Source: Rebecca billardiae RCC1528
Taxonomy: Eukaryota; Protista; Haptophyta
Assembly (NCBI GenBank): GCA_965240325.2
Contig: OZ251248.1
Span: 620,001-684,000, forward strand
Length of the DNA: 64,000 bases
Direction: 5' to 3'
Shown: in pieces, positions 1 through 64,000 of the stretch
Position numbering within the stretch: the stretch's first letter is position 1
Layout: each line of letters starts with the position of its first letter
The notes under the pieces: model-generated
Seen by the model: the letters and a program-made list of their open reading frames with translations, nothing else
Database searches by the model: none
What the model was told of the DNA's origin: nothing
Translations under genes and position numbers: made by a program

Positions 1-49
1 CGCCGTCACGCAGCCCGTACACACTCAGTTATTGTACCAATAACACCAC
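1..49 (-). mobile_element. Left end of a hairpin-terminated, TA-flanked element (runs off the window start)
   Basis: Reverse complement reads TATAT|GTGGTGTTATTGGTACAATAACTGAGTGT, nearly identical to the element starts at 23517, 24596 and 25605. Hairpin GTTATTG-GTA-CAATAAC at 28-44. Confidence 0.6.
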
Positions 50-241
50 ATATAAGTATTAATACTTTATTAAGTAATTGGGCATTGGCGTGCTGACGAT
101 CGCGATGTCAATGGCGGACGATATGACCGCGGCGGGCGGTCGGCGTCGCCGCATCGGTCCGACGACCGTCCCACGATCCGTGGAGCTCCGCGGCGACGTC
201 GAGCCAGAAGGACGACGCGACGTGTCGGAAGGACGGCGTGC

Positions 242-3200
242 CTACTCGCCCGCCGTGGGCGGCGCGAGCCGCGAGAGCGACGTGTCGAGTCGCTCGACCA
301 CGTCCACGACGAGCGCGCGCACGCGCGCCTCGACCACCGCGCGCGCCTCCTTGCCGCCGTCCCCGGGCGGCAGCGCGCGTGCGTCGCGCGCCTCGCCTTC
401 GGCGGGCGGCGCGAGCACGTACGCGCGCTCAGCCCAGTCAAAGTGCCACCACTGGCCCTCGCGCAGCAGGGGCTGGCCGGGCGGCGGCGGCGGGCAGCGC
501 GGGAAGAGGCGGCTCTCCTCCTCGGCGAGGGTCTCAGACTCGGACGCCAGCTCGTGCGAGACGACGGCGCGCAGCTGCTCCTTGGCGCCGTTCGGGCCGG
601 AGCCGGGGTCCTGCCGTGGCACCGCCGCGCGGGCGGGCAAGAGGGCGCGCGCACCGCGCACCACGCACAGCCCGGGCAAAGGGGGTCAGCGCGCGGCGCG
701 CGGCGCGGCGCGTCGCGCGCGAGCGCGCGAGCGCGTCGCGCGAGCGCACCGGCTTGAGTCCGCACGCGCCCAGCGCCTTGCGCACGGCCGAGGGCTTGGC
801 GGCAGGCAGGCTGTCCAGCTGCGCGCGCAGCTCGGCGATGCGCGCGCGCCGGCGCTCGATGACCGCAAACAGCTCCATACGCGCGGCGTGGTCGGCCTCG
901 GCCGCGGTGGCTGTGGCGGTGCCGGCGGCGGGCACGGCGTGCGCGCCGTCGGGCGCGCCGCCCTCCGCCTCCGGCGCAGCCTCCGCCTCCGCGCCGTCCG
1001 CCGCCTCCTCCGCCTCCTCCGCCTGCGCCGCCTGCGCCGCGCGGCCCCTCTGCAGATGGTCTGGCGGCGTGGGAGGCCGGCTCGGGTAGCGGCCGACGCG
1101 CGGGCGCAGCCCGAGCGCGCCGCGCGCGCCGTCCGCGGTGTCCACGAGCGCCTCGGCCAGCGCGGCGACCGCGTGCCACGTGACCGCCCACGCGCTCGGG
1201 TGCTCCGGCGCGCGCGGCGGCGGCACGGAGCAGCGCGCGACCAGCTCGCACAGCTCGTCCGCCAGCGCAGCGCTCTCGTCTGCGCCCATCCCCGTCTGAT
1301 GCGCGGCGCGGGGCGACAAGCCGGGCGCGGGCGCAGCGTCAGCAAGTGGCTGTGAGCGCGGCGGCCTTGGTCGGCGCGCGCCGCCCCCTCACGCGTCCGC
1401 GCCGCGCGCAGACGCGGTGCGCGCGCGCGCGCCACGCGCGCGCGAACAGCCGCGCGCGCACACGGACGCGCACCCCCAGGCGCGCGCGCGCGCGCGCGCG
1501 CTCACCTGCTGCCGCGTGAGCGCCTCCTCGAGCGTGAGCACGCGCAGGTCCCACTTCGACCCGCCGAGAACTTTCTGCGAAAGTTCGTGCAGCCGCGCAA
1601 ACTCGGGCTGCGTGAAGCTGAGGCCGAGGTCGGCGTTGGCGGACTCGAAGGCGGCGCGCGGCGCCGCCGACTCCGCGGCGCGGTCGCGCGCCGCCAGCGC
1701 CACCGTCTGGTCGAGCGCGTGGCTCTCGGCCAGCACGATCGCGCGGCCGACCAGCTCCCGCGCGAGCAAGTCGCGCACGAAGGAGTCGAGCTCGGAGGCG
1801 GCGAGCTGCGCGCGCACGGCCGCGGCGCGCGCGGGCAGCGCGGTGGGCGGCGGCTCGGCGCACAGCGCGCGCAGCTCGAGCGCCGGGAGCTCGGCGTCGG
1901 GCAGCGGCGGCACGGTGTGCAGCACCCAGCGCGCCGTGAACACGCCCGCGTTCGGCGAGACGAAGCCGACGGGCAGCGAGCGCGACTCGCCGGGCAGCAG
2001 CGCGCCGCTCGGCAGCGGCGCAAAGAAGCGAGCGCGCCCGTCGGCGGAGCCGCGCGGGGTGGGGGGCGCGAGAGCGGCGGCGGCGGCGGCGCCCGGCGGC
2101 GCGTCGCGCGGCGTGCCGGGCGGCGCCGCGCCCGCCGCGCCGCCCTCGACCACGTGCCACGCAAACGCGAGCGCGGTCGTGCCCGAGTTGGTCACGGTGG
2201 CGTGGGCGGTCGCGCGCACGCCCGGCTGCGCGCTCAGCACGAGGCGGCGCGTGGCGAGCTCGACGGCGGGCCTGCTCGCTGCCATGTCCACGGGGACGAC
2301 CGAGCCCTCGACGAGCTTCGACTGCTCAAAGTACGCCACGCGCTGCGGCTCGGCGTGCGACGCGGCCGTGTCCGGCGGCCCGGCGTGCGCGCTCGGGCTC
2401 GCAAACGCGCCGTCGTGGTGCGGCGCGCCGCCGCCCGCGCCGACGTCCGCGTCCGCGTCGGCGCGCGCGTCGGCCGCGTCGGCGCGCTCGCGCGCGGCCG
2501 CGTCGGCGCCGCCCTCCGCGCCCTGCGCGGGCTGCAGCCCGCCCGCCCGCTGCGACGCGTAGTACTCGTCGTCCGGCGGCCTGGGCGCGTGCCGCACCGT
2601 CATGAACAGGCCGGACATGCGGCTGCCCACGGCGACGTGCGTCTCGTTCGCATCTCGCAGCGAGTGCGACCAGCTGGAGGGCGGGATCCACGGCTTGGTC
2701 TCGATGTACTTCTGGTCGGGCGGCGCCGACATCATCAGCTCCGCCTCGGGCCGCCCCGTCTGCCGCGCCAGCCGCCGCCGCTGCGCGCGCCACACCTTCT
2801 CGAACTGCGCGGCGACGCGCTCGGCGCTGCTCGGCTCGGCGGCCGGCTCGTCCGCGGACGCGCGGCCGCCGGTGGCGGCGAAGCCGTGGGCCGAGAGCTC
2901 CTTCTGCCGCCGGGTCGGCGAGGACGAGGGCGAGCGGCGCTGCGCCGACGCGAGCGCGGGCGGCAGCAGCGAGTCGCGCTTGCCCCCGCCGATCTGCAGC
3001 GGCGCCAGCCGGTCGGTGCCGTCCAGGTGGTGCTCGTGCGACTCGTAGTCGTCGACGGTGCCGACGAGCGTGTGCGGCACGATCGAGCCGAGCGCGTCGC
3101 GCCGCGGGCCGGGCGGCAGCCGCGTCACCACGTTCTCCGGCTCGACGTCCGCGTGCAGCAGCTGCGGGAACGCCGCCGCCTTGTCGGGCGACGTGCGGAA

Positions 3201-3521
3201 GTGCACCGTCTGACCGGGCGCGATCGGGCGCGCGAGGAGCACGCGCCGGCCGGGCTGCGGCTTGCCCCGGCGGCTGAGGTCGGCGAAGGAGCCGGAGGGT
3301 GCGAGCGTCGACGGCGTCGCCGGGATCTGGCTGATCGACGTGCGCTTCATCACCAGCCGGCCGTGCGGCGGCGTCGGCGTGTCCGCGCCGGGCGGCGGCA
3401 GGTCATTGTACACGACGTGGCCGGGCTCGTAGCCGTCGAGGTGGACGACCTCGGGCGGGAGCACCTCCGTCCGGATGATCAGCCCGCCGCTGCGGGGGGG
3501 CGCCGCCGACGACGACGACAT
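242..3521 (-). CDS. MYCBPAP: MYCBP-associated protein (MYCBPAP/AMAP-1)-like ciliary protein, 3 exons
   Basis: Exons ~3521-1506, 1295-~770 and 610-242 (alternative ATG at 3626). Motifs IVPHTLVGTVDDY and VWRAQRRRLARQTGRPEAELMM, plus an ASH/Ig-like segment VTNSGTTALAFAW...FFAPLPSGALLPGESRSLPVGFVSPNAGVFTARWVLHT. Intron 1296-1505 (GTGAG..CAG) restores frame; the second donor is uncertain. Confidence 0.7.
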
Positions 3522-3837
3522 CGCCCGTCGCGCACGCGCCGGCGATGCGGCGCTAACGCTCGGAGCCGCCCCTGGCTGTGCTGGGGACCCGCCCTGCGCT
3601 GGCGTTGCTCGGTAGGGCGCACCCATGTCGTTACAAGCCGCGCGCCGAGTCCGGGCCGGGCGCGGGTCACTCGCGTACCTATGTTTGCAAGAGAAATGTG
3701 GGTGTGGGCTGAGCCGCCTTGGCTTGCTTGCTGTTCATAAGCGCGCAGGGCGGCCTTTTAGCCATCCATAGCCTGCCGACGAGGGCGAGAGCCGGGCGCT
3801 CCGAGCGTCGGTCGGGGCGGGCGTGCCCGCGGGGGCG

Positions 3838-5383
3838 ATGAGTGCGCCCGTGAATAAGAAGCTCTTCACAGGCCTCGAGCTCTCGCACTTTGAGCTCAAG
3901 GACACCCTAGGTCGGCGCCGCGCCCCACGCCGCGCGGCGGCGAGCGGCGCCGCTCGCCCTCGGCAGGCGTCGCGCCGCCAGCCCGCGCGCGCCGGCCCGC
4001 GCTCACGCGCCGGCGCACGGCCGCGCGCCCGCCCCGCGCAGGCACGGGCTCGTTCGGCCGCGTGCGCCTTGTCCGCTACATCCCCGATGGCCAGTTCTAC
4101 GCGCTCAAGATCCTCAAGAAGTCGGAGGTGATCTACCTGAAGCAGGTCGACCACATCAAGATGGAGAAGCAGATCCTCGAGGTGATCGAGCACCCCTTCA
4201 TCGTCAACCTGTGCGCGCGCCGCGCGGAGCGCGCGCGCTCCCGCGCGGAGCGCGCGCGCGCGCGCGCGCGCGCCTCGCCGCGGCGGCGCGTCGACGGCTC
4301 ATTGCTCGCCGCCCGCCCGCCCGCCCGCTGCCGCGCAGCTTCGGCTCGTACCAGGACCCGATGAACCTGTACCTGATGATGGAGTACGTGATCGGCGGCG
4401 AGTTCTTCTCGCACCTGCGCAAGGCCGGCCGCTTCCCCAACGAGACGGCGCGCTTCTACGCGGCGGAGATTGTGCTCGCGTTTGAGCACCTGCACAGCCT
4501 GAGCATCGTCTACCGCGACCTCAAGCCCGAGAACCTGCTGCTCGACGACGTGGGGCACATCAAAATCACAGACTTTGGGTTCGCGAAGAAGGTGGAGTAC
4601 AGGTGCGCTGCGGGGGGCGGCGGCCGCAGTGCAGCCCCCCCCCCCCTTCCCCCCCGCACCTGCTCACGCGCGCACACGCGCGCCGCTCTGCCCGCCCGCC
4701 CGCATCGGGCGCGCGCCGCCCGCCCCTCGTGACGTCTCTCCCTCCCGCTCCTCGCGCTCCTCCCGCTCCTCGCGCTCAGGACATGGACGCTCTGCGGCAC
4801 GCCAGAGTACCTCGCGCCTGAGATTATCCTGAGCAAAGGGCATGGCAAGGCGGTGGATTGGTGGGCGCTGGGCATCCTCGTGTACGAAATGCTGGCCGGG
4901 TGCGCGCCGCGCCGCGCCGCAGCTCGCAGCGGGCAGGCAGGCCGCGGCTGCGCGGGCGCGCGCCGCGTCCGGCCGGCCGCGCTGAGCCAGCGTACCCCGC
5001 GCGGCGTGCGGCGCCCGCCGCGCAGGTACCCGCCCTTCTACGACGAGGACCCGCTCGGCATCTACCAAAAGATCTTGGAAGGCAAGATCAAGTTCCCGTG
5101 GCACTTTGACCGGCACTCTAAGGACATCATCAAGAAGCTGCTCACGGCCGACCTCACCAAGCGCATCGGCAACCTCAAGGGCGGCGCGGACGACATCAAG
5201 AAGCACAAGTGGTTCCTGGGGCTGGAGTGGGAGGAGCTGCTCGCGCGCGAGACGCCGGCGCCGATCCTGCCCGAGGTGAAGTCGAAGGACGACACGTCCA
5301 ACTTCGACAAGTACCCGGACTCGAACGAGGAGCAGCGCGTCAAGATCGACGCGCGCGACCAGGCGCTCTTCAAAGACTTTTGA
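3838..5383 (+). CDS. PKA-C: cAMP-dependent protein kinase catalytic subunit (PKA-C/PRKX-like), 5 exons
   Basis: Exons 3838-3910, 4042-4210, 4339-4602, 4780-4899, 5026-5383, all GT-AG and in frame. Spliced protein has [56 protein letters not shown] and the PKA-type C-terminal FxxF (FKDF). Confidence 0.96.
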
Positions 5384-6242
5384 GACGCCCGCGGCCGCGG
5401 CGCGCGGGGCGGGCGCCTGTGTCCGCCCCGTGCCAACGCACGAGCGCGCGAGGAGGCGCTCGTGGGAGCGAGCTCCAGGCGCTGCGCGGCCCGTGTCGTC
5501 GCCTGGCAGCTGGCCTGGGCAGCCTCGTGGTGGATGTAGGCCCGCGCCGCGCGGGCCACGCCGGGCTCGCCCGGGGCTAGTTGTTGAGGGGCGTCCGCCG
5601 CCGTCCGCGCAGCGCCAGCGGCGCACGGCTGGTCGGACTGACCGTCTGACGGCGGCGCCAAGTACGTGGTGAGTCTGACGTACGCATGCCGCGCGCATCG
5701 TCGCAGAGTCGTCCGGGTGTCGCGATTACGTTATGCACCGAATGGCGCGTCGTCATACGGTCGCCTACTCACCCGGGGAGTACGGTACCCGCGGAACGCC
5801 GTCGCCTTGACTTGGGACAGTCGGGACACTTGCCGGTCGTCGCGTCGGTCGTGGCGGGTTCATTACGACCGGGGGCCTGCCCAGCATGGTATTTCTGCCG
5901 GTGGGTCTCTTACGTTTGCAGCGCGCAAATCAGCGCCCTCTCGCGGTGCACTCGAGGGTGGATATGAGACCTTTGCGCACACGCGTTCATTTAGCATTGC
6001 CGTCGTTACCGCCCGCAACTGACACTGAGATCGCAGATCTCCTGACCAGCGCGCGCGCGCGAATAGAGTTCCGCGGCCGAGCGAGGTGAAACCGACTATC
6101 TATCATATCGGCGCGGTACGACATGATCATAGTGTGCGCGAGGGGCTTTTGTATTCGGCGCACCCACACGCAGTCTGAACCATGCGGAGTATCTACAAGG
6201 CCCGCAAAGTGTGCAGGGCGCCCTTCGTGCGACAGCGAAGAG

Positions 6243-8449
6243 ATGGCCGAGGCAAGCCTCGTTGAGCGGGTGCCGGACAGGTGCGCGCCCGCGTGGCAGG
6301 GGCCTCGAGCGCGCGCGGCGGGCCGGACTGACGGGCGCCCACCCCCACCACCACGCCCGCCGCGAGCAGGCTCGAGAACGGCGTGCCGCCGCCCCCGCTG
6401 CACCCGCTCGCGCACAACGAGCTGTACAAGGGCGCCAAGATCCAGCATGAGGTGCTGCGGCAGCACCTGCTCAAGGAGGGCAAGGTGACGGAGGAGGATG
6501 TGTGCCGGCTGTGCAAGGACGCGATGGCCGTCTTCCGCGCCGAGCCCAACATCGTCCGCCTCGAGGGCAACCTCAACATCGTCGGCGACATCCACGGACA
6601 GTACTACGATTTGATGAAGGTCTTCGAGGTGAGGCGGCGCGCGCTCGCGCGCGCGCGCGCGGCCGCGAGCTGGCGTGGCCTGGCTCGCGCGTGGCGTGCG
6701 TGCGCGCTGGGCGCGTGCTTGCGCCGCGCGCCGCGCAGCAGTGCCTCACGCCCGCGCGCGCCGCCCTCGCACGCGCTGCTGCCGCTGCCGCTGCCGCTGC
6801 CCCTGCCGCTGCTGCTGCTGCTGCTGCGCCGCGTGTGCGCGCGTGCTTGCAGATTGGCGGCAAGATCGAGGAGGTGCCGTACCTGTTCCTCGGCGACTAC
6901 GTGGACCGCGGCACGTTCTCGTGCGAGGTGGTGCTCTACCTGCTCGCGCTCAAGGTGACGTACCCGAAGCGCATCTACTGCATCCGCGGCAACCACGAGT
7001 GCCGCGCGCTCACGCGCACGTTCAACTTCAAGAACGAGTGCCTGCACAAGTACTCGATGCGCGTGTACGACGCGTTCATGGACATGTTCGACACGCTGCC
7101 GCTGTGCGCGCTGCTGGACAACAAGTTCCTCTGCTGCCACGGCGGCATCGGCCCCTCCTTCCACACGCTCGAGGACATCAACCGCATCGACCGCTTCAGC
7201 GAGCCGCCCGAGGCGGGCCCGATGTGCGACCTGCTCTGGGCCGACCCGACGCCCGACGAGGAGGACGACACGCAGGCCAAGCCGTTCCAGCCGAACACGA
7301 CGCGCGGCTGCTCGTACATGTTCAACTCGAAGGCGGCGCTGCGCTTCCTCAAGGACAACCAGCTGCTCTCGATTGTGCGCGCGCACGAGGCGCAGAAGGA
7401 GGGCTTCAAGATGCACAAGAAGGTGCGCGCTCACCTAGGCGCTCACCTAGGCGCGCTGCACAAGCGCGTGGCCGTGGCGCCGCCGCCGGCGCGGGGGTTC
7501 GCGCCGCGCCGCGGTCGCGCACGCGCCGCCGCGCTCACGCGCGCCGTGCGCCGCCCCGCCGCAGGACCCGGAGAACGACTTCCCCGCGGTGATCACGCTC
7601 TTCTCCGCGCCCAACTACTGCGACGTGTACAAGAACAAGGCGGCCATCCTCAAGTACCAGAACACGCTCATCAACATCCGGCAGTTCAAGCAGACGCAGC
7701 ACCCGTACTGCCTGCCCAACTTCATGAACGTGTTCACCTGGTCGCTCCCCTTCGTCGGCGAGAAGATGTCGCAGTTCCTCTCCGACGCGCTGCTGATGGC
7801 CGACCTCGACTCGGAGTACGACGAGGACGCGCAGCGGCAGGACGCGGACGCCAAGGAGGAGCGCAGACGGCAGATCAAGGCCAAGGTGAAGGCGATGGCC
7901 AAGTTTGTCAAGACCTACGAACAATCGCGCATCGAGAACGAGGAGGTGCGCGCGCGCGCCCGTGCGGCCGGGGCGCCACTCGCCGCCGGAGCCGGCGCCG
8001 CGCGATGTGCGCGGTCTGCGTGCGTGCATGACTGACTGACTGACTGACTGACTGACTGACTGACTGACTGACTGACCCTCGCGCCCTCGGCCGCGTGCTT
8101 GGCCGCACCCCGGCGCGCACCGCGCGCGCAGATGATTGCGCTCGGCGGCCTCGCCGACCGCAAGTTCAACGACCCCAACGCCGCGCTCTCGCACGACGCA
8201 CGGTGCGTGCTGCGGCAGCGCGCGCGCTGGGGTCGTGGAACCTGCGGTCGGCGCGGTGCCCGGGAGCGCGACAGGCCGAGCGCGCGCGCGCTCACCGCCG
8301 CGCGCGCGCGCCGTGCCGCCCGTTTGGTGCGCAGGGTAAAGCTGATGACGCTGATGCAGGGCGGCGACGAGACGGAGGAGGCCTTCATGGCCGCCCGCCA
8401 GCTCGACGCCGCAAACGAGAAGCGGCCGAGCCTGAAGGGCAAGCAATGA
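6243..8449 (+). CDS. CNA1: Calcineurin A (PP2B) catalytic subunit, 6 exons
   Basis: Exons 6243-6280, 6370-6628, 6853-7422, 7565-7945, 8132-8202, 8335-8449. PPP motifs GDIHGQ, GDYVDRG, RGNHE, SAPNY; CnB-binding helix [18 protein letters not shown]; basic CaM-binding helix [15 protein letters not shown]; autoinhibitory-like [15 protein letters not shown]. Confidence 0.95.
8029..8076 (+). repeat. (TGAC)12 microsatellite in calcineurin intron 4
   Basis: Perfect tetranucleotide run read directly. Confidence 0.95.
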
Positions 8450-8950
8450 AGCAGCGCACGCGGCGCGCACGCGCAGGCGCATCTGGCGGGCGGGCGGGCG
8501 GGCGAGGGGGCGGGCGGGCGGGTGCTGCTTGGAGCAGGCGGAGGCGAGGTCGAGGCGGCGGCGGAGCGCGCGCTCGGGGCAGCGGCAGCACGCGCGAACG
8601 GCCCACGCTGCGCTCGGGACGGGACTGCCGAGGCCCTCGGCGTGCGCGATCTTGCGAACGCCCCTCACGGCCAGGCTGCCTGCTCGGGCGACGCTGATCG
8701 TGGCTGGCACGGCCCGCTGCCGCTGCGCCGGCACGCCGCACGGCGGGAATGATGAGCGTCTATCAGAATAAGTTGCCTCTGATCAGACGCCGGCTCTGGC
8801 GACGAGGCGGCACAATGGTGACGACGGCCGATGATATTCGCATCAGCTTGGCGCGCAGCTGAAGCCGTGGCATCACCGACGGTGGCACGGTCACTAGCAG
8901 GTGTGACACTGAGACGCGTAGATCAAGATGGGCCATGGCTGTGGGGGTAG

Positions 8951-9562
8951 ATGGAAACGATGATGAAGGCGGGCCGCGGCCTTGCGGCTTTGCCGGTGCG
9001 CCCGGACCGTTGGGGAGCCAGGAGCGTTCATGGCTGCGGCACCCCCGGCAGCCCTGTGGCTGCACTGTGGCGAAGCATGCTCGGCGAGCTGGACGCCGAT
9101 GCTGTTGCGCGCGTGGATCCCGCCAGAGGCATGGCACGCGACGTGCTGGCATCTGGCGACGCAATCGACGCTGACGGCGCCCGGGGCCAACCCATGCCCT
9201 CTGCGCGCGCCGAGGCCGGCGTTGTCCGGTCGGTGATGCAGGCGGAGGTCCTCGACGCCATGCTGAACGACGCGCTGGCGCACGCGCTCGCGCACAGCGG
9301 CGATGCGCTGCTGCTCCGATGCGAGTTGGCGTGTGTGCTGGACGAGATGCTCGGCGACATCTGCATGAGCAGACTGCTCGCTGTCGCGCAGCGGCGGGTC
9401 GAGGCGTCGAGCATGATCCCAGGTGGCATGGACGGCAGGCGCGTTGCTGCAGATGTGCTCGTGGACGCCCTGCTCGCGCAGCTGAGCGTCGTCGCAGATG
9501 GCGATGGGGAAGAGACGGAGGATGATGGCCGCAGTGATGCCGCGTTGGTGAGCGCAGCCTGA
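8951..9562 (+). CDS. Hypothetical acidic, helical protein (start uncertain)
   Basis: Leu/Ala/Asp-rich translation with G/C-ending codons, unlike the Arg-rich shadow frames. No family recognised. Confidence 0.35.
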   Translation: METMMKAGRGLAALPVRPDRWGARSVHGCGTPGSPVAALWRSMLGELDADAVARVDPARGMARDVLASGDAIDADGARGQPMPSARAEAGVVRSVMQAEVLDAMLNDALAHALAHSGDALLLRCELACVLDEMLGDICMSRLLAVAQRRVEASSMIPGGMDGRRVAADVLVDALLAQLSVVADGDGEETEDDGRSDAALVSAA

Positions 9563-10170
9563 TGTGACGGACTGTTTGAGTCCCGCGGGTACTTCTCGTC
9601 AGACCGGACTAGCCTTACAGTTACACTTTATTAGTTATTACAGCAGTCTCGTCAGACTCACGTCTCACTCCCGACTCGCCGCTCGCCGTCGCGGCCGTCG
9701 GGACACTGATGCTTGGCGGCAGCTCACGGCCGCGCTGGGCCGCTCGGGGCGCCGCCGCTGAGCCTCCCGACGATAACGGTGAAGGCTCGCCGCGCACCAA
9801 TCCGCGCAGGCCGCCGCGGACGCCACTCTTGATAGCTTACAGGTATAGCTAGGCCTTAGCAGTAATTATATTTAATAATATTTTATTTAATTAAAAGGCG
9901 AGTCGTTATAGCTACTACTGCTGTAACTGATATGCTACTCTCCGACACCGGCCGTCGATATTGAGTCCCGCGACGCGGGTCCTGACCGACGAGTACTGCG
10001 GTACCGGGCCGTGTCAGTCCGAGAGTCACCGTGACCGATCCGGGGGCCGATCACGATAGACCGATCAGGAGCCCGCGCCGCCGTGCTGTGACTCAGTCAC
10101 TCCGGGGTCAGGGCCGGGCCGTCCTGGCCTTGTATCCGAGTTTACTTGTAATAACCGTTATTATATATAT

Positions 10171-10235
10171 GTGGCGTTATAGGGAACCTATGACTGAGTG
10201 TCTATGAGCGACGCCAAGAATCCGGCTCGCACGGC
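10171..10235 (+). mobile_element. Diverged left end of the same hairpin-terminated element family (right end not identified)
   Basis: TATATAT|GTGGCGTTATAGGGAACCTATGACTGAGTGTCTATGAGCGACGCCAAGAA aligns with GTGGGGTTATTGGTACAATAACTGATTGTCTAAGAGGACGACAAGAA at 24596. Confidence 0.55.
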
Positions 10236-10960
10236 ATTCCTGCGTTGTCCCGCGCGCACCGCCGCGCGCAGGAGTCCTGGTGCGCTGCCAATCTGGCCCA
10301 CAGCGGCGCACCTGCAGGACTCGGTTGGTTACCGCTCACATCGGATCGATCAGGCTTCGCTCTCGGGGGCGCCATGGGGCTGCTCGCGACGAAGGCGCCG
10401 AGCTGGGCAAGGGAATCGCCTGCATCGAGCACTGCCGGGTGCACTCTCCGCTGCAGGAGGTGCACCGCAGTCGCCGCAGCCCCTCTGCTCGGTAAGGTCG
10501 CTGGCTGTCTGTGTGGCCCGGCTCCCCGCCTGATCGTTCGGCGGCGCGACGACATCATCTACTGTCTTCGCCGCGTCGCCCCTCATGCAATATGGTCTCT
10601 TGGTGAGTCTTGCTCTCGCCGCTGTCGCGTCAACCCGCACGCTTCATCGTCATCATATATCGATCTATATATTATAACGTAACTCCGAAGTCTCAAACCG
10701 GCCTGACGGACCGTCGGACGATACACGCGACCGCTTTCGCCAGTCGGCATCGGCGCGCCTCGTCGCCCCGCTCCGAGAGGGTGCGGATGGCCTCAGCTGC
10801 CCTCAGCACAGCTCGCGCCAGCTTGCTGCGCGCTGACATTGACTGACCGGTGTTCCCATCGCCGCCGGCGCGCGGCCGCCGCTGGCGAAGTGGCGGGCGG
10901 GCGACGCGTGCCCGTGCCGCCGCTATAGGCCGCCGCCGGCGCCGCGTCGCGTGCGGCCAC

Positions 10961-12541
10961 TCACGCGCCGTGCCTGAAGAGCATCACGTCCGCTTCCCGC
11001 ACGACGTACTCCTTCCCCTCCGCGCGCATCAGCCCGGCCTCCTTGGCCGCCTTCTCCGAGCCCGACTGCACGAGGTCGTCGTACCCGATCGTCTCGGCGC
11101 GGATGAAGTTCTTCTCAAAGTCGCCGTGGATCACGCCGGCGGCCTGCGGCGCGGTCCAGCCGGTGCGGATGGTCCACGCGCGCGTCTCGGTCTCGCCCGA
11201 GGTGAAGAAGGTGCGCAGCCCGAGCAGCCCGTACGCCGCGCGGATCAGCCGCCTCAGCCCGCACTCCTCGATGCTCACGCCCAAGGACTCGAGGAACTCC
11301 GCGCGCTCCTCGTCCGACAGCTCGATCAGCTCCGACTCCACCTGCGCGCTCACCACGACGACGGAGGCGCCCTCCTTCTGCGCCAGCTCCTCCAGCCGCC
11401 GGGTGAAGTCGTTGCCCTCGGCCAGGTCCGCGTCCGCGACGTTCGCTGCGTAGATCATCTTCTTGGCGGTGAGCAGCTGCAGCCGCTCCAGCCACACCGC
11501 GTCCTCCGGCGAGAGGGTCTCCAGCAGGTTGCGCGCGGGCTCGCCCTGCTCCAGCGAGGCCTGCGCTCGCCTGAGCACCTCGGCCTCCGCCGGGTCGGCC
11601 TTCCGGTCCTTCGCCACGCGCTCGAGCCGCTTCTCCACCTGCGCGAGGTCGGAGAGCGCCAGCTCGAGGTTGATCACCTCCGCGTCGCGCACCGGGTCGA
11701 CGCTGCCGTCCTGTGACCGTTGAGAGGGGAGGAGGAGAGGGGGCGGAGGGGGACGGGAGCAGGGCGCGCGCGTCAGTGGCCCGCGCCCCCGCAGCCGCGG
11801 CCGCCTCGCGCGCGCCCGCGACGGCGCGCTCCGCGCCCGCTGCGCTGCGCGTGACGCGCGTGAGCGCGGTGCCTCAGGCGCGTCGGCTTGGGCGCGTGCG
11901 GCTTGGGCGCGTGCGGCTGCAACGCGTGCGGGCTGGGCGCGTGCGCCCACCACGTGCACCACGTTTGGGTCCTCAAAGCAACGCACGACGTGCGTCACCG
12001 CGTCGCACTCGCGGATGTTGGCGAGGAACTGGTTGCCCAGGCCCTCGCCCTCCGAGGCGCCCTTCACCAGCCCCGCGATGTCCACGAACTCGAGCGTGGT
12101 GGGCACCACCCGCGCCGAGCTGTGCATGTCCCCGAGCACCTTGAGCCTCGGGTCTGGCACCTCCACCATGCCCACGTTCGGCTCGATCGTGCAGAAGGGG
12201 TAGTTGGCGGCCTCGGCGCCCTGCGTCTCGGTGAGCGCATTGAAGAGCGTGCTCTTGCCCACGTTGGGCAGGCCGACGATGCCGGTGCGCAGCTTCATGC
12301 TCACGCGCGTCGCATGGAACGCGCGCGTCGAGCGCGCGGCCGCGTACCGCGCGCCGACCGCGCCGACCGTGCTGAGCGGCGCGCTCATGGCGACCGTGCT
12401 CACGCGCGCGGCGTGCAGAGGGCGGCGCAGCCCGACGGCCGAGCCGCGCGCCACGCTCGCGCCCACTGCGCCCAGCAGTGGCGCGCTCATGGCGATGAGT
12501 GCGAAGCCGCCCATCGACGCGGCCACGTGAAGACGCATCAT
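10961..12541 (-). CDS. ychF: Ribosome-binding ATPase YchF (Obg/OLA1 family), organelle-targeted (probably plastid), 2 exons
   Basis: [84 protein letters not shown]. In-frame 240-nt intron at 11711-11950. ~80-aa N-terminal extension (hydrophobic, then Ser/Arg/Ala-rich). Confidence 0.95.
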
Positions 12542-12711
12542 CAAGGCAAGCACGCCTGCCGCGGGCGGGCGAACTTTTGCGAAGCCCACTGGTTCCGGAT
12601 GGGCTGAACGAGCCGCGCGCCCGCCCCGGACTTGAACGTGTTTGACCAACCGGCAAGCGCTTTCTGGACCGTGCCGCTTTGGATTCACCCGCTGCTGCAG
12701 TGGTCACGTCG

Positions 12712-14954
12712 ATGGCGGTCCAGGTCACGCTGCCGCCGTGGGAGGCGGGTGGCGAGGAGCGGCGCGTCGGCGCGCGCGGCTTCCCGCGCGCGCCGTGCGA
12801 GGTGGTCTTCCTCCCCATCGCCGCGCCCGCGCGCGAGCCCTCGCTCGGCGCGCCCGCCGCCGCGCCCGCCGCCGCGCCCGCGGCGGAGGACGCGCCGGCG
12901 AAGCGCGCGCGCCTTCCGGGCGACGACCTGTACGCGCTGCTCGGGCTGGCGTCGCGGCGCTGGACGGCGACGCAGGAGGAGATCCGCGCGGCGTACCGCA
13001 AGGCCGTGCTGCGCTGCCACCCGGACAAGCGGCAGGAGCTCGCCGACGCGGGCGAGGCGGTGCTGGACGAGGAGGAGGCGAACCGGCAGTTCCGCGAGCT
13101 GCAGCACGCCTTCGAGACGCTCTCCGACCCGAAGCGGCGGCGCGAGTACGACTCGCAGGACGACTTCGACGGGGCGGTGCCCAAGGCGCCGCTGCCCGAC
13201 GGCGCCGACTTCTTCGCCACGTACGGCCCCGTCTTCGAGCGCTACTCGCGCTGGTCGGAGCGGCGGCCGGTGCCGCAGCTCGGCGACGGCGAGAGCGCGT
13301 TTGCCGACGTCGCGGCCTTCTACAACTTCTGGTTCGACTTCCGCTCGTGGCGCGTGTTCGCGCACGCGGACGAGCACGACGTGAGCGAGGCCGAGTTCCG
13401 CGAGGAGCGCCGCTGGATGGAGCGGCAGAACGAGAAGGCGCGCGCCTCGCTCAAGAAGGAGGAGAGCGCGCGCATCGCCAAGCTGGTCGAGGAGGCGTAC
13501 GGGCAGGACCCGCGCGTGCAGGCGCGCATCGCCAGGGAGAAGGCGGAGCGCGAGGCGGCGAAGCGCGAGGCGGCGGAGGCGGCGAGGCGGGGGGAGGCGG
13601 CGGCGCGCGAGGCCGAGGCCGCCGCGCGCGCCGCGGAGGAGGACGCGCGGCGCAGGCAGGCGGAGGAGGCGTCGCAGCGCAGGCGCGCCAAGGAGAAGGA
13701 GCGCGACGCGCTGCGCAAGGCGCGCGCACGCGTCAAGGCGCACGGCGCGGCGCTCGGCGCGGGGGACGCGGAGAGCGCCGCGGCGGTGGGCGAGCTGTGC
13801 GCGGAGCTGCCACTCGCGCCGCTCACCGCGCTCGCCGAGCGCCTCGACGCGTGCGCCGCCGACGCCGAGCGCGTGCGCGCCGAGCTGCGCTCGCACGCGC
13901 AAGCGCTCGCCCAGCGGCTGCGCGCAGAGGCGGAGGCGGCCGCGGCCGCGGCGTCGCCGCCGCCGCGCGCGGGCGCCGAGCCGCCCAGCGCCGCCGGCGC
14001 CAAGACCCGCGCGCTGAGCGAGGCGGAGCTCGCCCTCTTCCCCAAGGCGCTCATCAAGTTCCCCGCGGGCGTGCCTGCGCGCTGGGCCAAGGTGGCCGAG
14101 TTCCTCAACGAGGGGACGGGCGGCAGCCTCACCGAGAAGGCCGTGTCTGAGCACGTACGCGCACGTTGCGCGCACGCGCGCGCGCGCGCGCGCGTGCGCG
14201 CACGCGCCACACCCAGCCGCGGGGCGGGGGCAGGAGCGCGCGCCGGGGCAGCGCGTGGCGCCACCGCGCGGCGGCGCGCGCGAGGCGCTCACTCACGCGC
14301 TCGCTCGCGCCCTTCCCACCACCGGCTGCCGCTGCCGCTGCCGCTGCCGCTGCTGCCTGCTGCCTGCTGCTTCGCCCCGCCAGGTGAAGGCGAGCCGCAA
14401 GGGCCAGAGCGCGCCGGGCGCGCCGCGGCCGGCGGAGAAGGCGACGCCGCGCGCAGAGGCCGCCGCCAAGCCCGCGGCCGCGGCCGCTGCGCCGCCGAGC
14501 GCGTGCCGCCCGTCGGCGAGCGCCAACGGCTGGGAGGTGGTCGCGCCGGCCGCGCACAGCGCAGCCGGCGCGCAGCCCGCGCCGCCGCAGCCGGTCGCCA
14601 AGCAGCCGTCCGCGGGCAGCGCCGCGGGCGGCGGCGGCGGCGGCGGCAAGAGCGCGGACGAGCTCGCGGCGGCGGCGGGCGCGTGGAGCGCCGCGCAGCA
14701 GTCGGCGCTCGAGGCGGCGCTCAAGGCCATCCCGAAGAGCGCCGGCGCCGAGCGCTGGTCACTGATCGCCGAGGCCGTGCCAGGTGCGCGCGCGACGCGC
14801 GAGTCGCTCGCACGCACGCTGCGCGCTCTCGCGACTCACGCGCCGGTGCCGTGCGGCGCCTCGCGCACGTGCGGTGGGCGCAGGGAAGAACCGCTCCGAG
14901 TGCATCGCCCGCTTCAAGTACCTCGCCGCCACGCTCAACTCGAGCAAGCCGTGA
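12712..14954 (+). CDS. DNAJC2: Zuotin/DNAJC2 (MPP11) ribosome-associated J-protein with two SANT/Myb domains, 3 exons
   Basis: Exons 12712-14154, 14384-14783, 14884-14954. J domain (DLYALLGL...CHPDK...LSDPKRRREYDS), zuotin homology domain (FYNFWFDFRSWR...ERRWMERQN), SANT repeats (ALIKFPAGVPARWAKVAEFL; WSAAQQSALEAALK...ERWSLIAEAVPGKNRSECIARFK). Confidence 0.93.
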
Positions 14955-16150
14955 GGAGCCGCCTGCAATTGACTCAGACTGTCTCAGTGCTTATACCCCC
15001 GCCCCCTCTGGAGGCGGGCTGTCCACAGTGGAGTGGTGTCAAGGCACTAGGTGTCTCGGTCAGTGGTTTGAGGTTGGGTGAGGGTGGTGGTTGGTTGGGG
15101 GCTGGCCAGGGTAGGGCTGGAGGCTTCGGCCGCCAGTCTGATCACCCGGAGCCCGTTATAAATAAGGGGAATTTATTATCGCGAGGTACTGCGCCGATCC
15201 GCGTGGCGGAGATCCAGCGGCACGTGGCGGTGATCAAGCAGCCGCAACCGCATCAGATGACGTGCACGAACGGCCTCATGGAGAAGCTCGTACCACAAGC
15301 CTACCAGAAGCCATCCGCTCGCCGACTTGCCCGACGCCCCGACTACTACTCGCGCTGGCTGTCACCCGCGCCGCGCGCGGCTCGCGCCGGGCCATCGCGG
15401 AGGTGCGTGCCCGCCGGCGCGAGCTGCACAACACAACATGCACACCGACGCGAGCCGCTCGTACCACGTCGTGCCCGACGGGCCGTGCTCAGCGACGTCT
15501 GCAAGTCTACGCCATGCAGTCGGTTGTCACCCTGTGCAGCTCGCCACGCACCGCTGCACACCGGTGGACCATCCGCGGTGCGTGCCGTTGCCGCGCCGTC
15601 GTGCCCGAGCGGCCGTGCACAGCGACGACTGCATCGACGCGCGCCTCGCCGTGCGCCTCGGTGGGCTGCGTGCAGAACCGCGGTGGCGGTGCGGTGCCGC
15701 GCTACCGCGCCGCGCGCACACGCCTGCGTCGCGCCACGCGGAAATGGTCCCATCGTCGTCGGGTCTGCCGGCCCTACCAGTAAGGCAGTAACCAGCTTCT
15801 CCGTAGCGTCCTAGACGCGCTGTGTTCGACCAGCCCACCGGGACAAGGCCGCCAGGCCCCCGGCCGCGGTTTTACCTGTGTCCTTATGAATGGGTAAAGG
15901 GGTTAATTAACAGTGGAGGCCAATCTGGCCAATAAGAATGTGCCTTTCGTCGTGCGAAAGTTCGGAACACGATATTGAAGTTGACCCGCATGATTGTCGT
16001 CGTCATCATCGATACTCAAAGCGGGTACAGTTCATCATCAAATGTACTTTACAGCAATATTCATCTTTCAACCAGAGCGGGCGGCTCCCCGGCTCGGTCG
16101 CTCGCAGCGAGCGCGCCGCGCGCTCAGCGCCCGTCGTCGCCCTGGTGCCG

Positions 16151-19100
16151 ATGGCGATGGCCCTGGTCGGGATTGCCGTACTACTTCTCCCATCAAGCGC
16201 ACGTGTCACCACGCCCACATCGGCACGAAGCGCTGCACCGCTGCCGTTCCCAGTCTCTCCCTCGCCCGTATCCCCGCCGCCCGATGGCGATGGCGACGGC
16301 GACGCATCACTTCCATACTCGAGCGGAGGGCAGGGAAGAGACGATGGTGTGGTGAGCCAGACGAGCGACAATGGTGGCTTGCGTGGCACCTTTGTGAGAG
16401 GTGAGCACCCTCGCCAGTCAGCCGCTCGTCACGGGCGTATGCTGCATCTCGCAAACCTCGTGCCTACCGACACCAACTGCACGTGCATATCCGAGTGTTG
16501 GCAGTGTGGCTTCTTTGACGGGGCGCAGTGTCCGTGGGGCCGCAGCTGGTGCTACACTCAAGGCGACTTTGGGTATGCGCTGGTGGGCCATCCAGGAGGA
16601 TGTGGCATCACAGGCCAGATTGCCCAGATATGGTGGTGGGACCTATGCATTGAGCTGCCTGCCCGCGCGTTTGAGCCGCAGGGCGTGCTGGAGCGACTGG
16701 TTTACCCGTCTGCACACGACCTCATGAACAGCGGCGACATGGAGTACTACGCGCTAGCAGCCTCGCTGCCCTACTGCCTCAGTGGCATGGCTACCAATCC
16801 TACTGGCTGTCGCAGCGCTCTTCTGGCCTCAGAACCAGAGCATCACATCTTGACGGTGAGGGACTGGTCGTGCGGGGCGTGCGTGCGGATCAATCCAAAT
16901 GTGACCAGCGCAGTGAGCGGTTGTGCTTATTTCGTCGACCTTGCCATGGTGGCATATTACGACCCGGCCAAGCACACTGTTGTGCTTGCCTTCCAAGGGA
17001 CGAACTCGTTCGCCAACTCGTGGTGGGCCAATGTGGATTTGGCTGTGGGGTACCCATGGGCTCACCTGGGCAGCTCCTGGGGTTCAGTTGGGGTGCACAA
17101 TGGGTTCTACGAAGCATTCGAAGAGCTGCAAGGCGAGGTCTACGATGCGCTTGAGCAGATTCACGAGGAGGCATTGCAGTTTCACCACGAGCCAGCCGCT
17201 CTTGTTACTGTCGGTCACTCACTGGGTGGGGCAGTTGCTACTTTTGCAGCCTTTGATCTTGCAAGCCTGTGGGACGTGGGAGTTGCAGCACACTTTGCCA
17301 ACAGCACACCAGCATGTGATGGTGTGCTACCGTGTGCGCATGCCATGCCCTACACTGCCGACGGCACACGGCGCAGGCGTCCGTGGAATCTCCATCGCCC
17401 ATATGCAGTGACGTTTGGCCAGCCGAGAGTTGGCAACAGAGCTCTGGGAGTCAAGTATGCCATGCTGGTGACAGAGCATTACCGCTTCCTCAACCAGTAC
17501 GACTGGGTGGCAGACTATCCTAATCAACCATGGATGCACGTCCCTTCGACTGCTATCCACTTCCCTGCCGTGCGTGGTTCGCCTGAGGTCTTCAACAAGA
17601 CTGTCTGCACAGCTTTGGACTACTCAGTTTGTGTCTCGAAGGCAGGTGACGATGCTGACCCCCAAAACTGCACGACAAGCTCAGGAGCCACAGGAGTCGA
17701 TTGGTTATGGACATGGCGGTACGATGGGCATAGCAACTTCTGCGGGCTGGAGCACGAGATTGGAGACGAAGACACATATTGCACCAGTGCCTTCTCTCCC
17801 CCACCGCCAGCACGACCACCTGCTCCTGAGCCAAGGCGCCCACCTCCCTCCCCTCAGCCTGGGCTGCTGCCACTCCCACCAAGTCCACAGCCACCAGGCA
17901 TACCACCACACCAGCCGCCACCGGAGTCTGTGCCAACAGACCCCCCGCCTTCTGCACCACCAAGCGCTCTGCCTCTCTCTTCCCCAAGCTGGCCACCGAG
18001 CCCACCTCCACTTGCACCACCTATGCCACCGCAGCAGTCGTCAGCCCCCCACCAACCGCCGCATCCATCGCCAAGTCTGCCTCCAAGCCTGCCACCCAGC
18101 ATACAGCCGCTCTTGCCACCACTTTCTCCGCCGCCAATCTCGCCGCCGCCATCGCAACCGCCTGCGACGCATCCGCCAGACCAGCCGCAGCCACCACCTG
18201 CATCGCCGCCGCCACGCGCTCCAGCTGCCAGACCGCCGTCAGCACTACCACTCTCACCTCAGCCACCTTTGCCTCCGCCACTGTCGCCACCGCAACCGCC
18301 GCCGCGCCTCCCACCTGCCCCGCCGCCGAGCTCGCCGCCATCCCCCCTGCCCGCCAATCCACCGCACCCTCCACCCCATGCACCCCCAACGCCACCGTCG
18401 CCACCGCGCACTCAGCCGTTGCCGCCGCAGTGGCCACCAAGCGGGCCACCAAGATCACCGCCTGGCCTGCAGCCAAGCCTACCGCCAAGCCCACCGCTAT
18501 TTGCGCCCCCGCGCTCCCCACCACCGCTGTCGCCGCCATCGTTACCACCGGCTGCACCACCTGCAGTCCCACCCCTGCCACCAGCTGCATCGCCCCCACC
18601 CGACGCTCCACCGGCCCGCCCGCCGTGGGCACCACAGTTCTCACCTCAGCCCATGCTGCCGCCCTCGCAGCAGCCACTGTCTCCACCGCAACAGCCGTCG
18701 AGCCACCCACCTGTCTCGCCGCCGAGCTCGCCGCGATCGCCCCCACCCGCCAATCCGTCACATGTGCCACCCAGTGCACCGCCGCCACCGCCGCAGCCAC
18801 CGCTCACTGAGCAGTTTGCTCCGCAGCCACCCCCAAGTCATCAACCGCCAAGCTCATCCCCAAGCATGCCTCCGAACATGCCCCCGAACCCGCTGCCTTT
18901 CTCGTCACTACCGTCTCCAACAACCTCACATCATCCACCATCCTCTCCACCTGGAGCGCCCCCGTCAAGCCCGCAGCTGCCACCAACGCCCTTGTCTCAA
19001 AGCCCATCACCACCTCGCACTCCGCCGCATCAGCCGCCACAGCAGCCTTCTCCTTCGCCGATGCGGCCACCTGGCCCACCACCTACTCCGTCTCCGCAGC

Positions 19101-21289
19101 AGCCGCCAACGCCGCGTGTGCCGCCAAGCCCGAACCCCCCGCCGAACTTTGGGTGTACGGATCCGTCAGCGACCAACTACGACTCCAGGTCAACCGCGCA
19201 GGGCTCCGCGCAGTGCGTTTACGACGTGAGTGGCTGCACGGACACACACGCGCTCAACTACCTGTCGCCAGCGACCACGGACGATGGCAGCTGCTTTGTG
19301 GCGGTGTACGGCTGTATGGCATCGGCTGCGAGCAACTACGACCCGAGTGCAACCGTGCAGCCAGTGGCAGGGTCGTTGCTGGCGTGCGCCTTCCCCCTCC
19401 CTGGCTGCACAGACAGCTCTGCGCTAAACTACGCGTCGTACGCGACGGCGGACGATGGCTCGTGCATTGCAGCAGTGGCTGGATGCATGTCCAGCGTCGC
19501 AGCAAACTATGACCCCAGCGCCACGTTTCAGCCCAAGGGTGCGTGCACGTTTGTGCTCGGTGGGTGCACGGACAGCCGCGCGCTCAACTACGTCTCCCAG
19601 GCGGACGCCGATGACGATAGCTGCTTCGTGCCAGTGAATGGCTGTCTTGTGGAGTCGGCGTCCAACTACGACTCTCTTGCCAACGTGCAGACAGCCACCG
19701 ACGAGTGCGTGTACGAGCGCAGCGGCTGCACTGACTCGACCATGTACAACTACGTTGCCGCCGCCGCTGTGGACGATGGCAGGTGCATCCCTTATCCGCC
19801 CGAGGACTCAAGCCGGCGCCGCCGCGGGCGCCGGCTGGCGGACGTGGGCTGCACTGTGCCTGCAGCGCTCAACTACGACAGCTTGGCAACTTCGGACGAT
19901 GGCTCGTGCACATTTTCTTTTGCGGGCTGCGCTGACTCCGCCGCTGTCAACTACATCTCGGAGGCCACAGTGGATGACGGCAAGTGCGCTTATGGCGGCT
20001 GCTCTGACGCCGCAGCGACCAACTTCGACTCTAGCGCCACTGTGAACGATGGCACCTGCAAGTACAACGTGCCCGGCTGCACGTCCACGCTGGCTGACAA
20101 CTATGCGTCTGCAGCGAGCGTGGACGACGGCAGCTGCGTGCGCGCGGCATGCATCGACTCCACTGCGATCAACTTCGACTCCTTCGGTGCGCCGCGTGCC
20201 GTGGCGACATCGCGTCTGCGCACAGCGTTTCGCGCTTGCCCCCCCCCCCCCCCCCCAAGGCACGCGCGGCGCCGCTGTCCCACCACGCTTCACTCGCGCC
20301 ATGGCTCACTGCTTGGCGCGAGCTCCAGCGTGCTCGCAGGGACGACGAACGACGGCTCGTGCACATTTGCAGTCAAGGGCTGCACTGTCACTGATGCCAT
20401 CAACTATTTGCCAGCAGGTGCGTGCACGGGCGCTCTGGGCGCGCGCGCGCGCATGTCCGGTTCTGCCTTGCTCGTGCGCACCCGCCAGTTTCTGACGGAT
20501 GACAGCCCTGCTGCTGCCACCCCCTACCACCCCTGCCGCCCGCGCTGGTGGCCTTCGAATGTGCGCTCAGCCACCGTCGACGACTCAAGCTGCGTTCTGG
20601 GTGGCTGCACGCTCATATCCGCGTCCAATTACGACTCGCATGCCGACGTGAATGACGGCAGCTGCGTGCTTTCAGTCACCGGCTGTACGCACAGCGATGC
20701 AGCGAACTACCTCCCAGCAGCGACCGTCGACTCTGGCATGTGCCGCTTCGGTGGATGCACCGACTTGCAGTCCCCAGACTACACTTCGCTGGCCGTATTC
20801 GACGATGGCACTTGCTCTGATCAAGCAGTTGCCCCACCGCCGCCGAGCAGCGGCGCAGGAGTCAGCACGGATGGCGGCAGTGGCGACAGCACTGCCGCTA
20901 CCGACGACGAGGATGACGACGACGACGACTATGGTGGCAACGGCGGGCCACGCGACTCGCCATCTACATCGACCACACAGGCTGTGGGCGAAGCCCGAAA
21001 CATCGGCCTCTTCGTAGGGGTAGGCGTCGGCGCTCTGGCCCTCGCGTGCACCGCCAGTGGCCTCTTCCTCTGGTGGTACAAGCGCGGGCGCTGCTCTGCC
21101 GCTCGGGCAAGATCAATGAAAGCTGGGACCCTGCAGAGTACAGTGGCGGCAAGAAGCAGGTGGGGTGGGAAGTCGTTTTGGGGACTGGCACCCCCCGGAG
21201 TGCAGGACACCACTCTCGTCCACGTTGATCGCGCTGCCCGTCAGGTTGACGACGAGGCTATCAGCAGGCGCTATTCCACAGAGGCGTGA
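16151..21289 (+). CDS. Type I membrane protein: signal peptide, Cys/Trp module, class 3 lipase, Pro-rich stalk, GCTDxxAxNY repeats, TM; 3 exons
   Basis: Signal-like MAMALVGIAVLLLPSSA; lipase_3 motifs VLAFQGT, VHNGFYEAF, VGHSLGGAVA (~17213), TFGQPRVGN, DWVADYP; Pro/Ser-rich region ~17795-19145; about 20 GC(T/M)xxxAxNY...DDGxC repeats at ~19150-20820; TM IGLFVGVGVGALALACTASGLFLWWY. Introns 20187-20339 and 20418-20570. Confidence 0.85.
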   Translation: MAMALVGIAVLLLPSSARVTTPTSARSAAPLPFPVSPSPVSPPPDGDGDGDASLPYSSGGQGRDDGVVSQTSDNGGLRGTFVRGEHPRQSAARHGRMLHLANLVPTDTNCTCISECWQCGFFDGAQCPWGRSWCYTQGDFGYALVGHPGGCGITGQIAQIWWWDLCIELPARAFEPQGVLERLVYPSAHDLMNSGDMEYYALAASLPYCLSGMATNPTGCRSALLASEPEHHILTVRDWSCGACVRINPNVTSAVSGCAYFVDLAMVAYYDPAKHTVVLAFQGTNSFANSWWANVDLAVGYPWAHLGSSWGSVGVHNGFYEAFEELQGEVYDALEQIHEEALQFHHEPAALVTVGHSLGGAVATFAAFDLASLWDVGVAAHFANSTPACDGVLPCAHAMPYTADGTRRRRPWNLHRPYAVTFGQPRVGNRALGVKYAMLVTEHYRFLNQYDWVADYPNQPWMHVPSTAIHFPAVRGSPEVFNKTVCTALDYSVCVSKAGDDADPQNCTTSSGATGVDWLWTWRYDGHSNFCGLEHEIGDEDTYCTSAFSPPPPARPPAPEPRRPPPSPQPGLLPLPPSPQPPGIPPHQPPPESVPTDPPPSAPPSALPLSSPSWPPSPPPLAPPMPPQQSSAPHQPPHPSPSLPPSLPPSIQPLLPPLSPPPISPPPSQPPATHPPDQPQPPPASPPPRAPAARPPSALPLSPQPPLPPPLSPPQPPPRLPPAPPPSSPPSPLPANPPHPPPHAPPTPPSPPRTQPLPPQWPPSGPPRSPPGLQPSLPPSPPLFAPPRSPPPLSPPSLPPAAPPAVPPLPPAASPPPDAPPARPPWAPQFSPQPMLPPSQQPLSPPQQPSSHPPVSPPSSPRSPPPANPSHVPPSAPPPPPQPPLTEQFAPQPPPSHQPPSSSPSMPPNMPPNPLPFSSLPSPTTSHHPPSSPPGAPPSSPQLPPTPLSQSPSPPRTPPHQPPQQPSPSPMRPPGPPPTPSPQQPPTPRVPPSPNPPPNFGCTDPSATNYDSRSTAQGSAQCVYDVSGCTDTHALNYLSPATTDDGSCFVAVYGCMASAASNYDPSATVQPVAGSLLACAFPLPGCTDSSALNYASYATADDGSCIAAVAGCMSSVAANYDPSATFQPKGACTFVLGGCTDSRALNYVSQADADDDSCFVPVNGCLVESASNYDSLANVQTATDECVYERSGCTDSTMYNYVAAAAVDDGRCIPYPPEDSSRRRRGRRLADVGCTVPAALNYDSLATSDDGSCTFSFAGCADSAAVNYISEATVDDGKCAYGGCSDAAATNFDSSATVNDGTCKYNVPGCTSTLADNYASAASVDDGSCVRAACIDSTAINFDSFGAPRAVATSRLRTAFRACPPPPPPRHARRRCPTTLHSRHGSLLGASSSVLAGTTNDGSCTFAVKGCTVTDAINYLPAGACTGALGARARMSGSALLVRTRQFLTDDSPAAATPYHPCRPRWWPSNVRSATVDDSSCVLGGCTLISASNYDSHADVNDGSCVLSVTGCTHSDAANYLPAATVDSGMCRFGGCTDLQSPDYTSLAVFDDGTCSDQAVAPPPPSSGAGVSTDGGSGDSTAATDDEDDDDDDYGGNGGPRDSPSTSTTQAVGEARNIGLFVGVGVGALALACTASGLFLWWYKRGRCSAARARSMKAGTLQSTVAARSRWGGKSFWGLAPPGVQDTTLVHVDRAARQVDDEAISRRYSTEA

Positions 21290-23480
21290 CAGTGACGAGT
21301 GTGACGACGATGACGACGCGACATGCATTCTTGCGCCTAAGATGAATAACGAGTGCTGGTCCGAGGCGGTGACGATGAGTCAGCGTCCGTGGCAGCAGCA
21401 CGACCGGACTCACACCACAACGATTGCCGGGTGGGCGGGTGGGCAGTTTTCGTGAATTCTCAAACGAAAGAACGAGTACCCACATAGACACACGAACTTA
21501 ACAGCCGTGCAAAACGCACGCAGATGCCCGTTCTTCGGCAAAGAAAGGGGAGCCGAGCGGTACAAGCCGTACAAGTGATGAAAGTACGTACTTCGTTGCG
21601 CAGGCGGCGCGGGATCGCGCGGGCCCGCGGCGAATTGGAAACACCGAAAGACGGGCAGAGGCCGCGAAGGCGGCCAAAAGTTGGGTTGTGGGCGATTGCG
21701 GGGCGAGCGGTCTTGCGACCGCTAACGTCGCATCGCACGGGGCGCGTGCGGCCGTGCAGCTGGGAAGTGGTCTGGAGCGCCATCAGAGACGTGAACTAAG
21801 AGTAGCCAGCGTCGCTCGCTGCTACCTTGCCGCCTCTGGTCAGTGCGCGCGCCCACGCTGCCAATCGGCGAGCAGCGGGCGCCGCCGATCGTGCTGCAGC
21901 CGTGTGAATGAGTGACACTGGACAGTCAACGAGGAGTGAGCGAGGGCTGCTGACGGTGTATAGCCCTACTCAGTTGCGCGCCATGCGGCCTCGAACGTCT
22001 GCGCAAGAGCTACAGCACGAGCCGTCGTAGCTTTTCAAAGCGTTCCGACTGGCGCAAGTCCATCCGTGGCCGAGCTCTCACGAGGAGCTGTAGGTGAGCG
22101 GGTTGCGAATACTGCCCTGAGCGCATCCCATGCGCACATCCTGCAACCAGCAATGCCGCATGAGCATGCAGACGTTTGAGGCATTATCCATCTGTGTCGC
22201 CGTCGCGTCGCGGGTGCGGCGGTTCCGCTGAAGGCTGTATGGCGCAGGCGGCCTCCTGGACGTGCGTGCTTGGACTGGTGGCGTACTTGTCGTGACTACG
22301 GGGGACAGCACATCGCGATTACATGTGTACATAGCCACGCCGAGCTGCACAGCGCGCCGCGCGTCCGCCCAGCAGTGCACCACGCTCTCATCTTGCGGCC
22401 CGCCGCCACACTGGGCCGCCGCTTTCCCGCGCGAGAGGCCAAGACTGTACCCAAGCGACGCTGGGTGACGGGGGGCACGGCGCAGTGGGACGCAACCAAT
22501 CAATCTGAGGCTGGCATGCCGCCTACACGGGCACGTCGGCAGCTACACCAGCGCGCACCGCGCAGGGCAGTGCCGCCCCCCCTCGCTCGTGAGGCTACCG
22601 CCGTGCGCCTGCCAGCCGCCCACCTTCGAGCCCCCCCGAAGCTCGGGGCTCGCGGTTTGCCCTGGCTTCGCGCAGTGGAGCGGGCAAAGCTTTGAGCCAG
22701 CTTGGAACTCCTAATCAAAGCGCTTGGCGGGAGCCTGAAAGAATTAACGTACTCCGATTACTTGGGGTACCCCAAGTAAGTTACTGGCTTAGAGTTCGGG
22801 TCTGAAATCCTGTTGTCGATTCTCACGAAAATTGCCTCCCTTCCCACCCGGCAATCGTTGTGGTGTCTGCTCCAATGACGGACCGACCGACTGCCTCGTC
22901 ATCAGCAGCAGTGACTCAATAAATATATATATATATAAACACGACGAATATATAGCAGTAATAATCAAAACTGCGCTTAACAGCAAATAATAACTACTTG
23001 CCACCTCGGCGGGCGGCGCGGGCGGGCGCGGCGCCGGCCGGCGCACCGTCAGCCCGCGCCCGTAGTGAGACGTGAGGCGCGCCGCCTAGGAGCAGTAGTC
23101 TCGTAGCTGTCCGGTAGCAGTCTCCGAGACGCATGCGCATCATCAGGATATGCTGTATACGCACTGAACACTCTCATCAGGCCGTGCGTCGAGGGCGGCA
23201 GTCAGCACCCAGCGGGAATCTGCTGGCCGTCGGCAGCCCGTCGATGGCGCAGCAGAGCAGCCGTGATGGGTGCAAGTCATGTATATATATTCGGCTTATT
23301 TGCGCCATATATGGCTGCGCGTGGAGAGCATAGCCGAGCAATAAGCAGGGGGTAGTATATATATATATGAGCAAGCAGTATAGACGTAGTTGCATGCAGC
23401 AGGCGGCGACAGCAGGCGTCGCGCGTCAGCCGCGTCACGCATCGTCACATACATATATCGTCGTCATATCAGATATATTA

Positions 23481-23481
<1 letters not shown>

Positions 23482-23516
<35 letters not shown>
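23482..23516. repeat. (TA)n microsatellite abutting an element start
   Basis: Read directly. Confidence 0.95.
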
Positions 23517-23519
<3 letters not shown>

Positions 23520-24553
23520 GTGTTATTGGCACAATAATCGATTGTGTCCGCTGGCGAGAAGTCCGTGGCCATACTACCCGCCGATCGACTTTGCCCTGCC
23601 CGCTGCGTCGTACTAAGCTTCAGGGCCACGATCCAATTGGCTATTATCGACCTCGACGCACCGTCGCCCGCTTGCTGCAGCCCCTTGCCTCGGCACCCCG
23701 CGCCTCCAGCTGAGCCGGCCTCGACCGCTGGTGAAGCGCGCTACACCTGCTCGACTACAGCACGGCAGATACAAACGATTCATCGTTCTGGCGGAGCAAC
23801 CACCACAAGCGCGCTCACCATTCCCGCCAAAATAAGCATCATACACGCCTCTATGATGCATCAATGACGACGAACTCGGTCGCCCAGCAATATTCCAGCT
23901 CATCGATTGGCTTTCTCATCTACAGCCGATCGATCATACATTGATGGGGGTACCTGGAGTACAAATGGCCGGCAGCGGTCGTATTCATCTTCTATGCTTA
24001 TTGGACGGTGACAAAGCTGCAGTATGCCAGCCGTGTCCGCTCATCAAGGAGGCTCATCCAAGTTACCGCAGATTCGATCTCGGTGACACGCGCACGCTGC
24101 TCGGGCAAGCCAGCTGCCAGATTCCCTCTCCCAAGCCCTCTGGCCAGCTGTCAGCTGCGTGCTCGGTTTCGCAGCAGCTGCCCTCGTGCCAAGTGCTCGC
24201 CCCTCCGCCTCCCCTATCTCCACCTCTTATTGCCGTCCTCTTACGGCGTGGCGCGACGAGGGATCTTACGGCGTGGCGCGACGACGATCTCGCGCTCCCG
24301 CCTGCTTTTGGTCGCTGCCCGTTGTGCCCCACTGCAGCCTGCGGTGGGCTGCAACGTATTCCACGACAACTACTAGAAAATCCCCTAGCTTTTGGTCGCT
24401 GCCCGTTGTGCCCCACTGCAGCCTGCGGTGGGCTGCAACTACGTACGTATTCCATCACGACAACTAGAAAATCCCAAGGAGTGTCTGTGTTATGTAAGTA
24501 TGCGCCTGCCGCATCCAGGCAGTAGTTGGTTGCGTACGCAAGCTAGGTCAAGG

Positions 24554-24557
<4 letters not shown>
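23517..24557 (+). mobile_element. Putative non-autonomous element (GT...AC ends) between two (TA)n tracts
   Basis: Starts with the family motif GTGGTGTTATTGGCACAATAATCGATTGT and ends GGACAC|ATATA. Palindrome TTGCGTACGCAA at 24530-24541. No credible coding capacity. Confidence 0.55.
24304..24475 (+). repeat. Imperfect tandem duplication (~84-88 bp x2)
   Basis: GCTTTTGGTCGCTGCCCGTTGTGCCCCACTGCAGCCTGCGGTGGGCTGCAAC...CTAGAAAATCCC at ~24304 and ~24388. Confidence 0.9.

Positions 24558-24595
<38 letters not shown>
24558..24595. repeat. (TA)n microsatellite between two elements
   Basis: Read directly. Confidence 0.95.
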
Positions 24596-24598
<3 letters not shown>

Positions 24599-26329
24599 GG
24601 GTTATTGGTACAATAACTGATTGTCTAAGAGGACGACAAGAACGCCGGGCGCCAGCGCCGCTCATCAGCCACATCGCCCTCTACCAGACCATCGCCTCAA
24701 AGCGCTGCTCCCGGACAAACAGTCTGTCCGGGTTTGTCGCCGCGGAGATCTGCTGTTTCCGGCGCCCCCTGGCTGCTTCGCCAGGCGCGGGCGCGCGAGA
24801 TGGCTGCAGCCGGGCTCGTGGCCCTGCGTCGCCGGCGGCGGCGGCTCGCACGCGGGTGGCGCGTCGCGTGCACCGACCAACATCTTTCGGCAACTCAGCG
24901 GTAAGCAACGCTCCGCATCGCGCCTCCTCGCGCTTCGGGCCACCGCCTCTTCTCTCTCTGCGTGCGTGCGCACTTTGTCTCTTCCGCACCCCCGATCGCC
25001 ACCGTTCCCTCTTCGCCACATGCCTCCTCCTCCGTGGGTGCGCCCCCACGCGGATCGCTGCTCCATCTCTCCCGCCCTGCCTCGGGATCGCCCCGGTGCC
25101 AACGCCAGCCGGCTCCTACACAAGGACCGCTGGCGGCACACCGCGCGCCGGGCCCCGTGCGCACCCGCGGGCCATTCACAGCATCCGCAAAGGCCGTCTA
25201 GCCTTCTCCTGCTTCCGCAGCGCCGCGCCCGCGGGGCGGGCTGCCTGCTATCTCTCCTCTTCGGGTTCCATCTCACTCGCACTGCCCCACCTGCCCAGCC
25301 CCCGCTGGCCGGCCCTCGTGCGTGCGCGACTCACACGTGCCTTGCCCCTTTCCTTCCCATCACTCAATGGGATTTCTCCTCCACGCGGTGCTCCCCAACA
25401 CACCATGAAACGGGATCACTCACGCACCGCGTCTCGTCGACGGCGAGCGGCATGCCCACCGCATCTGCTGCCGCTCGCCAAGGCATGAGGACACGTAAAT
25501 CCCACTGAGTAGGAACACACGCAGCCGCCTCGGCATCGACATGCCAGGCGGCGTGCCCACCTTCGGCCAGCAGTTGGCGTCGGCGTTCACGAGGACGGCT
25601 AGACGTGGGGTTATTGGTACAATAACTGATTGTCTAAGAGGACGACAAGAACGCCGGGCGCCAGCGCCGCTCATCAGCCACATCGCCCTCTACCAGACCA
25701 TCGCCTCAAAGCGCTGCTCCCGGACAAACAGTCTGTCCGGGTTTGTCGCCGCGGAGATCTGCTGTTTCCGGCGCCCCCTGGCTGCTTCGCCAGGCGCGGG
25801 CGCGCGAGATGGCTGCAGCCGGGCTCGTGGCCCTGCGTCGCCGGCGGCGGCGGCTCGCACGCGGGTGGCGCGTCGCGTGCACCGACCAACATCTTTCGGC
25901 AACCCGCCCACCCAGGGCCCGTTGGTCTGATGCTCGGGCGGCGGGACCACAACACCCGCCGTCCGACCGCCCGGTCCTGCGGCGCTGCACTTAGGGCTCA
26001 TGTGACCCCCTGCCTCCCAACACGATTGGGTTTTTCAGGTTAGGTCCCCAGCAGTGCTGCTCCCGGGCGGTCAGGTGGAGGTTCAGTCGACGAGTCCGCA
26101 GGCGCTCAGCCTTCCGTCAGCGGACGTCCGCGCGGGATCACTCACGCACCGCGTCTCGTCGACGGCGAGCGGCATGCCCACCGCATCTGCTGCCGCTCGC
26201 CAAGGCATGAGGACACGTAAATCCCACTGAGTAGGAACACACGCAGCCGCCTCGGCATCGATGACATGCCAGGCGGCGTGCCCACCTTCGGCCAGCAGTT
26301 GGCGTCGGCGTTCACGAGGACGGCTAGAC
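24596..26329 (+). mobile_element. Non-autonomous element with split direct repeats (A1..B1A2..B2) inserted in (TA)n
   Basis: A1 24596-24894 matches A2 25605-25903 (299 bp). B1 25411-25604 matches B2 26133-26329 (194/197 bp, one 3-bp indel seen). B1 abuts A2 directly. Flanked by TA tracts on both sides. Confidence 0.8.
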
Positions 26330-26599
26330 ATATATATATATATAGATTATAGTATCGTCGCGCGTCGCGTATATGTAATATTAACCGCCGCGCCGCTCGG
26401 TCGTCATGCGGGTCGTCGTATAACTCACCGGTAGCCCGCTCATGAGCTAGGGCGGGCTGGCAGCCAGGGTCCGGCTGCCTGATGGAGGTTTTCCGCGGTC
26501 GTCAAGCTGAGCCAGGCCCGGATTGGGCGCGGGCGCGGATCCGCTCCGCATATGATTGCCGCCGTCGCGCCGGCGCGCGTTACTGCGCGTCCGCCGTTA

Positions 26600-29500
26600 T
26601 TAGAGCAGCTCGTTACTGCCGCCAGAGGATGCGCCTCGGCGCGTACCTGGCAACGGCGCCACCGCGCCGACAGACATGGCCCGGCCCGCCGCGGAGGGGA
26701 ATGCCGGCGCGGGGGCTCCGGCGACGCCAGGCCGGCCGCCGTTGGCCGCGCCTTGCTGCTCGCCGCCCTCGGGATCCGACCGGCGCAGCCACTGCTCGAA
26801 CTCGACCTGGCTGCTGTTACGCCGCCGGGAGCGCGCCGCGGCGGCGGACATGGCGGACGTGCTACGGTTCGGCGCGGGCGGCGTCGGGCGCACCTCGCCG
26901 TCCGGGAGGGCGGCCGCCGCGTACGCCGGCGGCGGCTCGAGCACGATGGCCGCGTCGGCGCCGTCCGCCGCCGGCGGCTCGCCCGCCGGCGTGCCCTCCA
27001 GGGGCAGGTGCCCCTGGCTCGCCGTCAGCCGGCCGGCGGCGAGGTTGTGCATGGCGCCCGGCCCGGCGCCGGCCGCGTCCTCGGGCAGCGCGTTGGAGAG
27101 CAGCTGCGCGACCGCGAGCGAGGGCACCATCTGGATGGGCGGCGGCGAGAGCTCGTGCAGACGCTCGTCCCAAGACTCGTCGGCGATCGACATCACCGCG
27201 TACGGCCGGCGGTAGCGCGGCAGCTGCTCGAAGATGGCGTGGCACACGAGGTAGTTGGCCTCGTCGTACGGCGTGAAGATGAGCACAAAGTCGAGGGAGG
27301 GCAGCACGCGCATCGCGCGCTGCAGCCGGAGGAAGTCGATGTCGAACACGTCGAACGCGTCCGCGTCGGTGCGCCCGCCGACGCTGATGGCGCGGGGGCG
27401 CAGGCCGGCGGCGGGCGCACCCGCGAGCGCCGAGCTGCCCTCGGCTGTCGGGACCGTGTCGGGCGCGTCGCCCTGGTCCTCCTCGTCCGCGTCCGCGTGC
27501 GCGTGCGCGTCCGCGTGCGCGTGCAGGTTGCCCGTCGAGTGCAGGATCTGGCCGAGCGGGAAGCCGAGGTACACGCCGCCCTTGGCGGCGGGCGAGGCGG
27601 GCGGCACCCCCGCCTCGTGCCCAGTGCTGCGCCGCGGGCCCACGGCACCGGCGCCACCGGAGCGCGGCGAGTCGGGCAGGCTCAAGCGGTCCCGTGTGCG
27701 GCCGAACGACGAGCCTTCTTGGTCACTCGGCTCCATCGTCGGGCTGAACAGCGGCATCGAGATGCGCGCGCGGCGGCGCGACTGCGCGGGCGGCGCCGGG
27801 GCGGCGCCGGGCGGCCTGCGCAGCCCCGCCAGGTCGGTGACCACCACGTCCCACCCCGACTGCTGCAGGTGCGCGGCGATGTTCTTCACGGCCGGGTCGT
27901 CCCACGGCTCGACCACGACGAGCACGCCGCGCTCGCGCTTCTTCACGAGCATCGGCTGGATGGGCGACTTGATCGACTGCTCGGCGTCCTGCCCGGTGTG
28001 CGCCTCGTTGCACGCCTGCAAGCGGCGGCACCCGCACGCGGCGGCACCCGCGCGCGCGTGCGGCCGTCAGAGGCCACCCAGCGCGCCGCGAGTGCGCGCG
28101 CGCGGTGCGCGGCGCGCGCGGTGCGCTGCGCGCGCGCCCGGTGTGTGCCGCACCTTGATGGCGTACTTGAAGAGCGGCGGGCCGAGGAACTGGTTGAGCA
28201 CGACGGTGGCGACGATGGCGGTCGCAAAGCCGGGTCCCCACGAGAAGGACTTGGACACGTTCTGCGCCAGGCCGAGCGTCACGCCCGCCTGCGTCATGAA
28301 CGCCATCCACGCGTGGTTGGTGTGCTTGGTGGGCAGCTTGGAGAGCCGGCCGCCGATCTGCGTGCCGATCACGATGCCGGTCGTGCGCACGCACATGATG
28401 AGCAGACACACGGGCAGCATCTTGGGCACCGCGTCCAGCTCCATCTCCGCGCCCGTCAGCGTGAAGAAGGCGATGTACACGGGCGAGGACGCGTACTCCG
28501 CGAGGTGGTGGAACGTCTCGCGGTAGTTCGAGTAGTTCACCACGGCGAAGCCGGCCTGCGCGCGCGGGCGAGAGGGCGCCCGTGAGGGCGGGCGCGCGCG
28601 CGGTGCGGCGGGTGCGGCGGGTGCGGCGGGTGCGGCGCGCGCGCGCGTGCGCGTGCGCACCGTCATGCACACGATCATTGGCTGCATCACAGAGAAGCCG
28701 ATGTGCTCGGAGGAGAAGCCCTCGAGCCAGAACGTGCCGTAGCCGAGGATGAGGAAGAGCACCTTCTGCATCAGGCCGAGGAAGCTCGCCAGCCCGCGCC
28801 CCGCGCGCTTGCACAGGCTGCGGTGGCGCGGGCTGCCCCCCGAGGCCGGCACCGTCTCGGACGCGCCGCACGTCGGGATGCGCACGAGGCACAGGATGAG
28901 CACGTTGCCCAGCAGGAAGCCCATCACGATCGAGACGAGCATCTGCAGGCCGAAGATCATGAGCACGTCGCTCGTCTTGGCGTTCTCCGCCACCGCGCCC
29001 TCCTCGAGCCGGCGGCCCGCCTCCTGCGCCGCCGCCTCCGCGGCCGCGTTGAGCGAGGAGACGGCGAGCGAGGTGAGCGAGAAGAGCACGATCACCGTCA
29101 TGTCCATCACCACCGTGACGGCGAGCATCACGGTGGTGAACGGGCCCTTCGCGCCGAGCTCGGAGATGATCGCGATGGCGGACGACGGCGAGCGCGCGAC
29201 CGAGAGGCAGCCGATCAGCATCGCGACGCCGAGCCTCTGCGAGAAGACCATCCCCTGCATGAACGGGAACATGGACGAGAACGTGAGCACCGCCATGAAC
29301 GTGAGCGCGTACGTGACGGAGACGAGGCCGCAGATCACCGAGGCGACGGGGCGCACGAACTCCTTCAGCTCGTTGATGTAGAACTTGCCGCCGGCGGAGA
29401 AGCCGATGAAGCCGAGCGCCATCTGGCCGATGAAGCCGAGGTGGCTCGGCCCGTTGTACGGCACGAGCATCAGCATGTGCGGCCCGACCGCCATCCCGAC

Positions 29501-32500
29501 CAGGAGGTAGCCGGTGATGAGCGGCACGCCGAGGCGCGCGGTCGCCTTGCTGATGATCGCCGACGCGAGCGCGAGCACGGCGAACGCGCACGTGAGCATC
29601 ACGCCGTCCTTGAGCTTCTGCTGCTGCCCGCCCTCGAACTTGTACGGCGAGGAGGGCAGGAAGGCGTTGTGCGCGGGCGCCACCAGCACCTGCCCGCTCG
29701 CCGCGCTCTTGTTGTACGCGAAGGAGACGGAGGTGGGGCCCATGCGCCGCGCGACGAAGGTGAAGCCGAACGACGCGCGCGACTCGTCCGCCGGCTCGAG
29801 CGTCGCGGCGAGCGGGTCGCCCGACGAGTCGAGCGCGCGCACGGTGATGGCGCGCGCAAGCTCCTCCTGCGAGCCGAGCAGCCGCGCCACGTTGCCGTAC
29901 CGGTCGCGCGTGCTGACCGCGCAGCGCACGCGCTCGCCCTGCGTCACCGGGTTGGGCGCGCACGCGAGCGGCGAGTGGTCCATCGCCGCGCTCGCCGGCA
30001 GCACGTCGAGCGACTGCTCGAAGCGCACGTTGCGCTGCACCCAGTGCGAGCCTCGGAACGCGATCGCGATGCGCGCCTGCCCCGCGCGCTCAAAGTAGCC
30101 GTAGAAGCCGAACTCGTCGACGCCCTTGGCGTGGACCTGCGAGAAGTGCGCCGAGGGCTCGGCGATGGTCACTTCGAAGTCGCCCTTGCTCGCGCCGCCC
30201 GCGCGGTTGCCGAACGGCCCGCGCGTCACGATGCTGCACTGCGTGACCTCGCCCGCCGCCACCGGGTTTGGCGCGCACGAGAAGAGCGTCATGCTCGGCA
30301 TCAGCAGCCCGGGGAAGATGGCGATCGGGTGCGCGTGCACGTAGCGCGCCGAGCGGTCGGACGCGTTGAACTCGATCACGACCGACGCGATCCCCGTCTG
30401 CGCCGTGACGAACGTGAAGTTGAGCGGCGGCGGCGGCCCCGCGCCGCCGCCGCTCGCGTTGGCGCCGCCGCGCGCGGGGTGCTGCTCGGAGAGGCGCACG
30501 TCGATCACGCGCTTGTTCGCCTCGACGAGGTGGACGCGCACGGCGGGCGGGCGCGAGCGGACGGGGTTGCCGAAGTGGTCGCAGAACTGCACGGTGCACG
30601 ACGCCGGGTGCCCCGCCACCACGTGCCGCTGCCCGCAGTCCACGCGTGTGCTGTTCGGGTCGATGGGCGCGGGCAGCACCGAGATGGACGGCGCGCTGTC
30701 GGCCGCGAGCCCGGGCGCGGACGCGACGAGCCGGATGGGCGCGGCGACGAGCAGGCGCGCGTCGACGAAGCGCGCGAGGCCGTCGACCGCGGTCGCCGAG
30801 AGCGTGGACACGCCCTCGAACGTGTCCGAGTACGCCATCACGATCAGCGAGACCGTCACCGCCGACTCGCCGTCGATGTCGAGGTGGCGGCGGCCGTCCC
30901 GGTTGCGCACCTCGACCGTCACGTTGAACGGCTCGCCCGCGACCACGGCGCTCGGCCGCTCGGCGATGGCGAGCTCGGTGGGCGGCAGCACGAGCGCGCG
31001 CACCACCGCCGAGCCGTTCGTCTGCTCGCCGAACAGCGCCGCGCCCTCGCCCACCACCGTGTAGTTGAGCGCGAGCGCGCCGCCCGCGTACGCGGTGAGC
31101 ACGACCGAGCCACTCGCGGCCGCGGGCCCAAACCGCAGCACCGCGGGCTCGACGCGCAGCGCGGGGTCGCCGCCGAAGACGAGCTCGACGGGCTTGTCGA
31201 GCGTGCGCGGCGCGCGGATCGTGAGCGCCGCCGAGGGCACGCCCGCCGAGAGCACGCCCAGCGCCGCCGTGTCCGGCGCGCTGAACGCGAGCGGGCGGAC
31301 GGGCAGCGCGAGCGCGCGCGGCGGCGCGTAGTGCTGCGCGTCCTTGCCGCTCAGCTCAAACGAGACGGCGAGCAGCCCCGGCAGGAGCGGCTTGAGCTGC
31401 AGCACGTGCGCCTTCGACGCGGGCGCGTCGGGGGTGAACTCGACCAGCGGCGGCGTGAACTCCGCGCCCGCCGCCACCGGGCGCACGCTCAGCCCGGCGC
31501 TCGGCAGCCGGCTCACCTCGACGCGGATCGCGTTGGCGCGCGGCTCGAGCACGACGAGCGCGCCCGAGAGAAGCTGCGTCGCGACCACGCGCTCGACCGC
31601 GCGGATCTGCACGCGCGTGGGCGGCGGCGCGTCGAAGTGCGCGGCGTCCTCGCCCGAGTCGAGCGCGTCGATCGTGTAGTTCAGCTCGAACGCGCCCGCC
31701 GCCGAGCCGCGCACGCGCACGGGCGCGGAGAGCGTGGTCTCGTCGAAGGCGAGCGTCGTGGCCGAGAGCGCGACGTGCTCGGGCGCGGCCACGCGCACAC
31801 ACAGCCGCCCGTGCGGCGCGCTCTCGAGGCTGACGTCGAAGGTGCGCTCCTCGCCGATGTACTGCGCGCCCAGCTCCGCCGGCGCGCGCACCTTCTTCAG
31901 CGCGAGCACGCGCACGGGCACGGCGGAGGGCGCGTCGAAGAAGGCCGCGTCCGCGCCGCCCAGCGCGAGCTCGACGCTCGCGCTGCCCGCGCCGCCGCGC
32001 ACCGCGCGCGCGCGGAACGCGCCGACGGGCGGCGCGTCGGCGGCGTCGGCGGGCGGGTCGGCGGGGCCGAAGCGCCAGCTCGGCGGCTCGAAGCGCAGCC
32101 CCGCCGCGCGCGGCGCGACCAGCAGCTCGCGCAGCGGCGTGGCGGAGAGCGCGACGGAGAGGTTGAGCGCGCCGGTCTCATACACGACCAGCTCGGAGCT
32201 GGGGCCGTGCCACGCGACACCGCCGCGCTTGAGGATCGAGACGGCGACGGGCGGCGGCGCGGCGAAGTGGCGGGCGAGCGCGCCGGAGAGCGCGAAGGCG
32301 ATGCGCGACTGCCCCGCCGAGTAGCACGCCGCGCTCAGCCCGAGCTCCGCCGGCGCGCTCGTGTTGAACTCGAGGGCGGGCGGGTGGAAGCTCAGCCCCG
32401 CGCCCTGCGCGGACACGAGCACGTCCGCCTCGCGCGGCCCAGAGACGGCGACGCTGCCCGCGGCGCGGCGCAGCGCCTCGGGCGTGGTGCGCAGGCGCAC

Positions 32501-35500
32501 GCCGATGCGCTCGCCCAGGTAGTACGTCCGCCCCTCCGCCGCCGCCGCGGCGAACGCCGCGGCGCCGCCGTCGTCCGCGCCGCCGTCGTCCGCGCCGCCG
32601 CCGCCGGCGCCGCCGGCGCCGCCGGCGCCGCCGCGCTCGTCCGCGGCCGCGTCCGACGGCGCGCGCGCGAGCGCTCTCGCGCGCAGCGGCGCGCCGCCCT
32701 GCAGCGACACGTTGAACGCCTCGAGCGCCGAGTAGATCACGCGCACGTAGGGCACGGCGGAGAAGTGGCGGCTGTGGTCGCCGGAGGTGTCGATGTGCAC
32801 CGCGATCTCAGAGCCCAGCACCGCGTCCGCGTTCGCGCGCACCTCGAAGAGCGCGCTCGGGCCGTCGCGCGCGTCGGCGCCCTCGGGCTGCGAGAGCGGC
32901 GCGGACGGCGGGCTGAACGAGAGGCCGAGCGCGCGCGGGGTGAGGACGAGCTCGGAGCACATCTGCGCGGCGTCGGCGCACGCGGCGCTCGCCGTCGCGG
33001 CGAAGCTCGCCACGTCGCCCTCGTACAGCCGCACGGCCGCGGGCAGCAGCAATGACTCGCGCTGCCGCACGAGCACCACCTGCGCGGGCGGCGCCTGGAA
33101 GTGCAGCCAGTTGGCGTCGCCCACGTGCCACTGCACCGTGCACGAGCCCGCGTGCTCAAACGAGACGACGGACTCGACCTGCACGACCGACTGCGTGAAG
33201 ACGAGCGTGGCGGGCGCGAAGCTGAGGCACGACGCCGTCGGCGTGAGCGTCACGCGCGTGTACGGCGGCGCGGACACGCTGATCTGCAGGCTCGTGCTCT
33301 CGCCCACGTAGTGCGCGTCGATCGGGTGCTGGAGCAGAAAGTGCTCGGGCGGCCGGATGGTGATGTGCGACTGCACCGGCTCGATGAAGTGCGCGGCGTT
33401 CGCGCCGCCCACCTCGTACGTGACGGGGATCTCGCCCGTGACCGTGCCCTGCACGAAGAAGGTGTGCGAGTGCTCGTGCCCCGCGCGGAAGCGGATGATC
33501 GACGGGCTGAAGAGCAGGCCCGTGCCCGAGGCGCGCAGCGTCACGTCCTGGTCGAGGTGCTTGGTCACCGAGATGGTGAGCGCGGCGATGTCGCCCACGT
33601 ACAGGTCGGGGTACGAGGCGAGGATGGAGAAGGTCTCGAGCTCGATCACCTGCACCTGGCCCACGTCGCGCGCCGGCACACTCACGTGCCGCGCCGCCGA
33701 GCCCTCCGCGCTGAGCCACAGCCGGACGGGCGAGGCGCTCGACGACGCGCCGCGCGTCTGCACGGCGAACGCGCCGCCCGGCGCTGCGGCGCGCAGCTCG
33801 ACGGACGCGGGCGAGACGAGCGCGCCGCCCGACGCGTGCAGCTCGACGCGGAGGTACTCGTCCGGCAGCACCAGCGGCACGCTCACGTTCACGAGCACCA
33901 CGTCGCCCACGTACACCACCGACGCCGACTGCGTGACGGCGAGCTGCTCGGCGGGCGCGAAGACGAGCGACAGCGGCGGCGGCGGCCGGTAGTAGCCCGC
34001 GCTCGGCCCGCTGAGGGCGAACTCGAGCTGCAGCGTGCACGGCGTGGCGGAGGAGATGTTGAGGCGCACGGGCGCGGCGCTGTCCACGTCAAAGACGACC
34101 GCCTCCGACGGCTCGATGCTCGCCGCGCACCCCTGCCCGCGCAGCACCGCGCTCGCCACCAGCCAGCCGTGCGAGCGCAGCGTGGCCGCGTGCGCGGGCC
34201 ACAGGCTCACCGCCGCCACGTCGCCGCGGTAGACGACGCTGCTGTTGTGCTCGGCGCCGACGGGGCGGACGAGGAGTGGCCGCATCGGCTTCACGACGAC
34301 CGTCAGGTTGGGCGGCGCCGCGTACATCGGCGCCGCGCGGTCGTCGACGAGCACCTCCCACCCGACGCTCACCGGCGCGTCGATGGCGGCGGGCGCGCGC
34401 ACGCGCAGCGCCGCGACGAGCGGACCGTCGTCGGCGGCGGCACCGTCCGCGTGCGCGTCGGCGGCGCCGCCCGCCGTCGGCGGCGGCGCGGGCTCGAAGC
34501 GCGCGAGCGGCGGCTCGAAGGTGAGGCCGGGCGAGTGGACCGGGCGCACGACCACCGTGCGCAGCGGCGCGCGCGAGATGCTCACGTTGAGCCACTTCGC
34601 CTCCGAGTACTCGCGGATCGTGAGCTCGCCGCCCGGCGCCGCCGCCCAGCGCGTGACGCGGATGGCCCCGCGCGCGCGCACCGACGCTCCGAGCACGCGC
34701 GGCGGCTCAAAGGCGAGGCGCTGGGCGTCGCTCTCGAGCGCGAAGCTGATGGTCGCCTCGCCGGGCTGCACCGCGCGCAGCACCACGCTCGTCGCGCGCC
34801 GGTCGCCCGACGTCCACGCCAGGTGGTCCGGGAGCGTCCGGACCGCGGGCGAGGAGGGCGTGAGCCGCAGCCCCAGCTGCTGCCGCTCGGCGAGCGCGCG
34901 CTGCGGCGCGTGCTCGACCAGCACGTCAAAGCGCGCCTCCTCGCCCACGTACAGCGGGGGCAGCGCGGCGGGGGAGATGGTGAACGAGCCCTGCTCAATC
35001 ACCGCGAGCGACATGTTCCGCGGCGGCACCATCCACCCCACCGCCTCGGGCCCCGCGTGTGCGGGCGCGGGCGCGAGCGGCCTGATGCGGAACGAGAGTG
35101 TGTAGTCGCCCGCCACGCCGCCGACCGCCGAGACGGCGAGCGCGCCGCTCGCGCCGCGCGCGAAGAGGAGCTCGGGCGGGTCGAAGCGCAGCGCGCTGGG
35201 CGTGTCGTCCGCGCCGTACAGCACGCGCTGCGCCGAGGGCACCAGCCGCACGCTCACCATCGGCGGCTCCGTGGGCTGCACCGTGAGCGCGCACACCTCG
35301 CCCGCGTACGGCACCGCGGCCGGCAGCGACACGCGGAACGACGGCCGCGGCGCCACGACGAGCTCGAGCGGCGGGGAGGGCGCGCGGTGCGCGGCAGCGG
35401 CGTACGGGCGCGCGACGACGACGACCAGCCCCGGCTCGCTCGCCGTGAGCTCGAACGACGCGCTCGCGTTCGGCGCGCCCGGCGTGGGCGGCGCCATGTG

Positions 35501-36410
35501 CGCGGCCGCGGGCGCGACGGTCACGCTGCCCTCCGCCTCCGAGCGGCGGCCGCCGCCGCCGACCGCGCTCTGGTCGATGGCCTCGACGGAGACGCCGAGC
35601 GCGTCGGCGTCGCCCTCGTCGGCGCTGACCATCGCCGTGCTCACCACCACGGTCCGCGTGTCGCCCACGAAGAACGGCCGCGCCGGCTGCGCGGGCGCGA
35701 CGCGCGCGCGCAGCTGCAGCCGCGCGCGCACGGCCAGCGGCAGCGCGGCGCCGCCCGAGTACGCGGCCGCCAGCCGGCCCTCGACGCTCGCGCGCACGGC
35801 GGTCTCGCCGCCGGGCGCGTCCTCGCGCACGGCGACGGTGAACCAGCCGACGCACCCGCCGTCACCGTCGGCGCTCCGCGCGAGCTCGCTCACGCTCGAC
35901 GACGCGACGCGCAGCCGCGCGCCGTCGGCGGGCTCGAGGCGCACGGAGACGGCGCCGCAGCCGCCGGCGTCGTCCGGCGGCGACGGGACGCGCGCCGAGA
36001 GCGCGACCGTCTCGCCCGGCCAGACGGCGGCGCGCGAGCAGTTGAGCTCGAGCGGCTCGCGCTCGAGCACGCGCACCGCCACGTCGGGCAGCGCGACGAA
36101 GTGCGGCGAGTCCGCGCCCGCCGTGTAGAAGCGCAGCGTCGCGTTGCCCGCGCGCTGCGCCGTCACCGTGAGCGACGCGCGCGTGCCGCCCGCGGCCGTG
36201 AACCGCACGCGCGGCGGCGCAAGGCTGAGGTTCGCGGCGACGGGGATGAGCACGACCTCGTCGTCGGGCGCGCGCGGGATCGAGACGTTGAACGCCACGC
36301 TCTCGCCCACGTACAGCGCGCGCGCCGGCGCGGGCGGCTGCAGCGCGAACCGCTGCAGCGGGTGCACCGACACGTTGAACGACACGCGCGAGGGCGGCGC
36401 GCGCGCGCCG

Positions 36411-36465
<55 letters not shown>

Positions 36466-37096
36466 GCGCGCTCGGCTCGAAGGCGAAGTGGGCGGCGTCG
36501 TCGCCGCTCAGCTGGAGCGCGAGCTCCACCGCGCCCGCGTGCAGCCCGTCCACCGTGATCGAGCCGCTCGCGCCCGAGCTCGGCATGAAGACGAGCGTGG
36601 GCGGGCGGATGCGCGCGGTTGCCGCGTCGAGCGCCGGCGTCACGATCAGCATCGCCGAGGGCGCGTGCGAGAGCGTGACGCTGAGGTGCACCTCGTCGCC
36701 CTCGTACACGACCGGGCCGGGCGACAGCGCCACGGCCACGCGGCCGATGGGCAGCACGAGTGGCAGCCGCGCGCCGTCCGCCCACGCGTTGCCGTCGATC
36801 GTCAGCATCGGCCGCGGCGCCGCCACCGTCGGCACGCGCGCGCGCGCGGTGAAGAGGTGCGGCCCGGCGGCGACGCTCGCGGCGTCGGCGCGCGCGATCG
36901 CAATCGACGGCTCGAACGCGTAGCCGTCCGCCGCCGGCTCGATCACCCGCGCCGTGCCGTTGCAGCCGACCGCGAGCTGCACGGTCTCGCCCACGTACGC
37001 CACGGCACCCCACGGCGGCGACGCGGGGAGGATCTCGCACGGCGGGCGGGCGGCGACGGCACCGGCCGCCACGAGGAGCGGGCCCAGCAGCCACAT
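26600..37096 (-). CDS. Giant (~3400 aa) protein: signal peptide, ~2500-aa beta-sandwich repeat ectodomain, CPA-family cation/H+ antiporter domain, RCK/TrkA-N-like tail; 3 exons
   Basis: Exons 37096-28661, 28555-28154, 28015-26600. Signal-like MWLLGPLLVAAGAVAA; recurring Y(V/E)G(E/D)...F.P..L.F units; three filamin-like units ending DHFGNP, GPFGNR and DRYGNV; antiporter motifs LGVPLITGYLLVGMAVGP, ALGFIGFSAGGKF, ARSPSSAIAIISELGAKGPFT, VTVVMD, YIAFFTLTGAEM, TQAGVTLGLA, LNQFLGPPLFK. Confidence 0.85.
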
Positions 37097-37513
37097 GCCC
37101 GGCGGTGCGTGGAGCGCGCGAGCGTCGCGCGGCGTGCGAGCCTCGGGACGCGGCGGGCGCGAGTCCGCCGGCACGGGCGGCGGAGGATGCGCGGGGGAAA
37201 GCTGCACAGGCTCCGCCGCCGCGACGATGATGATGTCGGCCTCGGATCATCACAGTGTGATCCCTCGCCCAGCCTGCGAGGCCCGCTGATGTCCAGCAGT
37301 GTGGGCAAAGGGAAAAACAAGCGGCGCGCCGGCACTCGGCAGGCGCATGGAGCGCAGAGCGCTGCCGGAACTTTCGTCATCATCAGCACACAAGCAAAGT
37401 CCTTTTGGCAGCTGGTGGCGAGCGCGCAGGAAGAAAGCTCGTCGCGTGCCTGGCCACGGCCACGGTCGTTTCATGGCGGGCCAAGACACTGCGCCTTGAA
37501 CGACGCAGGCACC

Positions 37514-38947
37514 ATGTCGCGCACGCCGGCGCACGACGGCGCGCAGCGGCAGCAGATCATGTACCGCCACATGGCGCAGCACCAGGAGATCGCCAAGCTC
37601 GTCGCCTTCGCGCACCTGCGCGGCGAGCTGCCGGCGGTCGGCCCGCTGCTCGTGAAGCGCCCTGACTACCGCGCGGAGAACGAGCGTGCGCTCGCGCGCG
37701 CGGAGGACGAGGAGCGACGCATGTCGATGCTGCGCTCGAAGAGCTCGCGTGGCGAAGGCGCGCCCAAGCCGCCCAAGCCCGCGCCGCGCGCCGCGGCCGC
37801 CGACGCGAGCGCGCCGAGCGCGAGGCCGCGCCGGCACGGCGGCGGCGGCGGCGGCTCGTCCGCCGCGCGCGAGCGCGTGCGCGTGCGGCTGCGGCGCGAG
37901 GGCGCGGTCGCAGCGGCGACCGCTCGGGCGGAGGCCGCACCCGCCGGCCCGGTGCTGCACGTGCGCCGCCTGCGCCCGTACTCCACGCTGCACGTGCTCC
38001 CCGCGTCGGTCGGCCGGCCCGAGCCCGTGCGCGTGCAGCCTCCGGCGCGCGTGGGCGCCGAGGGCGGCGCGCCCGTGGCGCTCGACGCGCGCGCGCGGCG
38101 CGAGCCGCCGGGCGCGCCGCCGACGCGCGTCGTCTTCGGCACGGCCGTGGCCGAGCGCCCGATCGAGCGCTCGCAGCAGTGGTCGCGCGGGCGCACGCAG
38201 TTCTGGGAGACGGGCGAGGGCGTGCCCGAGCTGCCTGCGGACGAAGTGTCGCGCGCGCACGCCACCACGCGCCAGCGCACGGACACGGGCACCAACTTCC
38301 CGGCGCCGGGCGTGCCGCTCTGGCCGCCCTCGCCGCGGCGGGCGGTGGGCGAGCACCTCGGACCCGGCGCGTACGCCAAGCCGTACGGCGACCGCGTGCG
38401 CGACCCGTGGACGCTGCCCGTCGACGAGCGGCTGCGGCCGTCTTCCGCGTTCGTCGCGCGCGAGAGCGTGCGACTCTGGTCGGACACACACGCCGGCTCG
38501 GACGAGCTGGGGGCGCACGCGCGCGTCGGGCCGGACGGCGTGCTCGTGGAGCCGAGGCCGGCGAGCGACGCGGGCTACGCGCGGTACACGCTCGCGCAGA
38601 TCGTGCGCGCGCGCACGCCGCCGCGTAGCCTGCTCGCGCATGGCGACGCGAGCAGCATCGCCCGGCCGACGTTCGTGCAGCAGCAGCGCGCCGCGCAGGA
38701 GCTGGCGCGCAGACGCAGCGAGCAGGTCGAGGCGCGCCTCGCGGCGGACCCGGCCAACGACTCTGCCACGGTCGCGACGCATGGCAGCGCAGCGTCGCCG
38801 CGCATCCGGCCCGAGACCCTCCTCATGCTCGGCGGCGTGCCCCCGGGTGGCCTCCGCGGCAGTGTGACGACGGACAGCCTCACGGCCGTGTCGAGCAGGC
38901 TGCTCGGCGCGGGCGGCGCGGCCGCCCCCAACGGCGCCGTCTCGTAG
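37514..38947 (+). CDS. Hypothetical protein (one GPGAY motif, possibly axonemal)
   Basis: Coding-like 3' part of the 33101-38947 ORF starting at ACCATGT. LGPGAY resembles PGPGxY repeats of ciliary microtubule-binding proteins (weak). Confidence 0.6.
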   Translation: MSRTPAHDGAQRQQIMYRHMAQHQEIAKLVAFAHLRGELPAVGPLLVKRPDYRAENERALARAEDEERRMSMLRSKSSRGEGAPKPPKPAPRAAAADASAPSARPRRHGGGGGGSSAARERVRVRLRREGAVAAATARAEAAPAGPVLHVRRLRPYSTLHVLPASVGRPEPVRVQPPARVGAEGGAPVALDARARREPPGAPPTRVVFGTAVAERPIERSQQWSRGRTQFWETGEGVPELPADEVSRAHATTRQRTDTGTNFPAPGVPLWPPSPRRAVGEHLGPGAYAKPYGDRVRDPWTLPVDERLRPSSAFVARESVRLWSDTHAGSDELGAHARVGPDGVLVEPRPASDAGYARYTLAQIVRARTPPRSLLAHGDASSIARPTFVQQQRAAQELARRRSEQVEARLAADPANDSATVATHGSAASPRIRPETLLMLGGVPPGGLRGSVTTDSLTAVSSRLLGAGGAAAPNGAVS

Positions 38948-41299
38948 TCCCACGGCAGAGTGCGTTTGTCGCCTGTCGGCGCCGCGGCCCCGCGCTCCCT
39001 TCACGAAACGCCGACGGAAGTCCACTACGTCAATAACGATCGGTTAGCAGCCGTGCCAACAGATATGACGATGGAGGTCTGCCGCGCACTGCCACTACTT
39101 TTGGCAGCACGAAAATTGCCCGGCCGGGACTCTTTGGTCAGATGACGAAGCGCTTTGCCGCTGCGCAATCCGAGAGTTCGGATCCATGGCAGAGTCTGTC
39201 GCGGAGTCGAAGATCTCGGAGCGTTGCGCCAGCTGGACAAACGCGAGGACGCTAGCTTTCGTAGATCACGAAGCTACGGAGGGCCTCCGACGAGAGTCGC
39301 CTTCGGATCGGGGCCCTCTCCCGCTGTGCCGCATCGGCGCACGCTCGGCGGGCTACGTTTGCGCACGCCGTGCAGCTCGCGGCGCGTGCGCTTCCGCTAG
39401 CTGGCACACGGCTCCTGAGGCACAAGTCGAACGACCGCAGCTGGGATGCCCTTTCGCGCCGCAAGGACGCGTGCGAGGCCGGTCGCCGCGGGCGAGCGGC
39501 GAGGCCGTGCTGCCTGCACGTTGGGCGCCCATGGACGTGGCTTCGCCGCGCGCACTGAGGCTGGCGAGCGTCGCGACCAAGATTAACGACGCGCGCAACG
39601 CACCATCTGCCCGCTTCCTTGCCTCCGACGCACGTATTCTGCGGGCAGCGGCGACTCGCCCGCCCATGCGTGGCGAACGAGGCCGCCATCAGCCGCGCTT
39701 GCCGTTGCCAGAGCGCAGAACGTTTGTATTAAAAAGCGCAGATCTGAAAAGACCGGAAGGGTTTGTCCAGCTGGCGCAACGCCTCTGTCGTCGGATAGAT
39801 AGCGCCGCGTTTACAGACGGTGTTTCTGCTGTCGGCGGATTCATACTTGCACAGCGACCCTGGTGCGACGGGCGCTGCAGCCGTCGCTCGCGCCGCAACA
39901 CATGGTGCTGGTGCCGCCCAACTGGCGCCTGTCACATGGCGACGCATGCCCCGAGCTTCAGTCCGGCCATGCTTCGCGCTGTGCCTGAAGTCCGGCCATG
40001 CGTACGACAATGTCACCACCAACATGCCTGCAGCGTCGACTACGGCAAGTGTCCCGAGGCCCGCGGCGGCGTTGAGCAGAACGCAGACGGGCCCCGCATG
40101 TCCGCATCTAGGCACGCCATAGCTCCGCTCAAAGACACCCGGCGCGGCGCGGCAGGCCACACCTTCCTCGTCGCCACAGCTCGGCCAGCCTGGGTGCAAG
40201 CTCACTTGCAGGCTCGGTGTCGAACGCGGACGTCGCCACACAGGCCCTGGAAGTGAAGGCTTGTCAGCGGCGGTATACGCGGGAGGCGCGCGAAACGACG
40301 AGACGTCGCTATCACGCTCGTGTCCATGGCGATCTCGGCCGCGGCCAGACCACACCCGTGTGCGATTGCGCTGGCTCATCAGCAGTAGCCGTGTATTGTC
40401 GTCGGGGGACGAAGGAATGCCAAGCGCTCGGCGCAGCAGGATGAGATTGTTGGGTCAGCGGCGCCCGCGCTGCGGGCCGCCCTCGAGCCGCCGCTTCCGT
40501 CCGCGCCAACAGCGCCTTAGCAGCCGTTCACCGCCCCAGTCTCGCCGGCCGTCGCCACCGCCTTCGACGTTCCCGCGGCCGTTCGAAAAAAGGTTGTCTC
40601 GCCAGCGAGCGCGCCGGCGGCGTTGGCGCGCGCACTGGTCAGATGACGAAGCGTATCACCGCTGGTGCTATCAGAGTCGACTCCGGTGGCGCAGCGGTAT
40701 CACGCACCCTGTCGGCCTACGTGGCGACAGCTCCGTGGCGCGACAGCTGGCAGAGCGCAACACTCGTATTCGTACACGGTATCTCCGGCCGCGCCACAGG
40801 CATGCGCAAGTTTTAGTTGCCACCGAAGCCATATCGAGGGCCTGGCCACGCTCAGCACACCGGTTGTCGACTGCGAAAAGCCGGCCGTGGCGAAAGCACC
40901 GCCGCGTCGCTCACAGTAGGTCGCTGGGCACCAGACTGGCCACGTGACGGTGACTAAGTCATAACCCGAACGGCACAAGCAGAGAGTTCATTCTGGCGCG
41001 CGTGCGCATGTGCTCATTGCGCGCCGCGGCGGCGTGGCCCAACCGACACACGTGCAACCCATTGCGGGGTTCACGTGATGTCCAACAAGAGAGACCATCG
41101 CCCGATGCAATGTTTACGTTTTGGTCGCTGCTTGATGCTAGCACAGGTCTATACTAAGGAATACCCATCTAATAAGCTTACACATGCCTGTCTATACCGA
41201 CGAATCGTGGACGCGCGCCGCCAAAGATCGTCCGTCCGTTCGCGCACATTTGAGCGGGGCGGGTGTCCGTCTTCTGCACGTCGGGCGGGCAGGGCAGCC

Positions 41300-44128
41300 T
41301 CATGCGGCATCTCCTTGGCCACCCTCACGGCCAGGTCTGTCGCCCGGCTCGCCCATGTGGACGTCGCCGTCGAGGCCGTCCAGCGGGGCCTTGTCCTCGC
41401 CCAAGCTGGCATCGTCATCGTCGGCCCGCGCGCTCGAAGCGGGCGCGTCGCGGCCCTCGGGCGAGTAAGCTGCTACCGGCTCGCCACCGTCGTCGGCCTC
41501 AGGCGCTGCGGCGGTCGCGGTCGCGGGGACTTCTCGCATCACGGTCGACGAAGGCTGCGCAGTCGGCTCTGGCTGCGGGGCGAGTACGCCCTCCGGCGCT
41601 GCGCTGCTCGGGGCGCGCTCGACTGCGTCATCAGCTGCGCTCGCCAGCGGCGCAACCACCGCCTCGTCGTCGGAGGCAGGGGCCATGGGCGCCTCAGCGC
41701 TTGCGTCGGCAGCGCCGATGCTCGCAGGCGCATGCGCCGTGGGCGAGGCAGGCGAGTTGAACTCGTCATCAACCTCCATGCGCTCGTTCTCAGTGGGGGA
41801 TGGGGCGCCCTCGGTCGCCACCGTGGCCGCAGCCTCACCAGCCTCACCGTCTGCCGGGGCCCCGCTCTCTGCGGCTGGCGCATGCTGCACGGCCGCGGGT
41901 GCGCGAGCCGCAGGCCCGGCCTCCGCGGCCCTTGGCGCGGCTTCGCTCACTGGCGCGGTGGCCGCTACCGCCTCTGGCTTGGCGGCGGCGGCGGCGGCCT
42001 GCGCCATGAGCGCCTCGTGGGCGGCCATGTCGGCGCGGTGCATGCGCTGCGCGCCGCTCGCCGCCTGCTGCAGCCGCAGCAGCTGCGACATGTGCGGGTT
42101 GAGATCGAAGAGCGTGCTCTCGCGCGGCAGGTTGGCGTCGGGCGCGGGCTCGCGCTTGGCGGAGGGCAGAGTGCCATACGCGATGTGCACCTCGAGCATG
42201 GCTGCGCGCGGCGAACGGGGCGGGGCGCGCGCGTGAGGCGGGCCTGCCGCGCGGCGGCGCGGGGCGCGCCAGCGGCGCGCGCCGCGCGCGCGCACCGAGG
42301 CGGAGCGCGTCCATGCGGAGCGCGCCCGCGGCGCTGGCGCACTCGGCCATCTTGGCGACGCACTGCGCGTCGTCTGCGAGCGTGGGCGTGGGCGGCACCG
42401 CGCTCGTCGTGCCCGCCGACGCGGCGATCTTTTCGTACAGCTGGCGCTTCTCGCGCTGCTGGCAAAGCGCGGACGAGAGGCGGTTGATCTCCTGCACCAG
42501 CTCGGACTGCCGGTGCTGCGCTCGGCGCGGCGGCGCGGCGTGCGCGGGGCGCGCGGGCGGGGCGGGCTCGTGCGTGCGCGGCGGGCGCGCGCGGCGGGCG
42601 CGCGCGGCGGGCGCGCGCGGGGGTCGCGGCGGGCGCACGGCGCGCGCGCGCGCGCGCGGCGCGCACCTGGAACGAGGCCATGAAGGCGCGGATGCAGTGC
42701 GACGCGTCGAGGCGGCATGAGCGCTGCACGTCGCGCACGTGCGCGCCGACCGCGGTGCACACCGCCATCGCCGCCGAGTGCAGCGCGACGATGGCGACCT
42801 GCGCGGAGGCCCAGGTGTCCGAGGCCGCGGCCGCGCTGCCGTCCGCGCCGCCCGCCGACGCGGGCGCGGGCACGCCCAGCTCGGCGGTGTGCGGGATGGG
42901 CGGCGGCAGCGGCGGCGGCAGCGGCAGCGCCATCGTGCGCGCCATGCTCGGCGGCGCGTCAACCGCGCGGATGGCCGTGGCGGTGGGGAGGTCGCGGATC
43001 GCGCGCATGGCCTCGCGCAGGCCGTGCCACTGGCGGTGCGCGTTGGCGCACGACGTGCCCACCTTGCCCATCATGTCCGAGAGCCGCGTGAGCGCGTGCG
43101 CGTGCGTGGCGATCTGGCGGCACGCGTCGAGCACCTCTGCGCCCGCGAGCGCGGCGCCGCTCGGCAGCTCGGGCACTTGCGCGGTCGGCGCGGCCTGGCG
43201 GCAGAGCGCGACGAGCGGCGAGAGCGGCAGGCGCTGCACGGCGCGCAGCCCGGAGAGCAGCACGACCAGCGCCTGTAGCGCGCCGCTCACCGCCTTCTCC
43301 GCCGCGCCCATCGTCTCGGCCGCGACGCGCGACGCGGCGGGCGCGGCGGCGGCGGCGGCGGCCGCGGCCGCCGAGCAGAGCGCGCCGCCGCCGTCCGCGC
43401 CGCCGCCCGCCAAGCCGCCGCCGCCCTTGGGCGCGGCGCCGGCGCCCGCCACGCCGGGCGGCGCGCCGCGCGCCGCGCTCGCGCGCCGCGCCGCCGATGC
43501 CGCCACCGCCGACGCCGCCGCCGCCGCGCCGCCGCCGCCGCCGCCCGCCGCGCCGCCGGCGCCGGCGCCGAGCGCGGGCGCGCAGCCCAAGTGCGGCGTG
43601 TGCGTGGGCGTGGGCGTCGGCACGACTGCGAGCGGGTCCAGCCCGGGGGGCGAGGCGTGGCGCTGCACCGCGCGGCCGATCTGCGCGCTGAGCAGCGTGA
43701 GCGCGACGACGAGCGCGTTGAGCCCGCCGTCCAGCCGCTCGAGCATCGACTCGGCGTACGGCACGTGCGTCCCGCCCGCGAGCGCGTAGCCGGCGTTCGC
43801 CTCAAAGGCCGTGCGCACGAGGCAGGGCAGCAGCGCGCCCTCCGCGCCCGAGATCGGGTTGGCCACAAACAGCTTCGCCACCTCCGCGCAGTGCGCCACG
43901 TCCTCCGCGCCGAGGCCGACGACGGGGGGCACGCCGCTCGAGAGCGGCGGCGCGAGCGCCCCGCCCGCGCCCGCCGCGCGCTCGCTCGCCGCGGCGCTGA
44001 ACTCGCTGAGCGCGCTGTCGGCGAGCGCGGCCGCCTTTGACGCGGTGAGCAGGTCCCACAGAGCAAACAGCCGCTTGGGCAGCGTGGGCAGCTGGAGCGA
44101 GGGGTGCGCCGGCGCGGACGCGGCGACC

Positions 44129-44162
<34 letters not shown>

Positions 44163-45219
44163 GCGCGCGCTTGCTCAGCGGCTGCGTGCCCGTCGACGCG
44201 CCGCCTGCCGCCGCCGCGCCGCCGCCCGCCGCGCCGCCACCCGCCGCCGCCGCGGTCGCGCACCCGCCGCACCCGCCGCACCCGCCGTTGGCCGCGAGCA
44301 CGCCGCCCGCGCCCGCCTGGCCGGGCCCGCCGCACGAGGGCGCGGCAGGCGGCTGCGCGCCTCCGGCCACGCCCGTCTTGCGCGCGCGCGCGCGCGCGTC
44401 CGCGGCCGCCGACGAGCTCGCGCTGCCTCCTCGCCCTGCTCGGCCGCCGCCGCAGCCGCCGCCGCCGCCGCCGCCCGCGCCGCCGCCGCCGCTGCCGCCG
44501 CCGCCGCTCGCGGTGCCGCCGCCGCCCGCACCGCCGCACGTCGGCGCGCCCGCGCCCGCCGCGGCGCCGGCCGAGGCCGCGCTCGCCGCAGCGCCCGCGC
44601 CGCCGCCCGCCGCCGCGCTCGCCGCCGCACCCGCCGCACCCGCGCCGCCGCCGCCGCCGGCTGGCGCGGCGTGTCGCGCGCGGCAGCTGCACGGCACCGA
44701 GCGCCCGTCCACGACCGGCGCGCCGTTCCCCTCGTGCACGTGCACGAGCCGCGCGCACAGGCCGAGCTGCGAGAGCGCGGTGGGCACGTCGACGAGCTTG
44801 CGCTTGCGGTCGGCCGTCACCTCGTACTCCACGCCGTCGGCCACGTCGACGAAGACGGGCTTGTCCGTGACGCGGCTCTTGTTGAGCCGGCGCACGTGCT
44901 GGAACGGCATCCCGATCTTCTGCAGCGCGCGCGGCCGCGGCGGGCCGGCGGCGTCTGCGTCGCGGATGGCGACGACGATGCGCCAGTACACCTCGGCCAC
45001 CTGCGCGGCGGGCGGGCGCGCCGCACGACATCAGCGCACGCGGCCGCGCGCGCGCCGGGCGACCGCGCGAGTGCTGCAGCGCGCGCGCGCCGCGCCGAGC
45101 GCCACGCGGGCGCGGCGCACCGAGGTGCTGGTGAACGTCAGCGCGGACGGCGTATTCGATGGGTCGTGCGGATAGTGCGTCCAGTCGAGGTGCACGTGGA
45201 TGGTCTCGTCCTCCAGCAT
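41300..45219 (-). CDS. Hypothetical low-complexity protein, ~4 exons
   Basis: Exons 45219-45121, 45000-42667, ~42515-42296, 42201-41300. Introns 45001-45120 and 42202-42295 splice cleanly; the acceptor of the middle intron is not resolved. Globular-looking N-terminus, Gly/Ala tracts, coiled coil (ELVQEINRLSSALCQQREKRQLYEK), acidic tail. Confidence 0.65.
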
Positions 45220-45505
45220 GGCGCCACCGCCTCGAGTGCGCCTCGTCGGCGGCGAGAAGTCACGATGGCGCCCGCGCGAACTCGGCCGCGTGTGCGCTTT
45301 TCAAGCACCCGCGCCCGGACTTTCTTTCACCCGGGCCGCGGCTGGGCGGCTGAAATCAGGATGGCCGCTCTCCCCCGCTCCCCGGCGGGGAGTAGTTAGT
45401 CATCTAGTGTTCGCGTTGGCGCGCGACCGAGTGACCCCAACCGGCCTTTCAATGCCCGCGCTACGCGAGCTGAGCGCGATTGCCCGTGCGCGTGACAGCG
45501 CTCGG

Positions 45506-47307
45506 TCACCATCCCAACGCTTGGCGCGCCGCGAGTGTGGCGCCTGCGCCGGCGGCGCCGCAGTGCGCCGCGGAGAGCTGCCCGCGCTGCGCTGCTGCCC
45601 CGCTGGGCATCCCGCCGCCAGCCCCATCGGCGACGCGGAGCGGCGCAGGGCCTGCCAGCGGGCGGCCAGCCATACAGCCGCCCTTTGCGTGCGCCTCGCA
45701 TCCGCGCCACTCGCTCGCCGCGCCGCCCCCGGCCTGCGAGCCGTTGGCCTGCGCGCCCGGCGGCGCGCCGGCGTCGCACTGCTCGGCGCCGTGCGGCGCG
45801 GGCACGCTCGCCAAGCCGGCGCACGCGCAGCCGGGCCGCGCGAGCGTGCGCGCGTGCGCGCGCGAGAGCCAGAACTCCTCCTCGCCGCCATCGGCGCGCG
45901 CGCACTCGACTGCGCCCGCCGCCTGCAGCACGCGCAGCACGAGCAGCAGCTGTGCCGCAGAGGACGCGCCCAGCGCGGCACGCGCGCCGCGAGCGCACAC
46001 GGCCTGGTGCAGCGCGCGCTGCGCCGCCGCCGCGCGCGCGGCAACGCCACAGTCGTGGAGGGCGGGGGGGCGGGGGGGGGCGACGTGCGGGCGCACACCG
46101 CTCAGCGCGCATGCTCGGCAGGGGCGCGCGCAGGAGAGAGAGAGAGGCAGACAGAGCGAGTCGGGCGAGGGCGCGAGGGCGCGCGCGCACCAGCGTGGCC
46201 GCGCGCTCGGGTGTGAGCACGCGCAGCAGTGCGCTGGCGGCGCTCTCGAGCACGCCCGCGCCCAGCGCGCTGCTGATGGCGCCCACCGCGGCCTGCGCGA
46301 GCGCGCGCGCGCGCGCGCCCCCCTCGCCGCCGTCGTCTGCGTGGGGCCGAGTGCGTGCTAAGATGGCGGCGCGGATCGACTTTGAGCGCTTCGAGCGCGA
46401 GTTGAAGGGCGTGTGCCGCCGCTTCTGCTTGGGCGGGCCGCACCCCACCGCAAGTGCACCGGAATCTGCTGCTGCCGCCGCCGCTGCCTCCGGGGCGCCC
46501 TCCTCCTCCTCCTCCTCCTCCTCCCCCTCCTCCTCCTCGTCGTCGTCCTCCTCCTCCTCCTCCTCCTCCTCCGCGCCCGCGCCCGCGCCCGCGTCTGGAG
46601 CGGCCTCCCCGCCGGTGTGCGCGCCCGCCTCCTCCCCCACGCGCACCACCGCGCCCGCGCGCAGCGTGAGGCGCTGGCTGAGCGCGGGCGCGCCGAGCTC
46701 GGGCGCATGGAGCGCAAGTGCGTACACGCCGTCCGGCACGCGCCTCAGGTCCGAGCTCGAGAAGCGCACGTCTCCGCACACCTTGTTGCGCGTGAGCAGC
46801 TTGTAGCGCACGCGCGCTGACGGGTCCGCAGCGAGCAGCGCGGGCGCGAGCGAGATCCATGCGTTGCAGTCGCTTGGGTTGCCGGGCGGGAAGCACCACG
46901 AGACCAGCAGCGCGCCGTCCGCGCCCAGCTCGGCGAGCTCGACCGAGGGCACGCCGCTCAGCTGCGAGCCGGCCGAGCGCTGCCGCTCCGGCTTGGGCGC
47001 GGGGCGGAAGTCGTCGGGGGCGAACGCAGCGCACCCGCCGCCGCCCTTGGCACGCGGGCTCTTCGCCTTGGGCGTGCCCTCCGCGCCGCCCGCAGCCGCG
47101 CCCGCGCCCACGCCCACGGCCGGCTTGGCGCGCGGCCGCGCCGCCTTGGGCGTGCGCGCCGCCCCGCCCGCCGCCGCGCCCGTGTCGGGCTCGCGCGCGC
47201 CGTCGGAGCCGCGCGCAGCCGGCTTGCTGCGCGCGGGCGACGCCGCCGGCGCCGAGCGCGCGCCCGCGCCCACGGGCGGCTGGGGCGCGTCCTCGCCGCC
47301 GCCCACC

Positions 47308-47343
<36 letters not shown>

Positions 47344-48715
47344 CCCACTGCAGCCGCGCCGGCCGCCGCCGCGGCCGTGCGCGGGCTGTCCGCCGGCTGC
47401 AGCGAGCGCTGCCGGGCGAGCGCGTGCCGCTCGGCGGCGACGGAGGGCGCGACCGCGCCGCGCGGGATCGGGCGCACGTGCGCGAGCACCGTGAACGAGC
47501 GCGCGTCCAGCGCGCCCTGCTCGCCCCCGTCCGCGAGGCTGACGCTGTCCTCGTCGAGGGCGAGCAGCGTGCTGCTGCCGCCGCCCGCGCACGCGCCGCC
47601 GCCGCCCGCGCCGCCGTCCGCGCGCGCGCCGGGCGCCGCGCGCCTCGCGCCGCCGTCGAGCGCATCGCCGGCGGCGGCGGCGACACTGCCCGCCGCGGCC
47701 GGCGCGCTCGCGGCCGGCGCGCCCTCCGGCGCGGCCCCGCCGCCCTTCCGCCGCCGCGGCGCCTGCCCGCACATCTCACAGCGCCGCGCACCCCTGTGGT
47801 TTGCAAAGGTGCACGCGCCGCACTCCCAGCCCTCGTCCACGCGCCGCGCGTGCGCCGGCGCCGTGAGCGCGCCGATCTGTACCTCGCCGTGCTCCGTCCA
47901 GAAGTAGCCATCGTCCTGCGCGAGGCGCGCGCGCCCGCGAGCCCATCCGCGCACGCCGCGCTGAGCCGAGCGCCGCACGCACTCGCACTGGTCGGAGGCG
48001 CACGCTGGCGGCGCGCGCGGCGGCGGTGCGCACCTCGTCCGCGCAATCCGCGTCCGGAAACAGGCGCTGCAGGAGCGCGCCGAATGCCTCGTCTCTGCGA
48101 AGCGAGCGTCGCGTTGCGATCGGCTGCCGGCACGACGGGCACTCCTTGTTCCTACGCTCGGCGGTGTGCGCGCACGGTGGTGGCAGCGGCGGCGGGAGGG
48201 AGAGGGGGCGTCGCATCACGTCAGGCCGTGGAGCGCGCGCGAGCGTGGTGCGATTTGAGGGTCGGGTGCGCGCGGGATTGGACGTACCCGTAGCGTAGGC
48301 TCTTCTCGATGCAGTCGGCGCAGAAGCGATGCAGGCACTCCGTCGCCGTGACCTCGCGCATGGGCTCCAGGCACACTGGGCACGCAAAGTCTTTGCTCAG
48401 CGCGTCCACGGAGACGACGGTGCACCGGGCGTCGCGGGCGAGCTCGTGCTTCTGCGGGCCACCGCTCTCGTCGTCACTCATGCTGCTGCTGCACCCACTG
48501 CTGCCGTCGTCACTCGCGCCACTGCCACCGCCGCAGACAGGGGCGTCACCCTGCGCAACGTCCCCCTGCGCGACCTGCGCGATGACGACGTCATCGCGCG
48601 GGTCGTCGGCGGCCATCATTCTCCCTGTCGAGCGAGTTCCGACGGATGACGCGGGGGAAATTTGCGCAGAATCAGCACGAACCGCTTTCGATTTCGTCGC
48701 CGTTGCGGCACCCAT
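45506..48715 (-). CDS. RING1/RNF2-like E3 ubiquitin ligase with RanBP2/NZF zinc finger and a SKICH-like beta domain
   Basis: Spliced RING CPVCLEPMREVTATECLHRFCADCIEKSLRYGNKECPSCRQPIATRRSLRRDEAFGALL (introns 48152-48287 and 47916-48033); NZF WECGACTFANHRGARRCEMC. Last exon (after the donor at 46190) and stop are uncertain because of a poly-G run near 46064-46080. Confidence 0.75.
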
Positions 48716-49311
48716 CACGAGCGAGGTGCCGCGCAAACGATTTTACGATGCCGTCGTCACACGGGTGCGCGCATGATTCACATTCGAGGGGTCACTGAGC
48801 TCCACGGTCAGTCCACGGAAGCGCGCCGGCGGCTTCTGCTGATTGACGATGACTGGCAACGTCCGGCCCCCGCGGCGGGAGGTCGGAGTGTAATCGCATA
48901 AGTATACCATAGCATCACATCATCGCGCGGCTGACGAGCCATGGACGTACGTCGTAGTACGGACTGTAGAGGTGCGCTGCCATCGACCGCCATACAGTTT
49001 ATATTTGCTGTTTTAACGTGATGCGTAAGGCTCATCACGGTGGCAGGTTGCCGCGCCATCCTTCATCGCACGCTCTCCGAAGAGAGACCTGGAACTCTCA
49101 ACTGCCGGGTTTGCGAACCGCCATTGACAGTCCTCAGCAGACGCAAGAGCACGCCAGTACTACAGTAGCTAGGCCGGATTCGCTGACACTTGTGACTTGA
49201 CAGTGACACTGACAGCCAGTGACAGCCTCGGTACTCACCGTGCTGCGCCGCGAATCCCTGCCCGCCGCTTTGACTTGTGGCGGAATAACCCGGCGCCCGG
49301 CACGCCTCTGT

Positions 49312-50676
49312 TCACAGCGCCGCGAGTCGGTGAATCCACGCCACGCGCTCCTCGGCCGCGTGCGCAGCCGCCTGCCTCGCGCGCCAGTACTTGGCTGCCG
49401 GCGCGTTCGGCGGCGGCGGGCCACCCGCGATGGCCGCGGCGGTCTCCCGCGCGCGCGCCTCTGCCTGGCGCAGCTCGGCTCCGAGGTCTCGCGCCTTGCG
49501 CCTGCGGACGGGCGCGCTCAGGCTGGCGAGGTCGGAGCCGTACTGCAGCGAGAACCACGTCTCCCACCCGTTCTGCGGCGCCTGCGAGAGCGTGACGATC
49601 ATCGCCAGTTCGCACGAGCCGTCGAGGCACGCGCCGAGCAGCTTGATGAAGGGCGTGGTACTCTGGCGCGGCGGCGCGTACGGCTCTCCGGCCCTGTGCT
49701 TCGCGGTGGCGGTGAGCACCTCGCGCCCGATCAGAAAGAGCTCGTAGTTGATCATGAGGGTCTGGTCGGACAGGCTGTGCGCGGGGACCGTGCCCGTCCG
49801 CTCCGCATTCCACAGCATCATCTCCACGCCGCCCGGCGTCGCGTCCTCCCTCACCTTGCCCGGACGCTCGGCGCCGGCGAGGTCGATGAGCGTGAAGCTC
49901 GTCTCGCACAGCTGGCCGGCGCGCACGCGCGCGAGCGAGAGCTGCAGCGCGCAGTGCGAGCGGCTCGAGCCAGCGTGCTCGGCGCGAGCCGCGTTCATGC
50001 TGGTGCTCCGCGTCGTGCGCGCCGCGCTCAGCGCCTCGATCGCGGGGAACACGTCGGCCACCTCCCGTATGGGCGTGCGCGTGTGGCCGATGAAGCGCAG
50101 CTGCTCGTCCATCGCGACGGGCGCCTTGCCGCCCGCCGACAGCAGGTCGGTGCAGCCCATGAAGTAAAACTCGAGCGCGGAGACGGTGAGCACGAACGCG
50201 TCGCCCTCCTCACGCATGCGCGCGAGCACAGCGTCGCACACGCGCGGGAACACGCCCCAGCCCGCCTCGTGCTGCGCCCTGAGCGCGCTCTCAAACCCAA
50301 AGATGGTGGTCGTCTTCCCCGTGCCCGTCTGCCCGTACGCGAGGAGCATGACGTCGCGGCCCTGCCACTCGGCGAAGCGCTCGACGAGGGGTCCCACCGC
50401 GCTCCCGTACACGTCCGCCTGCGTGCACTCCGGCCCGAAGACGCGGGTCGGGAAGGCGTACTTGGCGGAGCCCTTGCTGAACATGTACGCGGTCGAGAGC
50501 GTCACGGACGCGTCGTCCCACGCCTCGAGGCCCTTGGCGACCGGCTCGCCATCCTGGTCGTGGCCGCCACCGTCGCGCACCTCGGGGCGGATGCGCACGT
50601 ACACCTTGGAGGAGGAGAGGGCGGCGGCGCTCCCCCGCAGCGAGCTTGAGCGGGAGCGCGCCCGGGGTGGTGCCAT
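49312..50676 (-). CDS. Divergent kinesin motor-domain protein, intronless
   Basis: VYVRIRP, YGQTGTGKT (P-loop), SSRSH (switch I), LIDLAGAE (switch II variant); short C-terminal helical tail. Confidence 0.9.
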   Translation of the reverse strand: MAPPRARSRSSSLRGSAAALSSSKVYVRIRPEVRDGGGHDQDGEPVAKGLEAWDDASVTLSTAYMFSKGSAKYAFPTRVFGPECTQADVYGSAVGPLVERFAEWQGRDVMLLAYGQTGTGKTTTIFGFESALRAQHEAGWGVFPRVCDAVLARMREEGDAFVLTVSALEFYFMGCTDLLSAGGKAPVAMDEQLRFIGHTRTPIREVADVFPAIEALSAARTTRSTSMNAARAEHAGSSRSHCALQLSLARVRAGQLCETSFTLIDLAGAERPGKVREDATPGGVEMMLWNAERTGTVPAHSLSDQTLMINYELFLIGREVLTATAKHRAGEPYAPPRQSTTPFIKLLGACLDGSCELAMIVTLSQAPQNGWETWFSLQYGSDLASLSAPVRRRKARDLGAELRQAEARARETAAAIAGGPPPPNAPAAKYWRARQAAAHAAEERVAWIHRLAAL

Positions 50677-51588
50677 GACTGATGGCCCCGTCCCCTCGGC
50701 GCGACGGGACGTTCACACTACAGCGAACGTCCCGCGCCGTGGACGGGCGTTCGTCGTCGGGACGACCGGATCGAAAGACGAAGTAGTGCTGCACTGCAAG
50801 CAGACGCTGGCGATGCACACCCGCCGTCACACCGCCGCCGGCCCGGGCGGTGCGGAGACGCGATCATCGAGTGATATGTACCGTGCACTAGCTGACACAG
50901 TATGAGTAGCTAAGCAGCTAGATAGCGTGCATGACGCATTGTAAGCAGTATATATTCGGACGCTTGATGTAACTATTGTAAGTTGTATCCCGGCCCCGGG
51001 GCAGGTCCCACTGACCGGTAGTCTGAATTCAGCGGTCGATCTGATCGTCGTCGCTTCATCGTCGGCCGTTCCGTAATGGCGCGTAATGCTGCTCACGCCG
51101 CCGGCGATGAGTCGCTGGTAACACATACTACTGCCTGAGTACTCGATGACGCCGCGCGCGTGCGCGTGGCTCGGGAGCCCGGCCGTCGGGCTCGCGCAGG
51201 CGGGTCGATGATCATGAATGATCGCCGGCTGGCCGCCCAAGTCGGCTGCCTGCGTCTTGCGCCGCTCGCCGTGGCAAGCGGCGCTGCCGAACCGTCGCGC
51301 CAGACAGCCAGTGCTCATGCTGTGCCTGGCCCGGCGCGGGTCCACGACGTGTCACTCGCCTGCTCGCGCAGAGCAGCATATCCCTCCCTGAGCATGCGAC
51401 GATTTCGGAAAAGCCACGACGACTGCCTCGAGGAGCGCGCAGCCAGCGCGCCCTGCCGCGCACGTGCGCGCAACCGCGCCCGTCGCCTGCCAGCATCTCG
51501 CGTGCGGCGAGCCTGCCGCGAATCGTCGCAGCGTGGCCGGGCAGTGCGGCCCTGGTGCCGCCTGCCTGTGCGGCGGCGGGCACGGCCC

Positions 51589-52370
51589 TCACGTGTAGGT
51601 CGCGCGCGGCGGCGCGGGCGCCGCTGTGGGCACGCCGTTGGGCGCCTGCCCGTTGGCGCCCGCAGGCATGCCACCGGCCTGCATCTTGCGCCGGTGCTCC
51701 TCGAGTTCCCTTCGCTGCTGCTCCTGGTACTCGATCTCCTCGGAGTAGCTGCGCACTCGCCTGCTCTCCGTGGTGGCGCGGCCTGCGCGCGCGCGCGTCG
51801 GCCGTGGCGCCGCGGTGGCGGAGGCGGTCAGCCGACGCTCGTGCGCGCGTGCGCGCCGTCGGCGCACGACGCGTGTGCGCGCACCGATTGCGGCCACCCA
51901 TTCGTTGCGCTCCTTGTCGTTCCCGCACGTGAAGTAGAAGTTGCGGTCCGGCACCTGGACTGCGAGGTCGGCCACGCGGCCACGCGGCGAGCGAGCGCGC
52001 GTGAGCACGTCGGCCGGCGGTGGGCGGAACCGCGGCCGCGTGCGCGGAGCTTACCGGTGAACGAGTAAGGCTTGTTGGTGATGTCGTCGGCGGACTTGAC
52101 GGTGCCGCAGGCTTTGAGCTCGACCACCTGCGCCGCGAGCGGGCGCACGCACGCCCAATCCCGCCAGTGAGCGGCGGCGGCGCGCCCGCCGCTGCCCGCG
52201 CTCGCGACGCGCACCTCTGTGGGGTCCGTGTACGACCGATCCTTTTTGAAGGTGTACAGGTGCGTGCGCGTGAGGACAAGCCACCGCTTGCGGTACTGGC
52301 GGATGATCGCGCTCTCCTTGAGGACGAAGCCCTCTTTCCTGATCTCGCCCAGGTCGAGGGCGGCTGCCAT
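51589..52370 (-). CDS. Small PH-domain protein, 4 exons
   Basis: Introns 52128-52214, 51960-52054, 51783-51884. KEGFVLKESAIIRQYRKRWLVL...FYFTC...ERNEWVAAI; the basic K-xn-(K/R)-x-R motif is typical of phosphoinositide-binding PH domains. Confidence 0.9.
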
Positions 52371-53128
52371 GGTGGTGCCGCCCTGCTCGGGGCTCCCGTC
52401 GGTCCGAGTTGAGCTGCGGGGAGATACTTGCAGCTGGGACACTCGGCCAGCCTGGCGTCGTCGCTCACTGCCCCTCCGCGCCAATCGCAGCCTCGCGGGC
52501 GGGCCGCCTTATTATTGATGGCACTTTTTGAGGCACGAGTCATAGGATCTTGGCGCGATCTCACCAAGCCAATCAATATTTTGGGCGGGTGACCCACCAG
52601 AAAGGCACAGCTGACACTGACACTATCAAGGCTCAGCATGAGCAGTGCCGTTCGCTGCCGTGAGCCGTCTGACTCTGAGTCTCGGGCCGCCGAACTCCCA
52701 GAGGAGGGGCAGCCACCAGCGCCGCGGTGACCCGGCAGCCACGCCGGCCGCCGAGCCGCGGGTGCAGCCAGCGAGCGCGGCCACCCGAGACGCGGCATCG
52801 CTTGCCGAGCTGCTGACTCAGTGACTGACTCGGCCAGCCGGCGGCGGATCCGCGCCCGCGCCCGGCCCCGCAGCAGGCCAAATCCGGGCCCGTGGCTCAG
52901 CTTGACGACCGGAAAACCTCCAGGCAGCCGGACCCTGGCTGCCAGCCCGCCCTCGTGAGGCTATCTGCCAGCAGGCCCGGGACAAAAACCGAGGCCGAGG
53001 GTCGCTGCCGCTGACGCGTCCGCCCCATCAGCCGCCAGCGCACCCGAGCCGCAGCGATCCAGCCAACGCCGGCTCCCCCGCGCCAGCCTGCGCCCCGAGC
53101 TCCCGGCTGCTGGCTGTGCTGCCGCCGC

Positions 53129-53173
<45 letters not shown>

Positions 53174-54057
53174 GCCCCCCCCAAACGAGGGCATCTGCAT
53201 CGCCATCTTGGGGCCCTTCCCCTTGGCAAACATCGCCGACACCGCCGCGGCGCCGCGCGCCGACGCGCCCGCCGCGCGCTGCGCCGCCCCCGCCTCCGCG
53301 TGCTGCGGCTGCCCCTCGTGCTGCTGCCCGCCCACCAGGCTCGTCGCGCTCAGGTCCCGCAGCTCGGCCAGCTCCGCGCGCAGCGCCGCCTCGTGCGCCT
53401 CGCGCTGCAGCAGCGCGTCCCGCAGCGCCACCACCTCCTCCGCGGACGCGGCGCGCTCGGCGCGCAGCAAGGCCAGCTCCTCTGCGAGGCGCGCGGCCTC
53501 GCCCGCGCCCCCCGCCTCTTGCGCTGCGCGCGCGGCGCGGCGCGGTCGGGCGCGCCGTGCGGCGCACGCGCTGAGCGAGGGTGCCGGCCGCGCGCAGGGC
53601 GCGCCACGCCGCGCGCGCGCGCACCCGCCCTGCACTGCGCGCGCAGCTCGTCCACGGCCGCGCGCGCGGCGTCGCGCTCGGCGGTGGCCTGCGGCGCGCG
53701 CACGGGCGCGCGGCGAGATCGCGCGCACGCCGCGCCCCTCAGCGCAACGCCGCGAGGCGGCGCCGCCCGCGCCCGCGCGCGCCGCGCCCGCCCGCACCTG
53801 CGCCAGCGCCGAGCTCGCCTCCGCCAGCTGCTGCGCCAGCGCGCCTCGCTCCTCCGCCCAGCGCGCAGCGTCCGCGCGCGCGGCGCGCAGCTCAGCACTC
53901 GCCGCGCCGTCGGCGGGCGCGCTCGGCGCGGCGTCGGCCGGCGCGGTGGCGGCCGGTGCGCGCGGCCGGCCCAGGCCGGGCAGCCGTGGCAGCCGGCCCA
54001 CGCCGCCCTCGCGCGGCGGCGCGCCACCGTCGGCCGCGGGCGCGCGCTCGGCGGGCA

Positions 54058-54093
<36 letters not shown>

Positions 54094-56017
54094 CGCCGCC
54101 GCCGCCGTCTGCGAGCCGCTGCTGCGCTGTGTTGAGCGCGGCGCCCAGGGCGGCCTTGTCCTCGCACAGCGCGCGCGCGGCGGCCTCAGCGGCGACGAGC
54201 TCGGCGCGCAGGCACGCGAGCACGGCCTCGAGCCGCGCGCGCGCCGCGCCCTCCGCCCGCGCCGCCTCCGCCTCCGCCGCGCTCCGCGCGCGCTCCGCCT
54301 CGGCCGCGGCCTGCTGCGTAAGCGCACCCACCTCCGCGCGCAGCCGCTGCGCCTGCGCGCGCACGCTGTCGTGCTCGCGCGCGTGCGCCTCCTCCAGCGA
54401 GGCGAGCCGCGCGCGCTCGGCGTTGAGCTCGGCGCTCAGCGACGCGACCACCGCCACCGCCTCCGCCTCAGCGCTGCGCGCCGCCTCGCGCGCCGCCGCC
54501 GCCGCCGCGTCCGCGCCCGGCGCCGCCGCCGCCGCGGGCGCGGCCGACGGCGGCAGCGCAGCCGCAGGCGCCGCGCTCGCCGCGCTCGCCGCGCCCGCCG
54601 CGCCCGCCGCGCCCGCCGCGCTCGCCGCCAGCTCGCGCGCCGCCGCCAGCTCGGCCGCCGTCGCGTCCGCGCGCGCTCGCGCGGCGGCCGCCTCTGCGGC
54701 CGCGTCCGCGGCCGCGCGCTTGGCCGCGCCCGCCTCCACGGCCGCGCTCGAGGCGCGCTCGCGCGCGGACGCGACGTCGGCCTCGAGCGCGGAGGCGCGC
54801 TGGCGCGCGGAGGCGAGGTCCGCCTCGAGCGCGCGCGCGCGCTCGCGCGCGGCGCCCACGTCGGCCTCGAGCGCCGCCGCGCGCTCGGCCGCGGCCGCGG
54901 CCGCGCTCGCGGCCGCCTCGTCCGCGCCCGAGGCGGCGTGCTCGGCGGCGACGGCGCGGTGGCGCTGCGCGGCGAGGGCGGCCTCGGCGACGTGGAGCTT
55001 GGAGGCGACGCCCTGCGCCTCGCGCGCCACGTCGGCGTGCTTCGCCGCCGCCGCCGCCGCCGCCTCCTCCGCCGCGCGCGCCGCGCCGCGCGCCGCCTCC
55101 AGCTCGGAGCGCGCGGCGTGCAGGCTGGCGCGCGCGCCCGCCGCCTCGTCTGCGGCCGAGCCGGCGCGCGCGGCGGCGGCCGCGCACGCGTCGCGCGCCT
55201 CGGCCTCGCGCGCCTCGGCGTCGGTCAGCGCGCCGCGCAGCGCGGCCGCGGCGCACGCCTCCGCGCCCAGCGCGCGCGCGCCCTCCTCGAGCCTCGCCTC
55301 GAGCTGCTGCGCGGCCGCGCGCGCCGCGTCCGACTCGGCGCGCGCCTCGGCGAGCCGCGCGGTCGCGTCGGCGAGCTCGGCGCTGGTGGACTGCGCGGAG
55401 GTCAGCTCGCCGCTGCGCGCGCTGCGCTCGCGCTCGAGGTCCGCCTCGCGCGCCTCCAGCGCCGCGCGCAGCTCGGCGAGCTTCGCCTTGGCCTCGTCGC
55501 GCTCCGCGTCGCGCGCGCCGCGCTGGCTCGCCCACGTCTGCTGGACGTTGGCGAGGAGGGCCTGCATCTCGCTGCTCTCGGTCTCGTGCGCGCGCACGGC
55601 GGCGGCGAACGCTGTCTCCACCTCGCCCAGCTCGCCGCCGAGCACGCGGCTCGCGAGCGCGCCGTCCGCGCGCGCCGTGGCGAGCGCGGCCTCGCGCTCG
55701 GCCGCGTCGCTCGTGCGCGCCTCGCGCAGCGAGGCGAGGTCGCGGTTGCGCGCCTCGAGGTCGGCGACGACCTGCTCGAACGCATGCTGCAGCGCGCCCA
55801 GCTGCTCCTTCTGGATCGCGCGCTCCTTGTTGCTCCGCGGCGTGAGCGCATGCATCGCGGCCGCCGACGCGCTGCCGACCCGTCTCAAGCCATCCCGACG
55901 CGATCGGCAGGATGGCGTCTGCGGAGGCGAGAAAATCGAAATCTCAAATCGCTCGTCAGGAAGAAAACGTTCGGACCCGCGGCCAACGCGCTCCGCGACA
56001 TCCTCCATTAACTCCAT
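53129..56017 (-). CDS. Long Ala/Glu/Arg-rich coiled-coil protein with C-terminal polyQ, 3 exons
   Basis: Heptad-rich translation; introns 53689-53797 and 53524-53624 restore frame. Confidence 0.75.
53132..53170 (-). repeat. (CAG)n run encoding the C-terminal polyglutamine
   Basis: CTG repeats on the + strand directly adjacent to the stop codon. Confidence 0.9.
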
Positions 56018-56153
56018 TCAGTACTTCGACAGACGAATCAGGAGAGCTGCGCCCTCGTGCCTGTGTCTTTAAATCATAGAATTGGTCCGTTTGGGACTTT
56101 GGGTCGTTACCGCTCGTGAGTCGTGCCCTTTGTGCGCGCGCGCCAACAGCAGG

Positions 56154-58920
56154 ATGGCGGAGCCTCCCGAGCAGCCCGCGGCGTCGGAGCCGCCGAAGCG
56201 CGGCTCGGTGGCGGGGCGGATCGGCTGGAGCGCGGTGCGCACGCTGCGCGAAGGGCGGACCGCGATCGACGACGGCCTCCCGTCCGCGGAGAAGCTGCTG
56301 GCGCGCGCGTTCGTCCCGACGGCCGACGCGTTCCCCGCGCCGCCGCCGCGGCCGGGCACGGCGCCGCCCGAGCTCGCGGAGGAGGCGGCGGCGGTGCGCG
56401 TGCGCAACCTGCTCGCGGACTGGCAGGCGCGGTACAGCTCGGAGGCGCACTCCTTCGCCTCGCTCTCCGCGTACAAGGAGCACAAGATGCGCCAGGCCTT
56501 TGTGATCACCGGCGCGCTCGGGCTGCCCAACCGGTACCGCACGGCCGTCACCGTCGACTGCTTCGACAAGTCGGCGTCGATCTTCGGGCGGTACGCCGGC
56601 GTGCTCGAGGAGCTGCGCACCGAGCTGCTCCGCTCGATCTACGCCGACTGGGACGACGCGGCCGACGCCGCGCTCCGCCGCGAGGGCGCGCTCGCGTACG
56701 CGTCCAAGACGCCCTTCTACGCGCTCGCCACGCAGCTCGCGCGCGAGAAGGCCGAGCTGGCGCACAAGCTGCTCGAGCTGCAGCGCACGGGCGCGCAGCG
56801 GCGGCAGCGCCGCGTGGAGCGGATCGTCGACGACTCGCTCGCCGCCTTCCGCAAGGCGCTGCAGGCCTCCGCCGCGCTCGACCTCGACGTGGCCGACGAG
56901 CTGCGCGCGAGCGGCGGCGGCGGCGGCGGCGGCGCGGCGCCGAGCGGCGGCGCCGCCGCGCGCCGCGGCAGCCGCGGCAGCGACAGCGGCGTCTCGGCGG
57001 GCGGCGGCGGCGCGGCGGCGGCGGAGGCGGCGGCGGCACGCGTGGAGCAGCTCGCCGCGCAGGCCAAGGCCATCATCGAAGAGATGCACGCCAAGCTCGC
57101 CGAGGCGGAGGCGGCGGACGCGGCGGTGCCGATCGCGTCGCGCGCCGTGCTCGCCTTCAAGCAGCTCGAGCCTCGAGAGCAGCCCGCGCTGCTCGCCTCG
57201 CTGCTGCGCTCGTTCGGCGCGCAGGCGCTGGCGCACCTCTCGTCGGCGGAGCGCGTGCAGCTCGTCGCCGAGCTCCTCGCGCTCCTCGCGCCCGACCAGC
57301 TCGTCGCCGCCGTCTTCGAGGCGGCGGAGGCGTCGGGCCGCGCCTCGCGCGTCGAGTTCCTTGCTCGCTTCCTGCCGTGCGTGGCAGATGCAGAGCTCGC
57401 GGCGGCGCGCGCGCGCGCGGCGGAGCTGGCGCAGGCGGGCGGCGCGGCGGGGCGCAGGGCGCCGGGGGCCGGGCCGCCCATCCTCGGCGGCGCGCGCTTC
57501 GGCCCGCTGCGCCGCCCCACGTTTGCCGGCCAGTACGAGCCTGCGCACGCGCCCGCGCACGCGCCCGCGCACGCGCACGCGCACGCGCACGCGCACGCGC
57601 ACGCGCACGCGCACGCGCACGCGCACGCGCACGCGCACGCCGCCAACGCCGACGCCGACGCCGCTCCGGTGGCGAGCGGCGCGGCCGCGCCAGCGGGCGC
57701 GCCGCACCTCGCCGGCGCGCCCGCCGGGTCCGCCACTTCCGCCGCCGCCGCCGCGCCCGCCGCCGCGCCCGCCGCGCCGCCGCCCACCGCCGCGCCGCCG
57801 GCCGCGCCGCCGGCCGCTGGCGCGCCGTCCACGCCGCTGGCGTTTGCGCGCGCACTCGGCGGCTGGGGCGACGGCGCTCGGCTCGAGCTGTGGCGCCACC
57901 TGCTGGCACAGGGGCTGACGCTCGAGGAGGTGGCGCTGCTCCGCGGCGCGCTGGGCGGCGGTGCCGAGCCGGGCGCCGAGCCCGACGGCCACGCCGCCGC
58001 CCAGCCGGAGTCCGACGAGGACGAGGCCGCTGAGGCCGCTGAGCGCGCTGAGCGCGCCGCTGGCGCGTGGGCGCTGCGCGCGCCATTCCCGCGCCCGCCC
58101 GAGCAGGCGGTGATGCGCGCGCTCGGCGGCGCGGAGGCGCACGCGCCGCCGGCGCGCGCGCTGGCGATGTTGCAGCGCGAGCACGCGCACGTGGTGCACC
58201 AGCTGCGGCAGGCGCGCGCGCACATCGCCGCCCTCGAGGCGAGCGGCGCGCGCGCGGCCGAGGCGGAGGCGCCGCCGCCCGAGCAGCGCTCGCCCGCGCG
58301 CGGCGCCGCAGCCGTCGCCGCCGCGGCGGCGCCGCAGCCGACGCTGCCGCCGCCGGGCGTGGGCGCGCAGCCCTCGCCGCGCGCGCAGCCCTCGCCGCGC
58401 GTGCGCGTGGGCGCGTCCGCCACCGCCGCCACCGCCGCCGCCGGCCTCGGCAGCCGTGGCACGAGCCGGCCGCCCACGCAGCCGCCCACGCAGCCGCCCA
58501 CGCAGCCGCCCAGCCACGCCGCCAGCCGGCCGCAGAGCGCCGCCGCGCAAGGGGCCGCCGAGCCGTGGCGCGGCGGCGGCGGCCTCGAAGGCCTGCACGC
58601 GATGCTGCGCGCGCCGCCGCTCGCGCTGCAGGAGAGGACAGGCGCGGAGGAGCAGCCACGTGCGCGCACACGGCACCGCGCCGCAGCGCGCGCCCGCGGC
58701 CACGCGCGCACAGCGCGGCACCGCAGCGCTCACGCGCGCCGCCCAACGCGCCGTGCCGCACGCGCGCGCGTGCGCGCGCAGTGAAGGCGACGCTGGAGCG
58801 CATCGCGGACATCCTCGTCTTCGCCATCGAGCAGCTCGCCGCGCAGGAGGCGGGCACGGCGGCGGGCGGCGCGGCCGACGGCGGCGTCGCCGCGCGCGGG
58901 CTTGACGCGTCCACACTGCT

Positions 58921-58952
<32 letters not shown>

Positions 58953-60191
58953 GTGCTGCCGCCTCGGCGGCGTCCTCCGCCGAGCCGCTGCCGCGCGATC
59001 TCTTTCTGCGCTTCGTGTGGGAGTACTTCCTCGTGCAGTATGTGCGTGGGGCGTGGCGCGGTGCGCGGTGCGCGGCACGCGTCGCACGGCGCGCGCCTCG
59101 GCTCACCTCCGCACCGCGCACCGCACCGCACCGCGCGCCGCCGCGCGCCCTCCGCCCCTCGTGCACACGCGCCGCGCGCTGCCGGTCCGCAGGGCGTGCG
59201 CTCGATCGCGCGCAAGCAGCTGTCGCAGCTGCTGCTCAACCTCAAGCTGCACGCGCTGGACAACCGGCGCGTGCGCACCTTCTGCCGGCTGCTCGGGGCC
59301 ACGCACGGCGGGCCGGGCGGCAGCGCGCGCGCCGCGCCCACGAGCGAGGCGCTCTTCTATTTGCACTGGCTGCCCGCCATTGTGGGCTCGGACAGGCTGC
59401 ACTTTGCGCTCGACGGCGAGCGGTGCCATGTGCCCGTGCTCGACGTGGCGCGCGCGGCGAACGCGCTCGTGCTGCCCGCCGCGCTGGGCGCGACCGTCTC
59501 CGAGGCCGTCGACGCGGTGCTCGCCGACCCGCACCGCGGCATCACGCACAAGCTCGACCTGGACGACTTCCTCGAGTACGTATGCGGCCTGTGGGCGCGC
59601 GCGGACGAGGAGAACCGGGGCGCGCTGCTGGAGCGGTGGCGCGCCGCGGACGCGAACGGCGACGGCGTGCTCACCGTGCACTCCTTCGTCGCGCTCGTGC
59701 ACGCCATCGAGCCCACCGTCTCCGCGCGCGCCGCGCTCGCCATCTACCACGAGGCGGCGGCCGAGTCTGCGCACCTGCTGCACGACGCCGAGTCGGACGC
59801 GTTTGCGCCTGAGGCCTTCCTGCACGCGGTGGCGGCGCGCGGGCTGCGCGTCGCCGAGACGGAGGCGTCGGCGGCCGAGGGCGAGGAGGGCGGCGCGGCC
59901 GACGGCCCGGCGGACGGCGTGCCGGGCGCGGCGCACTCGAGGGCCAGCGCCGCGCGCAGGACGAGCAAGCTCAGCCGCGCCGCGATCGGCACCGCCGCCT
60001 CCGCCTATGCCGCGGGCGAGGCGCTCGGCGCGCCGCCGAGCGGCGCGGGCGGGGCAGGCGGCACGCCCAGCCGGCGCTCGAGCGCCCTGGCCGCGGGCCC
60101 GGGCGGGGCCGCCGCCCACGACCGTCGACGCTCGAGCGCCCTGACTTCATCGGGCTCGGGCGCGGGTGCTGCGCCACACGGCCGCCGGTAG
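56154..60191 (+). CDS. EF-hand-containing protein, possibly TSNAXIP1-like ciliary protein, at least 3 exons
   Basis: Exons 56154-58659, 58782-59041, 59193-60191. Helical blocks IFGRYAGVLEELRTELLRSIY and FVWEYFLVQYGVRSIARKQLSQLL...RVRTFCRLL; EF-hand loop DANGDGVLTVHSF. Family assignment is tentative. Confidence 0.65.
57545..57640 (+). repeat. (GCACGC)n hexamer repeat (His-Ala run, or an unrecognised intron)
   Basis: Read directly. Confidence 0.9.
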
Positions 60192-61461
60192 GCGTAAGGC
60201 GTAGCTGCGCACCGGCGGAAGCAAGCTCTGGGCAGTTTCACCGGCGACCGGACGGATACGAGCCACACCCACGAGTACTCGGATGAGGCGCCTGCCCGCG
60301 GGCCCCGGGCACGGGGCGACTCTCAGCCCGGCCCGCCCGGCTGTCAAGTCGTGCGAGCTAGGGCGGTCCTCGCCCGAGGTCCCCTAATAGACCCACCGCC
60401 TCTTCTAATGCGGCCCTGTACTACAGGAACGGCCGGCGGGTCGCTCTGCAACTCACCGCCAACAGAATAAAGGACAGTGGCCGACCCTGGTCAATCTGGC
60501 CGTGAGGTCGCGCCCCTCTCGCGGGCTCTGGTGCGCAAACGCTTTATTCGTCGTCAAATTATTGTCACTACTGCGGCCCGGCCGAGCCGAGTAGCCATTG
60601 GCGCTCCGTGCACCTTAATATATATATATATAAAGTCTAATATATATATATATATATAATAATAAAGGCATCGATCCCCAGCCGCATGTTAGTTGGCATG
60701 TTGCCACTCGACTCGGACACCGGGAGTACACCTCGTCTTGCCTCGCGCGGAGCCTCAGACGCCCGGAGCCAACTTGTGGTGTGCGGGAGCCACCCGAAGC
60801 ACACTCTGGCCCGCTCTGGGCCGTGTAGCGAGTAGCGACACGCGTGGCAGGTCAACAGTGCATCGCGACGGCGTCGCACGCGCAATCCGCCGCTGAATAC
60901 ATATACTCATGTCTGCCTCATGGCACGTCATGCACCGCCGTGTGCTCCGAGCCGATGCACTCCCGACTCGCGACGCGCCGCGCGCAGCACAGCCTGTGCT
61001 TCGGGTAGTCACTCCCGCCAAGTTCGGGCTCCGCACGCGGAAAGCATGACTCTCGACCGACGGTACAGCAGCAGCACGCACGGCGTACGTTACTTAACGG
61101 ATAACCGACAGTGACACTGATGGCACGGCCCGCGCCGCCCCCATGATAACTTCGATATGTATATATAGTAAATATAAAGTTCGATGACTGCGCGCGGCTG
61201 AGCACGGAGTCATCGGATAGCAGCCGCGCTTTTAGTTTATAATATATAATTATTATTATATTAATAATGTGTAATATATATATATATATATCGGTATTTA
61301 AGAACACCACGACCCGACTGTGGCGTACAGTCATAAGTTATCTATTTCAGGCAACCGTGCGCGCGCGCATCAGTCAGTCAGTCAGGCGTGCCGGGCCGTG
61401 GCGTACAACATCAGGGACCGCATCCATGCGGGCCCACGCCTCCCGCGAAGGACCAAGGCGC

Positions 61462-62033
61462 TTACAGGCCGCCCTTGCCCGGGTAGTAGTCCTTCGGGAG
61501 GCGCGGGTCCGCGTTGATGCGGCCCTTGATGTAGTCCGCAATGTCGTAGATCTTCTTCGCGATCTGCTTCTGCTTCTTCTTCTCGAACTTCTCGAAGTTC
61601 TTCTTGTTGAAGTCCGCCTTCACCTTCGCCTCCGCCTTAAGGTACGCCGGGTTCACGTTGCCGTCCGGCAGGAAAACCGGCACGCCGTACTTCTTGCCCT
61701 TGAAGTCCTGCGGCCCCATGCTCACCGAGCTGCTCACCCGCGTGGCGCAAGCCCGGCTCGCCGGCGCGCCGCTGAACGCCGCCGCGCCACTGCAGCCGCA
61801 CGAGCAGCATCGACGGAGCCACCGCAGGAGGCAGCGCGAGGGCGGGGCACCGCGCGGGTGAGCGATGCGCGCCGTGCGGGCGGCGGTGGCCTGCGAGTGC
61901 TCGCATGCCATGCCCGACTGCGCGCCGCATGCGCTGCGTGGGCGCAAGAGCGCGCGCGCGCGCGTGCGCCGCGTGCCGGCTCGCACCTGCACGACGCGAG
62001 CACGACGACCAGAGCAAGAAGAATGCGCATCAT
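61462..62033 (-). CDS. Small basic plastid-targeted protein, 2 exons
   Basis: Intron 61790-61986 gives MMRILLALVVVLASCSGAAA-FSGAPASRACATRVSSSVSM (signal peptide, +1 Phe, transit peptide), then a ~85-aa Lys-rich mature part KKYGVPVFLPDGNVNPAYLK with strong codon bias. Confidence 0.85.
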
Positions 62034-62514
62034 GGCTGACCTGCGTGGGGCGGGAAGCGCGAGGGGCGTCGTGAGCGACCCGTGCAACGCGTCTCAGGCG
62101 GATCGGGGCGTCTGTACGCCCCGGAGCCCTCGCCGTCGCCGCCGGGCTGGTAATTGGGATGCAGGCGGGCGCTCCTCACCTCGACGAGCGATGATGATTC
62201 CTCCTAGCGTGGCTGGGGCGCACGGCCGCCACGAGGCTTTAATTCTAATTTTGACGGCACCCGGCGCCGCCGAGATGCCATGCTCCCCCGCCCGGACTCG
62301 CCTTGATGCGTGCATCCGTCCTCCCGTCGGTACGAGTAACGGCCGAATCAGACGGGGTAATCAGGCCGGACCCGACGGAATTCCTTGCGGAAAAGATGAA
62401 AGGACCGCCCATGTTCCACCGGTTCGTCACTATGTGGGTGTACACCTAACACAAGACTCTCAGCTCATCTTGGGGCAGTCGCTCCTCGGCCAGCTGGCAC
62501 GCGTGGGGCCGCGC

Positions 62515-64000
62515 TCATGCGTCGCGCGCGCTCGCCCCACCGGAGCGCGCCCTCCCGAGCGTCGGCGCGCGCCGTCGCCGTCGGCGGACGAAGCCGACGG
62601 TGAGGAGCAGCGCCGCGGCCACAGCCGTGCAGCCGAGCGCGGCGAGCGCCGCGCTCCACTCGGCCACGCCGAGATGCGCGCGGCGTGCAGGGGGCAGCGT
62701 CGAGCCGCCACGATGCACGGCGGCCGACCAGCGCTCGGCGTGCTCCCCTCTCGCCAGCGGCCTCGGCCGCGTCGGCGGCGCGCGCGCCGCGGCGGGCTCG
62801 CGCGACGCGGCCGACGCCGCTGGCGTCGTCTCGTCCGCACCCTCCGCTGCACCCTCCGCTGCACCCTCCGCTGCGGCCGTGCCATCCGCCGTGGCGGCGG
62901 CCGCCGGCGTGGGCGACTGGCTGGCGGGGACGCGCGGGCTCGGCCGCGCGTGCGCGGCCGCGCGCAATGGCGCCCCTTGCCCCGCCGCCGCCGCCGCCGC
63001 CGCCGCGTCCGGCCGCGCGCCGCCGCGTCCGCGTCCGGCGCCTGCGCCCGTCTCGTCTGCGGGTGGCGTGCACAGCTTGCACGAGCGGCGGCACTCGGCG
63101 CTCATGAACGCCGGGTTGGCGTCGCACTCGCCCTTGCCGGCCCAGCCGGCGCACGCCGACGCGTCGTACCTGTCGACGCACGGCGCGGGCCTCACGCGCT
63201 GGTGCGCCGCGCAGCGCACCTCCAGCCCGCAGCTGCGCGCGTAGAAGGCGCACAGCGCGTCGTTGAGCGCCTCCACCGTCTCCGCGCACAGGGCCTCGAC
63301 GGCCGACGGCTGCGGCGGCGGCGGGATGAGCTGGCCGTCGCAGGAGAGCGGGCGGAGGCCGCCCATCGCGTACTTGGTGAAGTGGTACCGCGGCGCGGGC
63401 GGCTGCTCGATGTAGCAGTGCAGCCCGTAGTGGATGATGTACGGCTCGGTCCGGCCGCCCGCGTTGGGCGCGTCCGAGTACACGACAGCGCCGTCGGTCA
63501 GCACGTGGCCCACGCCCGCCTCCGCCGCGGCGAAGACGTAGCCGTACATCTCGGAGATCCAGGGCGCGGCGCCGCGGCCGACGTACGCGTCGCCCGTGGG
63601 GATGTCCGCCTGCAGCGCGCTCGGCGCGCTCGTGCCCGTCGCCCAGTACCGCTCGGGGTGCGAGCGCATCTCTCGGCAGAAGTGCAGCCAGCGCGGCGCG
63701 ATCGCGCGCGCATCGTCGACGTGGAAGAGGTGGTACCAGCCCGCGGCGCCCGAGCGGCGCGCGGCGTCCTTGCTGATGAACTGCTCGGGCAGGCCGTGCG
63801 AGATGCCCACGTCGAGGTACCCCACGTGCTCCGACACCACCGTCCCGCGCCTCGCGCCCATCTCCGCCGGGACCATCGGCTTCCTTAGCAACATGTCCGC
63901 GTCGATGTACAGGATGTACTCCTCGTCGATGCGGGTCGCGTTGAGCCAGTGCATCAGCGAGGCGGGCTTGTTGTACGTCGGGCTGAGGTCGTACCCGGGC
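62515..64000 (-). CDS. SERGT1: Peptidyl-serine O-galactosyltransferase (GT96/SGT1-like) with ShKT domain and C-terminal TM; 5' end outside the window
   Basis: YNKPASLMHWL, YIDADMLLRKP (DxD), WISEMYGYVFAAAE, IIHYGL; ShKT CVDRYDASACAGWAGKGECDANPAFMSAECRRSCKLC; hydrophobic C-terminal helix followed by RRRRRR. Confidence 0.8.
   Translation of the reverse strand, partial: PGYDLSPTYNKPASLMHWLNATRIDEEYILYIDADMLLRKPMVPAEMGARRGTVVSEHVGYLDVGISHGLPEQFISKDAARRSGAAGWYHLFHVDDARAIAPRWLHFCREMRSHPERYWATGTSAPSALQADIPTGDAYVGRGAAPWISEMYGYVFAAAEAGVGHVLTDGAVVYSDAPNAGGRTEPYIIHYGLHCYIEQPPAPRYHFTKYAMGGLRPLSCDGQLIPPPPQPSAVEALCAETVEALNDALCAFYARSCGLEVRCAAHQRVRPAPCVDRYDASACAGWAGKGECDANPAFMSAECRRSCKLCTPPADETGAGAGRGRGGARPDAAAAAAAAGQGAPLRAAAHARPSPRVPASQSPTPAAAATADGTAAAEGAAEGAAEGADETTPAASAASREPAAARAPPTRPRPLARGEHAERWSAAVHRGGSTLPPARRAHLGVAEWSAALAALGCTAVAAALLLTVGFVRRRRRRAPTLGRARSGGASARDA

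What the first reader, a model, noticed from the sequence alone, without database searches (positions are those of the whole stretch)
26600..37096. Giant Ig-repeat ectodomain fused in frame to a cation/proton antiporter: a candidate tethered sensor-transporter
Seen: one uninterrupted reading frame runs from a signal peptide through about 18-19 ~100-aa beta-rich repeats (starting YVGE/YEGD/YRGD, often ending (L/S)G.DA.HF..P) and three filamin-like units straight into a multi-TM CPA (Na+/H+ exchanger, Kef-like) domain, then a cytosolic RCK-like tail. Established: characterised CPA antiporters have no adhesin-sized ectodomain; such ectodomains typify polycystin-1 and adhesion GPCRs. Inference: a contact-, flow- or tension-gated K+(Na+)/H+ exchanger, or a transporter anchored to the cell covering or an appendage to control local pH. 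This is the best candidate for an undescribed system in the window.
Basis: partly seen in the sequence, partly recalled or inferred. Interest (0 to 1): 0.88.

Follow-up and report, generated by a model that had tools for sequence, protein, structure and literature searches.

The report
Giant Ig-repeat stalk fused to antiporter
A haptophyte alga encodes one roughly 3,400-residue membrane protein that joins a long, probably sugar-coated rod of 22 immunoglobulin-like domains to a cation/proton exchanger, a combination that my literature searches did not find described.

Summary
On the minus strand, one gene (37096 to 26600) encodes a signal-peptide-like start, 18 related ~100-residue beta-sandwich repeats, 4 filamin/Big_1-like Ig units, a conserved 15-residue linker, a 13-helix CPA-fold transporter and a degenerate RCK-like tail.

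Two corrections apply. A 105-nt in-frame intron lies inside the transporter. The tail is reached only by splicing a second, 138-nt intron past a stop codon. The spliced product is 3,417 aa.

The fusion is real. The full architecture is colinear in two other pavlovophyte sequences: a 57% GC genome, where one 2,581-codon ORF crosses the junction, and a 68% GC sequencing-run contig. A shorter form (4 Ig units + transporter + tail) occurs in Prymnesium parvum and in metagenomes.

The essential Asp (NapA D157 / KefC D156) is present. The second site residue is Met and the TM-Lys position is Thr, as in the roughly 1,400 bacterial relatives recovered.

Most likely this is an electroneutral K+(Na+)/H+ exchanger carrying an N-glycosylated adhesin-like stalk. 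Gating by contact or tension remains untested. It is a new variant of a known kind, and I found no description of it in the literature.

The parts
37097..37207 (-). In-frame codons upstream of Met38; probably 5' UTR, not coding
   Evidence: No codon periodicity (GC1/2/3 = 0.92/0.73/0.81) against GC3 0.98 downstream. Homologues align only from aa 44 onwards.
37028..37096 (-). Start codon (37096-37094) and signal-peptide-like hydrophobic N-terminus (aa 38-60)
   Evidence: Translation. P0001 starts with a similar hydrophobic segment. No signal-peptide predictor was available.
30977..37024 (-). Stalk of 18 Ig-like beta-sandwich repeats (R1-R18, ~100 aa each), N-glycosylation sequons enriched
   Evidence: Iterated HMM, 18 hits at E 1e-8 to 1e-30. 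AF2 model of R11: pLDDT 87.6, seven strands. Foldseek returns only Ig-like sandwiches. 25 of 39 Asn lie in N-x-S/T sequons against 4.5 expected.
36413..36463 (-). (GGC)17 poly-Gly tract in the R2-R3 linker
   Evidence: It lies in a short insertion with no counterpart in P0001, judged by eye.
33326..33628 (-). Repeat 11, by far the most conserved stalk domain; candidate binding module
   Evidence: 75% and 70% identity to the two pavlovophyte orthologues, against 26-51% for the other repeats and 58% for the TM domain. Its composition is atypical.
29693..30976 (-). Four membrane-proximal Ig-like units F1-F4 (filamin / Big_1 / FUS1-GEX2-like)
   Evidence: Pfam Filamin 6e-5, below the gathering score, and Ig_GEX2_N 0.007. 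PDB FUS1p 9qs0 at E 1.6e-4. The five-sequence profile hits the bacterial Ig-like protein 4e9l at 7e-6. Homologous units occur in Prymnesium P0300 and in P0306.
29627..29671 (-). Conserved juxtamembrane linker HNAFLPSSPYKFEGG
   Evidence: 62-69% identity across pavlovophytes over the wider aa 2506-2535 segment, and the LLP.SPY core is kept in the prymnesiophyte forms.
28661..29626 (-). CPA-fold transporter, exon-1 part (TM-1 to the start of TM8)
   Evidence: About 1,400 homologues, bacterial ones at 1e-73 carrying PF00999. Family profile hits NapA at 4.6e-7. NCBIfam CPA2 at 9e-7. AF2 pLDDT 85.7, and Foldseek top hits are all CPA structures.
29180..29200 (-). VARSPSS: break of the first discontinuous helix, with a family-invariant Arg
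   Evidence: Invariant columns in alignments A1 and A2. Aligned to the NapA TM4 break. The helix is broken at this point in the model.
29102..29104 (-). Codon of Asp2702 (VTVVMD), the conserved ion-binding Asp
   Evidence: Invariant column D183. Aligned to NapA D157, with the preceding Met aligned to NapA D156. The equivalence NapA D157 = KefC D156 is from PMC11150392.
28556..28660 (-). Intron 1 (105 nt, in frame, GTGCGC...GCGCAG)
   Evidence: A 35-residue insertion absent from all homologues. pLDDT below 50. No codon periodicity. It carries a tandem 9-mer. The position is shared with L001, L002 and P0299.
28154..28555 (-). Exon 2: rest of the transporter (TM8-TM12), including the TQAG break and IGTQIGG
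   Evidence: GC3 is 0.98.
28016..28153 (-). Intron 2 (138 nt, AAG|gtgcgg...ttgcag|GCG); contains the stop codon of the long ORF
   Evidence: DNA. No codon periodicity. It carries tandem 16-mers. The splice restores FKYAIKACNEAH, matching FKYAI..GEAH in homologues.
26603..28015 (-). Exon 3: cytosolic tail of 471 aa. It holds a split, degenerate RCK/TrkA_N-like domain (halves at 27833-27931 and about 27086-27331) around a low-complexity insert, and ends in ELL
   Evidence: Alignment with the TrkA_N region of bacterial relatives and with algal homologues. No Pfam hit of its own. GC3 is 0.945.
26600..26602 (-). Stop codon

Best explanation
This is a single three-exon gene of a pavlovophyte-like haptophyte encoding a 3,417-aa type-I-like polytopic glycoprotein.

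Shown here:
- A signal-peptide-like start.
- A rod of 18 + 4 Ig-like beta-sandwich domains, exposed to the secretory lumen or the cell exterior.
- A conserved short linker running directly into helix TM-1 of a 13-helix CPA (NhaA/NapA-fold) transporter.
- A cytosolic, degenerate RCK-like domain.

Inferred:
- The membrane part is an active elevator-type, probably dimeric monovalent cation/H+ exchanger. It uses the single conserved Asp2702. Because it lacks the second carboxylate and the TM-Lys of electrogenic CPA2s, it probably exchanges 1:1 electroneutrally.
- K+ is the more likely substrate, because the bacterial sister proteins carry TrkA_N/TrkA_C and PtsN-like EIIA regulatory domains.
- The ectodomain would be roughly 80-100 nm long if fully extended. 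This is my estimate from typical Ig-domain dimensions. It most likely works as an adhesin or anchor that places or retains the exchanger at a particular surface structure or contact partner, with repeat 11 as the specific binding module.
- Any direct control of transport by the stalk is possible but unproven.

History: the haptophyte-wide form has 4 Ig units. Pavlovophytes have 18 further repeats, of a type that is widespread in giant surface proteins.
For: One gene:
- Continuous ORF with GC3 0.98-0.99 across the junction.
- Colinear orthologues in Pavlovales sp. CCMP2436 (single 2,581-codon ORF in 57% GC DNA) and in a sequencing-run contig (2,896-aa ORF).
- The Prymnesium parvum gene model P0300 and metagenomic P0306 hold Ig units, transporter and tail in one protein.

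Exposure of the stalk: a 5.5-fold excess of N-x-S/T sequons in the ectodomain only, seen in two species.

CPA identity:
- Homologues at 1e-73 carrying PF00999, TrkA_N and TrkA_C.
- Profile hits to NapA and KefC.
- NCBIfam CPA2 and K+/H+ antiporter hits on the window sequence itself.
- AF2 pLDDT 85.7, with Foldseek hits exclusively to CPA structures at target-normalised TM-score 0.67-0.76 for the prokaryotic CPA chains.

Active-transporter constraint: all 19 family-invariant residues are retained, by construction of A2.

Ion site: Asp = NapA D157, Met = NapA D156, Thr = NapA K305. Their roles are taken from PMC11150392.

RCK-like tail.

Link to K+: EIIA/PtsN-like fusions in bacterial relatives and PtsN control of the K+/H+ antiporter YcgO (PMC11808508, PMC7349511).

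Repeat fold. Repeat 11 conservation.
Against: - There is no transcript, protein, localisation or transport evidence.
- Pfam PF00999 does not hit the window sequence itself, and phmmer against PDB finds nothing.
- The ion site is non-canonical (Met-Asp, no TM-Lys, Arg in the helix break), so substrate and stoichiometry are guesses. No member of this CPA subfamily was found to be characterised.
- The Thr = K305 equivalence rests on the low-confidence end of one profile alignment.
- The RCK-like tail lacks a glycine-rich nucleotide motif and TrkA_C.
- Nothing shows what the stalk binds.
- The signal peptide was judged by eye.
Confidence: 0.6

Rival explanations
1. Sensor-transporter: the stalk transmits contact, shear or tension, or ligand binding at repeat 11, to the exchanger. 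Ion/H+ exchange would then be switched by what the cell touches.
For: - The stalk is joined to TM-1 by a short, highly conserved linker (62-69% identity).
- One repeat is more conserved than the transporter itself.
- The architecture is kept across Haptophyta.
- CPAs are known to be fused to sensor modules: SLC9C1, with a voltage sensor and a cyclic-nucleotide domain, was among the fold hits (PMC10620092 listed).
Against: - No GPS/GAIN, PKD or REJ or other known mechanosensory module was found.
- From my own knowledge of CPA structures, TM-1 belongs to the static dimerisation scaffold, so the coupling path is not obvious.
- There are no functional data of any kind.
Confidence: 0.15
2. Endomembrane exchanger: the protein sits in Golgi-derived, scale-forming or vacuolar membranes. 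The Ig rod would face the lumen, for example binding scale or matrix material, while the exchanger sets luminal pH or K+.
For: - The topology evidence (signal peptide, sequon excess) cannot tell lumen from cell surface.
- A C-terminal Leu-Leu or Met-Leu ending is conserved among algal homologues and could be a sorting signal.
Against: - Nothing specific supports it.
- From my own knowledge, a ~100 nm rod is awkward in small vesicles, and giant Ig-repeat proteins are typically surface proteins.
Confidence: 0.15
3. Adhesin with a dead transporter: the CPA domain serves only as a multi-pass anchor or dimerisation module and no longer transports.
For: - The second ion-site residue is Met and the TM-Lys position is Thr.
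- Pfam PF00999 misses the sequence.
Against: - The same Met-Asp and Ser/Thr features are the family consensus in the ~1,400 bacterial relatives recovered. Those have no stalk but carry RCK and EIIA regulatory domains, so the features are typical of the subfamily and not a sign of decay.
- All family-invariant residues are kept.
- The TM domain is 58% identical between pavlovophytes, above the stalk average.
Confidence: 0.08
4. Artefact: two neighbouring genes (a secreted repeat protein and a CPA transporter) are read as one only because stop codons are rare in 72-78% GC DNA.
For: Very long spurious ORFs do occur in this window, namely the antisense ORFs of 1450 and 1948 codons.
Against: - The junction is open in a 57% GC genome over 7.7 kb.
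- Only about 25 residues, conserved, separate the last Ig unit from TM-1. That leaves no room for a UTR or promoter and offers no start codon.
- Codon periodicity is unbroken across the junction.
- The same join is seen in Prymnesium and in metagenomes.
Confidence: 0.03

Closest known systems
Bacterial CPA2-type 'cation:proton antiporter' proteins with C-terminal TrkA_N + TrkA_C (+/- PTS EIIA), e.g. P0003, P0006, P0025 (uncharacterised subfamily)
   Same: - Transporter domain 33-37% identical over more than 90% of its length.
- The invariant motifs VARSPSSAIAI..E, V.MD and TQAGV.LGLA are shared.
- An RCK-like domain follows the last helix.
   Different: - The bacterial proteins have no N-terminal extension.
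- The window protein has a 2,500-aa ectodomain, an extra TM6-TM7 loop, a split RCK-N with a disordered insert, and no TrkA_C or EIIA.
- The eukaryote-like and bacterial sequences fall on opposite sides of one fully supported branch. The 'eukaryote' label for the unnamed sequences is my assumption.
KefC / plant KEA K+/H+ exchangers (PDB 8BXG)
   Same: - 13-helix CPA fold with a C-terminal RCK domain.
- The conserved Asp is present.
- There is no second carboxylate, so exchange is probably electroneutral.
   Different: - KefC has a Gln-Asp motif and K307; here these are Met-Asp and Thr.
- No glutathione-site evidence.
- Sequence relation is only at profile level (E 2e-5).
- No ectodomain in KefC.
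NapA (Thermus thermophilus Na+/H+ antiporter, PDB 4BWZ/5BZ2)
   Same: Best sequence-profile match among solved structures (4.6e-7). Same helix order, and from my own knowledge an N-out, C-in topology that suits an external stalk.
   Different: NapA has the Asp-Asp motif with K305 (electrogenic) and has neither a stalk nor an RCK domain.
SLC9C1, the sperm Na+/H+ exchanger fused to a voltage sensor and cyclic-nucleotide domain
   Same: It is a precedent for a CPA core fused to sensory modules, and it is a fold match.
   Different: Its sensor modules are membrane-embedded or cytosolic and C-terminal, not an extracellular Ig rod. It belongs to the CPA1 lineage.
FUS1 / GEX2 gamete-adhesion proteins and bacterial invasin/intimin-type (Big_1) Ig arrays
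   Same: The four membrane-proximal units give weak matches to FUS1p, to Filamin/Ig_GEX2_N and to the E. coli Ig-like protein 4e9l.
   Different: All matches are below family thresholds. Those proteins are single-pass or outer-membrane adhesins without a transporter.
Polycystin-1 and adhesion GPCRs
   Same: A giant repeat ectodomain on a polytopic membrane protein. This is an analogy only.
   Different: No PKD, REJ or GPS/GAIN domains were detected, the membrane part has a different fold, and there is no evidence of autoproteolysis.

Membership tests
CPA superfamily (Pfam PF00999 Na_H_Exchanger; NhaA/NapA fold) | 13-helix fold with two discontinuous, crossing helices | tested here: met
   AF2 model pLDDT 85.7, pTM 0.84, with breaks at VARSPSS and TQAG. 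The Foldseek top 50 are all CPA structures at probability 1.00; target-normalised TM-score is 0.67-0.76 for the prokaryotic CPA chains PaNhaP, MjNhaP1 and 5bz2.
CPA superfamily (Pfam PF00999 Na_H_Exchanger; NhaA/NapA fold) | Score above the Pfam gathering threshold for PF00999 | tested here: not met
   No PF00999 hit for the window sequence even at E<=10. 17 of 21 aligned homologues do hit it, best 1e-27. NCBIfam TIGR00932 (CPA2) hits the window at 9.4e-7 but with 28.6 bits against a cut-off of 238.
CPA superfamily (Pfam PF00999 Na_H_Exchanger; NhaA/NapA fold) | Strictly conserved ion-binding Asp (NapA D157 / KefC D156) | tested here: met
   Asp2702 is an invariant column and aligns with NapA D157. 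Its role is taken from PMC11150392.
CPA superfamily (Pfam PF00999 Na_H_Exchanger; NhaA/NapA fold) | Cation/H+ exchange activity | not testable with these tools
   Needs reconstitution or complementation.
Electrogenic CPA2 (NapA/NhaA type) | Asp-Asp motif plus a TM Lys that salt-bridges to it | tested here: not met
   Met aligns with NapA D156 and Thr with NapA K305. The K305 column lies near the end of the alignment and is less certain.
Kef/KEA K+/H+ exchangers | Gln-Asp motif and K307-type Lys; glutathione-gated RCK domain | tested here: not met
   The motif is Met-Asp. The tail aligns with TrkA_N of the relatives, but there is no glycine-rich loop in the aligned first half and no Pfam TrkA_N hit. 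The glutathione site was not examined.
RCK / KTN (Pfam TrkA_N, TrkA_C) | Rossmann-like TrkA_N domain followed by TrkA_C | tested here: inconclusive
   Both halves of TrkA_N align with bacterial relatives that do hit PF02254. They are split by about 165 low-complexity residues. The window tail has no Pfam hit, and TrkA_C is absent.
Filamin / Big_1-type Ig-like repeats | Pfam Filamin (PF00630) above the gathering score | tested here: inconclusive
   24.2 bits against 26.9. PDB FUS1p at 1.6e-4. The profile hits the Ig-like protein 4e9l at 7e-6.
Ig-like beta-sandwich (the 18 stalk repeats) | Seven-strand sandwich fold | tested here: met
   AF2 pLDDT 87.6, seven strands. Foldseek hits are PapD/ASH/MSP, macroglobulin and cystinosin N-domain sandwiches, query-normalised TM-score 0.54-0.69 among the hits with E <= 0.001. 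No Pfam or PDB sequence family fits. The profile finds 4,092 proteins, some of which match Pfam fn3_6.
Polycystin-1 / adhesion-GPCR type receptors | GPS/GAIN autoproteolysis module, PKD or REJ domains | tested here: not met
   No such Pfam hit at E<=10 on any piece of the protein.

The most novel reading that the evidence does not exclude
Haptophytes possess a class of receptor-transporters in which an adhesin-like Ig rod, with a conserved ligand-binding domain at repeat 11, directly gates a K+/H+ exchanger. Cell contact, surface-layer attachment or mechanical load would then be converted into a local pH or K+ signal. This coupling principle is not known for any secondary transporter.
Probability: 0.15. 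Interest if true: 0.88.

Novelty: new variant of a known kind. Interest (0 to 1): 0.64.

Why it matters
From my own knowledge, CPA exchangers are among the best-studied secondary transporters, and all characterised ones are regulated from the cytosol or within the membrane. A lineage-wide family that places a 450- to 2,500-residue, probably glycosylated Ig rod on the outside of the transporter would be a new way of positioning or controlling ion/H+ exchange. It could bear on surface pH and K+ homeostasis in haptophytes, an ecologically major algal group.

It also shows three other things:
- A large, unnamed Ig-like repeat family (over 4,000 giant proteins) exists outside Pfam.
- A bacterial CPA subfamily with a Met-Asp ion site, of which about 1,400 members were recovered, appears uncharacterised.
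- Current annotation splits or misses such genes. The CCMP2436 locus is annotated as a 302-aa model, about 7 kb of nothing, and a partial 486-aa model.

Tried and rejected
- Pfam on the whole ORF and on five pieces gave no Na_H_Exchanger, TrkA, PKD, GPS or fn3 hit, only sub-threshold Filamin.
- phmmer of the TM piece against PDB found nothing. Profiles were needed.
- The repeat profile against PDB and Pfam gave only chance-level Ig-like hits.
- The FUS1 link did not strengthen with a five-sequence profile (E 0.22), so I do not claim GEX2/FUS1 membership.
- A His cluster in repeat 11 (HEHSH) looked like a pH or metal sensor, but it is not conserved in CCMP2436. I dropped the idea.
- The (CGCACG)n stretch in the tail was checked as a possible third intron, but it contains no GT...AG.
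- The first metagenome scan with the junction found nothing. The second only re-found the P0306 gene. No spliced cDNA-type contig was found, so there is no transcript evidence.
- None of the top 150 repeat-family proteins carries the CPA domain.
- Literature searches for a CPA with an Ig-like or large extracellular domain returned nothing. The one paper returned for CPA2 in haptophytes I did not read.
- The organism could not be fixed. No near-identical protein exists in the protein collection. A Diacronema-like GC content (73.25%, PMC8379373) is only suggestive.
Full report
**What is there**

The window is 58-83% GC. On the minus strand, an ORF of 3,046 codons runs from 37207 to 28067 without a stop.

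In DNA this GC-rich, ORF length means little. The antisense strand carries ORFs of 1,450 and 1,948 codons. Three independent lines show that the minus-strand frame is coding:
- Codon-position GC is strongly periodic. GC3 is 0.98-0.99 against GC2 of 0.44-0.57, from Met38 (37096) through the repeats, the Ig units and the membrane domain. The periodicity vanishes in the 111 nt upstream and in two short segments described below.
- The translation is colinear with a 2,896-aa protein from a sequencing-run contig. P0001 aligns at residues 44-2851 against 13-2873, with 41.6% identity.
- It is also colinear with Pavlovales sp. CCMP2436 scaffold MU631712.1. That DNA is only 57% GC, and a single 2,581-codon ORF covers the stalk-to-transporter junction.

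**Gene model**

Every one of 39 aligned homologues lacks the 35 residues VRTRT...PRAQ. The corresponding DNA (28660..28556) starts GTGCGC and ends GCGCAG and is 105 nt long. It has no codon periodicity, holds a tandem 9-mer and is modelled at pLDDT below 50. It is an in-frame intron. The gene callers that produced P0001 and P0299 ran into stops at exactly this position.

The long ORF then ends at 28067. A donor AAG|gtgcgg at 28154/28153 and an acceptor ttgcag|GCG at 28016/28015 join it to the ORF 26600..28021. This splice restores ...FKYAIK-ACNEAH..., matching FKYAI..GEAH in the algal and bacterial relatives.

The exons are 37096..28661, 28555..28154 and 28015..26603, giving 3,417 aa.

**The stalk**

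An iterated HMM seeded on one unit finds 18 significant copies between aa 70 and 2070. P0001 has the same 18 copies in the same order. No other frame or place in the window has any.

The repeats are only 16-28% identical to repeat 11, the reference copy of the alignment. They match no Pfam family and no solved structure by sequence.

With the 36 copies as alignment, AlphaFold gives a confident seven-strand sandwich (pLDDT 87.6). Its structural neighbours are all Ig-like sandwiches: PapD/ASH/MSP domains, macroglobulin domains and the cystinosin N-domain, at E around 3e-4.

The repeat profile finds 4,092 proteins (319 at E<=1e-30) among 1.84 billion representatives. The 150 best are mostly giant proteins, up to 7,900 aa with up to 61 matched copies. 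Of four top hits scanned, two show sub-threshold matches to Pfam fn3_6 and two have no Pfam match. None of the top 150 has the transporter. The repeat is therefore a common but unnamed surface-protein module.

Four further Ig-like units (aa 2078-2505) follow. Three of them have the C..P.P..AG....C....RD.FGN pattern. They give only sub-threshold or weak hits:
- Filamin at 24.2 against 26.9 bits, and Ig_GEX2_N.
- The Chlamydomonas gamete adhesin FUS1p, E 1.6e-4.
- A bacterial Ig-like adhesin, 4e9l, E 7e-6 with a profile.

I call these filamin/Big_1-like and do not assign a family.

**Topology**

In the ectodomain, 25 of 39 Asn sit in N-x-S/T sequons, against 4.5 expected (p = 9e-15). In P0001 the figure is 23 of 43, against 5.8 expected. 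The membrane domain shows no excess.

This argues that the stalk passes through the secretory pathway. It also fits a 13-helix CPA with the N-terminus outside and the C-terminus inside, as in NapA and KefC (my own knowledge).

**The transporter**

Pfam does not see it, and phmmer against PDB finds nothing. Even so:
- The piece finds 1,435 proteins. The best bacterial ones score 1e-73 at 33-37% identity over more than 90% of the length. They are annotated cation:proton antiporter and carry PF00999 + TrkA_N + TrkA_C, often with PTS_EIIA_2.
- 17 of 21 aligned members hit PF00999.
- Family profiles hit KefC at 2e-5 and NapA at 4.6e-7.
- NCBIfam CPA2 and 'potassium/proton antiporter' models hit the window sequence directly at about 1e-6, far below their cut-offs.
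- The AlphaFold model (pLDDT 85.7, pTM 0.84) has 13 helices with two broken helices at VARSPSS and TQAG.
- The 50 best Foldseek matches listed are all CPA transporters: PaNhaP, SOS1, MjNhaP1, NapA, NHA2, SLC9C1, KefC and NHE1.

So the CPA fold is established, while membership of any named subfamily is not.

**Ion site**

In the NapA alignment, the Asp of VTVVMD (Asp2702, codon 29104-29102) is NapA D157. According to the KefC structure paper, that residue is the strictly conserved, essential ion-binding Asp, equivalent to KefC D156.

The preceding residue is Asp in electrogenic exchangers, Asn in electroneutral Na+/H+ exchangers and Gln in K+/H+ exchangers. Here it is Met.

The position of NapA K305 / KefC K307 is Thr here, and Ser or Thr in the family. 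That column lies near the alignment end and is less certain.

These features are the consensus of the whole bacterial subfamily. That subfamily also has an invariant Arg in the first helix break. They therefore describe an unstudied CPA type rather than a decayed copy.

One carboxylate and no proton-carrying Lys suggest electroneutral exchange. This is an inference from the logic in PMC11150392. The RCK and PtsN-like EIIA domains of the bacterial relatives point to K+. PtsN is known to control the K+/H+ antiporter YcgO (PMC11808508, PMC7349511). This is also an inference.

**The tail**

Exon 3 aligns in two blocks with the TrkA_N part of the bacterial relatives and with algal homologues. The blocks are RGVLVVVEPWDDPAVKNIAAHLQQSGWDVVVTD and LDFVLIFTPYDEANYLVCHAIF...PSLAVAQLL. 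About 165 low-complexity residues separate them.

There is no glycine-rich loop in the aligned first half, no TrkA_C and no Pfam hit. 'RCK-like' is fair; a functional nucleotide sensor is doubtful.

**Distribution and history**

A search restricted to long proteins found only P0001. An intermediate length range revealed three more:
- P0299, a pavlovophyte-like fragment with 3 repeats, 4 Ig units and the transporter.
- Prymnesium parvum AB1Y20_019827 (P0300, 1,415 aa).
- A metagenomic protein, P0306 (1,615 aa).

The last two have the 4 Ig units, the same transporter and the same kind of tail, but no 18-repeat stalk. In Prymnesium, a neighbouring gene model lies 156 bp upstream, and tblastn finds no match to the window's stalk repeats anywhere in the locus.

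Other algal-type homologues (P0126, P0129) have only a short Cys-rich N-terminal segment.

In a tree of transporter domains, the 14 eukaryote-type sequences form one side of a fully supported branch against 25 bacterial ones. The groups within it are pavlovophytes, Prymnesium with P0306, and the short forms. The 'eukaryote' label for the unnamed sequences is my assumption.

The simplest reading is that an algal branch of this CPA subfamily acquired extracellular extensions of growing size, with the 18 repeats present only in the pavlovophyte forms.

**Clues to function**

Conservation between the three pavlovophyte genes is uneven:
- Most repeats are 26-51% identical.
- The Ig units are 39-58% identical.
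- The transporter is 58% identical.
- The juxtamembrane linker segment is 62-69% identical.
- Repeat 11 is 70-75% identical and has an atypical composition (Ala 8 and Ile 9, where the other repeats have about 20 and 2).

A single, very conserved domain in mid-stalk looks like a specific binding module.

The most likely working model is an adhesin- or anchor-bearing exchanger. The stalk places the transporter at a defined partner or surface layer, or in a luminal matrix. The core exchanges K+ (or Na+) for H+, and the tail provides cytosolic regulation.

It remains possible but has no support beyond the tight, conserved link to TM-1. No GPS/GAIN, PKD or REJ module is present.

**Novelty**

Searches of 8 million papers for CPA transporters with Ig-like or large extracellular domains gave nothing. 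The search for CPA2 in haptophytes returned one paper, which I did not read.

The Prymnesium and CCMP2436 proteins are in public databases only as hypothetical proteins. The CCMP2436 gene is split into two models with about 7 kb left unannotated.

All the parts are of known kinds, and the combination is what is new. I rate it a new variant of a known kind, with interest 0.64. It would be higher if the stalk proved to control transport.

**Not established**

These remain open: transcript structure, localisation, glycosylation, substrate, stoichiometry, dimerisation, what the stalk binds, and the source organism. The source is pavlovophyte-like by best hits, and its GC content resembles the 73.25% of Diacronema lutheri (PMC8379373).

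Noticed in passing
window 33326-33628 (-): Repeat 11 of the stalk is 70-75% identical between three pavlovophyte genes, more than the transporter (58%). It is poor in Ala and rich in Ile and His, unlike its 17 siblings.
   Followed up: partly
window 36413-36463 (-): A perfect (GGC)17 tract encodes 17 glycines in the R2-R3 linker. It lies in a short insertion with no counterpart in P0001, judged by eye.
   Followed up: partly
window 28016-28153 and 28556-28660 (-): Both introns are 85-89% GC and built largely of short tandem repeats, with period 16 and period 9 respectively.
   Followed up: partly
window 28703-33055 (+) and 33101-38947 (+): ORFs of 1,450 and 1,948 codons lie antisense to the gene. 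They are Arg/Ala/Gly-rich by-products of GC3 near 1.0 on the coding strand. The last ~450 codons of the second ORF, beyond about 37600, look like a real, divergently transcribed neighbouring gene.
   Followed up: no
L001 (Pavlovales sp. CCMP2436, MU631712.1) 2113-11574: The orthologue is annotated as a 302-aa protein plus a partial 486-aa protein, with about 7 kb left unannotated between them. The locus holds 409 N in total, and the tblastn match breaks between 3141 and 3749, which is probably where they lie. The real ORF 3671-11416 spans stalk and transporter.
   Followed up: yes
P0006, P0025 and many other bacterial relatives: About half of the bacterial relatives listed fuse a PTS EIIA (PtsN-like) domain behind TrkA_N/TrkA_C. 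This is a fused version of the PtsN-YcgO regulation of K+/H+ antiport known from E. coli. The subfamily has a Met-Asp ion site and an invariant Arg in the helix break, and appears uncharacterised.
   Followed up: partly
window 26603-26611 (-); P0126, P0129, L002 C-termini: The protein ends in ...ELL. Algal homologues end in ELL, LL or ML, which may be a C-terminal sorting signal.
   Followed up: no
P0126 residues ~120-145; P0129 residues ~8-27: Algal homologues without Ig domains have a short conserved Cys-rich N-terminal segment (C....G.L.CW.TGC...C) before TM-1. An extracellular N-terminal add-on therefore seems general in the eukaryotic branch.
   Followed up: no
window 16001-24000: GC falls to 0.58-0.64 at 16-18 kb and 20-24 kb, and GC skew reaches -0.28 at 18-20 kb, unlike the rest of the window.
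   Followed up: no
P0149-P0298 (representative library): The stalk repeat belongs to a very large, Pfam-unnamed family. 4,092 proteins match it, and the 150 best are mostly giant proteins of up to 7,900 aa with up to 61 matched copies. Some give only summed weak matches to fn3_6.
   Followed up: partly
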